Assembly (NCBI GenBank): GCA_037447335.1
Contig: JBBIGV010000011.1
Location: 8,191-72,190 of the forward strand
DNA length: 64,000 nucleotides
Source of the DNA: Ignavibacteria bacterium
GTDB lineage: Bacteria > Bacteroidota > Ignavibacteria > Ignavibacteriales > Ignavibacteriaceae
Direction of reading: 5' to 3'
Both the position numbers and the translations under genes were made by a program. The notes beneath the pieces are model-generated. The model was not told the origin of the DNA. It made no database searches and saw only the letters and a program-made list of their open reading frames with translations. Positions 1 to 64,000 of the stretch are shown in pieces; within the stretch, counting starts at the first letter, position 1; each line of letters starts with the position of its first letter.

Positions 1-288
1 AAAGTTTATTCATTAAGAGACTTTAAACTGCAATTTATACGCGAGCATGATTTCAGCGCTATCGTGTTTGATGTAAATCAGACTCATTGGGAACAGAGTA
101 TTCTTATCTGTAAAGATTTAAAAAACAACGACCCGCTAAAACGACCGGTTGTCATTCTTTCGAGCGAATTTAATGAGGCAAAAATCCAAAGGTTTTATGA
201 TGCCGGTGCAGATAAATTTCTTGTAAAACCTTTCTCTAAAAAAGAACTTCTCGGCTCGCTTAATGAAACTATAAAAGTTTCAAATTGA
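1..288 (+). CDS. response regulator receiver domain protein, C-terminal part (5' end outside window)
   Basis: The frame is open to the window edge. VVILSS...DAGADKFLVKPFSKKELL matches the C-terminal K-P-F signature of CheY-like receivers. Confidence 0.6.
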   Translation, partial: KVYSLRDFKLQFIREHDFSAIVFDVNQTHWEQSILICKDLKNNDPLKRPVVILSSEFNEAKIQRFYDAGADKFLVKPFSKKELLGSLNETIKVSN

Positions 289-292
289 TTTT

Positions 293-958
293 TCACTTCA
301 TCTTGTATAACTGCCACCACGGTGTTCCCGGCGCCTCATGATGCTCATGATACCCGAAGAAATAACAGCTTAACATCGCAAGCAGATGATTTGGTTTCTG
401 TGTCCGCGCCTTGTGAGGTTCCATCTCCTCAGTATGCGGAAGCATATGCGGGCGATAGGTGCCGAAGTAAAAAAGCTGCAGTGTTCCGAGGAATGCAGGT
501 ATAACCCAAAAACCCCATATTGACGCTTCATTAAAATGCAGCTTTAAATAATTGAATGCTACAGCCATAATGATAAGCTGCATTACTGTTGTATATCTCC
601 AGAGAAAAATTCCCCACCAAATAAAAAAGTTTTGTGATTTCATTTAAAAATCAGGATCATTCTTTTCCCCGGGCGATTTGTGATGCCTGAAGTGATTCTC
701 CTGAAGCTTTTTATAAGACAGTCCGGCAAATAAAAACGATGATATAATTCCCAAAAACCTGTTTACGTTCTTATTCTTTGATATATTACCATGCATTGCA
801 TCATGACCGGTAATAAACAAACCGGTGTACGAGTACGCCTGTATCAGAATGTGTATATAAAATACCGGCGAGAGCGTATCAACATTTACATAAGTCAATA
901 TGTAATACAAGTGAAGAAGCCACGCAGTTATAATTGTTACAGCTATTAATATTCCCAT
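293..958 (-). pseudogene. crtW: CrtW-type beta-carotene ketolase interrupted by one in-frame TAA
   Basis: ORFs 644..958 and 293..643 abut in the same frame and are split only by TAA at 644..646. The joined product carries the ketolase His boxes HDAMHG, HFRHH..DPDF and GYHEHHE. Confidence 0.8.
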
Positions 959-995
959 CTTTTAATATCCGTTTGGTTAATCTGTTATTTTAATT

Positions 996-1640
996 TTATA
1001 TGAACAGCATGAGCAAAATAAAAAAGACAAGCTGTATAATAAAGTAATGATCAAGGATTGCGTAAGATATCTTTAACCTGAGCAAGCCGGTAAAAAGTGT
1101 TGAAATGAAAGTAATACCAAACCATGCATAATAATTTTGTATCGGAATTATATTGTTTCCCCAGTTCCAGTAACCGAGCTTCATAGCCACAGGTTCAAGC
1201 ACCATGTCAAACAACACTGCAAGAGTTGAAGCCAGCAAAGCCACAAGAAAAACATTCCGGTCAATTGTATATGCAATGCTGATTGCGCCGAGCATTACCA
1301 TTACCCAATTAAAACCGATAATCAGCGGCACTTCAAATAACTTTAAGCCTAGAACATCGCCATAAGAATACTCACCAAATATTACTCCTGTTTTTACACC
1401 GTAAGCTTCAAGAATAAAAGTTACTAAAAATGTAATCACAGCCCAGAAAAACAATTTAACATTTGCTTCACGTAAAACAACGTAAAACACAACCGATCCT
1501 GTAATTAAAAGCGTATAGGGTGTCAGCAATAACATCAAACTTTTTAATGAAGCCAACAAATGCCCTATTGTTCCGACAATAAAGATCAGGTATAAAAAAG
1601 AGATTGCTTTTGATTCTGTTAATATTTTCTGTCTTTCCAT
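996..1640 (-). CDS. polytopic carotenoid biosynthesis membrane protein, CruF-like 1',2'-hydratase candidate
   Basis: 214 aa, all transmembrane helices, with a GVIFGEYSYGDVLG..VPLIIGFNW motif. It is embedded in the carotenoid operon and overlaps the upstream gene by 22 nt. Confidence 0.55.
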   Translation of the reverse strand: MERQKILTESKAISFLYLIFIVGTIGHLLASLKSLMLLLTPYTLLITGSVVFYVVLREANVKLFFWAVITFLVTFILEAYGVKTGVIFGEYSYGDVLGLKLFEVPLIIGFNWVMVMLGAISIAYTIDRNVFLVALLASTLAVLFDMVLEPVAMKLGYWNWGNNIIPIQNYYAWFGITFISTLFTGLLRLKISYAILDHYFIIQLVFFILLMLFI

Positions 1641-2707
1641 AATACTTTGCGCGTACGGGTTTTTATAAGTGAGCGTACACCCAATATAAACATAATTATT
1701 ATCTGGAATGGGTGCAGGCTTAGATTTAATACTACCTGCTGCCTGCTTTTTAATGAAACTAAAATTCTGTTCGCGATAATCATGAAGGATGCAATATAAA
1801 CTGCTGCAGATGCCGTCATAATAACCGGAGATAAAAATACCAGTGTCAAAGCAAGCAGTAAAAGAATAAATACAATTGGTGATGTATTAAATCCTGCGTA
1901 AAAATTTTTTGTAAAGCCGTTAAATGCTTCAATGATCCCGCCGTACATCCTGCAAAATATATAATCGCCTCCGAGGAGTGTGATTATTTTAACCTTCTTA
2001 TGCTTAACTGATCGTGCAAGCTCCATGTCTTCAACCAGTTTGTTTCTGACTGCAGCGTGCCCGCCGGAATCTTCATAAGTTTTTCTGTCCCAAAACATAA
2101 ACTGACCATTGGCGGCTACAAATTCCTTTCTGTCCGAGGTGAGCACCTTTTTAAGGGGAAGAAAACTTAAGAGCAGCCAGTTCATAAGAGGGACAGTCAA
2201 TAGCTCTCCAAATGACTTGATGACCTGCGTTGGAAATACCGTAAGCATCTTTGCGTTATTAGCAATCCTTTGTTTTGCAGCGAGAGAAACAGCCTTGCGC
2301 TTCAGCTTTACGTCAGCATCAATAAATAAAAGGAGATTGCCGCCTGAGGCTTTATACAACTGATGGCACGCAAAATTTTTTCCGAGCCAGCCTGAAGGAA
2401 GAACCCCGCCTTTTATTAGTTTAAGGTTTTTAAATTCAGGCAGCATGGCTTCAACTATCCCGGCAGTATTATCGGTTGACTGATCGTCAAGTACAATAAC
2501 TTCATTAATTTTTATATCTTGATCCAAAACACTTTCCAGACACTCTTGAATATTCTTCGCTTCATTTCTTGCCGGAATCAGAACCGATATTTCTGCATCA
2601 ACCTCAAAGTTATTGTATGTCGGCTTTATTTCCGGGGCAGTAATAAAATTGTATGCCGAAATAATTACTGCGATGCCAAGCGGTACAAGAAACAGGAATC
2701 CAAACAT
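1619..2707 (-). CDS. family 2 glycosyltransferase, CruC-like carotenoid glycosyltransferase candidate
   Basis: GT2 signature LIPARNEAKNI..VIVLDDQSTDNT, with flanking TM helices and an operon context next to an acyltransferase. Confidence 0.65.
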   Translation of the reverse strand: MFGFLFLVPLGIAVIISAYNFITAPEIKPTYNNFEVDAEISVLIPARNEAKNIQECLESVLDQDIKINEVIVLDDQSTDNTAGIVEAMLPEFKNLKLIKGGVLPSGWLGKNFACHQLYKASGGNLLLFIDADVKLKRKAVSLAAKQRIANNAKMLTVFPTQVIKSFGELLTVPLMNWLLLSFLPLKKVLTSDRKEFVAANGQFMFWDRKTYEDSGGHAAVRNKLVEDMELARSVKHKKVKIITLLGGDYIFCRMYGGIIEAFNGFTKNFYAGFNTSPIVFILLLLALTLVFLSPVIMTASAAVYIASFMIIANRILVSLKSRQQVVLNLSLHPFQIIIMFILGVRSLIKTRTRKVLWKDRKY

Positions 2708-3363
2708 TAGCTTTGTAACAGATTATTTTTTCCGGGGACAAATTGAACTTCATCAAGTTTTTTAAGATTTACGTGAATAAGTTTATTGTAATGATCAAAA
2801 TTTTCAATCACTTCGCCGGCAGATAACAGTTCGCCGAATCTGCAGATCACAAATGGTTTTCTCTCATTGCCATAAATAATTTTGAAAGCCGCTATTAATA
2901 CCTGAGTGAAGGGTTTCGTATTAATAAACTTTTTTATTCCCTCTTTAATTGATAATGGTCTTTTATCATATGGTTCAATTTCACCTTGCGGATAGAATAC
3001 CACATAATTAAAGGGTGATTTAAGGATTTCCTGCGTATAGCTTATAGTTTCAATTATGCTTTTAGGGTTATTATGATTTATTGAGTAGGCTCCTACCTTC
3101 CTGAAAAACCAATATTTTTTTAATTGTTCTTCAAGCATCAACAAATGTATTTTTTTATCTGTGAATTTCTTCATCACATAATCTACAAAGAAGCCATCCC
3201 ACCAAGAGAAATGATTAGGTGTAATTACCAAACTCCGGCTGTCATCAATATTTGGTTTATCATTAAGCAGATAAATGCCTGAAAAATTCTTTTTTAATAA
3301 TCTGAAGATATAAAAGTCATACAGGGACCTTGCCCATTTTTTATGTTCGGCTTTAATCAGCAT
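2707..3363 (-). CDS. lysophospholipid-type acyltransferase, CruD-like carotenoid glycoside acyltransferase candidate
   Basis: HX4D acyltransferase motif (NHFSWWDG). There is a 1-nt TAATG stop/start overlap with the glycosyltransferase. Confidence 0.6.
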   Translation of the reverse strand: MLIKAEHKKWARSLYDFYIFRLLKKNFSGIYLLNDKPNIDDSRSLVITPNHFSWWDGFFVDYVMKKFTDKKIHLLMLEEQLKKYWFFRKVGAYSINHNNPKSIIETISYTQEILKSPFNYVVFYPQGEIEPYDKRPLSIKEGIKKFINTKPFTQVLIAAFKIIYGNERKPFVICRFGELLSAGEVIENFDHYNKLIHVNLKKLDEVQFVPGKNNLLQS

Positions 3364-3372
3364 AATCTTTCT

Positions 3373-4828
3373 TTACCAAATCTGAAACAATTTTGCCTGA
3401 GAGAATAACGAGTGGTATCCCACCGCCCGGATGAACACTCCCGCCGCAAAAATTAATCCTTTTACCCACCGGGATTTGTTCGGGTGGCGGAGGAATGCCG
3501 AGTATTTACTATTTGAAGAAACACCGTATATACTGCCCCCGATGCTTACGGTGTACTTTTCAAGCATTGGCGGAGTAAGAAAACTTTCAACTGAAATTGA
3601 GTTTTTCAGATCTATCCCAAGTGCTGCATTAATTTTATTTATGGTTCGCTGCCGTGTAACAAAAAGCTGTTCATCCCAATCCTGACCTGAATCGTACGGA
3701 GTATTTATCATTACAAACCAGTTTTCATATCCTTCCGGAGCATCGCCTTTATTAATTTTGGAAGAAATGTATATATAAATTGTTGGATCTTCAAAACAGA
3801 TTTTCCGGATAAATATATCATCAAATTCTTTTTTGTAATCTTCAGAGAAAAGAATATTGTGAGTTTCAAGTTTATCGTGGCTGCCCTTCACACCCCAGTA
3901 AAACACGATCCCGGAAAGATGGCTCAGGCTTTGTCAATTTCTTTTCGTTTTCCGAATAAACATCTTTCAACAGGTACTGATATGTATAATTCACATCAAC
4001 ATTTGAAATAACTATATCGTAATCCATTTCCTGTCCGTTAACAACAATACCCGCTGCTCTGTTATTTTTAATTAATATTTTTTCACCCCGGGCCTCATAA
4101 TTAATTGTAACACCTGAATCAAAGCATAGTTTCTGCAGCGCTTCTGAAATTGAAATTATCCCGCCCTCCGGAATAAAGGCGCCAAGGTTATATTCTACAT
4201 GAGGAATTATGTTAAGCGCAGCCGGCGCGCGGTAGGGATCAGAACCATTGTATGTAGCATAGCGATCGAATAGCTGTACAGTTTTTTTATCCTGGAAAAA
4301 GGATCTGTTTGCCCTGTGCATTGTTCTGAATGGATCAATCTTGTTTAAGCGTAAAAGTGTACTGACAGCTTTGAGGTTAAAATAAGTTTTTATTGAGGAA
4401 GGATTATTATAAAGAAATAAATCTGCGGTGAGATCATATATGTTTTTACAATATTCAAGATACTTTTTAACAGAATAAGCGTTGTCGGCTGTATTCGTTT
4501 CAATCTCCTTTGCAAATTCATCCGGATCTGAATATGCATTAATTACCGTTCCATCCGGATAAAAATATTTACAAACCGGATTAAGTTCACGTATCTGAAT
4601 ATACTTTTCCATCTGCTTGCCGGCAGAATCAAATAATTCTTTGAGAACAAAAGTCATTGTAAGCAGCGAGGGTCCGGTATCAAACCTGAAACCGTTAATT
4701 AATAGATTGCCTGCCTTTCCTCCAGCCGAATTATTCTGTTCAAATATATCCACTTGAAAGCCTGCGTTAGCCAATCTTATTGCTGCTGAAAGACCGCCCA
4801 AATCTGCGCCTATAACTGCTGCTTTCAT
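3373..4828 (-). pseudogene. CrtD/CrtI-family FAD carotenoid desaturase, frameshifted
   Basis: N-terminal GADLGGLSAAIRLANAG..GGKAG dinucleotide fold (3872..4828). The C-terminal half (3373..3906) is in another frame. The junction ..KPEPS / (I)VFYWGVKG places the shift near 3910..3918. Confidence 0.75.
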
Positions 4829-4829
4829 A

Positions 4830-5498
4830 TTAACCCCGGTGTTTAAAGTAGTTATAGAACAGCAGCCAGTAGGAAATCATTGAGAACGAATAGAAAAAAT
4901 CTTCTGCGGGAATTGTAATGATTCGCAATCCGAAAATTTCATTCTCATTATAAGTAACCACAGGCAGAGAGGTAAGAAAATAATTAACTGCAAGGAAAGG
5001 AATAAAAGTAATCAACATTGTTATCCAGTAAACCCGTGACTGCAGCATTGCAGGGTAAAGATATAATGCAGAGGGAAAAAATACTGCTGTAATCATGAAT
5101 ACTGTAAACGTATAAGATTGATCATTAAATATAATCGCTGCTATCAATAATAAAATTACCGGTATAGCAAAAAATGAACGACTTATTTTTAAATCTTTTT
5201 CCCTGAGGTAGAATGATACGGTTTCGTAAATAAAAATGCAGCTATACGGAACAGTGATAAAGAATAAAATTTCTTCAATTGGTAAACGAAACAGCGTTAC
5301 ACCGGTAACATATGCCGGATTAAAAGCCCAGTCGCCGCGCCATGTTGCAAGCACATCCCAGGCTATATAAACCGGGCTGACTACCATCACAGAATTGATA
5401 TAGTATTTCAGATTTTTATAGAATCGAAGGTTCTTTTCATTTGAAAGCAGGAGAGGAATCAGAATGATAAAAATATTTATCAGAAGATAAACACACAT
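4830..5498 (-). CDS. fused heterodimer-type lycopene beta-cyclase (CrtYc-CrtYd, two lycopene cyclase domains)
   Basis: 222 aa membrane protein with the duplicated PxE(E/D) motif (RLPIEEILFF and IPAEDFFY) typical of CrtYcd. Confidence 0.7.
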   Translation of the reverse strand: MCVYLLINIFIILIPLLLSNEKNLRFYKNLKYYINSVMVVSPVYIAWDVLATWRGDWAFNPAYVTGVTLFRLPIEEILFFITVPYSCIFIYETVSFYLREKDLKISRSFFAIPVILLLIAAIIFNDQSYTFTVFMITAVFFPSALYLYPAMLQSRVYWITMLITFIPFLAVNYFLTSLPVVTYNENEIFGLRIITIPAEDFFYSFSMISYWLLFYNYFKHRG

Positions 5499-6067
5499 CG
5501 TTTTGCCAATGATATAGCAATATGCTTAAGCTCGTTAATATTTTCACTGCTGAGGCGGTTGCTTTCAAGCATAAATTCGATTATTCCTTTTTGCAGCGTA
5601 TAGTCAACTTCTGAATAATCACGCTCTTTAAGCAGCTCCACTATAACCTGCTGATCTTCACGTCGTTCTTTGCCGTAGCCTAAAATTCCCGGAAGATGGT
5701 GAAGAATAGAGAATCTTATAAAGCGGATTTCAAGGTCTCTTGGTTCTAGCTGCACTGATTTTTCAAGTATATCCAGAGCAGATATAACATAACTTAATTT
5801 TGAGAAAGGATTGAAAACGTGTTTTGCTTTCAATGCATCCACTGCGCCATAGTATGCAATTATAATAGGCTGCGGACTTTTGGAATAATTTCTATGAAGA
5901 AATCCCTCAAGCGCTGCAAGCTGGCTTTCATCTTCAACAGCCTGATAAAATAGTTCGCGGTTAATCCTGAGGTGAGACGTATCAACTTTAGATTTTTCTG
6001 AAGTAAACGCGTAGGGAGTCTCATTAAGAATGAAAACGAAACAAAAAACTGCAAAAATTATTTTCAT
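5480..6067 (-). CDS. secreted helical protein of unknown function inside the carotenoid operon
   Basis: Signal peptide MKIIFAVFCFVFIL. ATGA overlap with the crtB stop and a 19-nt overlap with the cyclase start. I recognise no family. Confidence 0.5.
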   Translation of the reverse strand: MKIIFAVFCFVFILNETPYAFTSEKSKVDTSHLRINRELFYQAVEDESQLAALEGFLHRNYSKSPQPIIIAYYGAVDALKAKHVFNPFSKLSYVISALDILEKSVQLEPRDLEIRFIRFSILHHLPGILGYGKERREDQQVIVELLKERDYSEVDYTLQKGIIEFMLESNRLSSENINELKHIAISLAKRCVFIF

Positions 6068-6908
6068 CAGGTTATTCTCAGAATTTTTAATTCAAAAAAA
6101 GTTTTTGCAAACAAAGCAAGCTTGGTAAAATTGGAAACCCTTACACGTTTTTTCATCAGGTCTTTAACCTGAAGTTTTCTGATCTTCTTAAAAAGTATCC
6201 AATAATACATATAGGCTGAATAAACTCCAAGCCTCACACCACCAGGCAACCTCTTAATACCCCAGAATGCAAGTTAAAACTCTTTCTGAATTTCGATTTC
6301 AAGTTTTCGTTTATTCTCATCATCTATCAGCGTCATACTGCTAACCCCCGGCAGATAAATCCTTCCCCGTTCGGCAAGATCGCACTTAATGTCGCGCAAA
6401 AAATTTACTTTTTGAAATGCAGAACCTAGTGCACGCGCCGAAGGGACAAGTTTGTCAAATAATTCATTATCATTCCCACAAAACACTTTCAGGCACATCA
6501 GCCCTACTACTTCTGCGGAACCGTAAACGTAGTCATCGTAATGATCTTTTTCATAATAATTATTGTAAAGGTCCAGCTCCATGCTGTTCAGGAAATCAGT
6601 TATATATTTTTTATCAATCCGGTATTCATTCACAGTTTTCTGAAAAGCGTTCAATACGGGATTAACTGAAATGCCTTCACGGATTGCATATTCAGTATCG
6701 CTGCGGAACTGCATAAGCATTTCACGCCTGTTGTAATTGTAAAAGGAATAAACAATTTCATCAGCAAGTCTAACATAGCCGTAAATTGCGTAAATAGCCG
6801 CTCTGTATGCCGGAGCAAAAACTCTTATACCGAGGCTGAAAGAAGTGCTGTATTTTCTTGTGATTAATTTGCGACTTTATAGCTGGTTTTATGATATAGC
6901 TGTTCCAT
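6067..6908 (-). pseudogene. crtB: phytoene synthase with one frameshift and one in-frame TAA
   Basis: The gene is in three pieces:
- MEQLYHKTSYKVAN* (from the ATG at 6908).
- ITRKYSTSFSLGIRVFAPAYRAAIYAIYGYVRLADEIV...GRIYLP, reached by a -1 shift in an A-run at about 6868..6870.
- LAFWGIKRLPGGVRLGVYSAYMYY..KRVRVS, after an in-frame TAA at 6274..6276. Confidence 0.8.
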
Positions 6909-8384
6909 AATCATTCCGGATTCTTTCTGTTACAAGTTTTGAACTGATTATAACCATAGGCAGCCCAGTGCCCGGTGTTGTTGAGGCGCCAACGTAATAA
7001 AGATTGGGAAGCTTCTCATCTTTATTTTTTGGTCTGAATGCGCCTACCTGCATAATGTCATGCGCTAATCCTAGCCCGGAGCCTCTGTAAAGATTAAACT
7101 TCTTTTCCCAGTCCTCCGGTGTAAATACTTTTTTAACAAGAATATTTTCTTTTATGTTAAAGTTTGAACGTTTGCTTAAATCATCTATTATAATATCAGC
7201 GAGTTCTTGCCGTCGCTCCAGTCAGGGTTGTATCGTCTGTCCGGAACCGGGCAAAGAATAAAAATATTTTCACAGCCTTCAGGTTCACAATCAGATGCAG
7301 ACTTTGAAAGGACGTTCACATAGTAATAGGGTTTTTGCGGACTTACGGATGACGTAAAAATCTTATCTGCATAACCTCTGAAATTATTACCAAGAAAATA
7401 ATTGTGGTGCATCAGCGTATCAACCTTTCCTTTAACACCGAGGTAGATTGTAAATGGTGCGAGCGTCCAGTTCATTTTATCCAGCTTCTGTTGACTGAAG
7501 TTCTTTCTTCCAAGCATTTTGCCTCTGAAAGACGCAGCATCTGAATTCGAAACAAAAATATCCGCATTCCATTCTCTGCCGAGGTTATCCATTACCGAAT
7601 ATATTTTCCCGTTCGAATTAGAAATCATCACTACTTCGGTACTAAAAATAAAGTTAACTCCTTTTTCCCAGAGGATTTTCATCAATTCATTAACCAGCGT
7701 ATACATGCCGCCTTCAACCTTCCAGTAGCCATCATGCCTCATTTCGGTATAGTTAAGCAGAGAATAAATTGCCGGGGTCTGAAAAGGTGTTGAACCCAGA
7801 AAAAAAAGCAACCAGAGAAAAATGATCCTAACCTCGTTGGAATTAAAGTTCTTTTCAACTTCCGACCAAAGATTTCTGAAGAGATAGGGCAGGTGCTTCA
7901 TAGGAACTTTTGTAAGTGTATGCAGATACTTAATCAAACTATCAAAATTTGATTTTACAACTTTGTTCTCTGTTTCGTGAAAAAACTGTCCTGCTCTTTT
8001 AAGATACTGCTCAACTTTACCAGCAAGCCCGGGTTCAATATCCTTAAACTCCTCCTCTAATTTTTGAAGGTCTTTCCAAATTCTATAGGATTTTGGATTT
8101 CTTTCAAAGAATACCTGGTAAAGCGGGTCAAGCGGTGTAAGTTTAACAGGATTTTTTAGTCCGCAGCTATTAAACAGTTCGTCAAACTCATAACTCATGC
8201 TCATAAAGGAGGGACCAAAATCAAATGTAAATCCATCTGTTTTAAGCTGATTAAGCCTTCCGCCCGGTGTTGAATGTTTTTCAATTACAGTTACGTCATA
8301 TCCATCCGTGACGAGCCTGAGGGCTGTTGCCAATCCTCCTAAGCCGGAACCAATAATTATTGCTTTCTTATTCGTTTTTTGCAT
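6889..8384 (-). pseudogene. crtI: phytoene desaturase, frameshifted near the C-terminus
   Basis: N-terminal IIGSGLGGLATALRL..EKHSTPGGR. The C-terminal ADIIIDDLSKR...GSGLGLAHDIMQVGAFRPKNKD..LYYVGASTTPGTGLPMVIISSKL is in a different frame. The shift lies near 7201..7208. Confidence 0.8.
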
Positions 8385-8671
8385 AGTTGTAAGTAAAAAC
8401 GAAATTTTGATTCAATTAGTTCCGTGAAAAGAGCCTTTTTTTAAGAATTATGATAATAAGCTGCTTCTTTCACGGACACTGAATTGTATCAGCAAATTTA
8501 ATTTAAAATATTTCTAATAGGTAGATGAGGGAATCCGGTAGACCAGATGATATTGCAAACTATTTCAGGCGGCAAAACATTGATAACTTCAGGCGGTAAT
8601 TTCGCTATAAAGCCAATATAAATATTCCATTTAATGCAGATAATCATTATTTTTAGAAAAAAATTTAGTAT

Positions 8672-9613
8672 ATGTATTTCAATGAACGGAAATACGCAAA
8701 GCCCTTTTTCAAATGAGCTGGCGGCAAAACGCAGTTGTTAAATCAATTTAAGAATTTCTTTCCCGAAGATTTAAAGAATGGCAAGATTAAGTACTATTAT
8801 GAACCATTTCTTGGCAGTGGTGCTGTTTTCTTTTTTATTGCTCAAAATTATCCGATTAAGAAAGCTTTTTTATCCGATATTAATGAAGAATTAATTCTTA
8901 CATATAATGCAGTTAAGAATGACGTTTCAACTTTAATTAAAAATTTAAAGAAATTAAAGCGGGATTATTATTCTTTAAATGAGAAGTATCAGGAATTATT
9001 TTTCTATAAACACAGAGATACATATAATAAGGAGAAATCTAAAATTGATTTCACAGCGTACTCAAAAGAGTGGGTTGTTAGAGCAGCTCAAATGATTTTC
9101 TTAAATAAAACCTGCTTTAATGGTTTATTCAGTTTAAATAGAAAAGGAGAGTTTAATGTTCCTTTTGGCAGATATAAAAATCCAGGGATTCTTAATGAAG
9201 AAAATCTATTACTTGCATCAGAAGTTTTAAAGATCGCGGAAATCAGCCTAACTGATTTTGAATTGATACAGGAGTATATAACTCATGATTTTTTTGTTTA
9301 TTTCGATCCTCCTTACCGACCAATCAGTAAAACTTCAAGTTTCACATCTTATAGCAAACATGAATTTAATGACAAAGATCAGAAAAGACTCGCAAAGCTA
9401 TTCAAAGAATTGGGAATCAATGGAAATAAATTGATGCTAAGTAATTCTGATCCTCATAATGAAAACTCTTCAGATAATTTTTTTGAAAACCATTATTCTG
9501 ATTTTATGATAGAAAAAGTTAAAGCAAGCAGAATGATTAACTGTAAAGGAGATAAAAGAGGTGCGATAAATGAGCTTATAATTACCAATTATAATTTGGG
9601 AGCAATCCAATGA
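8672..9613 (+). pseudogene. Dam-like N6-adenine DNA methyltransferase with an in-frame TGA
   Basis: MYFNERKYAKPFFK-TGA-AGGKTQLL replaces the near-invariant PFLKWAGGK motif (TGA at 8714..8716). Downstream are EPFLGSGAVFF (motif I) and FDPPYRP (motif IV). Confidence 0.8.
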
Positions 9614-9924
9614 ATTATATTCCTTCACCCAATTATTTTAAAATATATTATACTTATCAAAAATATCCAGATATTTTTAAACCAACCGATAGGGTTCCGA
9701 TCAGGAAGATTAAAATTGACAAAAAGAGATTAGATTATTCAAATGATATTTATGAGGAAACAGTAAATGAAATTATCAATAATTTCCACATAGAGGGATG
9801 GGAACCTATTTTTATCACACCGGATTTTTATTTATCTGATGGTCATCACAGACTAAAAGCAGCGAAAAAGATGGGACTAAAATATATTGATGTAGTCATT
9901 GTCGAATACGAAATGTTAAAGTGA
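9610..9924 (+). CDS. ParB/sulfiredoxin-like nuclease domain protein
   Basis: 104 aa with the DGHHRLKAAKKMG motif. ATGA overlap with the methylase stop. Confidence 0.6.
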   Translation: MNYIPSPNYFKIYYTYQKYPDIFKPTDRVPIRKIKIDKKRLDYSNDIYEETVNEIINNFHIEGWEPIFITPDFYLSDGHHRLKAAKKMGLKYIDVVIVEYEMLK

Positions 9925-9975
9925 CTTTATTAATATTTTAAATGAGCTTTTCATAACTATAACAATGAAGTTTTA

Positions 9976-11129
9976 ATGGCTGGTTATCTTTTCAATTTAG
10001 ACAGCATAAATTCTCTTGAACTTTATATTCATAACGGAATTTATTCTACAAAACTATCTATTCCAGCTGGTGTTTGGAAAAACATCATGAGGCAACATTT
10101 GCTGATTATGCGACAATGAAAGAGGGCGATAATGTTTATTTCTTCATAATTAGGAAAATATATGGGGTTGGTGAGTTGGTAAGTGTTGGACGTGATTGCA
10201 AATATTGCAATTTTCCGCATGCTGGGTTACCTCAGAACTTTGAGTATAACAGCATTAGAAATACTTTACTATGGAATGAGGGAAATTTTAATAATAATCA
10301 AAGATGGATATGTTTGTTTAAGCCAGCTCCTTATTTCTTTAGAAATGGGATTGATATGGATGACATATTATCGTCAAATCCGGATTCTTTTAGGATGCTT
10401 CGAGCTTTTTGGAAGGTATCATTTATCAAATTTGATGATGAAGAAAATCAGGCGTTTAGAGATGCCTTGTTAAAATTCAATCAGGATGCGCTGACAAATA
10501 ATCACAATGACGTATTATTTAATTCTAATTTTAGTGAAATGCATGAGAGATTAAGAAATGATTTTGAATTAGAAAATTATTTGCTTGATGTTGGTCCCAT
10601 ATTAGAAAGTTGTTCTGAGAATAATAAGTTAAAACATGAAATGGCAATTGAGGCTGGTTTATTATACCAATTATCTAATGATCACAATCCAACTGAATTA
10701 ATTTTCGGCAGATGGGATTATTTATCACATCAAGTAATTGCTTTGCCATTTAAACCAATTGATTATATGGATAAAATGGATGTTTTTGGTTATTCTTATA
10801 TTACCGGCTATAATCCTACATAGTCGAACTATCTAGTTATTGAGATAAAAAAAGATGAGGCTAAGATTGAAGATTTAGAACAATTAATGAAATATGTCGA
10901 TTGGATAAAGGATGAATATTGTCATGGTGATTATAATATGATTGAAGCATTTTTGGTAGCATTTAATTTTAACGATAGTCTTATTAACCAAAAAGAAAGC
11001 ATTGCATTTAGAAAATTTACTGTGGGTAGACGTCCCGCAAAATCTTTTGAGTGGACAAAATTGCGGTTGATAAGTTATCAGTTTGATAACAGAGAAAAAA
11101 GAATAATATTTAATCCTATTGATGTTTAA
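9976..11129 (+). pseudogene. PD-(D/E)xK restriction endonuclease-like protein with a possible PUA/EVE-like N-domain; frameshift plus in-frame TAG
   Basis: MAGYLFNLDS..PAGVW (ATG at 9976) shifts frame in the A5 run 10078..10082 into HHEATFADYATMKEGDNVYFF. An in-frame TAG at 10821..10823 precedes YLVIEIKKDEA. The nuclease core is MDVFGY...IEIKK. The EVE-like call is inference only. Confidence 0.6.
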
Positions 11130-11904
11130 TTCAGAAATTAATTTAGAGAATACTTCCATGTGGTCCTTTCCCGAGAGGGGGAAATGGGCAACTCACAATC
11201 CAAAATATCGTGGCAATTTTGCTCCACAAATTGCCCGAAATCTTATTCTTAATTATTCTTCTGAGGGAGAATTAATTTTAGACCCCATGGTCGGTTCCGG
11301 AACAACATTGATTGAAGCAAAACTTTTACATAGAAGTGCAGTTGGAATTGACATTAATCCCGAGGCGGTTGAACTATCTAAAAAAGCGCTTGAGTTTAAT
11401 TATAATACTAACAGCAAACAAGGAGTAATTAAAGGAGATGCAAGAGATTTATCTATTTTTGATGATAACCAATTTGATTTAATAATAATTCATCCTCCAT
11501 ATTTGAATATAGTAAGGTATTCAAATGAATAAATACAGGAAGATTTGTCTTCAATTAGCTCATTACCCAAATTTTGTGATGAAATAGAAAAAGTGACGGC
11601 AGAACTTTACAGGGTTCTGAAACCAAATCGTTATTGTGCAATATTAATTGGAGATACGCGCAAAGCACAACATTATGTGCCTATTTCTTATAATGTAATG
11701 GAAAGATTTCTTAAAGCAGGTTTTGCTCTGAAAGAAGAAATAATAAAAGCACAGCATAACTGTGTTAATTCAAAGCGATGGGAATTAAAAGCAAAACAAT
11801 ACAAATTCTATTTAATAATGCACGAGCATCTTTTCGTTTTCCGAAAACCAAAAGCAGATGAAAATCTTTCAAGAATTTCATGGTCAATGAAAAAGAGAAG
11901 CTGA
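11122..11904 (+). pseudogene. N4/N6 DNA methyltransferase with an in-frame TAA
   Basis: LDPMVGSGTTLIEA (AdoMet motif I) and IIHPPY (motif IV). TAA at 11530..11532 splits two same-frame ORFs (..11532 and 11545..11904). Confidence 0.7.
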
Positions 11905-11943
11905 AAGCAGCCACACTGCGCTACGCCCACAGGAAGTGAAACA

Positions 11944-14900
11944 TCAGTTATACTCATCCCAGCTTTTTATTGCCAGGCTCCCATCCTTGTAATGCTTCAT
12001 GGATTTAAAAAATTGTTTGGCGAACTGAACATCCGTAAACAATGGAATATTCAGATCAACAGCCTTTCTTCTAATCAGGTAATCATTATCGAGTTCAACT
12101 TTTTCAGCCGTCTTGGGAATATTTATTACAAGATCTATTTTACCTTCTGCCATATAGGTGAGTATTGAGGGCTCCTGATTCTCGAAGGTCCTGAAAAGAG
12201 GAGTTACTTCAATACCGTTCTGTTTATAGAAATCGGCGGTGCCTTTGGTGCCATAGAATTTGATTCCAATGTTCTGAAGGTAAACCAATTCCTCGATAAG
12301 TTCAGCCTTGCTTTTTAAAACACCTGTTGAAAGCATAATGGCTTTTTGGGGAATTCTGTATCCCGTTGACATAAGGCTCTTTAAAAAAGCCTCGTTAAAA
12401 TCATCGCCAAGGCATGCAACTTCACCAGTAGATGACATTTCAACACCGGTAACAGGATCGGAGCCTTTTAATCTTGTAAATGAAAATTGTGATGCCTTCA
12501 CTCCAACGTAATCAACATCAAAAGACGTCCTGTCTATAATGGGGACTCGCTCGCCCATCATAAGTTTTGTTGCTATTTCAATAAAATTAATTTTTAGTGT
12601 TTTTGAGACGAACGGAAAACTTCTTGATGCACGCAGGTTACATTCTATAACTTTAACTTCATTATCTTTAGCAATAAATTGAATATTAAAAGGTCCTGTT
12701 ATGTTGAGTTCTCTGGCTACTTGTTTTGTTATCAACTTAACACGACGAATCGTTTCCAGATAAGTACGCTGCGGAGGTAAAACCAGCGTTGCATCACCCG
12801 AGTGAACTCCGGCATTTTCAACATGCTCTGAAATAGCCCAGCAAAATACTTCACCATTGTTAGCTACAGCGTCAACTTCAATTTCTCTGGCATCAGTAAT
12901 AAATTTGCTGAGCACAACGGGATGTTCCCTGTTCAGATCGGTAGCTTTTTTAAGATAATCATCCAGTTCGTCTTCAGTAAGGACGATGCTCATTGCTGCA
13001 CCGCTCAGAACATAACTCGGTCGTATAAGAACCGGGTACGTGACTTTATTTGCAAATTCTTTTGCATCTTCGAGGGTCGTTACCTCTTTCCATTCCGGCT
13101 GATCAACGACAATTCTGTCAAGGATATTCGAAAACTTGTGCCGGCTTTCTGCATTGTCTATCTGTACAGGAGATGTGCCAATAATTTTTATACCGGCATT
13201 GTGCAGCCTCATTGCAAGATTATTTGGTACTTGCCCCCCCATGGAAATTATCACGCCTTCCGGTTTTTCTTTTTCATAAATATCAAGAACTCTTTCAAAG
13301 GTTAATTGTTCAAAGTATAGCTTGTTACATATATCATAATCCGTCGAAACAGTTTCAGGATTACAATTGATCATTATAGTTTTGAAATTAAGCTTGTTAA
13401 GTGTCATCACTGCATTAACACAACACCAATCGAACTCAACTGACGAACCAATCCTGTAAGCTCCGCTTCCAAGAACCACAATCTGATCAGGCTCACTGCA
13501 GACAATATCATCATCTTTTCCATGATATGTCAGGTACAGATAATTTGTTTGTGCAGGGAATTCAGCAGCCATAGTATCAATTTGCTTAACTACCGGTAAA
13601 ACCCCGAGTTCTTTTCTTCTATATCTGACCGCCATTTCATTCGAGTTTACTAATGCAGCAATTTGCTGATCCGAAAATCCGTTTTTCTTTGCCTTATGCA
13701 TGAGAGTTTCATCAAGCTCACTTAGCTTTTTACCGGAGATGATTTTATCCATTTCAACAATGTTCTTCATTTTATAAAGGAACCACCTGGTGATTTTAGT
13801 TAAATCGTAAATCCGGTCAATTGAGTAGCCCTCCTGAAGAGCCTGGGCAATGGCGAATATCCGTTTATCGGTTGGATTAGCTAGTTCTTCATCAAGGTTT
13901 TCAAATAAGAAATCGTTACCAACAAAGCCCGCTTTGCCAACTTCGAGCATTCGGATTGCTTTCTGTAAAACTTCTTCAAAGCTTCTGCCAAGCGACATAA
14001 CTTCGCCAACAGATTTCATTTCGCTGCCGAGCTGTGTACTTACTTTTTGAAATTTTTGCAAGTCCCATCTGGGAAATTTTAATGCAATGTAATCAAGCGC
14101 CGGTTCAAAACAAGCTGAGGTTTCCTGCGTGATAATATTTACAACTTCATTGAGTGCATAACCAAGTGCAAGTTTTGTAGCAATGAATGCAAGAGGATAG
14201 CCGGTAGCCTTTGAGGCTAATGCAGAACTTCTGCTTAAGCGTGCATTTACTTCAATTATTCTGTAATCATCGCTGTTTGGATCAAGAGCATACTGAATGT
14301 TACATTCACCGATAACCCCGAGATGTCTTATCAGCTTTATACCGATAGAACGAAGCTTAAAATTTTCCTGTGCTGATAAAGTCTGAACCGGTGCAACAAC
14401 CACACTATCTCCTGTATGGATTCCCATCGGGTCAATATTTTCCATTGAGCAGATGGTAATGCAATTATTGTATTTATCGCGGACAATTTCGTACTCAACC
14501 TCTTTCCATCCGTAAAGAGATTCTTCAATCAAAATTTGTTTTGTGAATGAAAATGCACGCTTTGATTTTTCGATAAGTTCCTGCTTGTTGTTTACTATTC
14601 CGGATCCCAATCCCCCAAGCGCATAGGCTATACGAACCATAACCGGAAAGCTGATTTCTTCTGCTGCTGCGACTGCTTCGTCAACAGAACGAGCAGTTTT
14701 GCTTCGAGCAACTTTTAAACCAACCTCCCCGCATCGCTTTGCGAACAGGAAGCGGTCTTCCGTATCTTGAATTGATTCAACGGGAGTACCGAGAACACGT
14801 ATATTATATTTTTCAAGTATTCCCTGCTCATATAGTTCAACTCCAACATTCAGTGCAGTCTGTCCACCGAACTGAAGCAGTATGCTGTCCGGTTGTTCTT

Positions 14901-15138
14901 TTTGAATTATCTTTTCAACAAATTCTGTTTTAATGGGAAGGAAGTAAACTTTATCAGCAAAGTTTTCGGATGTTTGAATTGTTGCAATGTTAGGATTAAC
15001 AAGTACGGACGTTACCCCGTCTTCTTTGAGCGCTTTTATTGCCTGGCTTCCGGAGTAATCAAACTCGCCTGCCTGCCCGATCTGCAATGCTCCTGAACCG
15101 AGGATCAATACTTTTTTGGGCTTACCTTTTTTTATCAT
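11944..15138 (-). CDS. carB: carbamoyl-phosphate synthase large subunit
   Basis: Intact 1064 aa product with duplicated ATP-grasp halves and a C-terminal MGS-like domain. The alignment-quality match to CarB is recognisable throughout. Confidence 0.95.
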   Translation of the reverse strand: MIKKGKPKKVLILGSGALQIGQAGEFDYSGSQAIKALKEDGVTSVLVNPNIATIQTSENFADKVYFLPIKTEFVEKIIQKEQPDSILLQFGGQTALNVGVELYEQGILEKYNIRVLGTPVESIQDTEDRFLFAKRCGEVGLKVARSKTARSVDEAVAAAEEISFPVMVRIAYALGGLGSGIVNNKQELIEKSKRAFSFTKQILIEESLYGWKEVEYEIVRDKYNNCITICSMENIDPMGIHTGDSVVVAPVQTLSAQENFKLRSIGIKLIRHLGVIGECNIQYALDPNSDDYRIIEVNARLSRSSALASKATGYPLAFIATKLALGYALNEVVNIITQETSACFEPALDYIALKFPRWDLQKFQKVSTQLGSEMKSVGEVMSLGRSFEEVLQKAIRMLEVGKAGFVGNDFLFENLDEELANPTDKRIFAIAQALQEGYSIDRIYDLTKITRWFLYKMKNIVEMDKIISGKKLSELDETLMHKAKKNGFSDQQIAALVNSNEMAVRYRRKELGVLPVVKQIDTMAAEFPAQTNYLYLTYHGKDDDIVCSEPDQIVVLGSGAYRIGSSVEFDWCCVNAVMTLNKLNFKTIMINCNPETVSTDYDICNKLYFEQLTFERVLDIYEKEKPEGVIISMGGQVPNNLAMRLHNAGIKIIGTSPVQIDNAESRHKFSNILDRIVVDQPEWKEVTTLEDAKEFANKVTYPVLIRPSYVLSGAAMSIVLTEDELDDYLKKATDLNREHPVVLSKFITDAREIEVDAVANNGEVFCWAISEHVENAGVHSGDATLVLPPQRTYLETIRRVKLITKQVARELNITGPFNIQFIAKDNEVKVIECNLRASRSFPFVSKTLKINFIEIATKLMMGERVPIIDRTSFDVDYVGVKASQFSFTRLKGSDPVTGVEMSSTGEVACLGDDFNEAFLKSLMSTGYRIPQKAIMLSTGVLKSKAELIEELVYLQNIGIKFYGTKGTADFYKQNGIEVTPLFRTFENQEPSILTYMAEGKIDLVINIPKTAEKVELDNDYLIRRKAVDLNIPLFTDVQFAKQFFKSMKHYKDGSLAIKSWDEYN

Positions 15139-15227
15139 TTTGTTTTAGCTTGTATTGTTATGCCGAACTGTTTTCAGCATGCTTTTTAAATTAACTATCC
15201 CGAAAACGTTACGGGAGGTATTTTGTG

Positions 15228-16298
15228 TTATTTTAATGCACGTACGAACATATCAAAAATAAATTCACAGTCATCAGGACCGGGCGAAGCCTCGGGATGA
15301 AACTGTGCAGCAAAGTACGGTTTCGATATATGAATTATCCCTTCGTTGGTACCGTCATTGTCATTTACAAACCACTCGCGCCAGTCTTCCGGTAAAGTAT
15401 CTGACTGCACAGCATAACCATGGTTCTGAGAAGTTATATAACATCTCTTTGTTCCAAGTTCATTGCAAGGCTGATTGTGCCCGCGGTGACCATACTTCAA
15501 CTTGTAAGTATCTGCGCCTGCTGCAAGCGCAAGTATCTGCGAGCCGAGACAAATACCGAGTATGGGCTGACCATTTCGTAATGCTTTTTTTGTATGTTCT
15601 ATTGCAGCTACGTTCATTTTAGGATCACCGGGACCGTTTGATAGCATAATACCATCAGCTTTTACTGTTGTGAAGTCGTAATCATAAGGAACTCTTATTA
15701 CGGAAATATTACGTCCTAAAAAAGCTTTTATTATGTTGTTTTTCGTACCGCAGTCAACCAGAATTACTTTCTTTTTTCCTTTTCCATATTCGATTGGGTC
15801 TTTAATGCTGACTTCAGAAACCAGGTCCGATTCATTTGGACCATTAAACCCCGGGTCGTTCTTATCATCAATAATTATTTTACCGGGCATTGTTCCTTTG
15901 TCACGCAATTTTCTGGTCAGCATTCTTGTATCAATTCCTGTAATACCCGGTATTCTTTTCTCTTTCATCCAATCGGCTAATGATCTTTCTGCATTCCAGT
16001 GAGAATATTCTTCTGAATAATCGGACACAACTAATGCCCTTATATGAATATTTTCAGATTCGAAGAATTTGTGCAAACCGTTTTCATCTTTATCCGACGG
16101 CGGTACGCCATAGTTTCCGATTAGTGGATACGTGCATACAAGTATTTGTCCGCGATAACTTGGATCGGTGAGAGTTTCAGGGTAGCCAACCATACCGGTA
16201 TTGAACACAACCTCGCCATGTGTATTGCCGGGAAAACCGAAAGATTTTCCTGAAAAGATTGTTCCGTCTTCTAATATTAGCTTTGCTTGCTTATCCAT
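15228..16298 (-). CDS. carA: carbamoyl-phosphate synthase small (glutaminase) subunit
   Basis: 356 aa with the GATase catalytic site GICLGSQILA and HRGHNQP. It lies upstream of carB. Confidence 0.95.
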   Translation of the reverse strand: MDKQAKLILEDGTIFSGKSFGFPGNTHGEVVFNTGMVGYPETLTDPSYRGQILVCTYPLIGNYGVPPSDKDENGLHKFFESENIHIRALVVSDYSEEYSHWNAERSLADWMKEKRIPGITGIDTRMLTRKLRDKGTMPGKIIIDDKNDPGFNGPNESDLVSEVSIKDPIEYGKGKKKVILVDCGTKNNIIKAFLGRNISVIRVPYDYDFTTVKADGIMLSNGPGDPKMNVAAIEHTKKALRNGQPILGICLGSQILALAAGADTYKLKYGHRGHNQPCNELGTKRCYITSQNHGYAVQSDTLPEDWREWFVNDNDGTNEGIIHISKPYFAAQFHPEASPGPDDCEFIFDMFVRALK

Positions 16299-16354
16299 TT
16301 CTTCTATTCTGCTTTAACACAAAAGAATAATATTGCCCAAAAGTGTAACCCATC

Positions 16355-16385
16355 AAAACAAAAAAATAGCCCCATAAGCGGGGCT
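16355..16385 (-). terminator. rho-independent terminator downstream of the T9SS cargo gene
   Basis: On the minus strand, an AGCCCC-GCTTAT-GGGGCT hairpin is followed by a T-run (plus-strand A-run 16355..16367). Confidence 0.6.
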
Positions 16386-16558
16386 GCTTAAAAACGAACT
16401 TTATATTTATATAAGATAGCGTTTTGATTTTCTCTTACCTGTGTTCCTGATTTTGGTTTGCAAATATAAGCGCATCAGCCAATTTCTGCAAGAATTCTAT
16501 TTGCTTCAAAAAAATTTCCTGATTTGAATGCATAGTATAACTTCAAAAGAATTAAAGC

Positions 16559-18292
16559 TTACTTCATCAGAATAAACTTTTTGGTGTCAGTATATTCGCC
16601 TGCTGTAAGCCGGTAGAAGTACACCCCGCTTGTCAGATCTAATAAATTGAATGATACGGTTGAGAACTCAACGCTGTGAGACCCGGCTTCTTTATATTCA
16701 TTTACCAACGATGCTACTTCCCTTCCAAGTAAATCATACACCTTCAATGTTTGAAAAGAAGAGACAGGCGATTGCCAACTGATAATGGTGCCTGAGTTGA
16801 ATGGATTTGGATAATTCTGCTCAAGTAAAAACATTAGGGGAATGTTAACATCAGCTTCAATTTCATTTGAATAAGTGAAAGCGCCATCAAAGTCAATTTG
16901 TTTGAGCCGGTAGAGATATTTGCCTGAATAAATCGTATTATCAATAAAAGAATATGAATGGTCTGAAGTTGATGTACCATTACCTTCCACAAAACCAATC
17001 CGGTTAAATTCTCCTATTTTATAACCATCAGGATCATAAGAATCGGCACGTTCAATTTCAAAGCCGAGATTATTTATTTCGGAAGCGGTAATCCATGATA
17101 ATTTCACGCTTCTGTCAATTACACTTGCAGTGAAGCTGACTAATTCAACCGGGATAACTTCGGGTACGTATGCAGTGGATTCATTTCCATAATAGCTCAA
17201 TATACCTGCGCTGGAGACGGTACATACTCTGTATGAATAAGTCTGATTCAAATCAACGTCATAATCTTCATAAGTAAAAGTGTTTGAATTGGCGGTATGA
17301 ATAGTAACGAATGTTGTTGTATCTGCAGGCAAGCCTTTCTTTCTTTGAATTTGGTAACCTGCAATCGGTTCCGGACTAAAACCCGTATCCCAGTTTAAAG
17401 TAACTTTCTGCACGTCGTAATGTGCAGAAGCACTAAGGAAGGTCGGCGGTCCTGGAGGGGTTAACATCGAAGATACATTTACATTATCAAAATAGAAAAA
17501 ATCAATATTATTTGTATTACCTTTATAATAAAATCCCAGGCGGAAACTGCCCGGTATATATAAATTGAGATATTCGGATGATGGACCTACATTACCGGTA
17601 GCATGCAGCTCCCAAATTGATGTCCATGAATTACCATCATCAAGCGTATAGGCAAATCCGACCACGCATGTATCAGACCACCAGTCAAGAAAATATTTGA
17701 ATGACAAAAACAGATAAAGATTCGCAGCCGAAGGAATTTCCGGTGACATTATATAACTCTTACCGTTGAATATTGGTGTCCAGAAGAAAACCATTTCTCC
17801 CGGCTGCCCGCCGGCATTAGCTGTATTCTTCCTGTCCCAATTGTTTAATCCCTGGGGTCCTTTAACCACCCATCCATCCCAGCCTGTTGCAAAAGTAAAT
17901 TCTTCAAAAAAAACAAATGGCGCCAGAGAAGTAAAATACCAAACCGGCGAAACAGAATTACCTGAACCATCAAACTCAACAACGCGCCAGTAATATCTTG
18001 TATTCTGAGTAAGATTTCCATAGGCTGACAGATGAAAAGATGTTGATGCAGTGGCTGGATATCCGTTTTGAACTCTTACAGCAGTATCAAGATTCGCAAC
18101 TTTTAACGAGTCATTGCTGAAATAAACTTCATTGTAAATTGCAGCGGAAGGATTTTCCCAAATCAAGTTATGGTTGGTCAAATGGATCCCTTTTGCTCCC
18201 GGGGCGGTTGAAGGATTTGTTGCGCTGCCCGGTCCCTGCGCAAATGATAGATTAGTGCTCAGTAAAAAGAAAATGGTAATGAATGATCTCAT
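16559..18292 (-). CDS. secreted multi-domain protein with a T9SS C-terminal sorting domain
   Basis: Signal peptide present. The C-terminus reads LEQNYPNPFNSGTIISW..KVYDLLGREVASLVNEYKEAG..GVYFYRLTAG..KKFILMK. Confidence 0.8.
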   Translation of the reverse strand: MRSFITIFFLLSTNLSFAQGPGSATNPSTAPGAKGIHLTNHNLIWENPSAAIYNEVYFSNDSLKVANLDTAVRVQNGYPATASTSFHLSAYGNLTQNTRYYWRVVEFDGSGNSVSPVWYFTSLAPFVFFEEFTFATGWDGWVVKGPQGLNNWDRKNTANAGGQPGEMVFFWTPIFNGKSYIMSPEIPSAANLYLFLSFKYFLDWWSDTCVVGFAYTLDDGNSWTSIWELHATGNVGPSSEYLNLYIPGSFRLGFYYKGNTNNIDFFYFDNVNVSSMLTPPGPPTFLSASAHYDVQKVTLNWDTGFSPEPIAGYQIQRKKGLPADTTTFVTIHTANSNTFTYEDYDVDLNQTYSYRVCTVSSAGILSYYGNESTAYVPEVIPVELVSFTASVIDRSVKLSWITASEINNLGFEIERADSYDPDGYKIGEFNRIGFVEGNGTSTSDHSYSFIDNTIYSGKYLYRLKQIDFDGAFTYSNEIEADVNIPLMFLLEQNYPNPFNSGTIISWQSPVSSFQTLKVYDLLGREVASLVNEYKEAGSHSVEFSTVSFNLLDLTSGVYFYRLTAGEYTDTKKFILMK

Positions 18293-18685
18293 AATGTTAT
18301 CCTGATTAGTTTCAATTCCTGATCAGCAGCATGAAATGTCAAAAGGGTACAGAAATAATTATATTTTTATGATTTTTTTGTGTCAGTAAGACGAAAGACC
18401 GGTGTAAACCGCCGATTGCAATTTACAGATATTTATGTTAATTGCAATTGGTGAAAGGGCTGCTTACTTAATCGGGAAGTATATCCTGATGAAAAAACTT
18501 AGCAATTAAAAAATATTTTTTGAGACGGTAATGATTTTTCTTAACCACGTATAAACATATGCGCATAGTTTTCACATTGAATTAAATTTGAATCTGTTGT
18601 GTTTTAATAAGTTAAACCAAATGCCAGACTTACACAATTTACATAAACTTAAACCGCTCCCCATGCATAATTCAATTTTTATTTC

Positions 18686-18693
18686 TACATTTG
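18686..18693 (+). promoter_or_regulatory. candidate FCB-type -7 promoter box (TAnnTTTG)
   Basis: TACATTTG, followed by CACAGTAG, lies 95 nt upstream of the PIN-PhoH start. Confidence 0.3.
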
Positions 18694-18787
18694 CACAGTA
18701 GATATTCATTAACCCAAAACGAAAGGAGGTTATTTTATCTTTTGCTTCTCGTTGCGGTAACTACTAATTAACTTAAGGCTGGACCTG

Positions 18788-20146
18788 ATGAAGTCAACAA
18801 AATCTTCCAAACAAAAACCCCCAAAAATTTTTATACTTGATACAAATGTTATACTTCACGATGCTACTTCAATAACTCAGTTCAAGGAAAACGATGTTAT
18901 TATTCCATTAACCGTAATCGAAGAGCTTGACCAGTTCAAGCGCGGCTGCCAGGTTATAAATCTGAATGCAAGAGAATTTGCCCGCACACTTGATTCTCTA
19001 ACCGGAACAGCTATTTTTAACGGGGGCGTTTCACTCGGCAAGGGAAAAGGAAAACTCGGGATTGCAATTTCAAGAGGATTGAGCCAGGAAATAAAAGATA
19101 TTTTCCGCGAGGATAACCCCGATCACAGGATTTTGAGTGTTGCTGTTGAGTGGAGCAAAAAGTTCGAAGGCAAAGCTTCAGTTATTCTTGTTAGTAAAGA
19201 TGTAAATCTCCGGATGAAAGCAAAAGCTCTCGGCATCCATGCTGAGGATTATACAACCGACCATGTTAAAAGCATCGAAGAGCTGTACAGCGGTAAAGCG
19301 GTTATCGAAAATATTGATGATGATCTGATCCTCGATATTTTCCAGCCGCCATATACCATACCGGCAAAACCTCTGCTCAGGAAGCTTAACGGCGAAGCAC
19401 TTCCGAATAAATATTATATTATAAGAAATAACAGCAGGTCCGTGCTCGCTTACCTCGATCACGAAATGAATAATCTCAAAAAAGTTGATAAGGAGGTTGT
19501 TTACGGTATCAAACCGCGTAACGCCGAACAGGCTTTTGCAGTTGATGCGCTTACTAATAATAACATTCAGTTAGTATCACTTACAGGGAAAGCCGGAACG
19601 GGCAAAACACTTCTTGCGCTTGCCTGTGCATTGCAGGTAAGAAAACATTACAGACAGATTTTTGTGGCGCGTCCGATTGTACCGCTGAGTAATAAAGATA
19701 TTGGTTTCCTCCCGGGTGATGTTGAAAGCAAGCTGGCGCCTTATATGCAGCCGCTCTGGGATAACCTGAAAGTAATTCAGGACCAGTTCCCTGAAACCGA
19801 TAAACAGTATCAACTGATTGACACTTTAATTAAAGACGAAAAAATTGTAATCGAACCATTGAGCTATATCAGAGGCAGAAGTCTTCAGCGAATATTTTTT
19901 ATTGTTGATGAAGCGCAGAATCTTACACCGCATGAAATCAAAACGATTATAACAAGGGCAGGCGAAGGAGCTAAGGTTGTCTTTACCGGTGATATTTACC
20001 AGATAGATCATCCTTATCTCGACGGGCAATCCAATGGTCTTTCTTACCTTATAGATAAATTCAAAGGACAGAAACTTTACGCCCACATAAATCTCGAAAA
20101 AGGTGAGCGTTCACTTTTGGCAGAGCTTGCAAGTAACTTATTATAA
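18788..20146 (+). CDS. PIN domain + PhoH-like ATPase (PhoH2/YlaK type)
   Basis: N-terminal PIN (ILDTNVILHD), Walker A GKAGTGKTLLALA and Walker B FFIVDEAQN. Confidence 0.85.
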   Translation: MKSTKSSKQKPPKIFILDTNVILHDATSITQFKENDVIIPLTVIEELDQFKRGCQVINLNAREFARTLDSLTGTAIFNGGVSLGKGKGKLGIAISRGLSQEIKDIFREDNPDHRILSVAVEWSKKFEGKASVILVSKDVNLRMKAKALGIHAEDYTTDHVKSIEELYSGKAVIENIDDDLILDIFQPPYTIPAKPLLRKLNGEALPNKYYIIRNNSRSVLAYLDHEMNNLKKVDKEVVYGIKPRNAEQAFAVDALTNNNIQLVSLTGKAGTGKTLLALACALQVRKHYRQIFVARPIVPLSNKDIGFLPGDVESKLAPYMQPLWDNLKVIQDQFPETDKQYQLIDTLIKDEKIVIEPLSYIRGRSLQRIFFIVDEAQNLTPHEIKTIITRAGEGAKVVFTGDIYQIDHPYLDGQSNGLSYLIDKFKGQKLYAHINLEKGERSLLAELASNLL

Positions 20147-20163
20147 AACCAGACGAGGTATAC

Positions 20164-20982
20164 ATGAAACGATTAGTACTCTTTATTACTTTTATTCTGA
20201 CCGCCTTCTTCACGGCAGGATGCCTGAAAGTAAATACTCTTGTAACCGTAAATGATGACGGATCCGGTACAGTTGAAGAAACAGTGTTTATGAGTAAAAC
20301 CATAATTGAGTTGCTCTCGCAGTTCACTACTGCATTTGCCGAAGATACGGTATCACCCGAACCATTTTCTCTTTTTAATGAAAAAGATATGATTAAAAAT
20401 GCAAGCATAATGGGCGAAGGAGTCAAATATGTATCAGGAGAAATCCTCGCCACCGATACACAGGAAGGCTATAAAGCAATTTACAGCTTTACGGATATCA
20501 ACAAGCTTCGTATAAACAACAATCCTGCTTCGGATATTTCCCTTGGCGATGAAGACCCTGCTGCAAAAGGGGAAGATCAATTCCTCACCTTTACATTTAA
20601 GAAAGGCAAGCCTGCAGTTTTAACTGTTGTTGTTCCACCCCCGACAGAAGCTGAAGAGGAATCAGATGAAGCTGACGATTCTGATTCGGAACAGGAAGAC
20701 ATGATGAACAATCCGTTTATTGCTGATATGATGAAAGAAATGAGCGTATCAATCTCTGTAAAAGTAAACGGATCGATTGTAGAAACTGATGCGGCTTATG
20801 TTGATAATAACATTGTAACATTTCTTGATCTGCACTTTTCCGAATTATTTAAAGACCAGGAAAAATTGAACTCATTACAAAAAGTAAAACCCGGCAATCT
20901 GGATGAAGTTCGTGATATTTTGAAAGATATTCCTGGTATCAAAATAGAAATGAATCCGGTAACAACAATAAAATTCCGTTAA
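20164..20982 (+). CDS. lipoprotein of unknown function with an acidic low-complexity insert
   Basis: Lipobox LTAFFTAGC. Acidic run EAEEESDEADDSDSEQED. Confidence 0.6.
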   Translation: MKRLVLFITFILTAFFTAGCLKVNTLVTVNDDGSGTVEETVFMSKTIIELLSQFTTAFAEDTVSPEPFSLFNEKDMIKNASIMGEGVKYVSGEILATDTQEGYKAIYSFTDINKLRINNNPASDISLGDEDPAAKGEDQFLTFTFKKGKPAVLTVVVPPPTEAEEESDEADDSDSEQEDMMNNPFIADMMKEMSVSISVKVNGSIVETDAAYVDNNIVTFLDLHFSELFKDQEKLNSLQKVKPGNLDEVRDILKDIPGIKIEMNPVTTIKFR

Positions 20983-21081
20983 AGACCGGCTGCACGCATT
21001 TAGATGCAAATTGTTTGATTATTAACGCTAAAGAGTAATGAATGAGCAGCAATTTAACTTGTCTGCCTTAACTAATTACCA

Positions 21082-21089
21082 TAAATTTG
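21082..21089 (+). promoter_or_regulatory. candidate FCB-type -7 promoter box (TAnnTTTG)
   Basis: TAAATTTG lies 43 nt upstream of the ATG at 21132. A TTG sits about 21 nt further upstream. Confidence 0.3.
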
Positions 21090-21131
21090 CACCGTTTCAA
21101 AATCTAATTAATAACTTAAGGGAGAGGTCAG

Positions 21132-21644
21132 ATGAAACTTAGCTCGATAGTGTTTACTTTTGTCATATTCTCATTCTTTACATTTTCTGCGTTTGCACAG
21201 GCAGAAAAATACGGTGAAGAATTGTCACTCACAGAAAAAATTAAAATATCGCAAATACTTGAAAGCCCGCAGGATTACATTGGTAAACGCGTGCTCGTGC
21301 AGGGCGATGTTCTTGATGTCTGCAAAAATTCCGGCTGCTGGATGATGCTGAGAAGCGACAAAGACGGACAGGAGATCCGCATTAAAGTTAAAGACGGTGA
21401 GATTGTTTTCCCCGTTGAAGCAATCGGCGGCAATGCTGTTGTTGAAGGTGAAGTTTACGCAATAGAACTTGATGAAGAAGGCGCAAGAGATTATATGGAA
21501 CATCTTGCAGAAGATGCCGGACTTGAATTCGATCCCACAACTGTTACCGGTCCGATGACTATCTACCAAATTAAAGGACTTGGCGCTGTTATTACTTCTC
21601 CTGTAAAAAGCGGTGATGAGGTTCAAACAGAAACAGAAATGTGA
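21132..21644 (+). CDS. secreted DUF4920-like protein
   Basis: Signal peptide, a CKNSGCWMML motif and a GGGAGAGG Shine-Dalgarno sequence upstream. Confidence 0.6.
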   Translation: MKLSSIVFTFVIFSFFTFSAFAQAEKYGEELSLTEKIKISQILESPQDYIGKRVLVQGDVLDVCKNSGCWMMLRSDKDGQEIRIKVKDGEIVFPVEAIGGNAVVEGEVYAIELDEEGARDYMEHLAEDAGLEFDPTTVTGPMTIYQIKGLGAVITSPVKSGDEVQTETEM

Positions 21645-21726
21645 GTATAGAATTTATGCGCTGATGTTAATATGCTTTCTTACATATTAACTTTCAGAAT
21701 TATTTAAACCGGGCAAGTTGAATTTT

Positions 21727-21777
21727 AACCTTCAGTGTTAGAAAGTGCTAAAGCACTATACGCTGAAGGTTTTTTGT
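21727..21777 (+). terminator. rho-independent terminator (long compound hairpin)
   Basis: AACCTTCAG ... CTGAAGGTT arms enclose an inner AGTGCT-AA-AGCACT palindrome and are followed by TTTTTGTT. Confidence 0.6.
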
Positions 21778-21822
21778 TATAATTTTAAGAGATATTATCA
21801 ATTTGAGTAATAGCATCTTTGC

Positions 21823-22143
21823 ATGTTGCGTCATAATGAAAGATTACAATGTGTTCCTGCTCAGTTTGCCTTGTATCAAAACTATCCCAACCCGTTCAAT
21901 CCAGTAACAAGTATGCAGTATGCAATAGACGGCCCGCCTGACGGCGAGGCTGGTAGGCAATTTGTAACCCTATAAGTTTATGATGTTTTGGGCAAAGAAG
22001 TTGCAACGCTTGTTAATGAATATAAAGAAGCAGGCAAGCACTCTGTTGAGTTCAATGCAACGGGACTTCCTTCAGGAGTTTACTTTTACAGGTTAAACGC
22101 CGGCAGCTTCTCCGAAACGAAGAAGATGATATTGCTGCGGTAA
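21823..22143 (+). pseudogene. orphan T9SS C-terminal sorting domain fragment with an in-frame TAA
   Basis: VPAQFALYQNYPNPFNPVTSMQY...VTL-TAA-VYDVLGKEVATLVNEYKEAGKHSVEF..GVYFYRLNAGSFSETKKMILLR, with the TAA at 21973..21975. No cargo domain lies upstream. Confidence 0.7.
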
Positions 22144-22145
22144 AA

Positions 22146-22197
22146 AAAGATGACATCTTTCGATGTGCAAAGCAGTTGCATAAAAGATGTCATCTTT
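22146..22197. terminator. bidirectional terminator between convergent genes
   Basis: Perfect 15-bp inverted repeat AAAGATGACATCTTT / AAAGATGTCATCTTT, flanked by an A-run on the left and a T-run on the right. Confidence 0.7.
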
Positions 22198-22205
22198 ATT
22201 TTTCT

Positions 22206-23261
22206 TTAATCCTGCTTGTGAAACTGGACGCTTTCTTCTTTAACAAAATTTACAAGCGCCTTTACGTTTTCGGGATTTATATCCGGCAGAATCCCATGAC
22301 CAAGATTAAAAATATGTCCCTCTCCTTTCCCGTATGAATTGAGAACGCGCTTTACTTCATTCTTAATGAAATCCTTGCTGCCGTATAAAACAGTTGGGTC
22401 AAGATTGCCCTGCAATGCAACATTGCCATTTGTAACCGCACGAACTTCGCCGAGGTCCATAGTCCAGTCAAGTCCGAGCACATCAGCGCCGCATTTTGAC
22501 ATCTCTTTTATTTTGTAATGAACTCCCTTTGCAAAAAAGATAACCGGCTCATCTTTTCTTTTAATTCGTGAAATGATCTTCTGAACGTATTGAAGAGAGA
22601 ATTCTTTAAAATCTTTCGGGGAAAGTATTCCTCCCCAGGTATCAAAAATCTGGACTGCATCTGCGCCCGCTTCAATTTTGGCCGAAAGATAATCAGTAAT
22701 TACATCTGAAAGTTTATTTAGCAGCGAATGTGCAAGCCCGGGATTATTATAAATCAGCTTCTTTACCTCAGAAAAATTTTTTGAGCCTTTTCCTTCAACC
22801 ATGTAAGTTAGCAATGTCCATGGCGACCCGCTGAAACCAATTAAAGGAACGCGACCTTTCAATTCTTTTTTTGTAAGCGAGACTGCGTCAAGAACATACT
22901 TAAGCTCTTTTGATGGATCAATTTTTTTCAAACGCTGAGAATCCGATTCATTCCTTACAGGCTTCGGAAACACCGGACCTTTTCCTTCATCCATAATCAG
23001 TTCCATGCCCATCGCTTCGGGAATTACAAGTATATCTGAAAAAATAATTGCAGCATCAACACCAATTATATCAATCGGCTGAAGAGTAACTTCTGCTGCT
23101 AATTCAGGCGTACGGCACATAGTTAAAAAATCATGCTTTGCTCTTACTGCGCGGTATTCGGGCAGGTATCTTCCCGCCTGCCGCATAATCCATATCGGTG
23201 TCCGATCAACTTTCTGTCTTTTACAGGCTCTTAACAATAAATCGTTTTGAAGCTGGTTCAA
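22206..23261 (-). CDS. hemE: uroporphyrinogen decarboxylase
   Basis: 351 aa with the IWIMRQAGRYLPEY signature. Confidence 0.9.
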   Translation of the reverse strand: MNQLQNDLLLRACKRQKVDRTPIWIMRQAGRYLPEYRAVRAKHDFLTMCRTPELAAEVTLQPIDIIGVDAAIIFSDILVIPEAMGMELIMDEGKGPVFPKPVRNESDSQRLKKIDPSKELKYVLDAVSLTKKELKGRVPLIGFSGSPWTLLTYMVEGKGSKNFSEVKKLIYNNPGLAHSLLNKLSDVITDYLSAKIEAGADAVQIFDTWGGILSPKDFKEFSLQYVQKIISRIKRKDEPVIFFAKGVHYKIKEMSKCGADVLGLDWTMDLGEVRAVTNGNVALQGNLDPTVLYGSKDFIKNEVKRVLNSYGKGEGHIFNLGHGILPDINPENVKALVNFVKEESVQFHKQD

Positions 23262-23272
23262 TTTATCTCCGG

Positions 23273-24088
23273 TTAATTTTCTGTTTTTGATTGATAGTAT
23301 TTGATTACTGATTCTGCTAACGCTTCTATTGTATATTCTTCCGGCTGCACTGAAACTGTAACCCCTTTATCTTCAATTGCAGTTCTGGTTGTTGGTCCAA
23401 TCGCTGCAACATCAACTTGCCTGAAGTACCCCAGTATATCCTGAATTTCCATGATTGAAATAAAATTTTCAAAAGTTGAAGGACTTGTGAAAACGAATAA
23501 ATCAATTTTGTTTTTCTGTAATTCATCTTTGCAGGAAGCTGTTTTATCTGCATCGGGTTTGCCAACATTGTAAACGGGAACGGCTTTGACGACAGCGCCC
23601 GTTTTTTCAAGTTCAATACGCAGTTCATCTCTTCCGATTGCAGAGCACGGAATAAAAATTAATTTATCTTTAAGAACAAGCTGGGATAAAGATCGCAGAA
23701 TACCCATTGCACTGAAATCATCCGGAATAATACTCACAGGTATGCCGCTGCTTGCGCATTTAGCCGAGGTTTTATTGCCCACTGCAACAACTGTTGTGTT
23801 TTTATAGTCCATTATTTTTTTTATGACTGTTAATCTTTCACAAAACATTTTAACAGCATTTGAAGACGTAAAAATAATATAATCCGGCTGCGTAGCATTC
23901 AAAACAACATCATCAAATTCCCTCCAGCTATCGGGCGGAATAATATTAATAGCAGGAAAGATTATAACTTTTGCACCGAGGGATGTAAACAACTTAGCTG
24001 ATTCGCCGGACTGTTCATGCGCACGGGTTATAACAATGGTTTTATTTTTTAAAGGAAGAGAATTAAGGCTGTAAAATGCAGAGTGCAT
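23273..24088 (-). CDS. hemD: uroporphyrinogen-III synthase
   Basis: 271 aa with HemD-like two-lobe repeats, sitting between hemC and hemE. Confidence 0.75.
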   Translation of the reverse strand: MHSAFYSLNSLPLKNKTIVITRAHEQSGESAKLFTSLGAKVIIFPAINIIPPDSWREFDDVVLNATQPDYIIFTSSNAVKMFCERLTVIKKIMDYKNTTVVAVGNKTSAKCASSGIPVSIIPDDFSAMGILRSLSQLVLKDKLIFIPCSAIGRDELRIELEKTGAVVKAVPVYNVGKPDADKTASCKDELQKNKIDLFVFTSPSTFENFISIMEIQDILGYFRQVDVAAIGPTTRTAIEDKGVTVSVQPEEYTIEALAESVIKYYQSKTEN

Positions 24089-24133
24089 GTAATCTCTTTA
24101 ATCAGTTAAAGTGTTATTTATTGCAGCCATACC

Positions 24134-24739
24134 TTAATTCACTCTCCATTCATTCACAGATACGATCGTTCCATCTGATGGTTCAATAAGCATTTCTTTA
24201 CCATTGCCGCGGTATCCGTGTGCGCCCTCGCTTTCGGAAAAAGTATTAAGGATATGCCACAGATATTTTTTGTTCTTTGCGTTCCAGAGAAAACCAATCT
24301 TCCATTCATTTATACCCTTTTCAAAATCGTTTTGCAATGCGATTTCCTCTGCCTGCATCTGATTTATATTAAATTCACATTCGCCGCTATAGCAATCCGG
24401 TATGCCTGAAGCTGTTTCGGGCTGAATAACGTTACCGCTTGTATCGGTTCTGAATTCAATTACAGTATTTACAAATGGCTTCTCCGGGATGATAAGGCGA
24501 TAAATCATCAGGTAGCCATCGTCAATTTTTTTTGTTCTGCGGAAGTCCTGTGAGATATAATTGTTAAAAATTTCTGTTCCTGTTGAAGATATTATGAACT
24601 CATCGGCTTTTTTCTTTACATGCTCAGGAACGGTAGATTCTTCCTGCGCATCGCATCTGCTGCAGGCACAGGATGCAAGAACAAACATCAATGTTAGTGT
24701 AACTACGGTGAAAGTAAAAAGGAATAATAATTTTTTCAT
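24134..24739 (-). CDS. lipoprotein of unknown function embedded in the hem operon
   Basis: Signal/lipobox LMFVLASC. 4-nt overlap with the hemC stop. Confidence 0.55.
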   Translation of the reverse strand: MKKLLFLFTFTVVTLTLMFVLASCACSRCDAQEESTVPEHVKKKADEFIISSTGTEIFNNYISQDFRRTKKIDDGYLMIYRLIIPEKPFVNTVIEFRTDTSGNVIQPETASGIPDCYSGECEFNINQMQAEEIALQNDFEKGINEWKIGFLWNAKNKKYLWHILNTFSESEGAHGYRGNGKEMLIEPSDGTIVSVNEWRVN

Positions 24740-25683
24740 TTAACGATCCTTGAGTTAGAGTAAATTTCATCGAGAATTTTTTTTGCACCGGCTTTAAGCA
24801 AATCTTCAGCAAGCTGTATTCCGGTTTTTTCGGGCTGCTTTGCACTGCCGCGCACTTTTTTTCTGAATGTCAGGCTTCCATCAATTGAGCCGACCATAGC
24901 ATCGAGATATAATCCGTTTAATTTAACTTCTGCATATGCACCGATAGGCACCTGGCATCCGCCTTCAAGCCTTCGAAGCAGTGATCTTTCAGCCAGTACT
25001 GCCTTGAATGTATTTGCGTGATGCAGCGGCAGGAGAATTTCTTCAACAAATTTATTTTCCTGGTGTATTTCGATTCCGAGCGCGCCTTGTCCGACAGCCG
25101 GAAGTATTAAGTCCTTCGGTATTATAGAAGAAATATATTTTTGCAGCTTTAGTCTTTCCACACCGGCGCGGGCAAGTATAATTGCATCCCAATCGGAGCT
25201 TAAAAATTTATTTATGCGTGATGGCACATTCCCGCGAAGATCAACTATATTAATATCGGGGCGAATATGCAGCAACTGGCATTTCCTTCTGAGCGAACCG
25301 GTTGCTACAACAGCATTTTCTTTGAGATCAAAGATTGTCATTTTCGTTTTACGGGTAATCAACACATCCTCAACATCATGTCTTTTTGTTACTGCGGCTA
25401 ATTTCAAGCCATCAGGAATTTTCGTCTGAAGATCTTTAAGGCTGTGAACAGCAAGATCAATTTTCCCGTTCAGCAATTCTGTTTCAAGCTCTTTTGTGAA
25501 AAGACTTTTATCGCCAATTTTTGACAATGCGACGTCAAGAATTTTATCGCCTTTGGTTTTTATTATCTTTATATGAACCCTGAGAGAGCGATGTTTCTTC
25601 TCAAGTTCTTTCTTTACGAAGTTTGCCTGCCAGAGCGCAAGCTCGCTTCCTCTCGAACCAATAACGATTTTCTTTTTATTCAT
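24736..25683 (-). CDS. hemC: hydroxymethylbilane synthase (porphobilinogen deaminase)
   Basis: 315 aa containing IGSRGSELALWQA and a C-terminal cofactor Cys (GGCQVPIG). Confidence 0.9.
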   Translation of the reverse strand: MNKKKIVIGSRGSELALWQANFVKKELEKKHRSLRVHIKIIKTKGDKILDVALSKIGDKSLFTKELETELLNGKIDLAVHSLKDLQTKIPDGLKLAAVTKRHDVEDVLITRKTKMTIFDLKENAVVATGSLRRKCQLLHIRPDINIVDLRGNVPSRINKFLSSDWDAIILARAGVERLKLQKYISSIIPKDLILPAVGQGALGIEIHQENKFVEEILLPLHHANTFKAVLAERSLLRRLEGGCQVPIGAYAEVKLNGLYLDAMVGSIDGSLTFRKKVRGSAKQPEKTGIQLAEDLLKAGAKKILDEIYSNSRIVK

Positions 25684-26965
25684 TTTTCTTTTCTTCGTTA
25701 GAATTATGCTGAAGCCCGAAAATTTCGCGTATAATGCTGATCTTCATAGCAGATTCATCCCGGCTTTCTGATGAGTCATTAAACTTTTTCAGTTCCACAC
25801 TTGGCTGATGAAGCAATTTGTTAACAATTCTTTTTGTAATAATATCGAGCTTTTCCTGTTCTTCTTTTGAGAACCTGTTTTTGTTCTTTTCAACTTCTTC
25901 ACGCCGTATTGATTCAAAATGATTGCGCAAAGATTTGATTGTGGGTGCTGCCTGTAAAGAATTATACCAGTTAAAAAAGGCTTCAATCTCTTCTTCAACA
26001 ATTCGTTCTACTTTAGGAATTTCTTCACGTCGTTTATTTAGATTTTGTTCAACGATGATGTTAAGAGAGTCTATGTCATGATAAAAAACATAATCAATAT
26101 GAGTTGAAGCAGGATCAATATCACGCGGTACGGCAATATCCATTAAAACCATTTCCGCATTATTGCGTTTCTTCATAGCCGATGCAATATCGGTGCGTGT
26201 TAAAATTATTCCTTCAGAACTTGTAGCACTAACAACTATATCGAACTTGTGAAGGTGTTCCTTGAAATTATTAAACGGGAAGACAGCGGTTTTAAGTTCT
26301 TCTGCAAGCCGCTCGGCTTTCTCAAAAGTCCGGTTTGTAAGGGCTAACCTGCCAACGCCTCTGCTGCGCAAATGTTTGGCAGCTATCTCACCGGTTTCAC
26401 CTGTTCCGATAACGAGCGCGGATTTTTTGCTCAGATTAGCAAATATTTTTTCAATCAGTTGAACGGCTGCAAAACTTACTGTTACAGCACCTTCGCTTAT
26501 CGCAGTTTCGGTTATTGCACGTTTACCGACTTTTGCTGCATGATCAAAAAGTCGTTTCATCAGAAAGCCGGAAAACTCTGCATCCTCCGCTAATTGAAAA
26601 GAATCCTTAACCTGCTTATAAATCTGATTATCACCAATCAGCATCGAATCAATCCCCGCAGCTAATCTGAATAAATGACTTACAGCAGATTTGGCATTAT
26701 AATTCTGAAAATGTTCGGGCTTTACATCGGTAACAGATTTCTGATTAATAATATATTGCTGCAAATCGGTGTGAGACAATTCCGGATTTACTGGTATTCC
26801 ATAAATTTCAGTCCGGTTGCAAGTAGATATAACAAGCCCTTCGGCAAGCAAACTGCCTTTAATCTGTTTTATAAGATTAGTTATTTCATCATTACTGAGA
26901 TGCAAAGCTTCTCTTAATTCAACCGGTGCGGAACGATGATTTATTGAAATGCTTAACAGGTTCAT
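25676..26965 (-). CDS. hemA: glutamyl-tRNA reductase
   Basis: 429 aa with the catalytic motif STCNRTEIY and the NADPH fold VIGTGETG. Confidence 0.9.
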   Translation of the reverse strand: MNLLSISINHRSAPVELREALHLSNDEITNLIKQIKGSLLAEGLVISTCNRTEIYGIPVNPELSHTDLQQYIINQKSVTDVKPEHFQNYNAKSAVSHLFRLAAGIDSMLIGDNQIYKQVKDSFQLAEDAEFSGFLMKRLFDHAAKVGKRAITETAISEGAVTVSFAAVQLIEKIFANLSKKSALVIGTGETGEIAAKHLRSRGVGRLALTNRTFEKAERLAEELKTAVFPFNNFKEHLHKFDIVVSATSSEGIILTRTDIASAMKKRNNAEMVLMDIAVPRDIDPASTHIDYVFYHDIDSLNIIVEQNLNKRREEIPKVERIVEEEIEAFFNWYNSLQAAPTIKSLRNHFESIRREEVEKNKNRFSKEEQEKLDIITKRIVNKLLHQPSVELKKFNDSSESRDESAMKISIIREIFGLQHNSNEEKKNE

Positions 26966-26971
26966 ACTTGA

Positions 26972-27796
26972 TCAATAAAAAGAATGAAAACTTTTAGCCA
27001 GAAAGTTGGTTATCATAGTTGAAAAGATAGCCAGCAGAAATCCGAGAATAGATAAGAATATAACTTTCTTCCCCCGCCATTTACCAAAAATTTTGCTTGC
27101 TATTCCTATTCCGTACAAAATCCAGACAAGTGAAGTCCCTACTATTTTCGGATCGGTAAAAGAGAAATCAGGAAATGCCATAGGCAGCCAGATTATACCT
27201 ATAACAATTGCGATGCTTAACAAAATAAAACCGATAACAGCCGAATAAAAACTTAACCGCTCAAGTACTTCAAGGCTTGGAAGCCGGTTAAATATTAATC
27301 CGAAGCGGTTATCTTTTATATCTTTATATAATACCAGGTATAAAAACCCGTAAACTGCCGAAATGGTGAAACCAGAATAGCCGAGCAGCGCACTGAAAAC
27401 GTGAGAACCCAGAAGGTTGCTTCGTAAAACTTCGCGCACTTCAACCAGGTCTTCTATAAATATTGAAGATATCGTTTGGAAGATAAGTGAAATAATTATA
27501 ATGAACGGACCAGTGCCGCGAATATCTGTGATAAGCTCCAGAAGGAAATAGGAGAAACAAACCGAAAAGGCAAGCACGGTAAAAATTTCAAATACATTTG
27601 TTATTGGAGGATGATCAAACTCAATAGTCCTCATCCCCAAATAAACGGTATGCACCAGAAGAGTGATAAAAAGAAACAACCTTTTATAGTTATCCAGCTT
27701 TTTATCACCCTTAGTGAAGGCAACAGCATATATTCCGAATGATACAAAGTATAAAAAGGGCAAAAGCACATTCAGAAAATCAATAGCAGAATTCAT
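26972..27796 (-). CDS. cytochrome c assembly (CcsA/HemX-like) membrane protein
   Basis: 274 aa polytopic protein immediately upstream of hemA, which is the usual position for this family. Confidence 0.55.
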   Translation of the reverse strand: MNSAIDFLNVLLPFLYFVSFGIYAVAFTKGDKKLDNYKRLFLFITLLVHTVYLGMRTIEFDHPPITNVFEIFTVLAFSVCFSYFLLELITDIRGTGPFIIIISLIFQTISSIFIEDLVEVREVLRSNLLGSHVFSALLGYSGFTISAVYGFLYLVLYKDIKDNRFGLIFNRLPSLEVLERLSFYSAVIGFILLSIAIVIGIIWLPMAFPDFSFTDPKIVGTSLVWILYGIGIASKIFGKWRGKKVIFLSILGFLLAIFSTMITNFLAKSFHSFY

Positions 27797-27843
27797 ATAA
27801 TTCCTTAAATCAGCTTATTGCAGTATGGTCAATTACAAATCTT

Positions 27844-28713
27844 TTACTGACCGCCAAGAATAATCGGCAGCCCATCTTTACCCGAACCAATCACAACAAC
27901 TTTAGAGTTAGGTGAATTTGCAAGTTTTTCGGTTGCTTCGATTCCCTTCCATCTGAGTAATTGTTCGCTGATACCTTTGGAGACAATATCCTGAAAGTCT
28001 GCAATACCTTTTGCTTCGATTCTTTTTCTTTCTGCTTCCTGAGTTTCTCTCTGAAGGATGAACTGCATACGCTGGCTTTCCTGTTCAGCTTTTAACTTTT
28101 CTTCTATAGATGCAGTCAGACCCGCCGGGAGTTTTATCTGCCGCATAGGAACAGCTTCAATAGTGATACCTCTTGGTGTTATCAACGAAGATAATTCAGA
28201 TTCGATTTCCTTTGTAAGCTTTTCCCTGTCGGCAGTGTAAAGGGAACGGGCTTCATACTTTGCTGTAACGCCTCTTACCACCGATCTGAACTGCGGTATG
28301 ATGATTTTCTCAAGATAATTCTCTCCGACAGTTTTATAAATTTTATTTGCATTTTCAAAACTGAGGCTGTAAAGAAGGCTTATCTCAAGTTCAACACTCA
28401 AACCTTCTCTTGATGGAACATACATAATTTCTCTGATTTCCTGTGTACGGGCATCGAACTTTACTATGTTAGCCATAGGATTAACAATGTTAACACCGGG
28501 GTAAAGAGTTTGATCGCTTACGCGCCCAAAAAAATCTATCACACCAACATGCCCTGCAGGAATTACCGTCCACAACTGAAGCACTGCAATAAGTAGTGCG
28601 ACGATTAATCCGATTAACGAAAATGATGCTTCCGGTTTATTAAAGCGTTTTTTTGCATTAACATAAACAAACCCGGCTACAACAGCAGCTAACAATGCAA
28701 CAATAAATAACAT
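27844..28713 (-). CDS. SPFH/band 7 (prohibitin-like) membrane protein
   Basis: N-terminal TM helix, an SPFH core and a C-terminal coiled coil (EQESQRMQFILQRETQEAERKRIEAKG). Confidence 0.8.
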   Translation of the reverse strand: MLFIVALLAAVVAGFVYVNAKKRFNKPEASFSLIGLIVALLIAVLQLWTVIPAGHVGVIDFFGRVSDQTLYPGVNIVNPMANIVKFDARTQEIREIMYVPSREGLSVELEISLLYSLSFENANKIYKTVGENYLEKIIIPQFRSVVRGVTAKYEARSLYTADREKLTKEIESELSSLITPRGITIEAVPMRQIKLPAGLTASIEEKLKAEQESQRMQFILQRETQEAERKRIEAKGIADFQDIVSKGISEQLLRWKGIEATEKLANSPNSKVVVIGSGKDGLPIILGGQ

Positions 28714-28814
28714 AATATTCCTCTCTTGTTCTGATTAAAATCTTTTCAAATATAGTATTAGTTTTTCTGAATAGAAACCTATGATATGATAACATGGAAT
28801 CGGCAGTAATAAAA

Positions 28815-28954
28815 GGGGCTCTGACCAAAATGCAGCACAGATTACTAATCTGTGCTGCAATGAATTTGAATTTAATCTGAAATCAGACATAAAAATTCAA
28901 AGTTGTTTGAAAATTTACTTTTCCCAAAGGGATGGATTCCCATTGGTCAGCCCC
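28815..28954 (+). repeat. palindromic intergenic repeat element, copy 1 (MITE/REP-like or structured RNA)
   Basis: Near-identical to 39548..39665. Termini are GGGGCT(CT)GACCAA / TTGGTCAGCCCC. Internal perfect hairpin GCAGCACAGATT-ACT-AATCTGTGCTGC. It carries an extra insert of about 22 nt relative to copy 2. Confidence 0.8.
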
Positions 28955-28966
28955 ACCTCAAAAAAA

Positions 28967-29419
28967 TTATTTTTTATATTCTTTCAGGAATCCCATAAAT
29001 TCAATGCGATGAGATTCTTCCATTCCGAGCAGTTGGATACAAAGATCCTGTGTTACATAATCCACACCATCACATAGTTTAATGAGCTTACCATATTGTT
29101 CGATAGCTCCGTTTTCAGCTTCGATAACACCTTCTATTACAGAAACAACATCTGTTGTGTCTTCTTTGGTCTGAAGGTATGTTTGTACTGCTTTAAAATT
29201 CATAGAGCCCGGCACTGTGCCGCCAAGTTCTTTGATTCTTTTTGCAAGGCGCTGTGCATGGGAAATTTCTTCAGTAACATCGGCAGCAAGAGATTTTTTG
29301 ATTTCTTCTGCTCTTACACCGTCAAGGTTGATTGAATTGGAAATGTAGTTCATTACTGTTTCGATTTCCATCCAATAGCTTTTAATTAAGTTTTCGATTA
29401 TTTCTTTTTTGTTTGACAT
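28967..29419 (-). CDS. ferritin-like / Dps-like four-helix-bundle protein
   Basis: 150 aa containing MEIETVMNY...EEISHAQRLAKRI...EESHRIEF di-iron type ligand spacing. Confidence 0.65.
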   Translation of the reverse strand: MSNKKEIIENLIKSYWMEIETVMNYISNSINLDGVRAEEIKKSLAADVTEEISHAQRLAKRIKELGGTVPGSMNFKAVQTYLQTKEDTTDVVSVIEGVIEAENGAIEQYGKLIKLCDGVDYVTQDLCIQLLGMEESHRIEFMGFLKEYKK

Positions 29420-29427
29420 AACTTCTC

Positions 29428-30732
29428 CTAATAGATTGTTTTTTTGATTAGTTTGATTTTGTTGCCTTTGACTTTTGAAAATTCCAATGAGTTATAAATT
29501 CTTTTTAATGAATTATCTATTTGATTTTTTTTGTCGGTTCTGATTTCGCCGATGATCATATCTTTTGTAAGATGATCACCTGTTTTAACATTAAGTATAA
29601 TTCCTGCTTTATGATCGATTACCTCATCTTTTGTAAGACGACCAGCGCCAAGCTCAAGTGCTGCCATTCCTATCATATATGTATCAATGCTTTTTACACA
29701 GCCGGAAGCAGGACTGTATAGCTTAATATTATATTTAGAACGGGGATACAAATCAGGATTACTAATTATTTTAATATCTCCGCCTTGCAGCCTGACTATC
29801 TCTAAAAATTTATCATAGGCTTTACCGCTCATTAAAATTTTTTTTGCCTTTTCAGTACCTTCCTTTATAGAGCCGGCTTTCCCGCCTAAAAAAATCATCG
29901 CTCCGGACAAAGTAACAGACAATTCGTATAAGTCTGAAGAATCATCTCCTCTAAGCACATTAAGCGATTCATACACTTCAAGCCAGTTGCCGATATAATT
30001 GCCGAGAGGTTGATTCATATCTGTTATAAAGGCGATTACCTTTTTCTTAAAAGATTTTGCCGTTGAGATCAAGGAATCAGCAAGCACCAACGCTTCCTTT
30101 TCACTCTTCATAAAAGCGCCGTTACCGGTTTTCACATCAAGCACAAGTCCGTCAATTCCTTCAGCAAGTTTTTTGCTCATTATGCTTGCTGTAATAAACG
30201 GAACGGATTCAATTGTTGCCGTTGCACTTCTGAGAGCGTAAATAAGTTTATCAGCAGGAGCAATTTCCTTCGTCTGCCCTATAAGCGCCGCCCCACATTT
30301 TTTCAGAACATATTTAAATCTGTTGAGATTCAAACTTGTATTAAAACCCGGTATTGATTCGAGTTTATCGAGAGTGCCGCCGGTATGTCCTAAACCTCTT
30401 CCCGAAATCATCGGAACATATATGCCTGCAGATGCTGCAACAGGTGCAATTATCAGTGAGGTTTTATCGCCAACACCTCCGGTAGAATGCTTGTCGATTT
30501 TATAGCCTTTTATACTGCTTAACTCAACTAACTTACCTGAGTGCAGCATAGATTTGGTCAGGGCAGATGTTTCTCTTTTATTCAAACCATTAAGAAAACC
30601 AGCCATTAAGAAGGCAGCAAATTGGTAATCAGGGATTTTCCCGGATGAATAGCTTTTGATCAGAAAATCTATTTCAATATCAGATAATGACTCACCGTCT
30701 CTTTTCTTTTGGATAATTTCCAACGAATTCAT
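29428..30732 (-). CDS. deoA: thymidine (pyrimidine-nucleoside) phosphorylase
   Basis: 434 aa with KHSTGGVGDKTSL and SGRGLGHTGGTLDKLESIPGF. Confidence 0.9.
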   Translation of the reverse strand: MNSLEIIQKKRDGESLSDIEIDFLIKSYSSGKIPDYQFAAFLMAGFLNGLNKRETSALTKSMLHSGKLVELSSIKGYKIDKHSTGGVGDKTSLIIAPVAASAGIYVPMISGRGLGHTGGTLDKLESIPGFNTSLNLNRFKYVLKKCGAALIGQTKEIAPADKLIYALRSATATIESVPFITASIMSKKLAEGIDGLVLDVKTGNGAFMKSEKEALVLADSLISTAKSFKKKVIAFITDMNQPLGNYIGNWLEVYESLNVLRGDDSSDLYELSVTLSGAMIFLGGKAGSIKEGTEKAKKILMSGKAYDKFLEIVRLQGGDIKIISNPDLYPRSKYNIKLYSPASGCVKSIDTYMIGMAALELGAGRLTKDEVIDHKAGIILNVKTGDHLTKDMIIGEIRTDKKNQIDNSLKRIYNSLEFSKVKGNKIKLIKKTIY

Positions 30733-30914
30733 AGTGCAAATTTAAGAATAAATGCTTTCTATTCCGATTAAACAGATCACTTGTGTTTGTGAAAGTCCAT
30801 TACTTAAAATGTTTAACTAACAGCATCTAAACTATTACAGATTATTTGGTTAGCCGCATTGAAATGTTTATTTTAAGCACTTCAAATTTCAAACAAAAGG
30901 AGTAAATCTGTTTA

Positions 30915-32693
30915 ATGTTGTTTCAGAAAAGAACACATACATGCGGTGAATTACGCGAAAAAAATATTGGTGAGAGAGTTATACTCAACGGCTGGGTTGA
31001 TACGCGGCGCGATCTGGGCGGTTTAATATTTATCGAATTGCGGGATCGTTACGGAATAACACAAGTGGTTTTTGAGCCAACTTACAATGAACCGGCACAT
31101 TATAAAGCAAAAAATCTACGCAGCGAGTTTGTAATTTCTGTTGAAGGTGTTGTGCGAAAAAGACCTGAAGGAACAGAGAACACAACTCTTGAAACAGGTT
31201 TGGTAGATGTAATGGTTGATAAGCTCGTTATCCTTAATGAAGCCAAAACACCGCCATTCCCGATAAAAGATGAAATAGATACACACGAAGACAGCAGATT
31301 GAAATACAGATACCTCGATCTAAGAAGACCTCTGGTTCAGAAAAATTTATTGCTGCGGCATCGGATGTATCAGCTTACAAGAAAATATTTTGATGAAAAT
31401 AATTTTGTTGAAATTGAAACCCCCGTCCTAATGAAAAGCACACCGGAAGGTGCGCGCGATTTTCTTGTGCCAAGCCGTTTGCACAAAGGTAAGTTTTATG
31501 CACTGCCGCAATCTCCGCAAACATATAAACAGCTTCTGATGGTGTCAGGGTTTGACCGCTACTTCCAGATAGTTAAGTGTTTCAGAGATGAAGACCTTCG
31601 CGCCGACCGCCAGCCGGAGTTTACACAAATTGACGTGGAAATGTCGTTCGTTGATCAGGAAGATATTTTTGAAATGGTTGAAGGTTTGATGAAGGTTCTT
31701 TTCAGAGAAATCCGGAACAGAGAACTTCATACACCTATTACCAGGTTATCATTTACCGAAGCGATGGAAAAATACGGGAGCGATAAACCTGATCTGCGTT
31801 TCGGACTTCAGATGGTTACCCTTAACTCTGTTTTTCAGAATACTACATTCAAAGTTTTTGAAGATCAGATTAAAAATGATGGAATCATAACCGGTCTTCT
31901 TGCACCCGGCTGCGGTGACTATACACGCAACCAACTGGATGTACTAACAGATTTCGTTAAAAAGCTCGGCGCCGGCGGTTTAATCTGGATGCGGGTAAAG
32001 GATAATGGTTCGGGGTCAGAGCTTGAAGCGCCTATTGCAAAATTTCTTTCACTGGAAGAAAAGAACGGAATCATAAACAGTCTTGATGCTAAAGCAGGTG
32101 ATTTAATTTTTATTTTATCCGGTCCGTGGTTAAAGGCTCTTTCAATTATGGGCGCACTCAGGCTTGAGATGGCTAAAAGACTTAACCTTATAAAAGAAGA
32201 TGCTGAACCCCACTTACTTTGGGTAACAGATTTCCCGCTTCTGGAATGGGATGAACACACAAAAAGATATTATGCAATGCATCATCCGTTCACATCTCCC
32301 CGGTGGGAAGATATTCCGTTGATGGATACAGACCCGGGAAAAGTAAAAGCCCGTGCATATGACCTCGTTCTTAACGGTAATGAAATTGCAGGCGGCAGCA
32401 TTCGTATTCACAATTCCGAACTGCAGGCAAAAATGTTTAAGCTGCTGGGCATTAGTGAAGAGGAAGCAGAGTACAAATTCGGATTTTTAATGAATGCATT
32501 TAAATACGGCGCACCGCCGCACGGCGGGATTGCTTTCGGTTTCGACAGAATGGCGATGATCTTTGCAGGCGAAAATTCTATTAGGGAAGTTATTGCGTTC
32601 CCCAAAACAGCAAGCGCCATATCACTTATGGATGAATCTCCCTCTACAGTTGCAGAAGAACAATTAACAGAGCTTCATATTAAAATCAGATAG
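30915..32693 (+). CDS. aspS: aspartate--tRNA ligase
   Basis: 592 aa with the class II motifs FRDEDLRADRQPEFTQID and GGIAFGFDR. It ends with TAG. Confidence 0.95.
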   Translation: MLFQKRTHTCGELREKNIGERVILNGWVDTRRDLGGLIFIELRDRYGITQVVFEPTYNEPAHYKAKNLRSEFVISVEGVVRKRPEGTENTTLETGLVDVMVDKLVILNEAKTPPFPIKDEIDTHEDSRLKYRYLDLRRPLVQKNLLLRHRMYQLTRKYFDENNFVEIETPVLMKSTPEGARDFLVPSRLHKGKFYALPQSPQTYKQLLMVSGFDRYFQIVKCFRDEDLRADRQPEFTQIDVEMSFVDQEDIFEMVEGLMKVLFREIRNRELHTPITRLSFTEAMEKYGSDKPDLRFGLQMVTLNSVFQNTTFKVFEDQIKNDGIITGLLAPGCGDYTRNQLDVLTDFVKKLGAGGLIWMRVKDNGSGSELEAPIAKFLSLEEKNGIINSLDAKAGDLIFILSGPWLKALSIMGALRLEMAKRLNLIKEDAEPHLLWVTDFPLLEWDEHTKRYYAMHHPFTSPRWEDIPLMDTDPGKVKARAYDLVLNGNEIAGGSIRIHNSELQAKMFKLLGISEEEAEYKFGFLMNAFKYGAPPHGGIAFGFDRMAMIFAGENSIREVIAFPKTASAISLMDESPSTVAEEQLTELHIKIR

Positions 32694-32746
32694 TCGCTGA
32701 AGCATATTCGGATAACGGGGAGGCAAAGAATTTTTTATATCGGCTG

Positions 32747-34366
32747 ATGAATAAAATTCCCAAACCATCACATATTCCTTTCCTGATTAACACGGCAATT
32801 TTTTTGCTGGCTGTTTATCTGTTACTTAACCAATCGCTGGCATCTAACGATGGAAAGCTGACTTACAACCTTGACGATGCTTACATCCATCTTGCAATCG
32901 CTAAGAATTCAGTTGAGCATTCGGTGTGGGGTGTAACCTCAGATGGATTTACATCTTCATCATCTTCTCTGTTGTGGACATCTGTGCTTATAGTTCTGTA
33001 CAAGGTTACCGGCGAACTGGAAAGCCTGCCGTTCATACTTAATGTTTTAATTTCTCTGCTGTTATTGTACGTTGTTTACAAAGAACTGCGCAAACATTTC
33101 AACAACGTCTTTTTATTAACGATTTTGCTGGCGGCGATACAAGCTGCGATACTTATTCCTTTTCATGTTTTCTCCGGGATGGAGCATATTCTTCACATGC
33201 TGCTGACACTTTTGTTTATAAGATTACTGCTCAATTTTATAAGCAATGAATCAACTAAATCAGAATTAGCTTATCTTCTTGTTATTACATTCTTACTCAC
33301 TTCTGTAAGATTTGAGTCTGTCTTTCTGATCTTTGCTTCAATTATTCCTCTGGCAAAGGAAAAAAGATATGCAGTATTATCTACTCTGATATTGTTCGCA
33401 TCGCTGCCTGTTATTATTTACGGATACTATTCACTTAATAACGGGTGGTATTTTCTGCCGAACTCCGTTTTGCTTAAGGGCAATCAACCTGAAGTATCAT
33501 TTTTATCTTTAATTGTTTTTGTACTTAAGCCGATCGGCGGATTGTTTAAGTACAGCATTCATTTACTGGCAATAATTGCATTACTGCTGTTGGTGTACCG
33601 GATGCAAAAATTATCAAAGGAACAAAAATATTTTTTATTTCTGTTCGGCGGTACACTTTTATTGCACCTGCTGTTTGCCAGAGTCTCGGGCACATTTAAT
33701 ATTGAGGGAGGAATAAGGTATGATTCATACCTGATTCTGACGGGGCTGTTGTTAGCAGTTATTCTTACATCAGGAAAGATAAAGGAGATATTTAGACTAA
33801 AAAATTTCCGCAGCAGCCCGGTAAGCCAAAACATTTTAAACATTGCACTCATATTCATCTTCGCTTTCCCGCTTCTTTACCGTGGAGTTGTAATAACCAA
33901 AAAAACTCCTGTTGCAACAACAAATATTTACCAGCAGCAGATACAAATGGGAAAATTTTTTTCAATATATTTCGACGGGCAAAATGTCGGTGTTAATGAT
34001 ATCGGGGCTGTATCATTAATAAAAGGAAGCAATGTGGTTGATCTATGGGGACTCTCCGATATAGAAGCAGCTATTGCAAGAGTTGAAAAAAGATATACAT
34101 CCGGATTTTTAGTTGATTTGATTCATAAAAAAGATGTTAAGGCGCTTGCAATTTATGACCTCTGGTTTGAAAAGTATCCCTTATTAAATAGTTCACTGGT
34201 TAAAGCAGGCGAATGGGAAATAAAGAACAACATAATCTGCGGCGACAGCATCGTGTCTTTTTATGCTCCTGATTCAATATCAGCATTAGAATTGTCCGAA
34301 AAACTAACTCAATATTCTGACCAGTTACCGGGATCAGTCATTGTCAGAAATTATTTTCAAAAATAA
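32747..34366 (+). CDS. large polytopic membrane protein, possibly a GT-C-fold glycosyltransferase
   Basis: 539 aa with about 12 TM helices, an acidic first-loop motif NLDDAYIH and a soluble C-terminal domain. The family assignment is tentative. Confidence 0.4.
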   Translation: MNKIPKPSHIPFLINTAIFLLAVYLLLNQSLASNDGKLTYNLDDAYIHLAIAKNSVEHSVWGVTSDGFTSSSSSLLWTSVLIVLYKVTGELESLPFILNVLISLLLLYVVYKELRKHFNNVFLLTILLAAIQAAILIPFHVFSGMEHILHMLLTLLFIRLLLNFISNESTKSELAYLLVITFLLTSVRFESVFLIFASIIPLAKEKRYAVLSTLILFASLPVIIYGYYSLNNGWYFLPNSVLLKGNQPEVSFLSLIVFVLKPIGGLFKYSIHLLAIIALLLLVYRMQKLSKEQKYFLFLFGGTLLLHLLFARVSGTFNIEGGIRYDSYLILTGLLLAVILTSGKIKEIFRLKNFRSSPVSQNILNIALIFIFAFPLLYRGVVITKKTPVATTNIYQQQIQMGKFFSIYFDGQNVGVNDIGAVSLIKGSNVVDLWGLSDIEAAIARVEKRYTSGFLVDLIHKKDVKALAIYDLWFEKYPLLNSSLVKAGEWEIKNNIICGDSIVSFYAPDSISALELSEKLTQYSDQLPGSVIVRNYFQK

Positions 34367-34398
34367 AAAAGGTGAGTTTTTAATACTCACCATATTTT
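34365..34398. terminator. bidirectional terminator between convergent genes
   Basis: GGTGAGT-TTTTAAT-ACTCACC hairpin (34371..34391), with an A-run before it and a T-rich tract after it. Confidence 0.6.
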
Positions 34399-34422
34399 AA
34401 TTAGTTAATGATTAAACAGTTA

Positions 34423-35577
34423 CTACTCGTAGTAAGAAATAATAACCGGTCTTTCCGAAGCTGGTCCAACACCCCCAACCTTCCAGAAAGGAGCAGTTAA
34501 AACTTCTGAAGCTGGTCTGTAATAAATCTCTGTTCTTCCTTTAAATTCAAATATGCCTTTTGCAGTCATACTTCCATAAAGTTTGGATTTGCTGCTAAAT
34601 GAAATTTTTCCATATGAAAAAAGCTGTGCTCTGATAGTAGTATTGTTTCCACATTCCACATTTCCTTTTGCATAAATACCAAGATTGCTGGAATTCGGGT
34701 CTTCTGAAAGAATTGAAATATTTGCCGTTACATTAACATTACCTTTAACAATGTAAACACCATAACCCATAAAAGTACCGCTTATATTAAGATTGCCGCA
34801 GACATAAATGATTTTTGGATTATCTTTTGTTCCAAGTAATGTTGTACCGCTTACATTGAGATTTCCTTTATGAACTTCTGCTGCAATATCAATGTAATCG
34901 TCCGGTTCAAATGCGGGGATTTCAATTTCGTCACTCTGATAATGATTCGGACTTCCATCCGGATTAACATTAGGCACTATTTGAGTATTTAATCTGTGCC
35001 CCGGATTAGAGCTTGCAACGCCCTTATATGTAAGAAATCCTCTTATAAGGTTATTGCCATTCATTGTAAAATTTTTATTGGTATGAACATTTGAATTCCA
35101 GTTTGAGTTGTTATCGTCCCTGATATTCACATTCTGAATTGATATGTTTTCATCGGAAGCCATTGCATACTTCATAAACGGCGGTAAATTCCCCTTGGAT
35201 GCATTTGGTGATGGCAGCTCAACTACTGTTCTTATAATGTGTTCCTGGCTGCCGGATTTACCAACGGCAGTTATCAAGCGTCCGTGCTTCAATCCTTCAT
35301 CAGGACCATTAAAGTATTTGCTGGTTGTTTTCTGAATGGTTATTTCAACATCACCTTGATGAAGCTGGACTGATTTTGTTCCGGTCCACGATGTATCCAT
35401 TGAAAGGTCTTTGATTGCAATCTCTATTCCTGCTGAGGCATTATTCTTTGCATGCACATTCTCATATTCTGAAACAGAATTAGAGAACATGGAAGTATTA
35501 CTCCTGTTCATATTCAAACTCATAACCGAGAATATTAAGCTTGCACCTAAAACAACTATCAGCAGCATTTTGCCCAT
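34423..35577 (-). CDS. pilin-like N-terminus + beta-helix-like repeat protein, paralogue A (PilX-like minor pilin or tip protein candidate)
   Basis: The start is taken at MGKMLLIVVLGASLIF. Repeated GN(V/L)N(V/I)xG units are present. The C-terminus is YYRPA..L..PFWK.GG...RPVI.SYYE. I judged it by eye to be a clear paralogue of 35813..36970. Confidence 0.6.
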   Translation of the reverse strand: MGKMLLIVVLGASLIFSVMSLNMNRSNTSMFSNSVSEYENVHAKNNASAGIEIAIKDLSMDTSWTGTKSVQLHQGDVEITIQKTTSKYFNGPDEGLKHGRLITAVGKSGSQEHIIRTVVELPSPNASKGNLPPFMKYAMASDENISIQNVNIRDDNNSNWNSNVHTNKNFTMNGNNLIRGFLTYKGVASSNPGHRLNTQIVPNVNPDGSPNHYQSDEIEIPAFEPDDYIDIAAEVHKGNLNVSGTTLLGTKDNPKIIYVCGNLNISGTFMGYGVYIVKGNVNVTANISILSEDPNSSNLGIYAKGNVECGNNTTIRAQLFSYGKISFSSKSKLYGSMTAKGIFEFKGRTEIYYRPASEVLTAPFWKVGGVGPASERPVIISYYE

Positions 35578-35617
35578 TTTACAAACCAATAATTAAGTTA
35601 AACATAACTCAATTATG

Positions 35618-35632
35618 CAACTACCGTGCAAA
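35618..35632 (-). promoter_or_regulatory. shared 15-nt promoter/operator motif TTTGCACGGTAGTTG upstream of paralogue A
   Basis: On the minus strand it lies 40 nt upstream of the ATG at 35577. It is 14/15 identical to 38111..38125. It resembles the sigma54 consensus TGGCACG-N4-TTGC except that -24 GG is TG. Confidence 0.4.
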
Positions 35633-35751
35633 AGAAAAAGGCTAAAAACGGAGCAAAATCAAGCCTTTTTGCCCCAATTGATGTATCGAAATGATAAGGA
35701 GGATAATAATGAATCAGGAGAATAATTTGATATTTTGAAGTGAATAATACA

Positions 35752-35788
35752 GCGTAAAAATAAAAAAGGTGAGCACCGGGCTCACCTT
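35752..35788 (-). terminator. rho-independent terminator of the upstream minor-pilin-like operon
   Basis: 9-bp stem AAGGTGAGC / GCTCACCTT (35766..35788) with a minus-strand T-run. Confidence 0.7.
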
Positions 35789-35812
35789 CGTTAAAAATAA
35801 TCGGGTTGAAAT

Positions 35813-36970
35813 TTATTCGTAGTATGAAAGTATAACCGGTCGTGTGGCAATTGTCCCGCCACCGCCGGTTTTCCAGAAAGGAGATGACAATTCATCTGCT
35901 GCCGGTCTGTAATAAACTCCAACATTGCCATTAAAGTTAACTTTACCCTGTGCTGCCATGCTTCCGTGGACGCTGACATTACCATTAAGATTAATATCCT
36001 CAGAAGACAACAATTGGGCTTTTACGGTTACATTACCATTCATATTTATATTACCCTTTGAGTAAAGCCCAAGGTTACTGGATGTAGGGTCAATACCCAG
36101 AATATTAACATTACCGTTAATTGTTGTTGTTCCCTTAACAATAAATACTCCATAACCTTTAACATTACCATTAAGCGTCAGATTTCCACCTACATAAATA
36201 ATGCTCGGGTTATCTTTGGTGCCGAGTGTAAGATTACCGCTTACACTGTAATTACCCATATGTTTATGAGTTGCCAAACCGATATAATCCTCGGGGTTGA
36301 AATCAGGTATTTCAATCTCAGGCGATTTAAAGTGAACGGGATCCCCGTTAAGGTTTACATTAGGTTTAATATTGGTGTTTAATCTGTGCCCCGGAGTTGA
36401 GCTTGCTGTTCCTGTATATGATAAAAATCCCTTAATTGTTGGATTACCCGTCATTCTGAAATTTTTATTTGTATGAACATTGGCATTCCATAACGGGTTA
36501 AAGTCGTCTCTTACCTGCACATTGCCTGTCAGAGCAAAATCTTCTCCCGAAGCAATTGCATAAGTTAAAAACGGCGGCACTTTCCCAGGCGGTCCGGAAG
36601 AAGTTGGAAGCTGTATAACGGCTCTTATTATATGAGTCTGATCTCCAACCAAGCCGGTTGAGGTAACAAGTCTTGCGCCTATCAATCCTTCATTCGGTCC
36701 GTTGAAATACCTGCTTTGAGTGTTCTGAACAGTGATGGAAACGTTACCCTGATAAAGAGTCCGTTTGTTCACACCAGCCCACGCAGTATCGACAGAAAGA
36801 TTCTTTATTGCCAGCTCAATGCCCGCTGCAGCATTGTTTTTTGCGTGAACGCTTTCGTATTCCTGTACCGAATTTGTGACCATTTCGGTATTGCTGGTGT
36901 TCATATTCAGGCTTATCAGCGAGAATATTACGCCTGCGCTCACAACCACAATTAATAACATTTTGCCCAT
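35813..36970 (-). CDS. pilin-like N-terminus + beta-helix-like repeat protein, paralogue B
   Basis: MGKMLLIVVVSAGVIFSLISL followed by NGNV-type repeats (NLNGNVSVHG, NFNGNVGVYY). It has the same conserved C-terminus as paralogue A. Confidence 0.6.
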   Translation of the reverse strand: MGKMLLIVVVSAGVIFSLISLNMNTSNTEMVTNSVQEYESVHAKNNAAAGIELAIKNLSVDTAWAGVNKRTLYQGNVSITVQNTQSRYFNGPNEGLIGARLVTSTGLVGDQTHIIRAVIQLPTSSGPPGKVPPFLTYAIASGEDFALTGNVQVRDDFNPLWNANVHTNKNFRMTGNPTIKGFLSYTGTASSTPGHRLNTNIKPNVNLNGDPVHFKSPEIEIPDFNPEDYIGLATHKHMGNYSVSGNLTLGTKDNPSIIYVGGNLTLNGNVKGYGVFIVKGTTTINGNVNILGIDPTSSNLGLYSKGNINMNGNVTVKAQLLSSEDINLNGNVSVHGSMAAQGKVNFNGNVGVYYRPAADELSSPFWKTGGGGTIATRPVILSYYE

Positions 36971-37042
36971 TTTATTTAACCTTTATGTTAGTTTTTATTA
37001 AATCCATTTCGTTTCTCATCTTAGACTGAATCAGGAAGCTAA

Positions 37043-37570
37043 TTATAAGTTCCTCGGGAAAAATCTTCTCTTCCATGAGCCGGATACTTCGCCCTTTGAA
37101 TCTTTGAAGGAATCTTCTTTAAAAATTAATTCAATAGATATACTTTTGACTTTACTTGCTGCCTGGGTAACAATGCCTTTATCATCGTAACCTTCAACAA
37201 TAAATTTCTGAACCGGTGTAGTCCATTCGGTGACCGGGCTGCTGGTTCTTCTTTTTAACTCTACGATGCCCTGCCCTTTTGCAACTGAATAATAAACTGT
37301 GTCAACAACACCGTTATTATCCAGGTCGGCGAGAAAGGTTATAGAGGTTCCGGAAATATTTAATATTTTATCGCTGGCAGAAACCCTGTAGCCAAGTTTC
37401 TGAAAATCATGTTCGATTATTGCTCCAATCTCAGTTGCTGATCTTTGGGCAATTTCACTAAGCTTGGTTTCCTGGGATTTGGCGGAGAAATGAAAGGTTA
37501 ACCCTATTAAGGATAATAGTACCATTCCGCCAATTATATAAGATCCGGCTATATCTAATATGTGATGCAT
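37043..37570 (-). CDS. minor pilin-like protein (N-terminal hydrophobic helix, no canonical leader)
   Basis: MHHILDIAGSYIIGGMVLLSLIGLTF followed by a soluble beta-rich domain, in operon context. Confidence 0.45.
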   Translation of the reverse strand: MHHILDIAGSYIIGGMVLLSLIGLTFHFSAKSQETKLSEIAQRSATEIGAIIEHDFQKLGYRVSASDKILNISGTSITFLADLDNNGVVDTVYYSVAKGQGIVELKRRTSSPVTEWTTPVQKFIVEGYDDKGIVTQAASKVKSISIELIFKEDSFKDSKGEVSGSWKRRFFPRNL

Positions 37571-37576
37571 AATTAT

Positions 37577-38062
37577 TTAATAACTTTTGTATGAATAAAT
37601 TCTTACTGTGTCTGTCATAAACGGATGTGTTACTGTAACCTGGATTCTTTTAAGTCTTGAACGAACCAATAATGTGTCTATTCCATTATGTTCATTCACG
37701 TAATGAACCCTTGCTAAAAGATCAAAATTCCCACCGCGTAAGGTAGAATCTATCCTTGGGTGGAAATTGTAATCGTCAACATCATTAAACGTTGCAAATG
37801 TTTCACCAGGTTCGGGGCCCATAAGGTTTGGTGGTGTCAGTATATTAATATCAGATAGGATCGGGTTGCCAACCACAAAATGATCAAAGGCTTTTTCGGT
37901 GATTTCATTGATCAGGTTCTGCCCGACCGATGTTGCCATAACAATATATTCGGCGGAGAGCTTCTGCTCTTCGGAGCTTATAATTGTGCGGTTGACGTTT
38001 AACGCCAGAAGGGAAAAGAGAAAGATGCCGCCTATTACTAAGTATGTTTGTACGTTACTCAT
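37577..38062 (-). CDS. minor pilin-like protein (N-terminal hydrophobic helix, no canonical leader)
   Basis: The start is taken at MSNVQTYLVIGGIFLFSLLALNV. The longer TTG-initiated ORF reaching 38113 overlaps the promoter motif. Confidence 0.45.
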   Translation of the reverse strand: MSNVQTYLVIGGIFLFSLLALNVNRTIISSEEQKLSAEYIVMATSVGQNLINEITEKAFDHFVVGNPILSDINILTPPNLMGPEPGETFATFNDVDDYNFHPRIDSTLRGGNFDLLARVHYVNEHNGIDTLLVRSRLKRIQVTVTHPFMTDTVRIYSYKSY

Positions 38063-38110
38063 CTGAGGGCTTAAGATTGAGTTTATGATTATTATTTGAT
38101 AATACAAACA

Positions 38111-38125
38111 CAACTATCGTGCAAA
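38111..38125 (-). promoter_or_regulatory. shared 15-nt promoter/operator motif TTTGCACGATAGTTG upstream of the minor-pilin-like operon
   Basis: On the minus strand it lies 48 nt upstream of the ATG at 38062. It is 14/15 identical to 35618..35632. Confidence 0.4.
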
Positions 38126-38235
38126 TCTTTTTTATGCTTTTTCGAATGATTTCAAGCAGTACCTGTATTTAATGTGTATCAGCATGAAAAAAAGTTGCAT
38201 CTCAATCTCAGATTTACTCATAAAAAATTCCATCT

Positions 38236-38247
38236 ATTACCGGTAAT
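38236..38247. promoter_or_regulatory. perfect 12-bp palindrome ATTACCGGTAAT in the divergent pilin control region
   Basis: It is self-complementary. Related sites are TAACCGGTAAT at 38301..38311 and AATTACCGGT at 39724..39733. Confidence 0.3.
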
Positions 38248-38567
38248 AAATTGACTTATTATTAATTCGATTTAAATCTATTAGGATATTATATAATTAT
38301 TAACCGGTAATATTTACATTTTTAGATCCTGTAAAATCCATTTTTCTTAGAATTTTAGCTTCATCACTTTTATAAATTGTGCATTCGATAATTAACAATG
38401 TGTCCACAGAAATTAATACTGGAATTTAATGAGTGAGTTGTTTGATTGCCTTCTTAAAAACGGGTAAAAATTTATATTATTAGTAATAATTACACGTAAT
38501 AACTTCCATAGTTACCGATGCAAGTCCAACCCATCAAATAACTTATTGTAAAGAAATAAGTTACAGA

Positions 38568-38584
38568 TTGGCACAGAATTTAAT
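38568..38584 (+). promoter_or_regulatory. weak sigma54-like promoter candidate upstream of the first pilin gene
   Basis: In TTGGCAC-AGAAT-TTAAT the -24 element is perfect and the -12 element lacks GC. It lies about 47 nt upstream of the TTG at 38631. Confidence 0.25.
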
Positions 38585-38630
38585 GAGTTATATGCGAGTT
38601 CGAGTAATTACAAAATGAAAGAAAAGGAAA

Positions 38631-39011
38631 TTGGGACAGCAACAGTTATTACTAATAGTCCTTGGAATAATAGTCGTAGGAGTAGCCGTTGCATTTGCAA
38701 TTGCAATGTTCCGGCAGGGAGCTATTGACTCCAAGAGAGACCTGGTAATGAATGAAAATGCTAACCTTGCAAACATGGCAATTCAATATTATAGAAAGCC
38801 TCAGATGCTTGGAGGAGGAGGAAATACTTTTTTGGGCTGGGCTATTCCCTCAGAACTTATAATAACAGCCAGCGGAAATTACTGGGCAGAAGTTTACCAG
38901 GATAGCGTCGTTATAATAGGTACAGGCAATGACGTTGTTAATGGCACAGATTCTGTAAGAGTAAGAACAACAGTTACAGCAAATACACATTTTTCTTTAA
39001 TAGTTCATTAA
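38631..39011 (+). CDS. major pilin candidate P1 (leaderless, non-canonical)
   Basis: TTG start preceded by AAGGAAA. N-terminus MGQQQLLLIVLGIIVVGVAVAFAIAMF followed by an amphipathic helix. It shares a YY(R/K)KP..GGGGNTF.GW.IP motif with P2. Confidence 0.6.
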   Translation: MGQQQLLLIVLGIIVVGVAVAFAIAMFRQGAIDSKRDLVMNENANLANMAIQYYRKPQMLGGGGNTFLGWAIPSELIITASGNYWAEVYQDSVVIIGTGNDVVNGTDSVRVRTTVTANTHFSLIVH

Positions 39012-39070
39012 ACGTTCTTTTAACTTATTAACCTAACTAACATTATCAACAATCGTAAGGAGATCTAATA

Positions 39071-39436
39071 ATGGGTCAACAACAACTTCTCTTAATCGTG
39101 CTTGGCGTTATCATAGTAGGTATCGCTGTTGTAGTCGGTATCAACCTGTTCAATGCGAGCGCGGAAGAATCAGCAAAAGATTCGATTGTATCTGAGGCAA
39201 CAAACCTTGGCGCAATGGCTCAGCAATATTACAAGAAGCCAACCTCCATGGGCGGCGGTGGAAATACTTTCACAGGATGGACAATCCCGACTAATCTTGA
39301 CTCCACTGCTAATGGACAATATGCACCAACTGTTGCTCCTCAAGAGGTTACTATAGTAGGTACACCACATAATTATACCTGGACAGTAACTACAACCGTT
39401 ACACCAAACACAATATCATCTCAGGGTAGCTGGTAA
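39071..39436 (+). CDS. major pilin candidate P2 (leaderless, non-canonical)
   Basis: ATG with an AAGGAG Shine-Dalgarno sequence. An in-frame TAA 15 nt upstream excludes a longer leader. N-terminus MGQQQLLLIVLGVIIVGIAVVVGINLF, with a Thr-rich C-terminus. Confidence 0.65.
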   Translation: MGQQQLLLIVLGVIIVGIAVVVGINLFNASAEESAKDSIVSEATNLGAMAQQYYKKPTSMGGGGNTFTGWTIPTNLDSTANGQYAPTVAPQEVTIVGTPHNYTWTVTTTVTPNTISSQGSW

Positions 39437-39466
39437 TAAAATATTATCACTTCTTATATGATTACT

Positions 39467-39498
39467 AAGGCTGCTAAAAAGGCAGCCTTTCTTTTTTT
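39467..39498 (+). terminator. strong rho-independent terminator after the pilin genes
   Basis: AAGGCTGC-TAAAAAG-GCAGCCTT followed by TCTTTTTTT. Confidence 0.8.
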
Positions 39499-39547
39499 AA
39501 ATCTGTACCGCGTTGATATGAGTTATTATAAATTTCAATCCCTTGTA

Positions 39548-39665
39548 GAGGCTGACCAAAATGCAGCACAGATTACTAATCTGTGCTACGATGACTTTGA
39601 ATTTAATCTGAAATCAGACATATAAATTCAGAGTTGTTTGCAAAATTTACTTTTTGGTCAGCCTC
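39548..39665 (+). repeat. palindromic intergenic repeat element, copy 2
   Basis: Same orientation and near-identical sequence to 28815..28954. Termini are GAGGCTGACCAAAA / TTTTGGTCAGCCTC. Confidence 0.8.
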
Positions 39666-39830
39666 CTTTATTTAAAAATGCAGAAGATGTATTATCAATT
39701 ATCAATAAGTAATTTTTCTTCAGAATTACCGGTCAACTTATCCCAAAACCACCAAACTTGTTTCTTTTTTACCGATTTTTTACAGGCATGAAAATTGATT
39801 TATTCAGATAGAATTTTTAAAGGTATTATA

Positions 39831-41288
39831 ATGATTGAATTAAGATTTACAGCAGAAAAAATGAATGGGCAGGTTATAACCGGTACCCTTTCAGCAAAGT
39901 CTTTTTCTGAAGGCAAAAGGAAAATATCCAGGCTCGCCGAAAAGAACCAGTTGAAGATCAAAATTATCGAAAAGAAATCCACCTTTATTTATAAGGTAAG
40001 AAAGGGTAATGAAAAATCCCAGACCGGTGAGCAGAAAGCATTTACAAAACACGAAGTGCAGGAAGCCCTTGCAAGAATGGGTTATACGGTTCTTTCCATA
40101 AATAAAAAACTGCTGAACATCCGCAGAACACCACCCTTATCCGAAATCGTTACATTTGTGAAAATCAGCGCTGAGTTATTAGATCAAAAGCTCGCTTACA
40201 GCGAAATACTTACTTTATTAATTAACGATACAGAAAACAGAACTCTGAAAGAAACCCTCAGGGAAATAAACAGCGAGTTAAAAAAAGGCGCTGATAGTGA
40301 AGCTACTTTTCTCAAATACCAATCTGTATTCGGGAAGTTTACCGCATATATGCTCGGTCTTGCTTCCAAGAGCGGTAACATGGCGGAAATCTACAAAGCT
40401 ACGGCTAAGTTTCTTGAGCGGCGCCAGGAGTTCAAGAAAAATCTCCGTAGTGCTCTTATTACTCCTGCTGTAACAATCTTTGTTCTATTTCTTGCAGTTA
40501 TGTTTTATGTTGCTTACATCTTCCCTGAAACTGCGCTGCTGTTCATCAAATTCGGAATTGAAGTACCCCCGATGACAGCATTTACACTTTTGATAAGCGA
40601 TTTTATAGTTGATAACTTTTTGCTTGTTACATTAGCAGCCATTGCCCCGCCGATTGCAATCTGGCAATACAGCAAAACTAAAAAGGGGAAGCTGGTGGTT
40701 GATAAATACCTGCTAAACATGCCGGTTATCGGTTCGCTGATTCACAAAACTGTAATTGAAGTTTACTGCCGCGTATTCTATACTCTTTACAGCGGTTCTG
40801 CAGAAAGTATAGAGCCCATAAAAATTGCCGCCGAAGCCGCCGGTAATAAGTATTTTGAAGACAGGATCAAAAATGTCGCTATTCCATTAATGATCAAAAA
40901 AGGTGTAGGAATTACTGATGCATTCGTAGCCAGTGGAGTTTTTACCGATACTGCAATCTCCAGGCTTCACTCTGGAGAAGAGACGGGAACCATTAAAAAC
41001 ACATCCTTACAGTTGGCTAATTATTACGAAAGCGAGACGGTTTATAAGCTTAAAAACCTGATAGAGTTGATTCAGGTTATTATTGCTATGATTATCATGG
41101 TAGTAATGATTGCATTAACGCTTGTTTCTGCTGAAACAGCTACAGTAAGACCAAAGAACCCGGGACTTACCGGTTCACTGCACGATCAAAATACTACTAT
41201 TTATGCAGACAGGAATAATATTTGTTTCAACCAGCCGGAATTGACAGGTTTTTTTGCCGGGGATCAATCCGTGCTTAACAAATGCTGA
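39831..41288 (+). CDS. pilC: PilC/GspF-family platform protein
   Basis: Two T2SS-F type repeats with 3-4 TM helices. The start is taken at MIELRFTAEKMNGQVITG. There is a tail of roughly 50 aa after the last TM helix. Confidence 0.8.
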   Translation: MIELRFTAEKMNGQVITGTLSAKSFSEGKRKISRLAEKNQLKIKIIEKKSTFIYKVRKGNEKSQTGEQKAFTKHEVQEALARMGYTVLSINKKLLNIRRTPPLSEIVTFVKISAELLDQKLAYSEILTLLINDTENRTLKETLREINSELKKGADSEATFLKYQSVFGKFTAYMLGLASKSGNMAEIYKATAKFLERRQEFKKNLRSALITPAVTIFVLFLAVMFYVAYIFPETALLFIKFGIEVPPMTAFTLLISDFIVDNFLLVTLAAIAPPIAIWQYSKTKKGKLVVDKYLLNMPVIGSLIHKTVIEVYCRVFYTLYSGSAESIEPIKIAAEAAGNKYFEDRIKNVAIPLMIKKGVGITDAFVASGVFTDTAISRLHSGEETGTIKNTSLQLANYYESETVYKLKNLIELIQVIIAMIIMVVMIALTLVSAETATVRPKNPGLTGSLHDQNTTIYADRNNICFNQPELTGFFAGDQSVLNKC

Positions 41289-41321
41289 TTATTCATTACT
41301 AATAAATTCACAGGTTAATAG

Positions 41322-43115
41322 GTGATGATAGATACCAATCTTGAAATGACTGACAAAATCGGTTATCTGCTTTTCAAAAAAGGGATAATTGATGCACAGA
41401 TGCTTGAAAAGGCGCTCACTGCTAAGTCAAACGATAGAAGTAAAATAAAACGTAACCTTGCACAAATTCTTGTTCAGGATTTTGGTTTTGACCACGATAT
41501 GATTTTCAGAGAAGTGGCAATACTTTATGCATTCCGTGAACTCGATACCGCAGTTGAAGATATACCTCCGCAGCGTCTGGAAAGCATTAAGCAGCGGGTA
41601 AACAATGCCGGCGAAGTTCTGAAAAATCAGATGCTCGAGCATAAAGTTATTCCCTTTATGTACGATGAAAGAATTAAGGATAAACTTATACTTGCAGCAA
41701 TTGATCCGACCGACAGGAATATCCCTAAAATAGCGTTTGGTCTTAATGCAAAGAAGTATGAAGTAATCTATATTAAAAAGCGCGACTATGAAAAACTGAT
41801 CAATACAATTCTTCCGCCCGAGAACGTATATCTGAAAATGATGGAAGAAGCCGAGCCCGAATTTCAAATTGATAAAGATGAAACCGGGCTGGATGAAGAA
41901 GCGCTTGATGCAGAAATAAACCGCAGTGCATTAATTAACCTTGTTGAAGGCGCCCTGGTTGAAGGTGTAAGAAGAGGCGCCAGCGATATTCACTTCGTTC
42001 CTATATCGAATAATAAAACTGAAATTCTTTTCAGGGTTGATGGTGGTCTGCTGCTGTGGCACATCCAGGAAAGCACTTTGCCCGAAGCTGTTGTTGCGGT
42101 TGTTAAAGATCGATCAAAAGGCATGGACCGGTTCGAAAGAGAAAGAGCACAGGATGGTTTTATTCAAAGAGAAATTGACGGCATCGTAATTCGTTTCAGG
42201 GTTTCTGTCCTTCCTATGGTAGGTACAGAACTTAAAAATAAATTCGAAAGCGTTGTAATAAGAATTCTTGACGACAGGAAAGTAATAAGAGACCTCGATA
42301 AGCTCGGCTTAACCGGTTATGCAAGAGATGTTTTTGTTAAAGCAATAAATCAACCGCAGGGAATGGTAATCTTAACAGGACCGACGGGAAGCGGAAAGAG
42401 CACAACTCTTGTTGCAGCATTATACCAGGTAGTAGATCCATCCGTTAACGTTCTTACTGTTGAAGACCCCGTTGAGTATGTTATTGAAGGCGCAAGGCAG
42501 CTTAAGATCGGTTACAAAATGAATTTTGAGCAGGCAATCCGATCCATTCTTCGTCATGACCCTGACATCGTGCTGGTTGGTGAGATGAGAGATAAAGAAA
42601 CTGCTGAAACTGCAATAAAGCTTGCAAACACCGGTCACTTAACATTCTCAACTCTTCACACTAATGACGCACCGAGCGCAGTTGCGCGTTTATACAAAAT
42701 GGGTATTGAACCTTTCCTTATTGCTTACGCCATTAATTTGATTGTTGCGCAAAGACTTATCAGAAAACTTTGCCCGGATTGTAAAAAGAAGGTTGCAAAC
42801 TTTGACGAAGAATTCATGAATTCACTGGGACTGAACATTGCTGAGTGGAGAAACTATATCATTTACGAACCCAGAGGCTGCGACAAATGTAATAAAACTG
42901 GTTACAAAGGTCGGCTTGCAATTCACGAAGCTCTTTACTTTACCAAAGAGATAAGACAAATTATCGTTCGCTCCGGCGTTGAAGTTGATGAAGAAAAAAT
43001 AAGAATTCAGGCAAAGAAAGACGGATCTCTGAATTTGCGTGAAGCCGGTTTCGAAAAAGTAAAACTCGGCTTAACATCTCTCGAAGAAGTTATTGCCGGA
43101 ACAACTGATGAATAG
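41322..43115 (+). CDS. pilB: PilB/GspE-family assembly ATPase
   Basis: GspE N-domain, Walker A GPTGSGKSTT, Walker B DPDIVLVGEMRD, His box GHLTFSTLHTND and a tetra-Cys motif CPDC..CDKC. Confidence 0.9.
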   Translation: MMIDTNLEMTDKIGYLLFKKGIIDAQMLEKALTAKSNDRSKIKRNLAQILVQDFGFDHDMIFREVAILYAFRELDTAVEDIPPQRLESIKQRVNNAGEVLKNQMLEHKVIPFMYDERIKDKLILAAIDPTDRNIPKIAFGLNAKKYEVIYIKKRDYEKLINTILPPENVYLKMMEEAEPEFQIDKDETGLDEEALDAEINRSALINLVEGALVEGVRRGASDIHFVPISNNKTEILFRVDGGLLLWHIQESTLPEAVVAVVKDRSKGMDRFERERAQDGFIQREIDGIVIRFRVSVLPMVGTELKNKFESVVIRILDDRKVIRDLDKLGLTGYARDVFVKAINQPQGMVILTGPTGSGKSTTLVAALYQVVDPSVNVLTVEDPVEYVIEGARQLKIGYKMNFEQAIRSILRHDPDIVLVGEMRDKETAETAIKLANTGHLTFSTLHTNDAPSAVARLYKMGIEPFLIAYAINLIVAQRLIRKLCPDCKKKVANFDEEFMNSLGLNIAEWRNYIIYEPRGCDKCNKTGYKGRLAIHEALYFTKEIRQIIVRSGVEVDEEKIRIQAKKDGSLNLREAGFEKVKLGLTSLEEVIAGTTDE

Positions 43116-43136
43116 CGGGTTAAATTTTTTAACCGC
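43115..43136 (+). terminator. hairpin between the pilB and pilT homologues (possible attenuator)
   Basis: GCGG(G)TTAAA-TTT-TTTAACCGC. No clean T-run follows it. Confidence 0.3.
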
Positions 43137-43268
43137 TTCCCTGTTCTTTAACAGAATGACAGAGCTTTAAGTTCTATAACTGTTTTGAATATTATCAACT
43201 AACAGAATTCGCCTAAATAACAACATAAGATGATTTGGCTTATTGTTTGAAATTTATTCAGATAGCTA

Positions 43269-44552
43269 TTGTCTTTTAGAAATTTACATTATAATTTAAT
43301 AACTATCATTGGAAGTCGTATTGTGGCAATAACTGCAGGAAAAAATATACTGGTAAATTTTTCAGAAAACATTCCGGCATCCTTAACCGGTCCGGACAGA
43401 GCTGCCTATATACTCGAAAATATAGACCGGCTTGAGGTTGATGAAAAAGTTGCTCTTCGTAATCTCTTTAACAAATTGCTAACCAGCATGATTGAAAGAG
43501 ATGCCTCCGATATTGAAATAGGCGGGCACGGAAACGAAGGCTATATATGGATGAGAGTGCACGGAAAGAAACAGCGTATTTCCGATTTACCCCAATTCTC
43601 TCTTGATGAAACTGCTATCCTCATAATCAATCTGCTTAATGCAAATCAGAGAAAGTATCTTTCGCTTACCCGAAACCTTGATTTCAGCCATACATTTTTT
43701 TATGAGAGGAAGAAAACAAACATTCGTTTCAGAGCGGATGCTTACTTTGACCTCGATACTCTCGCATTGAATATGCGCGCCATCAATGCAACCATCAGAC
43801 CTTTTTCTTCACTTGGTTTTCATCCTGTTGCGGCAAAGATGATGAGTCATACCTATATCAAGTTCGGGCTGTCTCTTGTAACAGGAATTACCGGTTCCGG
43901 TAAATCTACAACTCTGGATTCAATAATAGATGAACATAATAAGATAGACCCCTGCCATATTGTTATAATAGCTTCGCCTGTGGAATATGTTCATAAATCG
44001 AATGTCTCGATAGTAAGGCATAGAGAAGTTGGACGGGATGTGCTTTCATTCAAAGATGGTGTTACGCAATCATTACGACAGGACCCCGACATAATTGTTA
44101 TTGGTGAAATGAGAGACCCCGATACTATCCTTGCTGCTCTTGAAGTTACGGATACCGGGCACAAAGTTTTTTCTACTTTACACACATCATCTGCATCAGA
44201 ATCAATTGACAGAATAATCGCAGAAGTTCATCCGAATGAGCAGGAACGTGTAAGGAACAGGCTTGCAGATGTTTTAATATCTGTAGTATCTCAAAAGCTT
44301 GTCCCAAGCCTTGATGGTAAGCAGGTGCTCGCTAAAGAAGTGCTGATCGTTACACCAAGTGTTAAAGCAGCAATAAAAAATAATAACGTAAGCGAAATTT
44401 ATATGATGATAAACCAGGGTGCCAACCAGGGTATGATAACAATGGAGCAGGACCTTAAGCGGCTTTATCTTGAAAAAAAGATTTCGCTTGAAAATGCAAT
44501 AGCATATGCAAATAATAAAACAAGAATTCAGCAATTACTGGCGGCAGCATAA
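43269..44552 (+). CDS. pilT: PilT-family retraction-type ATPase with an N-terminal extension
   Basis: Walker A GITGSGKSTT, DPDIIVIGEMRD and GHKVFSTLHTSS. The start is uncertain (TTG at 43269 or GTG at 43323). Confidence 0.8.
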   Translation: MSFRNLHYNLITIIGSRIVAITAGKNILVNFSENIPASLTGPDRAAYILENIDRLEVDEKVALRNLFNKLLTSMIERDASDIEIGGHGNEGYIWMRVHGKKQRISDLPQFSLDETAILIINLLNANQRKYLSLTRNLDFSHTFFYERKKTNIRFRADAYFDLDTLALNMRAINATIRPFSSLGFHPVAAKMMSHTYIKFGLSLVTGITGSGKSTTLDSIIDEHNKIDPCHIVIIASPVEYVHKSNVSIVRHREVGRDVLSFKDGVTQSLRQDPDIIVIGEMRDPDTILAALEVTDTGHKVFSTLHTSSASESIDRIIAEVHPNEQERVRNRLADVLISVVSQKLVPSLDGKQVLAKEVLIVTPSVKAAIKNNNVSEIYMMINQGANQGMITMEQDLKRLYLEKKISLENAIAYANNKTRIQQLLAAA

Positions 44553-46094
44553 ATGAAACCTGTAGTATCGGTATATTGTGAAGGCAATGATACAAAGATT
44601 GCCGTTTTTAGTGCAGAGAACGGTAGGATTAAAGTACTAAGAAGCGCATCTTTTGATGTGATGCAATCGGCAATGAGACTCGATGACGGTATAGCCGACC
44701 TTGCCCTTGAAGGTACCGACCTTGATCTTGAACAGATGAAAAAGCAGGGTGTCGAGTCTGATGGTTCGGTTAATGTTTCTGCCATCAGCTCGATAAATGA
44801 ATCACTGCGCGGAACAAATCTCAGTAAGTGTGATTTTATTACTGCACTCACTGAACCTTCTGTTTATTATCATGTCTTTGAAGGTTCTAAGCAGGCTCGC
44901 TCTTCCAAACTTAACGCAGATATTGCTCAGGAAATTCTCAATACAAAAGGAATCGGTGTTGATAAAGACACACTTGGCTATGTTGAATTGTCTGATAAGT
45001 CTTTGTTTGCAGCATTCATTGCGGGCGATGTAAATTGCTTTAAGCTTATAAATGCGCTGGCTAACTTCAATAACAAGCGTAATTATAAGATCACATCGGT
45101 TAAAAGTTGTGAAATATCACTTGCTTATTATGTAGCAAAAAGAAAGAAATTCTTTCCTGATGATTACTCGCTGATTGTCTATATAGGCAAAGAATACAGC
45201 AAGTTGATTTTCCTGCATGGCAGAAAATTAAAGCACATTGGCGCTACAATTGACATCGGTACACTAAATCTCCACACTTATGATGTTTACTTCTCCAAGA
45301 TACTTTTGGAAATGGAGAATGGTGGAATAAGTTCTCTTGATAATATTATCGTTTGCGGTGAGGATGATTCAGAAAGCCTGATACTATCTTTCTACGGAAC
45401 TTTCCCTGAAGCAAATGTGTCAAGATTAGAGTTTGAAGACCTTGATCTTACCGGGTTAAAACCTGAAGAAAGAGAAATCTTTTCTGCATTCAGCGTGCCC
45501 ACTGCCATAGCTATTGAATATTTCGATGAACTTAAGCAGGAGTATAAAGGCATAAACCTCCTGCCAAAGTATGTAAAAGAAGATCAGAAATTTTTCCAGT
45601 TTGGCTGGCACGGCTATCTGATGCTGCCTATACTATTCCTTTCCGCTTTGTTTATCACACAACAGATATTAAATAACCAGAGCACGATCAAACAACTGGA
45701 TAAAGAAATTACCGAGCAGACCATCCTTGTTAAAGAAAATCAGCAAATACTTTCCCAGATTGCTGAACTGGAAGCTAAGATAAGCAGCTTCGACAGGACA
45801 CAGGCAATCCTTGATTCGGTCTCTGTCGGCGCTGGTATCTGGACAAAAGTGGTTACTCATATTGCAGAGTTTTTTGGCGCCAGGAAAAACATCTGGCTAA
45901 CAAAACTTTCGCAGGATGGAAGCAACGTGGTGCTAGAAGGTTATGTGCTATCTAAAAATGTTCTAACAGATTTTGCTTATTCTATAGATTCGGCAATTCT
46001 CAAAAGTGTTTTTTATGAGGCTCTCAGGGAGAAGGACACTTATAAGTTTATGATCATCTTTAACCTTTCACAATTTCCGGAAGCAGATAAATGA
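44553..46094 (+). CDS. PilM-like actin-fold protein fused to a PilN-like TM + coiled-coil module
   Basis: 513 aa. The N-terminal roughly 340 aa are PilM-like, followed by the TM helix GYLMLPILFLSALFITQQIL, a coiled coil and a C-terminal alpha/beta domain. Confidence 0.65.
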   Translation: MKPVVSVYCEGNDTKIAVFSAENGRIKVLRSASFDVMQSAMRLDDGIADLALEGTDLDLEQMKKQGVESDGSVNVSAISSINESLRGTNLSKCDFITALTEPSVYYHVFEGSKQARSSKLNADIAQEILNTKGIGVDKDTLGYVELSDKSLFAAFIAGDVNCFKLINALANFNNKRNYKITSVKSCEISLAYYVAKRKKFFPDDYSLIVYIGKEYSKLIFLHGRKLKHIGATIDIGTLNLHTYDVYFSKILLEMENGGISSLDNIIVCGEDDSESLILSFYGTFPEANVSRLEFEDLDLTGLKPEEREIFSAFSVPTAIAIEYFDELKQEYKGINLLPKYVKEDQKFFQFGWHGYLMLPILFLSALFITQQILNNQSTIKQLDKEITEQTILVKENQQILSQIAELEAKISSFDRTQAILDSVSVGAGIWTKVVTHIAEFFGARKNIWLTKLSQDGSNVVLEGYVLSKNVLTDFAYSIDSAILKSVFYEALREKDTYKFMIIFNLSQFPEADK

Positions 46095-46981
46095 ACAGGA
46101 AAATAATCAGTACGCTCGGACTTGTCGGTTTGCTCGTTATCATCCTGCTGCTTGGCGGATTATATATATTTCTCTTTCAAAGAGGTGACCTTGAAACGAA
46201 AAGAGAAAAATTAAAAGAGCTTAAAGCTTATGATTACGATACAGATCAGCTTTTAAATCAGCTTGAAACTCTTGAATTGCGGTCTGCCGTTCTGGATTCA
46301 ATACTTGCAGCAAGAAAGTTTAATATACCCTATGATATTTCATCAATTAAGTTCTATGATTTTCTTAATAACATAAGCCGAAGTTTTTCTTCAAGCACAC
46401 AGATAGATATTGAATACATGGAACAAAAAGCCGATAAAGAATTTCAGTTTTATGAATATAAAATCGGCGGCACAGGTCCATTCAGTGATTTGTACAAATT
46501 ACTGGTTGCTATCGAAAACAGTAAAGAGCTGAAAAAGATAAACTCGGCAATGATGAATAATTATGTCGGCACCGATGAAGACGGCTACCCACAGTTTATG
46601 GTAAGTTATGTGCTCAATGTAAAAACATACTTTGCTGATAATAACAGATTTACTACTGCGGATTTTGTTGAAAATGATTTATCGGCAAGACCTGTTTATG
46701 ATGCATTCTTTCCGCTTATACGAAACGAAATACCTCCAAACATAGATATGCTGCTTGACGTTCAAGGCGCAAGGCTGCTTGCTCTTATTCCGGAAGGCGC
46801 ATTTCTTTCCGACAGCCGGGGTAATACCTATCTGATCTGGGAAGGCGACCCGGTATATCTTGGATATCTGACAAAAATAGACTACGATCATAATATGGTC
46901 AGCTTTATTCTGAATAAAGGTGGAATTATTGAAAAAGTGGACCTTGAGCTGGCTCAGGAAGATAAAACAAAGAAGAAATAA
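46091..46981 (+). CDS. PilO-like protein fused to a PilP-like C-terminal domain
   Basis: TM helix and coiled coil, then a ferredoxin-like core (YEYKIGGTGPFSDLYKLLVAIE), then PilP-like FFPLI...LLALIPEGAFLSDSRGNTYLIWEGDPVYLGYLTKID. Confidence 0.55.
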   Translation: MNRKIISTLGLVGLLVIILLLGGLYIFLFQRGDLETKREKLKELKAYDYDTDQLLNQLETLELRSAVLDSILAARKFNIPYDISSIKFYDFLNNISRSFSSSTQIDIEYMEQKADKEFQFYEYKIGGTGPFSDLYKLLVAIENSKELKKINSAMMNNYVGTDEDGYPQFMVSYVLNVKTYFADNNRFTTADFVENDLSARPVYDAFFPLIRNEIPPNIDMLLDVQGARLLALIPEGAFLSDSRGNTYLIWEGDPVYLGYLTKIDYDHNMVSFILNKGGIIEKVDLELAQEDKTKKK

Positions 46982-46998
46982 TATAGTGAGAGATTAAC

Positions 46999-48228
46999 AT
47001 GAAAAAGTTTTTTGTCTGTTTCGTTATTGTAATTTTTGCTGCCGGAAGTTTTTACCCGCAGCGTCACCTTGAAAAGCAGTTCAAGGGTTATACTAATCCC
47101 GAAGAGCTTGTTTCTTTATCGCCCGATATTTCGTTCAATCAGGCTGTTGAACTGCTTAGCAAAGTAAGCGTAAATATTACCGGCAAGAAAATAATTTCTA
47201 CTGTTGACCGGAGCGAACCTATCGGGATGGATATTCGCAATATGCCTTACGATAAGGTGCTGGTTATTTTGGTTCAATATGCAAATCTTCTTTTTGAAGA
47301 AAGAGAAGATGTGATTGTTATTAAAAGAAAGGGGGAAGAGAAAGAGAAAAGCCCGGAAACTTACGCGGCAGTTGATAGTCGTGAAGTAAAAATATCAGCA
47401 GTATTTTTTGAAATGGATGTAAATGCTTCCAAAGAAAGAGGTGTTAACTGGAAATTTTTGCTTTCAAAAAAGGGACTTGATATTGGCAGCGAAATGCGCT
47501 CTTTTACCGAACAACAGCAAACGGGCGGGCAGCAGCAAACACAGCAAACACCGGAGTTTAAAGTTGGCGGCTCTTCAACTTTTGATGCCGGCGGTTTCTT
47601 TGGTGAAGCTACTGCAATGTTCAAATTTTTTGAAGAAGAAAATCTCGGCGAAATCATCGCAAGCCCAAACATTATCGTTCGTGACAGAAACCAGGGAAGA
47701 ATTCAGGTGGGTTCCGATTTCTCTGTAAAGCAGCGTGATTTTGCAGGAAATATTGTTGAAAGTTTCTTCCCTACGGGCACAATAATTGAAGTTACTCCAT
47801 ATGTCTATAACGAAGAAGGCATAAATTATATGCTTCTTGATATTAAAGTTGAAAGAAGCTCGTTCGTTCAGGGTGAAGTTACAACCGAAGTCAGGAAAAC
47901 AACTGCTAATACGCAGGTTATTATGTTGGATGAAGAAGAAACTGTTATTGGTGGTTTATTTATAAATGAAGAAATAAAAATTAGAACCGGAATTCCGTTT
48001 CTGAAAGACCTGCCCTGGTGGGTATTTGGCATAAGATACCTTACTGGCAGCGACCAAACAGTTCTGAGAAAAAAAGAACTGGTTATCTTAATAAAGGCTG
48101 AACTTGTGCCAACTTTGAAAGAAAGAATTGCAGGTACTAAATCAAGTTCACCAATAAGAGATGAAATTTTAAGGAACAGAGATAGAATCCGGTATTATCA
48201 GTTCAATCAATCAACCGATGGAAATTAA
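46999..48228 (+). CDS. pilQ: short secretin (PilQ/GspD family)
   Basis: Signal peptide and an N0/STN-like domain. Secretin core IIASPNIIVRDRNQGRIQVG...GGLF...IPFLKDLPWWVFGIRYL. Q-rich insert QQQTGGQQQTQQT. Confidence 0.8.
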   Translation: MKKFFVCFVIVIFAAGSFYPQRHLEKQFKGYTNPEELVSLSPDISFNQAVELLSKVSVNITGKKIISTVDRSEPIGMDIRNMPYDKVLVILVQYANLLFEEREDVIVIKRKGEEKEKSPETYAAVDSREVKISAVFFEMDVNASKERGVNWKFLLSKKGLDIGSEMRSFTEQQQTGGQQQTQQTPEFKVGGSSTFDAGGFFGEATAMFKFFEEENLGEIIASPNIIVRDRNQGRIQVGSDFSVKQRDFAGNIVESFFPTGTIIEVTPYVYNEEGINYMLLDIKVERSSFVQGEVTTEVRKTTANTQVIMLDEEETVIGGLFINEEIKIRTGIPFLKDLPWWVFGIRYLTGSDQTVLRKKELVILIKAELVPTLKERIAGTKSSSPIRDEILRNRDRIRYYQFNQSTDGN

Positions 48229-48234
48229 AATAAG

Positions 48235-48600
48235 ATGGAATCAATTCTAATAGTAGATGACGACTTAAATCTCTGTCTCGCACTTAAGGATGAACTGATT
48301 GAAGTTGGTTACGATGTTAATTTCGTAAACGACGGCGATCAGGCGCTGAACTACCTTGAGAGCAGCACGCCGGATCTTATTTTACTCGACCTGAAAATGC
48401 CAAACAAAGATGGTTTTGAAGTTCTTAAAGAACTCAATCAAAAAAACATAAAAATTAAAGTGATCGTTTTAACAGCTTATGCCGATGTAAAAAGTGCGAT
48501 AGATTCGGCAAAAATGGGGGCAAATGATTTTATTGCCAAGCCCTACGATTTTGATGAATTGTTAATTACGATAAGAAAGGTGCTCCAAAGGGATCAATAA
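48235..48600 (+). CDS. single-domain CheY-like response regulator
   Basis: 121 aa with DD..D(LILLDLKMP)..T..K(AKPYD). Confidence 0.85.
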   Translation: MESILIVDDDLNLCLALKDELIEVGYDVNFVNDGDQALNYLESSTPDLILLDLKMPNKDGFEVLKELNQKNIKIKVIVLTAYADVKSAIDSAKMGANDFIAKPYDFDELLITIRKVLQRDQ

Positions 48601-48602
48601 GT

Positions 48603-51600
48603 ATGAAAATAAGTCTGAGAATTTTACTTATAAATTTTGCAATTGTGGCTATAATAATCGGAAGCTCCGCTTTCGCTTTTTATTCTATAGTATATAATGT
48701 CCTTTCATCACAGCAATCAAAATATCTGCGAACATCAGTAAATGATTTTTCATATACATTCCGTCAGGCATTGTTAAACTCCGAAGACGAGTTCATCGGT
48801 GTGTATGAACGCAGTATAGCTTTGGGTAACGGGTTTGAGAATGTTCCGGGTAAAGATCTCGACTTTATTTTAGAATCAACCGGTCCGGAGAATCAAATAA
48901 CAAAAAAATGGGTGAAAGATTTTGTTTATCTAACAGATAAGTCATTTACCCTGAATGAATTCATTAAAGATAATCCGTTTATTTTAATCAGTTCTTTTGT
49001 GGATCAAAATAACGTAGCGTATCACTACGGCAGGCTTGTTACTGATGAATTTATGGACGAATTATCCAAGCGGGTAAATGCAGAGCTGGCTTTGATAGTA
49101 GATAATACTCCCATTACTCTCTCAAACGAATCTTCCAACCAGAGACATATTTTTAATCTATCTGAAGCATATAAATCTCTTAAAGGCAAAGGCAGCTATG
49201 AGATAATGTCAGAAGGTTCGGAGAACTCAAACATTTTAGCGGCGCTTATATCACCAACATCGCTTACCGGAGAAAGGTTTAACTTTGATTTCCTGGTATT
49301 CAGCTCACTTGATGAGGCGGATGCACTTAAAGAAAGCGTGAGAGACTTTCTATTAATAATTGGTTTTGCGGGTGTGTTTTTATCGTTAATTCTTTCATCT
49401 CTGTTTACAGAACCGCTGCGCAAACAGATTACCGCATTAAATAAAGCTACAGAGATTACCAAAGAGGGTAATTTTCATAATCGTATAGAGGTTAGAACAA
49501 AAGATGAGATAGGTCAGCTTGCAGCCGCATTTAACTCAATGCTTGTTGAACTCGAAAAGAATCAACGGGCAAAGAATGAATATTCGGAATTTATTACCCT
49601 GATTAACCAAAACCCCACGCTGAAAGAAATTTCAGATGCTTCGCTTAGAAAGATAATACGTACTTGCGGCTTTAACGTTGGCGCACTCTATACCGTTGAG
49701 GATGATACGGTTACTATCGCTTCATCCTACGGACTAAATGAAAACGAAAATAAAACCGGCAATCCAATGTTATTCGAGCCGGTACTGAAAAACAAGGAAA
49801 CAATTGAAATTACTTCCTCTGATAAACTGCCGGTTGTTTCCGCGGGGCTTGTTTCAATTGAATTGAAATATTTATTAATACTTCCGATTGTATATCACAA
49901 CAAAGTTATCGCAATACTTGAGCTTGGAGGTTTAACCCAGCCATCCGGGGAAGCGCGTGATTATCTTTCAAAGATCCAGGAGCAGCTTGCAATCGGTCTT
50001 ACAAATGCAACAGCTTTTGTAAAGATGGAAAACCTTGTTGCTGAACTTAAAGTTCTTAACGAAGAATACCAGAAACAGAACGTGCAGATTACACAGCAGA
50101 ATGAAACTCTTGTTGAACTTCACAATGAACTAAAAGAAAAAGCTGCTGAACTTGAAATCCAGAGAGACCGGGCTGAAGAATCAACAAAAGTTAAATCTCA
50201 ATTCCTCGCAAGCATGTCGCATGAGCTTCGCACCCCGATGAATTCTATTTTAGGATTAACCGAGCTTATCCTGGAAAAAGCGCAGCTTAAAGGAAAGAAC
50301 AGAGAACGTCTCGAAGTTGTGCTTAAAAGCGGCCGAAGACTCATGAATCTTATTAACGACATTCTTGATCTTTCTAAGATCGAAGCAGGTAAAATGGAAA
50401 TTAAGGAAGAAGATGTCATCCTGCAGGAATTAGTTGAAGAGGTAGAGACTTCCATTTCTCCGCTTGTAATGGGTAAAGATATTGAATTCCGGGTAACACG
50501 CGATATCAACACAAATGTTGTTATACACACAGATAAAGGCAGAGTTGTCCAGGTGCTGATAAATCTTCTCGGTAATGCAGTCAAGTTTACCGAGCGAGGT
50601 TTTGTTGAATTTAATATTGGTTCTGCAAATGAAAGACTTGTTTTCAAAGCAATTGATACCGGAATTGGTCTGTCTGAGGAAGATCGGAAGATTATCTTTG
50701 AAGAGTTCAGACAGGTTGATGCATCAACAACACGAAAATACAGCGGTACCGGGCTCGGGCTGGCAATCTCAAAAAGAATTGCTGATTTATTGAGCGGTTC
50801 GCTAACAGTTACAAGCGAGCCTGGCAAAGGTTCAACCTTCACTTTTACAGTTCCGTTGAAATTTGTCGAGATAAAAGATACCGAAGATGTTATTGAAGAA
50901 CATCCGAAAGTTAATATTGATATTCTCCGCAAAAACAGAAAGAACCCGATCCTTGTAATTGATGACGACCCCGAGATCAGGTATACTATAGGGCAATATC
51001 TTACTTCCAAAGGTTACGAGGTAGTATATGCTGAAGATGGTGAACAGGGAATGGAAAAAGCATTGATGGTTCAGCCTTTTGCAATTACGCTCGATGTAAT
51101 GCTTCCCAATAAAGATGGCTGGACGATACTGAAAGAACTAAAAGAACATCCGCAGACAAAGGATATCCCGGTAATTTTGCTTTCAATAATCGGCGATCAG
51201 AATCTTGGCTACGGTTTAGGGGCATTTGAATACTTTGTAAAACCCATTTCTGCTGATAAGCTGCTAACTGCATTTGATAGGCTCGAAAATCTCGCTAACA
51301 AGCGTCCGGAAAAAATTGTTATTGTTGATGATGATGAACTGGAATTCGAAAAGTTTAAAAGGGCTTTCAAAAATGAAAAAATAAGAATTGATTATATACA
51401 GGATAGCGAGCTTGCATACAGCAAAATACTGGAAATCCAGCCTGACCTTATCATTCTTGATCTGATGATGCCAAAAGTTGATGGGGTTACTCTTTCACAT
51501 AAGCTGAAGTCAAGCAAAGATACCAAGCATATTCCGGTTATTATTAGTACAGCAAAAGACTTGAGTGACGACGAGAAAAATTCTCTCTATAATATTGTGG

Positions 51601-52169
51601 AAGAAATAACCGTAAAGTCCAAGGGGCACCCTCTTGATGTACTTAAAGTAGTGCGTGACCGGATCAGAGAACATGAAGCTTATTCAATTTCCAAACATGT
51701 TCCCGAAATAGTTGAAGACGATATCGAAGAAGAAGATGAGGAACTCGAAATGCAAACAGAAATTACGTTACCTGATTTTAATTCAGATGATAATAATAAG
51801 AGTGTGGTTCTGATTGTTGATGATGATCCGGATACTCTCTTCACTTTAAATGAAATAGTGCAGGCATGTGATTGCCATACTCTCCTGGCAAAAAGCGGAA
51901 AGGAATGTTTGAATATGCTTCAGCATTGCTCACCCTCTCTCATTCTTCTTGATATAATGATGCCAGAAATGGATGGATTCCAGGTTCTTAATAAAATCAG
52001 GGAGAATTCTGTGTGGGCACAGATTCCTGTTTTTGCAGTAACGGCAAAAGCAATGTCTGGAGATAAACAGGTGATTTTAAAAGCCGGGTTTGACGATTAC
52101 ATTCCAAAGCCGGTAAACCCGGGTATAATTGCATTTAAAATTGAAAAAATCCTAACGAAAGCGATATAA
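48603..52169 (+). CDS. hybrid sensor histidine kinase with three receiver domains
   Basis: Two TM helices flank a sensor domain of about 230 aa. These are followed by HAMP, a GAF-like domain, the H-box SHELRTPMNSILG, G2 GTGLGLAISKRI and three REC domains (LDVMLPNKDG, LDLMMPKVDG, LDIMMPEMDG). Confidence 0.85.
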   Translation: MKISLRILLINFAIVAIIIGSSAFAFYSIVYNVLSSQQSKYLRTSVNDFSYTFRQALLNSEDEFIGVYERSIALGNGFENVPGKDLDFILESTGPENQITKKWVKDFVYLTDKSFTLNEFIKDNPFILISSFVDQNNVAYHYGRLVTDEFMDELSKRVNAELALIVDNTPITLSNESSNQRHIFNLSEAYKSLKGKGSYEIMSEGSENSNILAALISPTSLTGERFNFDFLVFSSLDEADALKESVRDFLLIIGFAGVFLSLILSSLFTEPLRKQITALNKATEITKEGNFHNRIEVRTKDEIGQLAAAFNSMLVELEKNQRAKNEYSEFITLINQNPTLKEISDASLRKIIRTCGFNVGALYTVEDDTVTIASSYGLNENENKTGNPMLFEPVLKNKETIEITSSDKLPVVSAGLVSIELKYLLILPIVYHNKVIAILELGGLTQPSGEARDYLSKIQEQLAIGLTNATAFVKMENLVAELKVLNEEYQKQNVQITQQNETLVELHNELKEKAAELEIQRDRAEESTKVKSQFLASMSHELRTPMNSILGLTELILEKAQLKGKNRERLEVVLKSGRRLMNLINDILDLSKIEAGKMEIKEEDVILQELVEEVETSISPLVMGKDIEFRVTRDINTNVVIHTDKGRVVQVLINLLGNAVKFTERGFVEFNIGSANERLVFKAIDTGIGLSEEDRKIIFEEFRQVDASTTRKYSGTGLGLAISKRIADLLSGSLTVTSEPGKGSTFTFTVPLKFVEIKDTEDVIEEHPKVNIDILRKNRKNPILVIDDDPEIRYTIGQYLTSKGYEVVYAEDGEQGMEKALMVQPFAITLDVMLPNKDGWTILKELKEHPQTKDIPVILLSIIGDQNLGYGLGAFEYFVKPISADKLLTAFDRLENLANKRPEKIVIVDDDELEFEKFKRAFKNEKIRIDYIQDSELAYSKILEIQPDLIILDLMMPKVDGVTLSHKLKSSKDTKHIPVIISTAKDLSDDEKNSLYNIVEEITVKSKGHPLDVLKVVRDRIREHEAYSISKHVPEIVEDDIEEEDEELEMQTEITLPDFNSDDNNKSVVLIVDDDPDTLFTLNEIVQACDCHTLLAKSGKECLNMLQHCSPSLILLDIMMPEMDGFQVLNKIRENSVWAQIPVFAVTAKAMSGDKQVILKAGFDDYIPKPVNPGIIAFKIEKILTKAI

Positions 52170-52174
52170 TTATT

Positions 52175-52843
52175 ATGAAAAAAATTCTTGTTATAGACGA
52201 TCTTCCCGAAAACGTTTTTCTTCTTCAGGACAGGCTGGAACATGAAGGATACGAGGTGATAACAGCTTATGAAGGCAAAACGGGTATAAACAAAGCTATT
52301 AACGAACAACCGGATTTGATCCTTTTAGATATAATGATGCCGGAAATTACAGGCATTGAAGTTTGTAAAACTTTGGTCAAACACCCGGCAACCGAGAACA
52401 TTCCAATAATTCTTGTTACCGCAAAATCAGGGGCGGAAGATACAAGAGAAGGACTGGAAGCCGGTGCATTCGATTATATTAAAAAGCCATTCCACCGGAT
52501 TGAATTGCTTGCGCGTGTTCAATCTGCGTTAAAACTTTCTGAGGCGCATAAAATGATTCTTGAAGCCGAGAAGCGAAGTACTTATGCCGCGACAATCGTA
52601 ACAACCAACCATACTATCAAGCAGCCGCTTACATTGCTAAGTCTTTCTTCTGCAGCAATAAAAAGAGAGTTGAACAAAGAAGAGATTTCCAAAGAAGCTT
52701 TGCTGAAGAGGCTTGCCTACATTGACACTGCCATTAAAGAAATTAATGATGTGCTTAACCAGCTTAATACGATTAAAAAGCCGGTGTTCGGGAACTATGT
52801 TAAAGATATTCAGATGATTGATGTTGGCAGTCAGGCAGAATAA
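52175..52843 (+). CDS. response regulator with a DHp-like C-terminal domain lacking an ATPase domain
   Basis: REC domain (LILLDIMMPEITG..KKPF) followed by a helical segment with the H-box-like motif TNHTIKQPLTLL. Confidence 0.7.
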   Translation: MKKILVIDDLPENVFLLQDRLEHEGYEVITAYEGKTGINKAINEQPDLILLDIMMPEITGIEVCKTLVKHPATENIPIILVTAKSGAEDTREGLEAGAFDYIKKPFHRIELLARVQSALKLSEAHKMILEAEKRSTYAATIVTTNHTIKQPLTLLSLSSAAIKRELNKEEISKEALLKRLAYIDTAIKEINDVLNQLNTIKKPVFGNYVKDIQMIDVGSQAE

Positions 52844-54829
52844 TCAGAGCAGATTTTTTATTTTTCTCAGCAGTGTATCGAACTCATAAGGTTTCGGCAG
52901 AACTGCTGTTATACCAATGGCTTCCAGGTCAAGCTTATCTGTAATTCCCAGGCTTCCGGATGAAAGTATAAGCGGAATGTTATACTCCAGCTCTCTTATT
53001 TTTTTGATACAGTCGATCCCGTTCATTTCCGGCATATTGTAATCTATTATTGCCAGGTCAACTTTAATTTCTTCAATAAGAACCTTCAGTGCTTCAACAC
53101 CCGTCCCAACCTTAATTACGTTGTATCCGTTAGATTCAAGCAGTTCGCCTAACAGATCTCTTAACATTATTTCATCATCAGCTAATAGAATAATTCTTTC
53201 CCCAACAATCTCTTTTTCGGCTGACATTGGTTCGTACGCCGGAAGGAAAACCGTAAAGGTGGTTCCTTCATCCGGTTTACTCGTTACTTCAATATGACCG
53301 TTGTGTGATTTTACAATGTTGTGAGTTACATACAAACCAAGGCCCGACCCCGAACCGGATGCCCTGTCCTTTGTAGAGAAGTACGGGGAAAATATATTCC
53401 TGAGATTTTCTTCTGCGATTCCTGAGCCTGTATCCTGAACGGAAATCGTTACATATGAGCCTTTGTTTAAATACGGGTAATTGATGATCAGCTTATCATC
53501 TATAACTAAATTTTTACCGGTTATTTTAAGTTTGCCTGAACCTTCCATTGCTTCTTTAGCGTTTACGCACAAGTTCAAGAGCACCTGATATATTTCGGTT
53601 CCATTACCGAGTATATCAAAAAGTTTTTCATTGGCTTCCAGTTCAAATTTCATCCGCGATGGAAATGTTTGTGAAATTACCTTTGATATTTCCATAAGAA
53701 GGTAATTTGGTTTAATCAGTTCCTCGCGTTTGGGTGTTGGTTTACCAAAGGTAAGCACTCCTTGAATCAGGTCTTTTGCTCTTACCGAACAGCTTTCGAT
53801 ATTTTCAAGTAGTCTTGGAATCGGATCTTCATTCGGAACTTTCTTTTTTAAAAGATTGAGGCTGCCGAAAATATTAGATAAAAGATTACTGAAATCATGT
53901 GCCATACCACTTGTAAGCTTACCAATTGTTTCGAGCTTCTGTGCCTGAAGCAGGCTGCTTTCAAGTGTGTTATTTATTTCCCTGATCCGAATATTTGTAA
54001 CTGCGAATGATAACAACGTTGTAAATAAGCTAATATCATCATATGCACCGACATTTTTTTCGTTATTTCTGCTGCTAAAAATTATTGCGGCAATCAGTTG
54101 ATCTTGATTTAAAGCAGGGGCAACAATCAGGGATTCACTTTTAAGCAGTGCTGATAATCCGAAACCAATATTTGTTTCCTCATTTGTTGTTAACAATATC
54201 CGCTTGTTAATTGTTAACCACTTATTTATGAAATTAAAATTCGAAATTATTTCTTTTTCAAAGGCAGGGAAAGATGGAATTAGCTTTTCCGCGTCCTCAA
54301 CAAAAATCCGGGTTCTGTTATCTGAATCATAAACAATGGCAATGCCAAATTTCATATTGAAGGTCCGAACACAGGCTGAGAGAATTTCAGGTACAACATT
54401 CTCAATTGAATTTTCATTAAGCAGAACTGAGAATATATGTGTCAGTTCTTTTTGTAAAGAAGGAATAACCTGATCCGCTTGAAACTTTGTATGAGATTGA
54501 TCTGTAACGGATGCCGTTTTTTCTGCTTTAATAAGAAAGGCATCTGTCTTATTATCCGATGTTAATGGAATTACACTGATCAGAAGTTGTTTGCTTTTAA
54601 TATTCAGCTTTATTTGATTAAATGATGGCGGTTTTGAGACTATATTGGTTTGTTCGGTTTCGAATAATGCTGCGGCATTTCTTCCTTTTATCCGCTTTTC
54701 ATCAATCAGCTTTTTGAAATTATCATTAAACCATAAAATCTTCAGCTCTTTATCGGCGATAGCAATAGCTGACCCCACTCCTTCAAGAATTTCTTTAAGA
54801 GCATATTTCGAAATAATTTTTTCCAGCAT
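52844..54829 (-). CDS. PAS/GAF sensor histidine kinase with a C-terminal receiver
   Basis: H-box GMAHDFSNLLSNIFG, N/G boxes (LNLCVNAKEA, GSGLGLYV) and a REC domain (AIIDYNMPEMNG). Confidence 0.85.
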   Translation of the reverse strand: MLEKIISKYALKEILEGVGSAIAIADKELKILWFNDNFKKLIDEKRIKGRNAAALFETEQTNIVSKPPSFNQIKLNIKSKQLLISVIPLTSDNKTDAFLIKAEKTASVTDQSHTKFQADQVIPSLQKELTHIFSVLLNENSIENVVPEILSACVRTFNMKFGIAIVYDSDNRTRIFVEDAEKLIPSFPAFEKEIISNFNFINKWLTINKRILLTTNEETNIGFGLSALLKSESLIVAPALNQDQLIAAIIFSSRNNEKNVGAYDDISLFTTLLSFAVTNIRIREINNTLESSLLQAQKLETIGKLTSGMAHDFSNLLSNIFGSLNLLKKKVPNEDPIPRLLENIESCSVRAKDLIQGVLTFGKPTPKREELIKPNYLLMEISKVISQTFPSRMKFELEANEKLFDILGNGTEIYQVLLNLCVNAKEAMEGSGKLKITGKNLVIDDKLIINYPYLNKGSYVTISVQDTGSGIAEENLRNIFSPYFSTKDRASGSGSGLGLYVTHNIVKSHNGHIEVTSKPDEGTTFTVFLPAYEPMSAEKEIVGERIILLADDEIMLRDLLGELLESNGYNVIKVGTGVEALKVLIEEIKVDLAIIDYNMPEMNGIDCIKKIRELEYNIPLILSSGSLGITDKLDLEAIGITAVLPKPYEFDTLLRKIKNLL

Positions 54830-54833
54830 TATT

Positions 54834-56204
54834 CTAAACTTGCTTTATGCTGTATTTCTTTATTTTAGTGTACAAAGTTTTGGGGCTTATACCAAGCTGA
54901 CTTGCAGTTAAGGTTCTATCCCATCGGTTACGCGTGAGAATTCTTTCAATGTGCCATTTCTCGACATCCTCCATGCTCACAAGTTCATCAATATTTACAT
55001 TTTTATCTGCATACACATGGTGTTTCGATTGCGCAATATTTATCGGAAGGTTAAGATCTTCCGGTTTTATACTATCATCTTCAGCAAAGATCAAAGCACG
55101 TTCAATAATGTGGTTCAATTCACGAATGTTGCCGGTAAAATTATAGCTCATTAATGCTTGTTCGGCTTCGGGAGTTAATCTTTTGGGGGACCTGATAGGT
55201 GATTTCGTCTCGAGAAAATGATTTGCCAGCAGCAGTATGTCTTCCCTTCTATCTCTTAACGGTGGTATTGTAAGAGTAATAACATTTAGCCTGAAAAGAA
55301 GATCCTTTCGGAAATTTTTCACATCGGCTTCTTCAAGCAGGTTTCTGTTAGTTGCACCGATAACCCTCACGTTTGATGTAAGATTAGTTATTCCACCAAT
55401 TCGTCTGTATTCACCATTCTCAAGAAATCTTAAAAGTTTGGGTTGAAGTGTAAGGCTAAGTTCACCTATCTCGTCCAGAAAGAGAGTTCCGCCATGAGCT
55501 ATCTCTACCAATCCCTGCTTGGTGGATTTAGCATCCGTGAATGCGCCTTTTTCATGCCCGAATAATTCACTTTCGATTAGCTGGTCCGGAAGCGAGGCGC
55601 AATTTATAACCACAAACGGCTTATCCTTCCTTGCAGAATGATTATGGATGTATTCAGCAAATAATTCTTTCCCTGTCCCGGTTTCACCTTCAATAAGCAC
55701 ATTCGAATCTGAAATAGCAGATTTATTAGCAAGGTTTATTATACGTTGAATTGCAGGGCTGTTGCCAACTATTCTGTGAGGGTGCTTTTTATTTACCTGG
55801 CTGGCAAGAATTGTGGTTTTTACCAATAATTCTTTATGCTCCAGCGCTCTATTAATTATCAATAAGAGCGTTTCAAAATCATAGGGCTTTGTAATAAAGT
55901 CATATGCTCCAAGCTTAATACAATCAATTGCTTTTCGCATTTCTGATTGAATTGATAATATTACAATCTGTATGGAAGAATTATATTCAGAAACAAATTT
56001 GAGAACTTCTTCACCCTGAACTTCTTTCATGCCAAGGTCGAGAAGTACAAGATCATAATTCTTTCTCTTAATGGCATCAATTGCATCTGCGCCGTCATAA
56101 ACGGTATCAACGGAAGTGAAGCCTTCTCCGAGTAATTGCTCTTTTAAAAGGTAACATAGAGTTTCTTCATCGTCACAAACCAGAATTTTAGAATTTTTAG
56201 CCAT
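54834..56204 (-). CDS. sigma54-dependent (NtrC/PilR-type) response regulator
   Basis: REC domain, an AAA+ domain with Walker A GETGTGKE and the GAFTDA sigma54-contact loop, and a C-terminal Fis-type HTH. Confidence 0.9.
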   Translation of the reverse strand: MAKNSKILVCDDEETLCYLLKEQLLGEGFTSVDTVYDGADAIDAIKRKNYDLVLLDLGMKEVQGEEVLKFVSEYNSSIQIVILSIQSEMRKAIDCIKLGAYDFITKPYDFETLLLIINRALEHKELLVKTTILASQVNKKHPHRIVGNSPAIQRIINLANKSAISDSNVLIEGETGTGKELFAEYIHNHSARKDKPFVVINCASLPDQLIESELFGHEKGAFTDAKSTKQGLVEIAHGGTLFLDEIGELSLTLQPKLLRFLENGEYRRIGGITNLTSNVRVIGATNRNLLEEADVKNFRKDLLFRLNVITLTIPPLRDRREDILLLANHFLETKSPIRSPKRLTPEAEQALMSYNFTGNIRELNHIIERALIFAEDDSIKPEDLNLPINIAQSKHHVYADKNVNIDELVSMEDVEKWHIERILTRNRWDRTLTASQLGISPKTLYTKIKKYSIKQV

Positions 56205-56297
56205 ATCCCTCTCGGAAATTTATGTTCGTTTTAAGCAAATTAACTTATGTTTGGAATAAAAAATCTAATACTATATATTTCAAGTTCTAAAAAATCA

Positions 56298-56369
56298 GGG
56301 CGCGTAGCTCAGGGGTAGAGCATCTGCCTTTTAAGCAGAGGGTCGGTGGTTCGAGCCCACCCGCGCTCA
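56298..56369 (+). tRNA. tRNA-Lys (anticodon UUU)
   Basis: Hand-folded cloverleaf:
- Acceptor GGGCGCG/CGCGCTC.
- D arm GCTC..GAGC.
- Anticodon stem TCTGC/GCAGA with loop CTTTTAA.
- T arm GGTGG-TTCGAGC-CCACC.
No encoded CCA. Confidence 0.9.
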
Positions 56370-56724
56370 CTAAAACCCGGTTTTACCCGGTTTTTTTTTA
56401 TTTAGTTTTCATCTTTTATTACTTGAGCCGCTATATAGTCAAATCCTTACTGATCCCTGAGTGCGTGCAGAAAAAAATTACTTGTGGTTCAAATCAGTAT
56501 GAGTTTAAATAAAATGCTTGAATTTATCCGTTTCAATATAAACACAATCTGCATATAACAGCAAGCAAGACGACAATCCTTTAATATATCCGAATAACCA
56601 CTGTAAATTTACGAAATCTTAACGCAATAATAACAGCTTTCGATAAGCATTCAAGATTGTATTTAAATTTTAAGAATACATCTATATATTGTTTACACAA
56701 TAATATTCAGTAAATGCGTTTATT

Positions 56725-57066
56725 ATGGGCGAAATTGTTTTATGGACGATAATCCGTACCGTCATTTTAATACCACTGCTCTGGCTGGCACAGCCGTACA
56801 TTGATATGAAGTTTTGGTGGCTTGTTGCTGCTATGGCTGTCTACGGATTTGTTATTCACCCTGCTATTGTACGATACAGAGTGTTTGAAGAAAAAAATCA
56901 AGATATAATTGAATCAACACTTTGCTCTACCTGTAAGCATTTCGATAAATCGGCTGTTCTTTGTATGAAATATGACAAACATCCTACAAAAGATTTTTTG
57001 CCATGTGAAGGACTTGATTGGGAGCCGAATCTGGATTCAGGTATGAATGCAGAAAAAACTTTATAG
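56725..57066 (+). CDS. small membrane protein with a Cys-rich C-terminal segment
   Basis: Two TM helices, then CSTCKHFD..C..C. Confidence 0.4.
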   Translation: MGEIVLWTIIRTVILIPLLWLAQPYIDMKFWWLVAAMAVYGFVIHPAIVRYRVFEEKNQDIIESTLCSTCKHFDKSAVLCMKYDKHPTKDFLPCEGLDWEPNLDSGMNAEKTL

Positions 57067-57186
57067 TAATTATTCGGACCAACTCCGCTCTCAGTGATCC
57101 GATGTCCCATTTAATCCAACCTGTGTCACTATTGAATCAGTCAACCAAATGATGTTCAATAAATAACTTTAAATAGGAGGAGAATC

Positions 57187-58407
57187 ATGAAAAAGGGATT
57201 TTGTTCGGTCTCGATAGGGATTGTGTTAATACTTTTAATGAACTGTTCAGTCTACACTCAAAGCTGGACAATTCAGAACAGCAACACAACTCAACAACTA
57301 AAAGGTATTCATATGGTTAATGAACTTGTCGGTTGGATTTGTGGTGATGGCGGCGCTTTGCTACATACTACAACCGGGGGTCAGACCTGGACACCTGTTC
57401 CGATTATTGCTGCTGATCTTCATAGTGTGGTTTTCAAAGATCAGAATACCGGAATTGTTGTTGGTGATAACGGTATAATCTTAAGAACTACTAACGCCGG
57501 AACTAATTGGAATCAGGTTAACAGCACAACTTCATCTCAATTAAGGGCTGCTGCAGTGAGCAACGCGGGGATATTCTAGGCAGCAGGCAGAGATGGTGCC
57601 ATAGTGAAATCAACAGATGATGGCGCTACCTGGACATCTCAAAACAGCGGAACAACCGCTCGCTTCAGAGGAATTGCAGCAAGGGGTACCAGCTTTGCCT
57701 GGGCAGTTGGCGAAGATGGAATGATCAAACATACTGCAGCCAGTGGCGCTTCATGGTTTAACCAGACAAGCGGAACACCGGACGATCTTCATGATATTCA
57801 ATTTCTGTCAGATTCTGAAGGCTTTTCCGGCGGCAGCGGATCTAAAATTATCTATACTAATAATGCTGGTAGTGTCTGGTCTGACAGATCAACCGGGATT
57901 ATTACGGGTATAAACGGAATTTTCTTCCTTAATACTAATTCAGGATATGCAGTCAGTGATAATGGTCTGATATACGTAACTAACAATGGCGGCGTGAATT
58001 GGTTAACCCAACCAAGTAATACAACACAAACTTTAAATGAAATCTTTTTTGTCAGTGAAAATAAAGGCTGGGCTGTTGGTGATTTTGGAACCATTGTTCA
58101 CTTCAGTGCATCTGCTACCAGCATTGATAATCAGTTATTATTGAATTAGTTTTCACTTGAACAAAATTTCCCTAATCCATTTAATCCGGTTACCGCTATC
58201 AGTTTTTACATTCCTGAAAATTATTTTGTTACTCTGAAAGTGTATAATGTAGTTGGCAGAGAAGTAGCTCTGTTGATAAACGATAATCTCCCCTCCGGCA
58301 GGTACAGTTATAATTTTAGTGCAGATAATTTAGCATCAGGAATTTACTTTTATGAGCTTTCTGCGGGTAACTTCAGACAGGTAAAAAAAATGATACTAAC
58401 TAAATAA
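57187..58407 (+). pseudogene. BNR/Asp-box beta-propeller (Ycf48-like) T9SS cargo with two in-frame TAG codons
   Basis: Three same-frame segments are split by TAG at 57577..57579 and 58147..58149. There are six SxDxGxTW-like repeats, and the terminal segment is a T9SS CTD (LEQNFPNPFNP..GIYFYELSAG). Confidence 0.8.
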
Positions 58408-58429
58408 ACAAAAAACAGAGAGGTTATAG

Positions 58430-59227
58430 ATGTCCAAAAAAAACAGAACTGCAATAAACAGCCTGATACTTTTAGCAGTGGCGCTTGCTTTTGTAACTTT
58501 TGCATTCAGGGACGGAGTTACCGGAAAAACTTTTAAAAATGGTAACGGTTGTGATTGTCACGGAGCTGCACCATTTGCAAATGTAACCGTTTCTATCACA
58601 GGTCCCGATGAACTTACCATAGCTGAAACAGCAACATACACTTTAGTTATTTCAGGTGGACCGCTGCTTGCGGGCGGCACTAACATTGCTGCCTCTGCAG
58701 GTATACTCAATACAGTATCCGGCGCCGGATTACAAAAAATAGGCGATGAATTAACACACGTTCAACCAAAGATGCCTCTTGCTAACGAAGTTTCTTTTGA
58801 ATTCTCTTTTACTGCACCATCTGATACCGGCTCTGTTACGCTTTATGCGAATGGAAACAGTGTTAACCTTGATAATTCAAACAGTGGTGACCAATGGAAT
58901 TTTGCACCAAATAAAACTATTAATGTAGTTTCCACAACTAATGTTGAAGAGCAGTATCTGCTCACTTCATTTAAGCTAAATCAGAATTACCCTAATCCGT
59001 TTAATCCTTCTACTATAATAAGCTTTACGCTTGCTGCTTCTGAAAAAGTAAGCCTGAGTGTTTATAATATTCTTGGCGACGAAGTTGCAAAACTGGTATA
59101 TGATGTACTTGGTGAAGGATATCATTCCTTCGACTTCAATGGCAGTGATTTGGCTTCCGGTGTGTATTTCTACAAACTGTCTGCAGGGAATTTTGTTGAT
59201 ACAAAAAAGATGGTCTTGCTGCAGTAA
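58430..59227 (+). CDS. secreted protein with a T9SS C-terminal sorting domain
   Basis: N-terminal TM/signal sequence, and the C-terminus LNQNYPNPFNPSTIISF..GVYFYKLSAGNFVDTKKMVLLQ. Confidence 0.75.
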   Translation: MSKKNRTAINSLILLAVALAFVTFAFRDGVTGKTFKNGNGCDCHGAAPFANVTVSITGPDELTIAETATYTLVISGGPLLAGGTNIAASAGILNTVSGAGLQKIGDELTHVQPKMPLANEVSFEFSFTAPSDTGSVTLYANGNSVNLDNSNSGDQWNFAPNKTINVVSTTNVEEQYLLTSFKLNQNYPNPFNPSTIISFTLAASEKVSLSVYNILGDEVAKLVYDVLGEGYHSFDFNGSDLASGVYFYKLSAGNFVDTKKMVLLQ

Positions 59228-59314
59228 ATAATACCTCTCTATTATACCGGCTGCTCTAATTTATTTATCCTGAATATTTGAATTGAGAGCAGCTATTTTC
59301 TTAATTTTCCTCCG

Positions 59315-59587
59315 ATGAAATTAAATAAAAAATCTCTGTTCGGTTCAATAATAATCATAATAATTTTTAGCTGCACGGGACTTACTTCCGTTTATTTGTC
59401 TGCAATTATTATGAATGCCCTTGGGTTTGATAAATGGAGCCTGCCGTATATCCTTGGATATATTTTTATCATACTGCCCGTGTATCACCTTTTACTGCTG
59501 GGCTATGCATTTTTATTTGGCAAATTCAGTTTCTTCTATGATAAAATAATACGCGTTATAAATAAGATCCGAAGCATCTTTACTTAA
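59315..59587 (+). CDS. small membrane protein
   Basis: 90 aa with two predicted TM helices. Confidence 0.4.
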   Translation: MKLNKKSLFGSIIIIIIFSCTGLTSVYLSAIIMNALGFDKWSLPYILGYIFIILPVYHLLLLGYAFLFGKFSFFYDKIIRVINKIRSIFT

Positions 59588-60051
59588 TCGACCGCAGCGC
59601 TTCTCTGATAAACGATATAATCTGTAAGTACCGGATTAAACCCAAGTTCTCTCATCCTTAAAGCAATCTGCCCGCGATGGTATGAAGAATGATTTATTAC
59701 ATGAGTAAACACATCAGTATAAGAACTTTTAAAACTATCACCTATCGAATTTTTATAAGCGAATTCTTTATTCCAGAAATACTCATCCGCCGATGAAAGC
59801 AATTTTAGCCATTGGTTGGTGTTATTCAGAAATTCCCCGGACAATTTTTCCAGAGGAAATTGATGCCATGGCCTGATAAGATTATCTCCCCTTCCCGATA
59901 TTCTATCGTACCAAAGTATCTGCGCAGAAATTATATGATTAAGAATACTTAGCATTTTCTCGTCTGAAATCTTCCCGGATATTACAGAGTTTAACACTGA
60001 TTCGTTTGCCCATTGATTATAGTTAAGAAGCGATTTAAAAAAAGTTTTCAT
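59584..60051 (-). CDS. DinB-family four-helix-bundle protein
   Basis: 155 aa with a His triad pattern (HIISAQ.., HVINHSSYHRGQI). Confidence 0.7.
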   Translation of the reverse strand: MKTFFKSLLNYNQWANESVLNSVISGKISDEKMLSILNHIISAQILWYDRISGRGDNLIRPWHQFPLEKLSGEFLNNTNQWLKLLSSADEYFWNKEFAYKNSIGDSFKSSYTDVFTHVINHSSYHRGQIALRMRELGFNPVLTDYIVYQRSAAVD

Positions 60052-60081
60052 ACGAATCTCCTTGTCATTTAGAATTAGATT

Positions 60082-60867
60082 TTATTTGCTCATAAGTGCT
60101 ATAATCCTTGTTGGGGCGCCGCTGCCGGCTTTTATCTTCATTGGAAGAGCGATTACAGAAAAATCTTTCGCTGGTAATTGATCGAGGTTTGCAACGTTTT
60201 CAAATATCGGGATATTATTATTTCCAAGAATAACATGTGTTTCAAACAATTGCGATTTTCCATAATCAATACTCGGTGTGTCAATTCCGATTGCTTTTAT
60301 TTTCCTTTCATTAACCAGCCACTCGGCGCCGTGCGGGTGTAAACCGGGAAAGCTTAATTTATTTACTGCCTCAATGCCTCTCTCGTCCGTTCCCATATAC
60401 AGTTTTCTGTCAGTCCAGAATTCTCCGAAACCGGTTTTAATCAGCACTATTGAGCCGGCTGGAATTTCACCGTGTGATTCTTCCCAATCAAGAAAATCTT
60501 CAACAACTACTCTGTAGTCACGATGTTCAGCGCATTGCATTGTTACATCAACAATAATTGCCTTACCAATCAGATTCTCAAGGGGAATTTCGTCAACACT
60601 TTGTCTGCCCTCATAAAAATGGATTGGTGCATCAGTATGTGTGCCTCCGTGTTCAGCCGTACAGAATTTATTAGCCGCATAGAAAAAACCCTTCTCAGTA
60701 TGCCCGAATGACTGAACCGTTAGTTTAAATCCTTCTTCCGTGGGCCAGAAAATCGTATTCTCATCAAAATCATATGTAAGATCAATAAACTTATATCCTT
60801 CAAATTGTGAAAAGCCAACAGGCTGTATAAGCCCGGCGATTAAAATTGCCAGATATATCTTTTTCAT
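60082..60867 (-). CDS. cyclase-family protein (kynurenine formamidase-like)
   Basis: HGGTHTDAPIHF metal motif. The start is taken at MKKIYLAILIAG (signal peptide). Confidence 0.75.
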   Translation of the reverse strand: MKKIYLAILIAGLIQPVGFSQFEGYKFIDLTYDFDENTIFWPTEEGFKLTVQSFGHTEKGFFYAANKFCTAEHGGTHTDAPIHFYEGRQSVDEIPLENLIGKAIIVDVTMQCAEHRDYRVVVEDFLDWEESHGEIPAGSIVLIKTGFGEFWTDRKLYMGTDERGIEAVNKLSFPGLHPHGAEWLVNERKIKAIGIDTPSIDYGKSQLFETHVILGNNNIPIFENVANLDQLPAKDFSVIALPMKIKAGSGAPTRIIALMSK

Positions 60868-61057
60868 TTCCTTCTCCTGAATTTTTGATGAATAAAATAT
60901 AATTTCCACCTTCAAATAGCTATAGTTTCTTTTTCAACACCGTAATATCACTTGATTCGGTTTTCATATTTGTTTATGTTCGAATGCACTAACGTTCACC
61001 TTTTAGAACTCATCGCATTGCAGCGAAATTTCACACCGATATCTGACGAGGTAGAAA

Positions 61058-61783
61058 ATGAAAATAATGTTCCCGTTACTAATACTGTGCCTTATAACTT
61101 ATAACATTCAGGCTCAGGAAATTGAGGCAAAGCTTGGGGGCGCCACTATAAATCAGGGTTTCAGCGTTAAGGACAACCTGAACAACTCTCTTTTGCGTGT
61201 AAGGGGTGACGGCAACGTTGGCATTGGTCTTACCTCACCAATAGCAAAGATGCACATTCTTTCAGCAAGCACAGGGCTGTTGGTGCAAACCAATCATACT
61301 ACCGATTACGCATATGGAATTTTATCCCGCGTTAATCGCGATCTTGCAAAAGGATTCGGCATTCAGAACAGTGGCATCGAAAATGTCTCGATGTACGGCA
61401 ATGGAAATGTTTTTATGAAAGGCAATGTTGGAATAGGAACTGCTATCCCAACCGATTCAAGGCTTGCTGTTGATGGAATAATAAAATCCAAAGAAGTGCT
61501 GGTTACACTAAATAACTGGCCCGATTTTGTTTTTTATGATAACTATAGCCTGCTTCCACTTGCGGAGCTTGAAGGCTTTGTTAAAGATAAAAAACATCTG
61601 CCCGGAATCCCATCCGAACAGGAAGTGATTGATAACGGTTTGATGCTTGGTGACATGCAATCAAAACTTCTGTTGAAAATTGAAGAGCTTACTTTATATC
61701 TCATAGAACAAAACAAAAAAATCATCAGGCTTGAAAAAGAATTATCCGAGCTGAAATCGTCTCTCAATACCGAACCACAATAA
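61058..61783 (+). CDS. secreted protein with a C-terminal WPDFVF..LPGIPS motif and a coiled coil
   Basis: Signal peptide. The conserved FCB-type C-terminal module ends in a leucine-rich coiled coil. Confidence 0.5.
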   Translation: MKIMFPLLILCLITYNIQAQEIEAKLGGATINQGFSVKDNLNNSLLRVRGDGNVGIGLTSPIAKMHILSASTGLLVQTNHTTDYAYGILSRVNRDLAKGFGIQNSGIENVSMYGNGNVFMKGNVGIGTAIPTDSRLAVDGIIKSKEVLVTLNNWPDFVFYDNYSLLPLAELEGFVKDKKHLPGIPSEQEVIDNGLMLGDMQSKLLLKIEELTLYLIEQNKKIIRLEKELSELKSSLNTEPQ

Positions 61784-61811
61784 GCAATACTCATTTACAG
61801 CCGGAATAGAA

Positions 61812-62933
61812 ATGAAATCAACGACAATTTTTATCCATGTAACAATATTTGTTTTGTATTCACATCACAGCTTTTCTCAGGAAGCAACATACGAGTTTAA
61901 CTGGCTGAAATACTATGAGGCAGCAGAAGGTAAAGCGGTTGGGATATGGCCTCACTGGAATCGATGGCTTGAAATTGAACGGGTGAAAGACCTTCATTAT
62001 TATAAAGGATTTAATTACATCTTTGCTTATCCTGATACGAACCCGCCGGTTTATAACAACATTTTAGCCGCCGGCTATGAACCATCTAAAATAATGGTAA
62101 AGATTGATTATGAGGGGAAATATACTTATCCCGCTACTGCCAACTTTCCTCAGTCATGGGCTTACTACGTTGATGAACCGGCTGATCATAACTTTCCCTA
62201 TATCTGGTTAAGCGAAGTAAAGAATTTTGTTAACACGAACTTTCCCGGTTCACGATTTGCAATCAGCGGGTATAAACGTAACAGCCAGCTTGTTAATTAT
62301 GGCGGACTTGCCGATGATGTGATGTTCAGCAGTTATAAGCATTGGTGGACTATACTTGGCATATGGGTTTCCTGTTGCCCCGAAGACCCCGACCAGAGAT
62401 CTGACTGGTCTGACATGAAAAATATTTTCGGCAATAAATTTTCGATGACATGGATAGGTGCGCACAAAGATTTGAATGAATATCCGCAGCTTTTGGCTCA
62501 TGCTAAAAATATTGGGCTTCAAAGAATCTGGCTGTATCAGCATGATGAAGTCTGGGATGATGATAATAATATAGAACAGTTTCTGCACCATGCGGCCTTA
62601 AATGGTTACATGAAAGTTTTTTACAGACAGGTTCGGGATAAAATTCAAAACGGTCAGCGAATTGGCAGACAATTTTTAGGAACGGTTTATCCTGACGCTA
62701 TACCATCAATTTATGACCATACTACTTTAACATTTAATCAGAATATCGAAATAAATAATAACCGTGTTGATGATTACTATGCCTTGAATTCAATTACTGC
62801 AGGAGGCGCCTACACTTTCACTGTGCCGCCGCAAGTGCAAGCCAGCTTTAACTCTCACGGTTCAATAAGATTAAGACCCGGTTTTCATGCTAAATCGGGA
62901 AGTGAATTTAATGCTTACATCGGAGATCGTTAG
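61812..62933 (+). CDS. secreted protein of unknown function
   Basis: Signal peptide. The C-terminal IRLRPGFHAKSGSEFNAYI resembles the coathanger-stack type tail seen in FCB surface proteins. It ends with TAG. Confidence 0.5.
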   Translation: MKSTTIFIHVTIFVLYSHHSFSQEATYEFNWLKYYEAAEGKAVGIWPHWNRWLEIERVKDLHYYKGFNYIFAYPDTNPPVYNNILAAGYEPSKIMVKIDYEGKYTYPATANFPQSWAYYVDEPADHNFPYIWLSEVKNFVNTNFPGSRFAISGYKRNSQLVNYGGLADDVMFSSYKHWWTILGIWVSCCPEDPDQRSDWSDMKNIFGNKFSMTWIGAHKDLNEYPQLLAHAKNIGLQRIWLYQHDEVWDDDNNIEQFLHHAALNGYMKVFYRQVRDKIQNGQRIGRQFLGTVYPDAIPSIYDHTTLTFNQNIEINNNRVDDYYALNSITAGGAYTFTVPPQVQASFNSHGSIRLRPGFHAKSGSEFNAYIGDR

Positions 62934-62939
62934 AGAATA

Positions 62940-63734
62940 GTGTTACAAGCTGCTATTAAAATAATTTTATTATCACTGCTTTTGATTCACACAGCGGCTG
63001 CCGGCGGTTCTGAAATCAGAATTTCAAATCTTGGACTGATATTCGTTCCGCAGGGTTCACAGCTTTGTGCGGATACAATTTTTGTAGAAGAAGGCGGCAC
63101 TTACATTACTGAAATTCCCGAAGGAACCTGTCCAACCGCTCATATAACAGGCGGCGGAACTATTGTGCTGCCTGTTGAATTAGCATCCTTTACGGCAAGT
63201 ATAAAAGACGGATTTGTGTTTCTGAATTGGATTATTGAAACAGAAGTGGACAATTATGGCTTTGAAATTCAACGTTCCAACGACAGCACATCAAACAAAT
63301 GGCAAAAGATTGCATTCGTTCCCGGCTCCGGCAACAGCAATTCGCCTAAAGAATATCATTATACCGATAAAAACCTGACCGGAGGTTCAGAATTCTTTTA
63401 CAGGCTGAAGCAAATTGATTCGGACGGACAATTCACTTTTTCAGAAATTATCAGCATTGTAAATCTTCCGCTGCAGTTCGAACTTCATCAGAATTATCCC
63501 AATCCGTTTAATTCCAGTACGGTTATCACTTTCGCGATCCCCGAAAAGACAAAAGTTGTTCTTAACATATACAGCTTACTTGGAGAAAAAATATCAGAAG
63601 AGTTTAACAAGGAACTCGATCCCGGTTTTTATGAGGTGAACCTGACTCTTAATAACCTTAGCAGCGGTGTTTACATTTACAGTATTGAAACAAAGAATAA
63701 TATCGCGGCAAAGAAAATGATATTATTACGATAA
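62940..63734 (+). CDS. secreted protein with a T9SS C-terminal sorting domain
   Basis: GTG start and a signal peptide. The C-terminus reads LHQNYPNPFNSSTVITF..GVYIYSIETKNNIAAKKMILLR. Confidence 0.75.
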   Translation: MLQAAIKIILLSLLLIHTAAAGGSEIRISNLGLIFVPQGSQLCADTIFVEEGGTYITEIPEGTCPTAHITGGGTIVLPVELASFTASIKDGFVFLNWIIETEVDNYGFEIQRSNDSTSNKWQKIAFVPGSGNSNSPKEYHYTDKNLTGGSEFFYRLKQIDSDGQFTFSEIISIVNLPLQFELHQNYPNPFNSSTVITFAIPEKTKVVLNIYSLLGEKISEEFNKELDPGFYEVNLTLNNLSSGVYIYSIETKNNIAAKKMILLR

Positions 63735-63927
63735 TTTATACATGGTGGTTAAAACATTTCGTTTGCTTAGTCCTGCTTTATTCCCTTCTTCATCATTTTA
63801 ATTCTTGAAGCGGATAATTATTTTAAAATAAGTGGATAAAGACAATTATTTTTTTAACTTATATCATCAAAAGACCGGGTGTAACTATAACACTCCCCGA
63901 TTCAGTTTAACTTAACAGGAGGAATTA

Positions 63928-64000
63928 ATGAACAGAAATGATGTGAAAACTTTGATGTCGTTCAGAGAATATCCGTGTGTTTCTATAATTTTGCCGACGC
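63928..64000 (+). CDS. 5' end of an unidentified CDS (continues beyond the window)
   Basis: ATG preceded by AGGAGG. The frame is open to the window edge (MNRNDVKTLMSFREYPCVSIILPT). Confidence 0.4.
   Translation, partial: MNRNDVKTLMSFREYPCVSIILPT

What the first reader, a model, noticed from the sequence alone, without database searches (positions are those of the whole stretch)
34423..48228. Type IV filament-like machine whose six pilin-like proteins lack leader peptides
**Machinery present.** The locus encodes a PilC-like platform, PilB-like and PilT-like ATPases, PilM-N and PilO-P fusions and a 409-aa secretin.

**Substrates look non-canonical.** None of the six N-terminally hydrophobic proteins beside the machinery (34423..39436) has a class III signal.
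- There is no basic leader, no G|F(T/S)L cleavage site and no Glu5.
- Four of them begin directly MG(Q/K)x(0-2)LLIV.
- No A24 prepilin peptidase gene is in the window.

**Other departures.** The PilC homologue has a tail of roughly 50 aa after its last TM helix, and the PilT homologue has an N-terminal extension.

**Interpretation.** Together this looks like a variant type IV filament system whose subunits may need only Met excision, or a different protease.
Basis: partly seen in the sequence, partly recalled or inferred. Interest (0 to 1): 0.85.

Follow-up and report, generated by a model that had tools for sequence, protein, structure and literature searches.

The report
Type IV pilus machine with leaderless pilins
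A phylum of bacteria (Ignavibacteriota) carries a normal-looking type IV pilus motor whose predicted filament subunits start directly with Met-Gly and have no signal leader to cut off, which breaks a rule thought to hold for all such filaments.

Summary
Window 34423-48228 encodes a T4aP-like machine: PilC, PilB, PilT, a PilN-containing 513-aa protein, a PilO-like 296-aa protein and a secretin. Beside it lie six proteins with hydrophobic N-termini and no class III signal.

The two small ones (126 and 121 aa, MGQQQLLLIVLG...) belong to an unannotated family. It has more than 1,700 clusters at 50% identity and is essentially confined to Ignavibacteriota.

- **Start position.** In 135 family genes the start codon (ATG, TTG or GTG) sits at the same position. 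In-frame stops lie a few codons upstream.
- **Conservation.** Gly2 and Gln5 are nearly invariant. Residues 1-27 are 67% identical across clusters; the rest is about 30%.
- **Fold.** AlphaFold gives pLDDT 94, with a helix at 3-55 and a four-stranded sheet. The 175-aa protein also models as helix plus sheet. Foldseek found no significant match to solved pilins.
- **Synteny.** The order pilin(s)-pilC-pilB-pilT-pilMN-pilOP-pilQ-RR-HK recurs in about 60 of 79 related loci.
- **Peptidase.** No A24 peptidase was found in the window or those loci. The Melioribacter roseus genome paper found no pilA or pilD.

Most likely this is a T4aP variant that assembles leaderless pilins. How the N-terminus is processed remains untested.

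The parts
34423..35577 (-). Large minor-pilin-like / tip protein A. It is 384 aa from the ATG at 35577 (MGKMLLIVVLG...); the longest ORF starts at the TTG at 35589. It has an N-terminal hydrophobic helix and a C-terminal beta-solenoid-type repeat region.
   Evidence: It is a paralogue of B. The public gene call P0289 has the same MGK start.
35813..36970 (-). Large minor-pilin-like / tip protein B, 385 aa (MGKMLLIVVVS...).
   Evidence: It has 123 homologues, nearly all starting MG[KR]xxL[IL]. Weak DUF7305 hit. Homologues hit DUF7305, DUF2572 and Bactofilin, and one distant homologue combines DUF7305 with a TadE/G-like N-terminus. The fold was not predicted.
37043..37570 (-). Minor-pilin-like protein C, 175 aa (MHHILDIAGSYIIGG...).
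   Evidence: AF2 pLDDT 84, with a helix at 2-57 and seven strands. The family conserves LD(I/V)xG(S/A)xxIGG and a D(F/L)xK(I/L)GY motif. There are no Pfam, PDB or Foldseek matches.
37577..38062 (-). Minor-pilin-like protein D, 161 aa from the ATG (MSNVQTYLVIGG...). The longest ORF reaches 38113.
   Evidence: The family starts M-x-x-x-Q5-x-L-L, with stops just upstream in relatives. The public gene call is 161 aa. The fold was not predicted.
38569..38583 (+). Sigma54-type -24/-12-like element TGGCACAGAATTTAA upstream of the first small pilin gene. The -12 half is imperfect.
   Evidence: Sequence read. A related motif is found upstream of the first pilin gene in 23 of 76 loci, against 1% of control windows.
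38631..39011 (+). Leaderless pilin-like protein E, 126 aa, TTG start (MGQQQLLLIVLGIIVVG...).
   Evidence: It is 51% identical to F. The stop lies 5 codons upstream.
39071..39436 (+). Leaderless pilin-like protein F, 121 aa. This is the probable major subunit (MGQQQLLLIVLGVIIVG...).
   Evidence: AGGAG ribosome-binding site and a stop 4 codons upstream. More than 5,200 homologues. 1,714 50%-clusters. AF2 pLDDT 94.2, with a helix at 3-55 and 4 strands.
39467..39498 (+). Intrinsic-terminator-like hairpin plus T-run after the second pilin gene.
39831..41288 (+). PilC/GspF platform protein, 485 aa, with a 54-aa tail after the last TM helix.
41322..43115 (+). PilB-type extension ATPase.
43269..44552 (+). 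PilT-type retraction ATPase with a conserved N-terminal extension of about 48 aa.
44553..46094 (+). 513-aa bitopic protein. It has an unassigned 340-aa cytoplasmic domain, a TM helix, and a PilN-like periplasmic part (GspL-like layout).
46091..46981 (+). 296-aa bitopic protein. The N-terminal half is weakly PilO/GspM-like and the C-terminal half is unassigned.
46999..48228 (+). Short secretin of 409 aa. PilQ is the best-matching family.
48235..52169 (+). Single-domain response regulator (48235-48600) and a 1188-aa hybrid histidine kinase (48603-52169). Both are syntenic with the machine in most relatives.

Best explanation
This is the Ignavibacteriota version of a type IVa pilus.

**Proposed mechanism**
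- PilB (extension) and PilT (retraction) act through the PilC platform.
- A PilN/PilO-type periplasmic scaffold and a small secretin complete the machine.
- Together they polymerise and depolymerise a filament. Its major subunit is the 121-126-aa MGQQQLLLIVLG... protein (two paralogues here).
- Assembly is primed or tipped by the divergently transcribed set of larger N-terminally hydrophobic proteins: C (175 aa), D (161 aa) and A/B (about 385 aa).

**How it differs from known systems**
In every described type IV filament, the subunits are made with a leader that an A24 prepilin peptidase must remove. Here the subunits are made without a leader. The hydrophobic alpha1 helix starts at residue 1-3, so the protein inserts in the inner membrane already in assembly-competent form and no prepilin peptidase is needed.

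**Residues that may replace the canonical N-terminus**
The invariant Gly2 and Gln5, and the Gln5 of family D, probably take over the roles of the canonical N-terminus and Glu5.

**Shown versus inferred**
- Shown: the gene content, the leaderless N-termini, their conservation, the predicted folds and the synteny.
- Inferred: that these proteins form the filament, that nothing is cleaved, and the roles of Gly2 and Gln5.
For: **Machine.** It is T4aP-like, and PilT is present.

**Synteny.** The small genes sit directly upstream of pilC-pilB-pilT-pilMN-pilOP-pilQ in about 60 of 79 loci from different species.

**Start position.** In 135 genes the start is ATG (107), TTG (20) or GTG (8) at the same position. 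In-frame stops lie 0-15 codons upstream in nearly all, and only 5 have any upstream alternative start.

**Conservation.**
- Among 133 50%-cluster representatives, G2 is 133/133, Q5 131/133, Q4 127 and Q3 122.
- Residues 1-27 are 67% identical on average, against 32% and 28% for the rest. This is the conservation gradient typical of pilins.

**Predicted folds.**
- AF2 of F: pLDDT 94.2, with a helix at 3-55 followed by a 4-stranded sheet.
- AF2 of C: pLDDT 84.1, with a helix at 2-57 and 7 strands.

**Gene-expression features.** The pilin genes have their own sigma54-like promoter (enriched 30-fold) and a terminator after the pilin pair. This resembles pilA genes.

**Absence of canonical parts.**
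- No A24 peptidase motif or homologue is present in the window or in 1.3 Mb of related loci.
- Only one canonical prepilin motif appears in all those loci, on an odd short contig.
Against: - No filament has been seen, and there is no proteomic evidence.
- Foldseek gave no significant match of either model to solved pilins (best E 0.3-0.5). Profile searches found no pilin in PDB or Pfam. The pilin assignment therefore rests on architecture, conservation pattern and context.
- Genome-wide absence of an A24 peptidase was not tested here.
- The invariant Gly2 is also what a -1 Gly cleavage site would look like.
- The head domain also occurs in non-pilin contexts: as tandem repeats in Sec-secreted proteins, and behind zinc-ribbon/TM N-termini.
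- The A/B and D proteins were not folded.
Confidence: 0.62

Rival explanations
1. The subunits do have a leader, but it is only the dipeptide Met-Gly. A peptidase encoded elsewhere in the genome cleaves after Gly2, as prepilin peptidases cleave after Gly(-1). It could be an A24 enzyme or an unrecognised one. The mature proteins would then start with Gln (possibly cyclised to pyroglutamate) or Lys/Arg. The system would be a canonical T4aP with an extremely short leader.
For: - Gly2 is invariant in the E/F family (133/133) and nearly so in the A/B family (MG[KR]).
- Aligned on that Gly, A/B (KMLLIVV) resembles mature GspK (VALLIVL; sequences).
- In the C family, the MG-bearing subfamily has its conserved Asp two residues later than the subfamily without MG. 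This fits a removable MG.
- From my own knowledge, not tested here: archaeal EppA-type pilins have Gln at +1.
Against: - No A24 homologue or motif is present in the window or in 79 loci, and pilD is reported missing in M. roseus.
- Family D has no conserved Gly before its conserved Gln5. Position 4 is G, V, T, A, L or N, yet the Met1-Gln5 spacing is kept. That argues the true N-terminus is residue 1.
- Q3 is the least conserved of the three Gln residues.
- To my knowledge no leader shorter than about 5 residues is known.
Confidence: 0.2
2. The machine is real, but the six proteins are not subunits of an extracellular pilus. They might form a short periplasmic pseudopilus for a type II-like secretion or DNA-uptake device. 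Alternatively, the small proteins are simply membrane-anchored periplasmic proteins that happen to be co-located, and the real pilins are encoded elsewhere.
For: - The head domain is reused in secreted tandem-repeat proteins and in zinc-ribbon-anchored proteins, so it is not exclusive to a filament.
- There is no significant structural or sequence match to pilins.
- The secretin is small (409 aa) and the Bacteroidetes 'T2SS' is known to be a divergent T4aP-like derivative (PMC6668835).
Against: - The TM segment is far more conserved than the globular part (67% vs about 30%). This is not expected of a passive membrane anchor.
- Synteny directly upstream of pilC is very strong.
- There is a separate promoter and terminator, and tandem paralogues, as for major pilin genes.
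- A PilT retraction ATPase above the family cutoff argues for a dynamic pilus rather than a T2SS.
- No canonical prepilin lies near the machine in any of 79 loci, and none was found in M. roseus.
Confidence: 0.13
3. Annotation or assembly artefact: the true starts lie upstream, or a frameshift hides a normal leader. An example is the out-of-frame ATG at 38615, which reads MKEKEIG... just before gene E.
For: - Gene E uses a TTG start.
- An ATG 16 nt upstream, in another frame, would encode a short charged peptide ending in Gly.
Against: - Gene F has an ATG, a good ribosome-binding site and a stop 4 codons upstream.
- 135 genes from 80 independent assemblies start at the same residue, with stops just upstream.
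- All 120 closest database homologues start MGQQQLLLIVLGVI, as do 133 of 150 distant representatives.
Confidence: 0.02

Closest known systems
Type IVa pilus (Myxococcus xanthus / Pseudomonas aeruginosa / Geobacter type: PilA, PilB, PilT, PilC, PilMNOPQ, minor pilins, PilD)
   Same: - PilB is the best hit, both to the family model and in PDB.
- PilT is above the family cutoff.
- There is a PilC platform, PilN- and PilO-like scaffold proteins, and a PilQ-like secretin.
- The small major-subunit gene has its own sigma54-like promoter and terminator.
- A separate cluster encodes larger pilin-like proteins.
- The predicted subunit architecture is an alpha1 helix of about 53 residues followed by a beta-sheet.
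   Different: - The subunits have no leader peptide, no Gly(-1)/Phe(+1) site and no Glu5. Gln is at position 5 instead.
- No PilD was found.
- The PilM-equivalent is fused to PilN and is unrecognisable by sequence.
- The PilO-like protein carries an extra C-terminal half.
- The secretin lacks the long N-terminal domains.
- PilT has a 48-aa N-terminal extension.
Type II secretion system (GspD-O; GspL as a natural PilM-PilN-like fusion; GspK as a large pseudopilin without Glu5)
   Same: - The bitopic 513-aa protein has the GspL-like layout: a cytoplasmic domain, a TM helix, and a PilN-like periplasmic domain.
- The largest pilin-like proteins lack an acidic or polar residue 5, as GspK does.
   Different: - A PilT retraction ATPase is present.
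- There is no GspC.
- No sequence similarity to GspG-K or GspL/M was detectable.
- No GspO was found.
Divergent T4aP-derived 'T2SS' of Bacteroidetes (discussed in Denise, Abby and Rocha 2019, PMC6668835)
   Same: - It comes from the same superphylum (FCB).
- It is described as branching apart from T2SS and having a very divergent major pilin.
   Different: - That paper's detection models required a recognisable major pilin.
- It does not mention leaderless subunits or Ignavibacteria (0 occurrences).
- Relatedness to the present locus was not tested.
TadG-like large pseudopilins of Tad/Flp pili
   Same: A distant homologue of protein B combines a Pfam 'Tad' (TadE/G-like) N-terminus with the same DUF7305 beta-solenoid region.
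   Different: - The window proteins themselves do not hit the TadE/G model.
- The ATPases and platform here are of PilB/PilC type, not TadA/TadBC type.
Archaeal type IV pilins and archaellins (PibD/FlaK/EppA substrates)
   Same: - From my own knowledge, not tested here: many lack Glu5, and EppA substrates have Gln at +1.
   Different: - They still carry a basic leader and need an A24-family peptidase.
- The machinery here is bacterial T4aP-type, with a secretin.

Membership tests
Type IV filament superfamily | Extension ATPase of the PilB/GspE family | tested here: met
   Pfam T2SSE 1e-101. TIGR02538 1.3e-126, aligned full length but below the equivalog cutoff. M. xanthus PilB 7e-86.
Type IV filament superfamily | Polytopic platform protein of the PilC/GspF family | tested here: met
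   Pfam T2SSF 2.8e-29, two repeats. NCBIfam PilC/GspF 1e-39 to 3e-42.
Type IV filament superfamily | Subunits made with a class III signal peptide: a short, mostly basic leader ending in Gly/Ala, cleaved in front of a hydrophobic stretch of about 20 residues that usually has Glu5 | tested here: not met
   All six proteins start 0-5 residues before the hydrophobic stretch, with in-frame stops just upstream. There is no Glu5. The same holds in more than 130 family genes and in database representatives.
Type IV filament superfamily | Dedicated A24 prepilin peptidase (PilD/GspO/TadV/PibD) | tested here: inconclusive
   Absent from the window and from 79 related loci by the GxGDxK motif, tblastn with GspO, and Pfam on the small polytopic membrane ORFs. 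The rest of the genome could not be searched. It is reported as not found in M. roseus (PMC3534657).
Type IV filament superfamily | Pilin architecture: an N-terminal alpha-helix of about 53 residues with a hydrophobic N-half, followed by an antiparallel beta-sheet | tested here: met
   AF2 of F: helix 3-55 plus 4 strands, pLDDT 94.2. AF2 of C: helix 2-57 plus 7 strands, pLDDT 84.1. These are predictions only. A, B and D were not folded.
Type IV filament superfamily | Detectable sequence or 3D similarity of subunits to known pilins | tested here: not met
   There are no N_methyl or pilin hits in Pfam or NCBIfam. The profile search of PDB found no pilin. Foldseek against PDB gave a best E of 0.3-0.5, to unrelated folds.
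Type IVa pilus | PilT-family retraction ATPase | tested here: met
   TIGR01420 4.3e-97, 325.4 bits against a cutoff of 319.1.
Type IVa pilus | PilM-PilN-PilO-PilP alignment subcomplex | tested here: inconclusive
   PilN-like part: Pfam 0.0047, profile vs M. xanthus PilN 8.3e-5, hhalign vs HofN P=0.003. PilO-like part: top PDB hit at only 0.053. There is no sequence support for the PilM or PilP parts.
Type IVa pilus | Outer-membrane secretin PilQ | tested here: met
   Pfam Secretin 5e-24. The best NCBIfam model is PilQ at 2.5e-23, below the family cutoff.
Type II secretion system | GspC, GspL and GspM plus pseudopilins GspG-K; no retraction ATPase | tested here: not met
   PilT is present. Only a weak GspM hit at 0.052. 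tblastn and hhalign with E. coli GspG-M found nothing.
Tad/Flp pilus | TadA ATPase, TadB/TadC platform, Flp pilin with the GxxxxEY motif, and TadV peptidase | tested here: not met
   The ATPases score far better as PilB/PilT than as TadA (5e-13 range). There is no Flp motif in any candidate.

The most novel reading that the evidence does not exclude
A whole bacterial phylum builds retractile type IV pili without any prepilin processing.

- The pilins are translated with the filament-core helix at the very N-terminus.
- They insert N-in without a basic leader.
- They are polymerised with (formyl-)Met1 or Gly2 as residue 1.
- A neutral Gln5 replaces the otherwise near-universal Glu5/N-methyl-amine charge pair.

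This would be the first type IV filament family that lacks both the class III signal peptide and the A24 prepilin peptidase, the two features currently used to define and detect the superfamily.
Probability: 0.45. Interest if true: 0.88.

Novelty: new variant of a known kind. Interest (0 to 1): 0.78.

Why it matters
**Why the exception is unusual**
- The class III signal peptide and its A24 peptidase are treated as universal hallmarks of type IV filaments. This covers pili, T2SS, Com, Tad and archaella.
- They are built into the detection models. For example, the 'generic' TFF model needs a recognisable major pilin.
- A phylum-wide machine that dispenses with both would show that leader removal is not mechanistically required for pilin extraction and polymerisation.

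**What it would explain and enable**
- It would explain why genome papers on Ignavibacteria reported 'incomplete' pilus gene sets.
- It would expose a blind spot in pilin-finding tools.
- It offers a natural experiment on the roles of Glu5 and N-methylation.

**Testability**
It is directly testable, because cultured members exist (Ignavibacterium album, Melioribacter roseus, Stygiobacter electus).

Tried and rejected
**Searches that found nothing**
- Pfam and NCBIfam on all six candidates: no pilin, N_methyl or PilX_N hits. The 14 members of family C scanned singly gave nothing consistent.
- Profile of the small-pilin family against all PDB sequences: only chance KH-domain hits at E about 0.04.
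- Foldseek of both AF2 models against PDB: nothing below E 0.3.
- Literature searches for leaderless pilins, for Ignavibacteria with type IV filament, and for pilD: nothing beyond the M. roseus remark. The I. album genome paper does not mention pili.

**Weak or unhelpful comparisons**
- hhalign between families: E/F against C gave 26% probability over the N-terminal 56 residues. E/F against D covered only the first 20 residues. This is suggestive, not significant.
- hhalign of the PilMN and PilOP family profiles against E. coli HofM/N/O/P and GspL/M: only HofN aligned, weakly.

**Ideas rejected**
- Gene E hiding a frameshifted leader from the ATG at 38615: rejected on family-wide start conservation.
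- The 539-aa membrane protein (32747-34366) as a novel peptidase or glycosylase of the system: it has no family hit and no homologue in any of 79 related loci, so it is not part of the conserved system.

A genome-wide search for PilD in the source MAG or in complete Ignavibacteriota chromosomes. Collection scans were capped, and only 20-kb flanks can be fetched.

Full report
**1. What is in the sequence**

The window is a 64-kb piece of an Ignavibacteriaceae metagenome-assembled genome (NCBI GCA_964432855.1, contig CAYSPC010000011.1).

On the + strand, 39.8-48.2 kb encodes the machine:

| Coordinates | Assignment | Support |
|---|---|---|
| 39795-41288 | PilC/GspF platform | Pfam T2SSF 2.8e-29; NCBIfam PilC/GspF about 1e-40, |
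| 41322-43115 | PilB-type ATPase | T2SSE 1e-101; best family T4aP PilB 1.3e-126; best solved relative M. xanthus PilB 7e-86, |
| 43269-44552 | PilT | 325 bits, above the NCBIfam cutoff of 319, |
| 44553-46094 | 513-aa bitopic protein | see below |
| 46091-46981 | 296-aa bitopic protein | see below |
| 46999-48228 | 409-aa secretin | Pfam 5e-24; PilQ is the best family, |

- A family profile of the 513-aa protein hits M. xanthus PilN (8.3e-5) over residues 374-481.
- A profile of the 296-aa protein has M. xanthus PilO as its top hit, but weakly (0.053).
- The cytoplasmic 340 aa of the first and the C-terminal half of the second match nothing.
- 'PilM-N' and 'PilO-P' fusions are therefore plausible by layout, but only half shown.

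**2. The six candidates**

Two small genes on the + strand lie just upstream of pilC:
- E: 38631-39011, 126 aa, TTG start.
- F: 39071-39436, 121 aa, ATG start with an AGGAG ribosome-binding site.

Four genes lie divergently on the - strand:
- D: 161 aa from the ATG at 38062.
- C: 175 aa.
- B: 385 aa.
- A: 384 aa from the ATG at 35577.

Reading the DNA shows a stop four codons upstream of F's ATG and five codons upstream of E's TTG. None of the six has a basic leader, a Gly|Phe site or Glu5. No A24 peptidase is in the window:
- There is no GxGDxK motif in any frame.
- tblastn with E. coli GspO finds nothing.
- The small polytopic membrane ORFs belong to other families.
- The 539-aa membrane protein has no family hit, but it lacks the A24 motif and any GspO similarity.

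**3. The leaderless N-terminus is a family property**

- F has more than 5,200 database homologues, all unannotated. The 120 best all begin MGQQQLLLIVLGVI.
- An exhaustive HMMER search of 1.84 billion cluster representatives found 1,714 clusters at E<1e-3.
- Of the best 150 representatives, 133 start at residue 1 with [M/L/V]-G-x-x-Q. The frequencies are G2 133/133, Q5 131/133, Q4 127 and Q3 122.
- In 79 species-level genome loci plus the window I found 135 such genes. Their starts are ATG (107), TTG (20) or GTG (8) at the identical position. In-frame stops lie 0-15 codons upstream in nearly all. Only five have any upstream alternative start.
- Use of three different start codons at the same residue is strong evidence that translation begins there.
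- The other three families behave the same way:
  - A/B almost always start MG[K/R]xxL[I/L].
  - D starts M-x-x-x-Q5-x-L-L.
  - C starts M(G)xxx(x)LD(I/V)xG(S/A)xxIGG.

**4. Are they pilins?**

Sequence methods say nothing. There are no Pfam or NCBIfam pilin hits, and a family profile finds no pilin in PDB.

AlphaFold2 models:
- F, with an 87-sequence alignment: pLDDT 94.2, one helix from residue 3 to 55, a Gly-rich loop, then a four-stranded sheet.
- C, with only 16 sequences: pLDDT 84.1, a helix at 2-57 and seven strands.

This is the classical pilin architecture, and the alpha1 length matches the canonical 53 residues or so. However, Foldseek found no significant PDB match for either model (best E 0.3-0.5, to unrelated folds). 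The assignment is architectural, not statistical.

Independent support comes from the conservation gradient. Across 91 cluster representatives, residues 1-27 are 67% identical on average. Residues 28-55 are 32% identical and the remainder 28%. A passive membrane anchor would not be the best-conserved part of a protein. The filament-core helix of pilins is.

A, B and D were not folded. Homologues of B carry DUF7305, DUF2572 and Bactofilin-type beta-solenoid hits. One distant homologue joins DUF7305 to a TadE/G-like N-terminus. This fits a large TadG/PilX/GspK-like tip protein.

**5. Context in relatives**

- A scan of one genome per species found at least 474 loci. Essentially all come from Ignavibacteriaceae, Melioribacteraceae, Stygiobacter and unresolved 'Bacteroidetes/Ignavibacteria' MAGs.
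- In about 60 of 79 fetched loci the order is aspS - [optional A/B-C-D cluster] - one to three small pilin genes - pilC - pilB - pilT - pilMN - pilOP - pilQ - response regulator - hybrid kinase.
- The A/B/C/D cluster is adjacent in about 17 loci.
- Across all ORFs of these loci (1.3 Mb) there is a single canonical prepilin motif, on a short odd contig (L055). There is no A24 homologue.
- A sigma54-type -24/-12 element precedes the first pilin gene in 23 of 76 loci, against 1% of control windows. The window has TGGCAC-N5-TTAA at 38569-38583.
- A terminator follows the second pilin gene.
- An NtrC-type sigma54 activator and a kinase lie at 52.8-56.2 kb. This is reminiscent of PilS/PilR control of pilA, but it is not shown to act here.

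**6. Literature**

- The M. roseus genome paper noted pilT, pilQ, pilB and pilC. [quoted passage not shown]
- The I. album genome paper does not mention pili.
- The TFF superfamily survey does not mention Ignavibacteria. It requires a recognisable major pilin for detection (PMC6668835).
- I found no paper describing leaderless pilins.

**7. Mechanism**

Most likely (0.62), this is a T4aP variant whose subunits need no prepilin peptidase. Steps in the inferred mechanism:
- Membrane insertion is N-in. This would be driven by the acidic C-terminal flank (…NANAEESAKD) rather than by a basic leader.
- PilB-driven extraction through PilC.
- Priming by C, D and A/B.
- PilT-driven retraction.

The register M1=F1, Q5=E5 is attractive for three reasons:
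- Q5 is the best-conserved Gln.
- Family D keeps the Met1-Gln5 spacing without a conserved Gly.
- The predicted alpha1 spans 3-55.

A neutral Gln5 would make sense if the N-terminus is uncharged (formylated) or otherwise not buried as a cation. This is speculation.

The main rival (0.20) is a two-residue MG leader cleaved after the invariant Gly2 by an enzyme encoded elsewhere. A pseudopilus or non-filament role is less likely (0.13), given PilT and the conservation pattern. An annotation artefact is excluded (0.02).

**8. Side claims**

- The 54-aa PilC tail is real here but lineage-specific. Relatives have 15-42 residues, median 26.
- The PilT N-terminal extension of about 48 aa is conserved in 59 relatives.

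**9. Verdict**

- It is not a member of the type IV filament family by the current definition. The class III signal was tested and not met, and the peptidase was not found. It almost certainly works like a T4aP.
- Novelty: a new variant of a known kind, phylum-wide, unannotated, and experimentally tractable.

Noticed in passing
P0122, P0128, P0156, P0266 and P0144, P0211, P0251 (hits): The head domain of the small pilin-like family (about residues 27-100 of F) also occurs outside pilin-like proteins. It forms five tandem repeats in a 581-aa protein with a Sec signal peptide. It also sits behind an N-terminal zinc ribbon plus extra TM segments. Pfam has no model for the repeat.
   Followed up: partly
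window 38569-38583; upstream regions of L002, L003, L007, L011, L027, L051 and others: A sigma54-type -24/-12 promoter element (TGGCAC-N5-TTGC-like) precedes the first pilin gene in 23 of 76 loci, against 1% of control windows. The window copy has an imperfect -12 half.
   Followed up: partly
window 52844-56204 (- strand): A hybrid histidine kinase (52844-54829) and an NtrC-type sigma54-dependent response regulator (54834-56204) lie about 4.6 kb downstream of the pilus operon. They are a possible PilS/PilR analogue, but no link was tested.
   Followed up: no
L055:5555-6250: This is the only canonical prepilin (…[31 protein letters not shown], DUF1559-like) among all ORFs of the 79 related loci. 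It sits on a 6.2-kb contig whose other end carries a partial MGQQQ-family gene. The contig may be chimeric or mis-binned.
   Followed up: no
window 32747-34366 (+): A 539-aa polytopic membrane protein lies between aspS and the minor-pilin cluster. It has no Pfam or NCBIfam hit and no homologue in any of the 79 related loci.
   Followed up: partly
window 8000-12000: A low-GC stretch (31-33% against about 38-39% elsewhere) contains DNA-methyltransferase-like ORFs (8735-9613, 11119-11532). It looks like an acquired restriction-modification island.
   Followed up: no
window 57187-58149 (+): Two adjacent same-strand ORFs (130 aa and 181 aa) carry similar Gly/Thr/Trp-rich repeats. They look like one gene split by a frameshift or stop.
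   Followed up: no
window 3373-4828 (-): Two overlapping ORFs (3373-3906 and 3872-4828) in the carotenoid gene cluster look like one desaturase-type gene interrupted by a frameshift.
   Followed up: no
P0252, P0130, P0159, P0257: Rare family members have a short basic N-terminus (MRKKGLINLGQQQ…, MEGKSKMGQKQ…, MKKKRIILIV…). They could be over-extended gene calls, or relics or variants with a real leader. They may be informative about how the leaderless state arose.
   Followed up: no

Follow-up and report, generated by a model that had tools for sequence, protein, structure and literature searches.

The class III leader, the A24 prepilin peptidase and the glutamate at mature position 5 (Glu5) are regarded as defining and near-universal features of type IV filaments. 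Minor pilins of the GspK/PilX type are functional without Glu5 but still carry a cleavable leader, and the archaeal pilins of the EppA type possess a true leader with positive charge and an A24 peptidase of their own; in these EppA-dependent pilins pyroglutamate forms from the N-terminal Gln. To our knowledge, type II secretion systems (T2SS) are without PilT. A survey found prepilin-encoding species with a peptidase, an ATPase and a platform protein in every listed phylum except Nanoarchaeota (PMC4471445). The locus of the MSH pili has no prepilin peptidase, but their pilins have canonical leaders and the peptidase is borrowed from another system of the same genome (Denise et al. 2019, PMC6668835). 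An engineered leaderless PilA was not assembled in P. aeruginosa (bioRxiv 10.1101/2022.05.13.491915), therefore a leaderless route would need compensating changes. In the genome paper on Melioribacter roseus, neither pilA nor pilD was found (PMC3534657). Our search of the literature on leaderless or peptidase-independent type IV pilins and on the pilins of Ignavibacteria returned no account of the protein family described here, whose two members P1 and P2 most likely are the long-missing pilus subunits of Ignavibacteria, made without a cleavable leader.

The window (the whole stretch of 64,000 nucleotides that was analysed) carries P1 and P2 on the forward strand, followed on the same strand by a set of pilus machinery genes. 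The PilC-like platform protein (39795-41288) matched Pfam T2SSF at 2.8e-29 and the NCBIfam PilC/GspF models at 1e-42 to 1e-36, under their cut-offs. The PilB-like assembly ATPase (41322-43115; Pfam T2SSE, 1.1e-101) had its best match in the type IV-A PilB model TIGR02538 (1.3e-126), with 423 bits that do not reach the cut-off of 676. The PilT-like retraction ATPase (43269-44552) matched the TIGR01420 pilT_fam model at 4.3e-97, its 325 bits exceeding the 319-bit cut-off. A 513-aa protein (44553-46094) is weakly assigned as a PilM/PilN-like alignment protein, given its weak matches to PilN (0.0047) and to the Amuc_1101 PilM-like family (0.0018), and the following 296-aa protein (46091-46981), with an N-terminal transmembrane helix and a coiled coil, has no family match and is PilO/PilP-like by position only. 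Finally, a short secretin of 409 aa (46999-48228) matched Pfam Secretin at 5e-24 and the PilQ model TIGR02515 at 2.5e-23, under its cut-off. P1 and P2 are thus encoded with an assembly ATPase, a platform protein and a secretin, as pilins are, and the PilB-type and PilT-type ATPases, PilC and PilQ-type secretin of type IVa machinery are all represented.

Alternatively, P1 and P2 could be pseudopilins of a type II secretion-like endopilus that exports proteins through the secretin, and not subunits of a surface pilus. The Bacteroidetes 'T2SS' groups with the type IVa pili, its major pilin being very divergent (PMC6668835), the secretin here is short, and the PilB-like protein also matched GspE well (2.8e-114). 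However, the operon encodes a PilT-family retraction ATPase that passes the NCBIfam cut-off, which type II pseudopilins should not have beside them, while their expected partners GspC, GspL and GspM had no homologues detected in the Pfam and NCBIfam scans. Together with the variable C-terminal face of the subunits, which argues for exposure to the environment, these observations make an endopilus very improbable.

The gene order is recurrent: an aspartyl-tRNA synthetase gene (AspRS), P1, P2, PilC, PilB, PilT, the PilM/N-like protein, the 296-aa protein and the secretin follow one another in about 50-60 of 79 Ignavibacteriota loci, the 513-aa and 296-aa proteins being syntenic in 53 and 51 of them, respectively. 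In Calditrichia the same machine genes come after the pilin gene, with minor-pilin candidates between PilB and PilT. The question raised in the earlier note, whether such proteins always neighbour PilB, PilC and PilQ homologues, can therefore be answered with yes for about 50-60 of the 79 Ignavibacteriota loci and for Calditrichia.

P1 (38631-39011, 126 aa, TTG start) and P2 (39071-39436, 121 aa, ATG start) share the N-terminus (M/L)GQQQLLLIVLG, which leads into a hydrophobic helix, and the motif QYY(R/K)KP..GGGGNTF.GW.IP, while their C-termini differ (21% Ser+Thr in the tail of P1, 33% in that of P2). The earlier note had described them as two paralogous reading frames with a shared N-terminus, helix and GGGG motif and diverged C-termini, and every one of its sequence statements was confirmed, as were the Shine-Dalgarno site and the terminator that it reported. 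The former, AAGGAG, lies at 39057-39062 on the forward strand, 8 nt 5' of the P2 ATG. The latter, an intrinsic terminator on the same strand (39467-39498), consists of a 9-bp stem with 5 G-C pairs (39467-39489) and a T-run, and it would close the pilin transcript ahead of pilC. On the other side, a sigma-54-like -24/-12 element, TGGCAC-N5-TTAAT (38569-38584, forward strand), stands 62 nt 5' of the P1 start and is a candidate promoter of the P1-P2 bicistron. In 28 of 80 loci the motif TGGCA[CT]-N5-T[TA] recurs 44-65 nt 5' of the first pilin gene, and a 29th has it farther out, at -119; the expectation is about 0.027 matches per 150 nt. The -12 half of the element is degenerate. An Rfam scan of 37900-39900 gave chance matches only and no riboswitch.

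There is no room for a leader in either gene. An in-frame TGA (38616-38618) precedes the P1 start by 15 nt, and an in-frame TAA (39056-39058) precedes the ATG of P2 by the same distance. The earlier note had claimed as much for the two genes, and the claim holds for the whole family: in all 150 genes with the GQQQ motif, taken from 79 related loci and the window, a start codon (ATG, TTG or GTG) is found immediately 5' of the Gly2 codon. An in-frame stop is found 1-13 codons upstream in nearly all of these copies, and an alternative upstream start is possible in only four. Canonical prepilins have a short leader with positive charge that ends in Gly(-1), and the P1/P2 family has none. We also considered a frameshifted leader for P1, since an ATG at 38615 shares nucleotides with the in-frame TGA and the removal of one A would give MKKRKLG/QQQ, a perfect-looking class III leader. 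This candidate was rejected because the arrangement is not kept 5' of 26 other P1 orthologues, and the Lys codons upstream of P1 are explained more simply as a purine-rich ribosome-binding region.

The family is large and mostly anonymous. With P2 as the query we found homologues in 5,217 clusters at 90% identity (E<=1e-3), and the P1/P2 family comprises 2,089 clusters at 50% identity, for which there is no Pfam or NCBIfam model. Some members bear the JGI names 'PilE' or 'MshD'. We found the family in Ignavibacteriota and in Calditrichia, and not in general across the FCB group, in which the earlier note had proposed to search for it. The pilin-like genes occur in tandem arrays of one to four copies. 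The first 70 residues of the P2 family are nearly invariant, whereas the tail is variable, Ser/Thr-rich (30% Ser+Thr) and mostly Cys-free, the mean pairwise identity being 72% over residues 1-70 and 42% over the rest. Across 123 diverse P2 homologues Gly2, Gln5 (counted from Met1) and Gly62 are invariant. The P1-type genes are a separate orthologue group with the signature LFR..AID.KRD and lie 5' of P2 in 57 of the 79 loci; 19 of their 27 copies start with TTG or GTG. P2-type copies are highly conserved and have an ATG start in 105 of 123 cases. This difference between the two groups suggests that P1 is a lower-abundance accessory. P2 is then probably the major pilus subunit and P1 probably an accessory or low-abundance pilin; of the earlier proposal that both genes encode major pilins, the part that makes them pilin candidates is retained, but they are probably not both major.

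Position 5 gives the register in which these N-termini can best be compared with known ones. The earlier note saw an archaeal-like junction, with Gln at +1 after Gly, and the EppA-dependent pilins of Methanococcus do have a Gly-Gln junction just before the helix and no Glu5. However, this is not the best register, since position 3 varies (Q/S/T/H/K) in diverse members and position 4 is variable too, while Gln5 is invariant. Unlike in the archaeal pilins, the would-be leader here is a mere M or MNT, the invariant residue is that at position 5 and not the one next to Gly, and the machinery is bacterial and of the type IVa kind, with PilT and a secretin. An EppA substrate would have a leader rich in Lys or Arg, Gly(-1) and a conserved Gln(+1), and a peptidase of the EppA type would go with it; in the P1/P2 family there is no charged leader and the residue after Gly varies, and no A24 peptidase was found around the loci. 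The invariance of Gln5, and the Gln or rare Glu at position 5 of a minor-pilin family described below, speak for a correspondence between Gln5 and the Glu5 of canonical pilins.

In a search of the window and the 79 genome loci (about 1.3 Mb) we found no canonical prepilin motif, while the positive controls, four E. coli Gsp pseudopilins, were all recovered. Nor was a prepilin peptidase found: phmmer with E. coli GspO gave no match at E<=10 over about 1.3 Mb around the loci, and Peptidase_A24 was absent both from the polytopic membrane ORFs of the loci and from the window ORFs scanned. The search for PilD, the Peptidase_A24 protein expected with type IVa machinery, thus covers the surroundings of the loci and, through its genome paper, M. 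roseus, for which pilD was likewise not found. In having no peptidase gene the locus is like that of the MSH pili, but pilins of the P1/P2 type, in contrast to those of MSH, have nothing to cleave.

Upstream of P1 and on the reverse strand are further pilin-like genes, which we regard as candidates for minor pilins. The first (37577-38062) encodes 161 aa from an internal Met and begins with MSNVQ, then a hydrophobic helix, without a leader. As a single-sequence query it returned 3 matches only, and a profile built from 14 sequences returned 687. Among the 120 matches listed, 99 begin with MNTGQ, and position 5 is Gln in 114 and Glu in 2. The Calditrichia minor pilin begins with MGTGQ. The name 'MSHA pilin protein MshD' is given to some members of this family by JGI. 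The second (37043-37570), of 175 aa, has the N-terminus MHHILDIAGSYIIGG, no leader and Asp at position 6; in its homologues the Asp is at position 6 or 8, within an LD(I/V)(I/L)G motif. The third (35813-36970) is a large protein of 385 aa with the N-terminus MGKMLLIVVV, a weak DUF7305 match and a C-terminal part that resembles a beta-helix. Its homologues begin with M(x)G(K/R) and continue into the helix, its Calditrichia counterpart has a weak DUF4900 match, and a tandem paralogue lies at 34423-35577 on the same strand, with an internal ATG as the likely start (MGKMLLIVVLG). All three families are thus without a leader, as are P1 and P2. The 385-aa protein resembles GspK/PilX in size and in having no polar residue at position 5, but here the major subunit too is without Glu5.

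Since the candidate major and minor pilins alike are made without a leader, the prepilin peptidase/N-methylase step appears to have been dispensed with, and assembly appears to be independent of a prepilin peptidase. We also considered that the pilins are still processed, through a very short leader (MG, or MNTG in the minor pilin) cut after Gly by a distant or divergent peptidase. Such a cut would leave an N-terminal Gln able to cyclise to pyroglutamate, and the Methanococcus pilins with Gln at +1 offer a precedent. The invariant Gly2 of the major family would equally fit cleavage after Gly by an as yet unrecognised peptidase, Gly4 stands directly before Gln5 in 115 of the 118 MNTGQ-family members, the large minor pilins have G-(K/R) at positions 2-4, and some 175-aa members look like the six-residue N-terminus of others preceded by 'MG'. 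However, the would-be +1 residue, position 3, is the variable one and Gln5 the constant one, roughly half of the 175-aa proteins enter the helix without a preceding Gly (MHHILD, MNESLD, MTAMID), and positive charge is missing from the short segments that would serve as leaders in P1, P2 and the MNTGQ family. Given also that neither the 1.3 Mb around the loci nor the M. roseus paper yielded the peptidase, we consider processing of a very short leader unlikely. Methionine aminopeptidase might plausibly remove Met1 from the M-G start of P1 and P2. The MNTGQ minor pilins would not be its substrates, and the removal would disrupt the common Gln5 register.

The AlphaFold model of P2 (pLDDT 92.2) predicts a helix over residues 2-55 and then four beta-strands, the 'lollipop' outline of type IVa pilins such as PilA and PilE, with its long N-terminal helix and four-stranded sheet; the head modelled alone reached a pLDDT of 94.7. 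In the Foldseek comparison with the PDB neither the full model nor the head-only model gave a significant pilin match, the best pilin being A. baumannii PilA (5ihj_A), with TMq 0.43 and a non-significant E of 2.8. The hhalign comparison of the family with eight E. coli pilins and pseudopilins was at 3.4% probability, with an uninformative register, and no Pfam or NCBIfam pilin model was matched at threshold. Below threshold, Pfam ComP_DUS was matched by 11 of 123 members, with an E of 3.6e-4 for the best of them, and PilE_C by 4 of 32, where the lowest E was 0.016. In the PDB profile search Geobacter PilA led at E of about 0.6, besides antibody light chains and one atlastin chain, and the PDB sequence and profile searches were otherwise at chance level (KH domains, antibody light chains). 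The case for P1 and P2 as candidate pilins therefore draws on their gene context and their predicted architecture.

With this in mind, the two proteins could instead be bitopic inner-membrane proteins with a periplasmic domain, either an accessory of the machine (like PilN, PilO or GspM) or an anchored binding protein. The head domain is shared with lipoproteins, with Sec-secreted multi-repeat proteins and with membrane proteins that carry it after zinc-ribbon and transmembrane modules, and is therefore not confined to filaments; the weak MacB_PCD matches in 23 of 123 members mirror such a layout of a transmembrane helix plus periplasmic domain, and no solved pilin was matched significantly in structure or sequence. 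However, P1 and P2 have no cytoplasmic segment before the helix, unlike PilN, PilO and GspM, and their continuous 54-residue predicted helix resembles pilin alpha-1. The hypervariable Ser/Thr-rich tail and the varying copy number are both typical of exposed subunits, and the P2 gene is equipped with a strong ribosome-binding site and a terminator of its own. Also, the machine would otherwise be left without a major pilin gene, no canonical prepilin motif being found nearby, and three more leaderless pilin-like families stand alongside, in sizes that recall a GspI/J/K-like set. A role outside the filament thus seems improbable.

Compared with type IVa pilins, P1 and P2 share the operon with PilB, PilC, PilT, PilM/N/O-like proteins and a secretin, the conserved helix with a variable exposed C-terminus, a minor-pilin set that includes one large subunit without a polar position 5 (cf. 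PilX, GspK) and a sigma-54-like promoter motif upstream of the pilin gene. They differ in having no leader, no Gly(-1)/Phe(+1) site and Gln for Glu5, in the absence of a C-terminal disulfide loop, and in the invariant GGGG motif of the loop after alpha-1; the system as a whole differs in that no prepilin peptidase was found near the loci and no significant sequence or Foldseek match was obtained. From the sequence, the gene context and the structural model we infer that P1 and P2 form filaments, and we think it reasonably probable that they belong to a type IVa-like pilus, P2 as its major subunit and P1 as a second, less abundant one, and that this pilus is assembled with no processing of prepilins and with Gln5 in place of Glu5.

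Such a pilus would be built by the adjacent PilC, PilB and PilT, the PilM/N/O-like alignment proteins and the short secretin. P1 and P2 would be translated directly in a mature-like form, with the initiator Met followed at once by the hydrophobic alpha-1 helix, which may act as a signal anchor that keeps the N-terminus on the cytoplasmic side and places the head domain in the periplasm. PilB could then extract the subunits from the membrane at PilC, polymerisation occurring presumably through the nearly invariant N-terminal 70 residues, and the outward face would be the variable, Ser/Thr-rich and Cys-free C-terminal sheet. More speculatively, the neutral Gln5 may pair with an N-terminus that has no charge to neutralise, e.g. 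a retained formyl-Met. In its broadest form the proposal becomes tentative, with a chance that we place slightly short of even: that Ignavibacteriota and Calditrichota assemble retractile type IV pili without any prepilin peptidase, all their pilins being ready-made from Met1. Equally tentative is the possibility that, in such peptidase-free pili, the formyl group is retained and the salt bridge between Glu5 and the N-terminal amine is replaced by the neutral Gln5.

Ignavibacteria are abundant in sediments, bioreactors and on anodes. If our broadest reading is true, theirs would be the first lineage in nature whose type IV filaments break the rule of the class III leader and the A24 peptidase, and, as a widespread one, it would offer a natural experiment on the true need for the leader, N-methylation and Glu5. 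The 'missing pilA and pilD' of Melioribacter would be accounted for, and more than 5,000 clusters of 'hypothetical proteins' would gain a function. It would also mean that pilin finders based on G/FTLIE systematically overlook a whole class of pilins in environmental genomes.

The two small paralogues reported in the earlier note were recovered as described. P1 (38631-39011, + strand, TTG start, 126 aa) and P2 (39071-39436, + strand, ATG start, 121 aa) have in common the N-terminus (M/L)GQQQLLLIVLG, a hydrophobic helix and the motif QYY(R/K)KP..GGGGNTF.GW.IP, while their tails are, as claimed, dissimilar (Ser+Thr 21% in P1 and 33% in P2). The contention that neither gene has room for a leader also held, since in-frame stops 15 nt upstream (TGA at 38616-38618 for P1, TAA at 39056-39058 for P2, both + strand) fix the start sites; on the same strand an AAGGAG Shine-Dalgarno site stands 8 nt 5' of the P2 ATG, and the expected terminator (stem 39467-39489 plus a T-run) lies 3' of P2. 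Between this terminator and pilC there is a 12-bp inverted repeat (39563-39589, - strand), terminator-like on the minus strand, within a spurious 55-aa ORF. An ATG 5' of P1 (38615-38633, + strand; ATGAAAGAAAAGGAAATTG) overlaps the in-frame TGA, and removal of one A would yield MKKRKLG/QQQ, a canonical-looking class III leader. We rejected this frameshifted leader; the arrangement is not kept in the 26 other P1 orthologues, and the overlap is therefore probably coincidental, a product of the purine-rich stretch for ribosome binding.

Judging from the reading frames, a leader is absent throughout the P1/P2 family. We compared the window with 79 related loci obtained by scanning a single genome from each species, and in all 150 genes carrying the GQQQ motif the codon before Gly is a start codon (ATG 113, TTG 26, GTG 11). 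An in-frame stop lies 1-13 codons upstream in nearly all copies, and an alternative upstream start occurs in only four, none of them conserved. The sole invariant columns in the alignment of 123 diverse members are Gly2, Gln5 and Gly62, Gln5 being retained in the variants MGSQQ, MGTQQ, MGHQQ, MGSHQ, MGQKQ, MGQSQ and MGKQQ.

Four pilin-like genes, likewise leaderless, form a block at 34423-38113 on the minus strand upstream of P1. Their products have 161, 175, 385 and about 384 aa, those of 385 and 384 aa being tandem paralogues, and in each only a few residues separate the start codon from a hydrophobic helix. The profile search gave 687 matches for the 161-aa family; among the 120 listed, 99 start MNTGQ, 114 have Gln5 and two have Glu5, and JGI names several members 'MSHA pilin protein MshD'. 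The 175-aa family has Asp at position 6 or 8, and in the 385-aa family G-(K/R) precedes the helix and position 5 is not polar, which recalls GspK and PilX. Calditrichia counterparts of these candidates begin MGTGQ, MTAMID and MIGKG. The block does not lie between AspRS and P1 in most related genomes, and its place in Calditrichia and one related locus (L073) is between pilB and pilT. The Gln5 shared by the major and 161-aa families, together with the rare Glu5, is our main argument that Met1 would match the first residue of a canonical mature pilin, with Gln5 the counterpart of its Glu5. A competing register, in which some peptidase cuts after the conserved Gly, draws support from Gly2 in the major family and Gly4 in the minor family. 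It seems unlikely, however, given that the residue following the Gly varies and half of the 175-aa family lacks a Gly before the helix.

A regular expression for the canonical prepilin N-terminus, which recovered all four E. coli Gsp pseudopilins as a control, found none across the roughly 1.3 Mb made up by the window and the 79 loci. A phmmer search with E. coli GspO returned nothing at E<=10 among 2,275 ORFs, and Pfam scans covering 30 window ORFs, plus representatives of every polytopic membrane ORF from the loci, detected no Peptidase_A24. The peptidase is regarded in reviews as essentially universal (PMC4471445), and MSH loci without one are thought to borrow it from another system (PMC6668835). 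In P. aeruginosa, an engineered leaderless PilA gets to the inner membrane and is not assembled (bioRxiv 10.1101/2022.05.13.491915).

On the same strand 3' of P2 lie genes for a PilC-like platform protein (T2SSF 2.8e-29), a PilB-like ATPase (T2SSE 1.1e-101; nearest model TIGR02538, type IV-A PilB), a PilT-family ATPase exceeding the TIGR01420 cut-off, a protein of 513 aa whose PilN and PilM-like matches are weak, one of 296 aa that combines a transmembrane helix with a coiled coil, and a 409-aa secretin, along with response regulators and hybrid kinases. The earlier note had asked whether homologues always adjoin PilB/C/Q homologues, and in most loci they do: searched by tblastn with the proteins of the window, about 50-60 of the 79 loci keep the order AspRS, P1, P2, PilC, PilB, PilT, PilMN, 296-aa protein, secretin, response regulator. 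In Calditrichia, where the homologue likewise begins MGQQQLLLIVLG, the pilin gene is followed by this set of machinery genes, the three minor-pilin candidates being placed between those for PilB and PilT. All 79 loci are Ignavibacteriota or MAGs labelled Bacteroidota, bar one 5-kb contig binned as Acidobacteriota (L074, JBLMYS010000402.1), which has the same P1-P2-PilC arrangement and is probably a mis-binned Ignavibacteriota contig. That P1/P2 are subunits of a secretion endopilus is, in our estimation, very improbable.

Upstream of P1, TGGCACAGAATTTAAT (38569-38584, + strand) resembles a sigma-54 -24/-12 promoter element, and 28 of 80 loci have TGGCA[CT]-N5-T[TA] 44-65 nt 5' of their first pilin gene, where about 0.027 matches per 150 nt would be expected. 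Two-component genes are densely packed after the secretin (48235-56204); they encode one single-domain response regulator, two hybrid kinases (one of them 1,188 aa long and combining HAMP, GAF and three receiver domains), a PleD-like receiver protein and a sigma-54 activator (54834-56204, - strand); the response regulator directly 3' of the secretin is syntenic in 38 of the 79 loci. Elsewhere, two proteins of about 265 aa (58430-59227 and 62940-63734, both + strand) carry T9SS C-terminal sorting domains (Por_Secre_tail), and the organism therefore also has a type IX secretion system.

P2 homologues form 5,217 clusters at 90% identity (E<=1e-3), all about 120-130 aa, 'hypothetical' and without a Pfam domain, their source names, where given, being mostly Ignavibacterium, Melioribacteraceae and other Ignavibacteria. 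The profile search of 1.84 billion representatives gave 2,089 family clusters at 50% identity, one of Calditrichia origin, and JGI labels one family member 'Tfp pilus assembly protein PilE'. Pfam and NCBIfam hold no family for P1 or P2, and our literature search found no paper describing them.

AlphaFold2 (32-sequence alignment) predicted a continuous helix at residues 2-55, a GGGG-bearing loop and four beta-strands (pLDDT 92.2; 94.7 for a head-only model). Among genes adjoining pilC, mean pairwise identity is 72% over residues 1-70 versus 42% for the remainder, and the tails contain 30% Ser+Thr and only 8% charged residues; Cys is absent from 52 of 75 proteins. The predicted helix-plus-sheet shape and this variation are consistent with a pilin. 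The product of 32747-34366 (+ strand), a 539-aa polytopic membrane protein whose C-terminal domain is soluble, matches no Pfam or NCBIfam family and lacks a homologue at this position in the other loci; in view of the Thr-rich tails it may, at a guess, be a glycosyltransferase.

Foldseek against the PDB gave no significant match for the full or head-only model (best pilin MBP-PilA of A. baumannii, TMq 0.43, E 2.8), and hhalign against E. coli pilins reached 3.4% probability. Sub-threshold pilin signals came from ComP_DUS (11 of 123 members, best E 3.6e-4), PilE_C (4 of 32) and Geobacter PilA (E about 0.6). The head domain (C-terminal half of the helix, GGGG loop and sheet) also recurs in Sec-signal proteins with 3-5 repeats, in lipoproteins and, after a zinc-ribbon plus transmembrane module, in further proteins. 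In individual examples 2-5 copies in tandem follow a Sec signal or N-terminal hydrophobic segment (P0122, P0153, P0168, P0226), or the domain follows a lipobox (P0233, P0171, P0222) or a cytoplasmic zinc-ribbon accompanied by additional transmembrane helices (P0161, P0215, P0250, P0268). Sequence and fold searches therefore do not establish that P1/P2 belong to the canonical type IV pilins; our claim is that they would work like pilins. A non-filament membrane accessory protein is a rather improbable reading, and we regard P2/P1 as probably pilus subunits.

The pilin genes occur singly in 19 loci and in tandem elsewhere, as pairs in 54, threes in six and four in one. ATG starts 105 of 123 P2-type genes, and TTG or GTG starts 19 of 27 P1-type genes, which form their own orthologue group with the signature LFR..AID.KRD. 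These start codons, P2's strong Shine-Dalgarno site and the terminator suggest that P2 would be the major subunit, with P1 as a minor one, so that the proposal of two major-pilin candidates probably stands for P2 but not for P1. We lean towards P2 and P1 being the major and accessory subunits of a PilT-equipped type IVa-like pilus with no class III leader, no prepilin-peptidase processing and Gln5 in place of Glu5.
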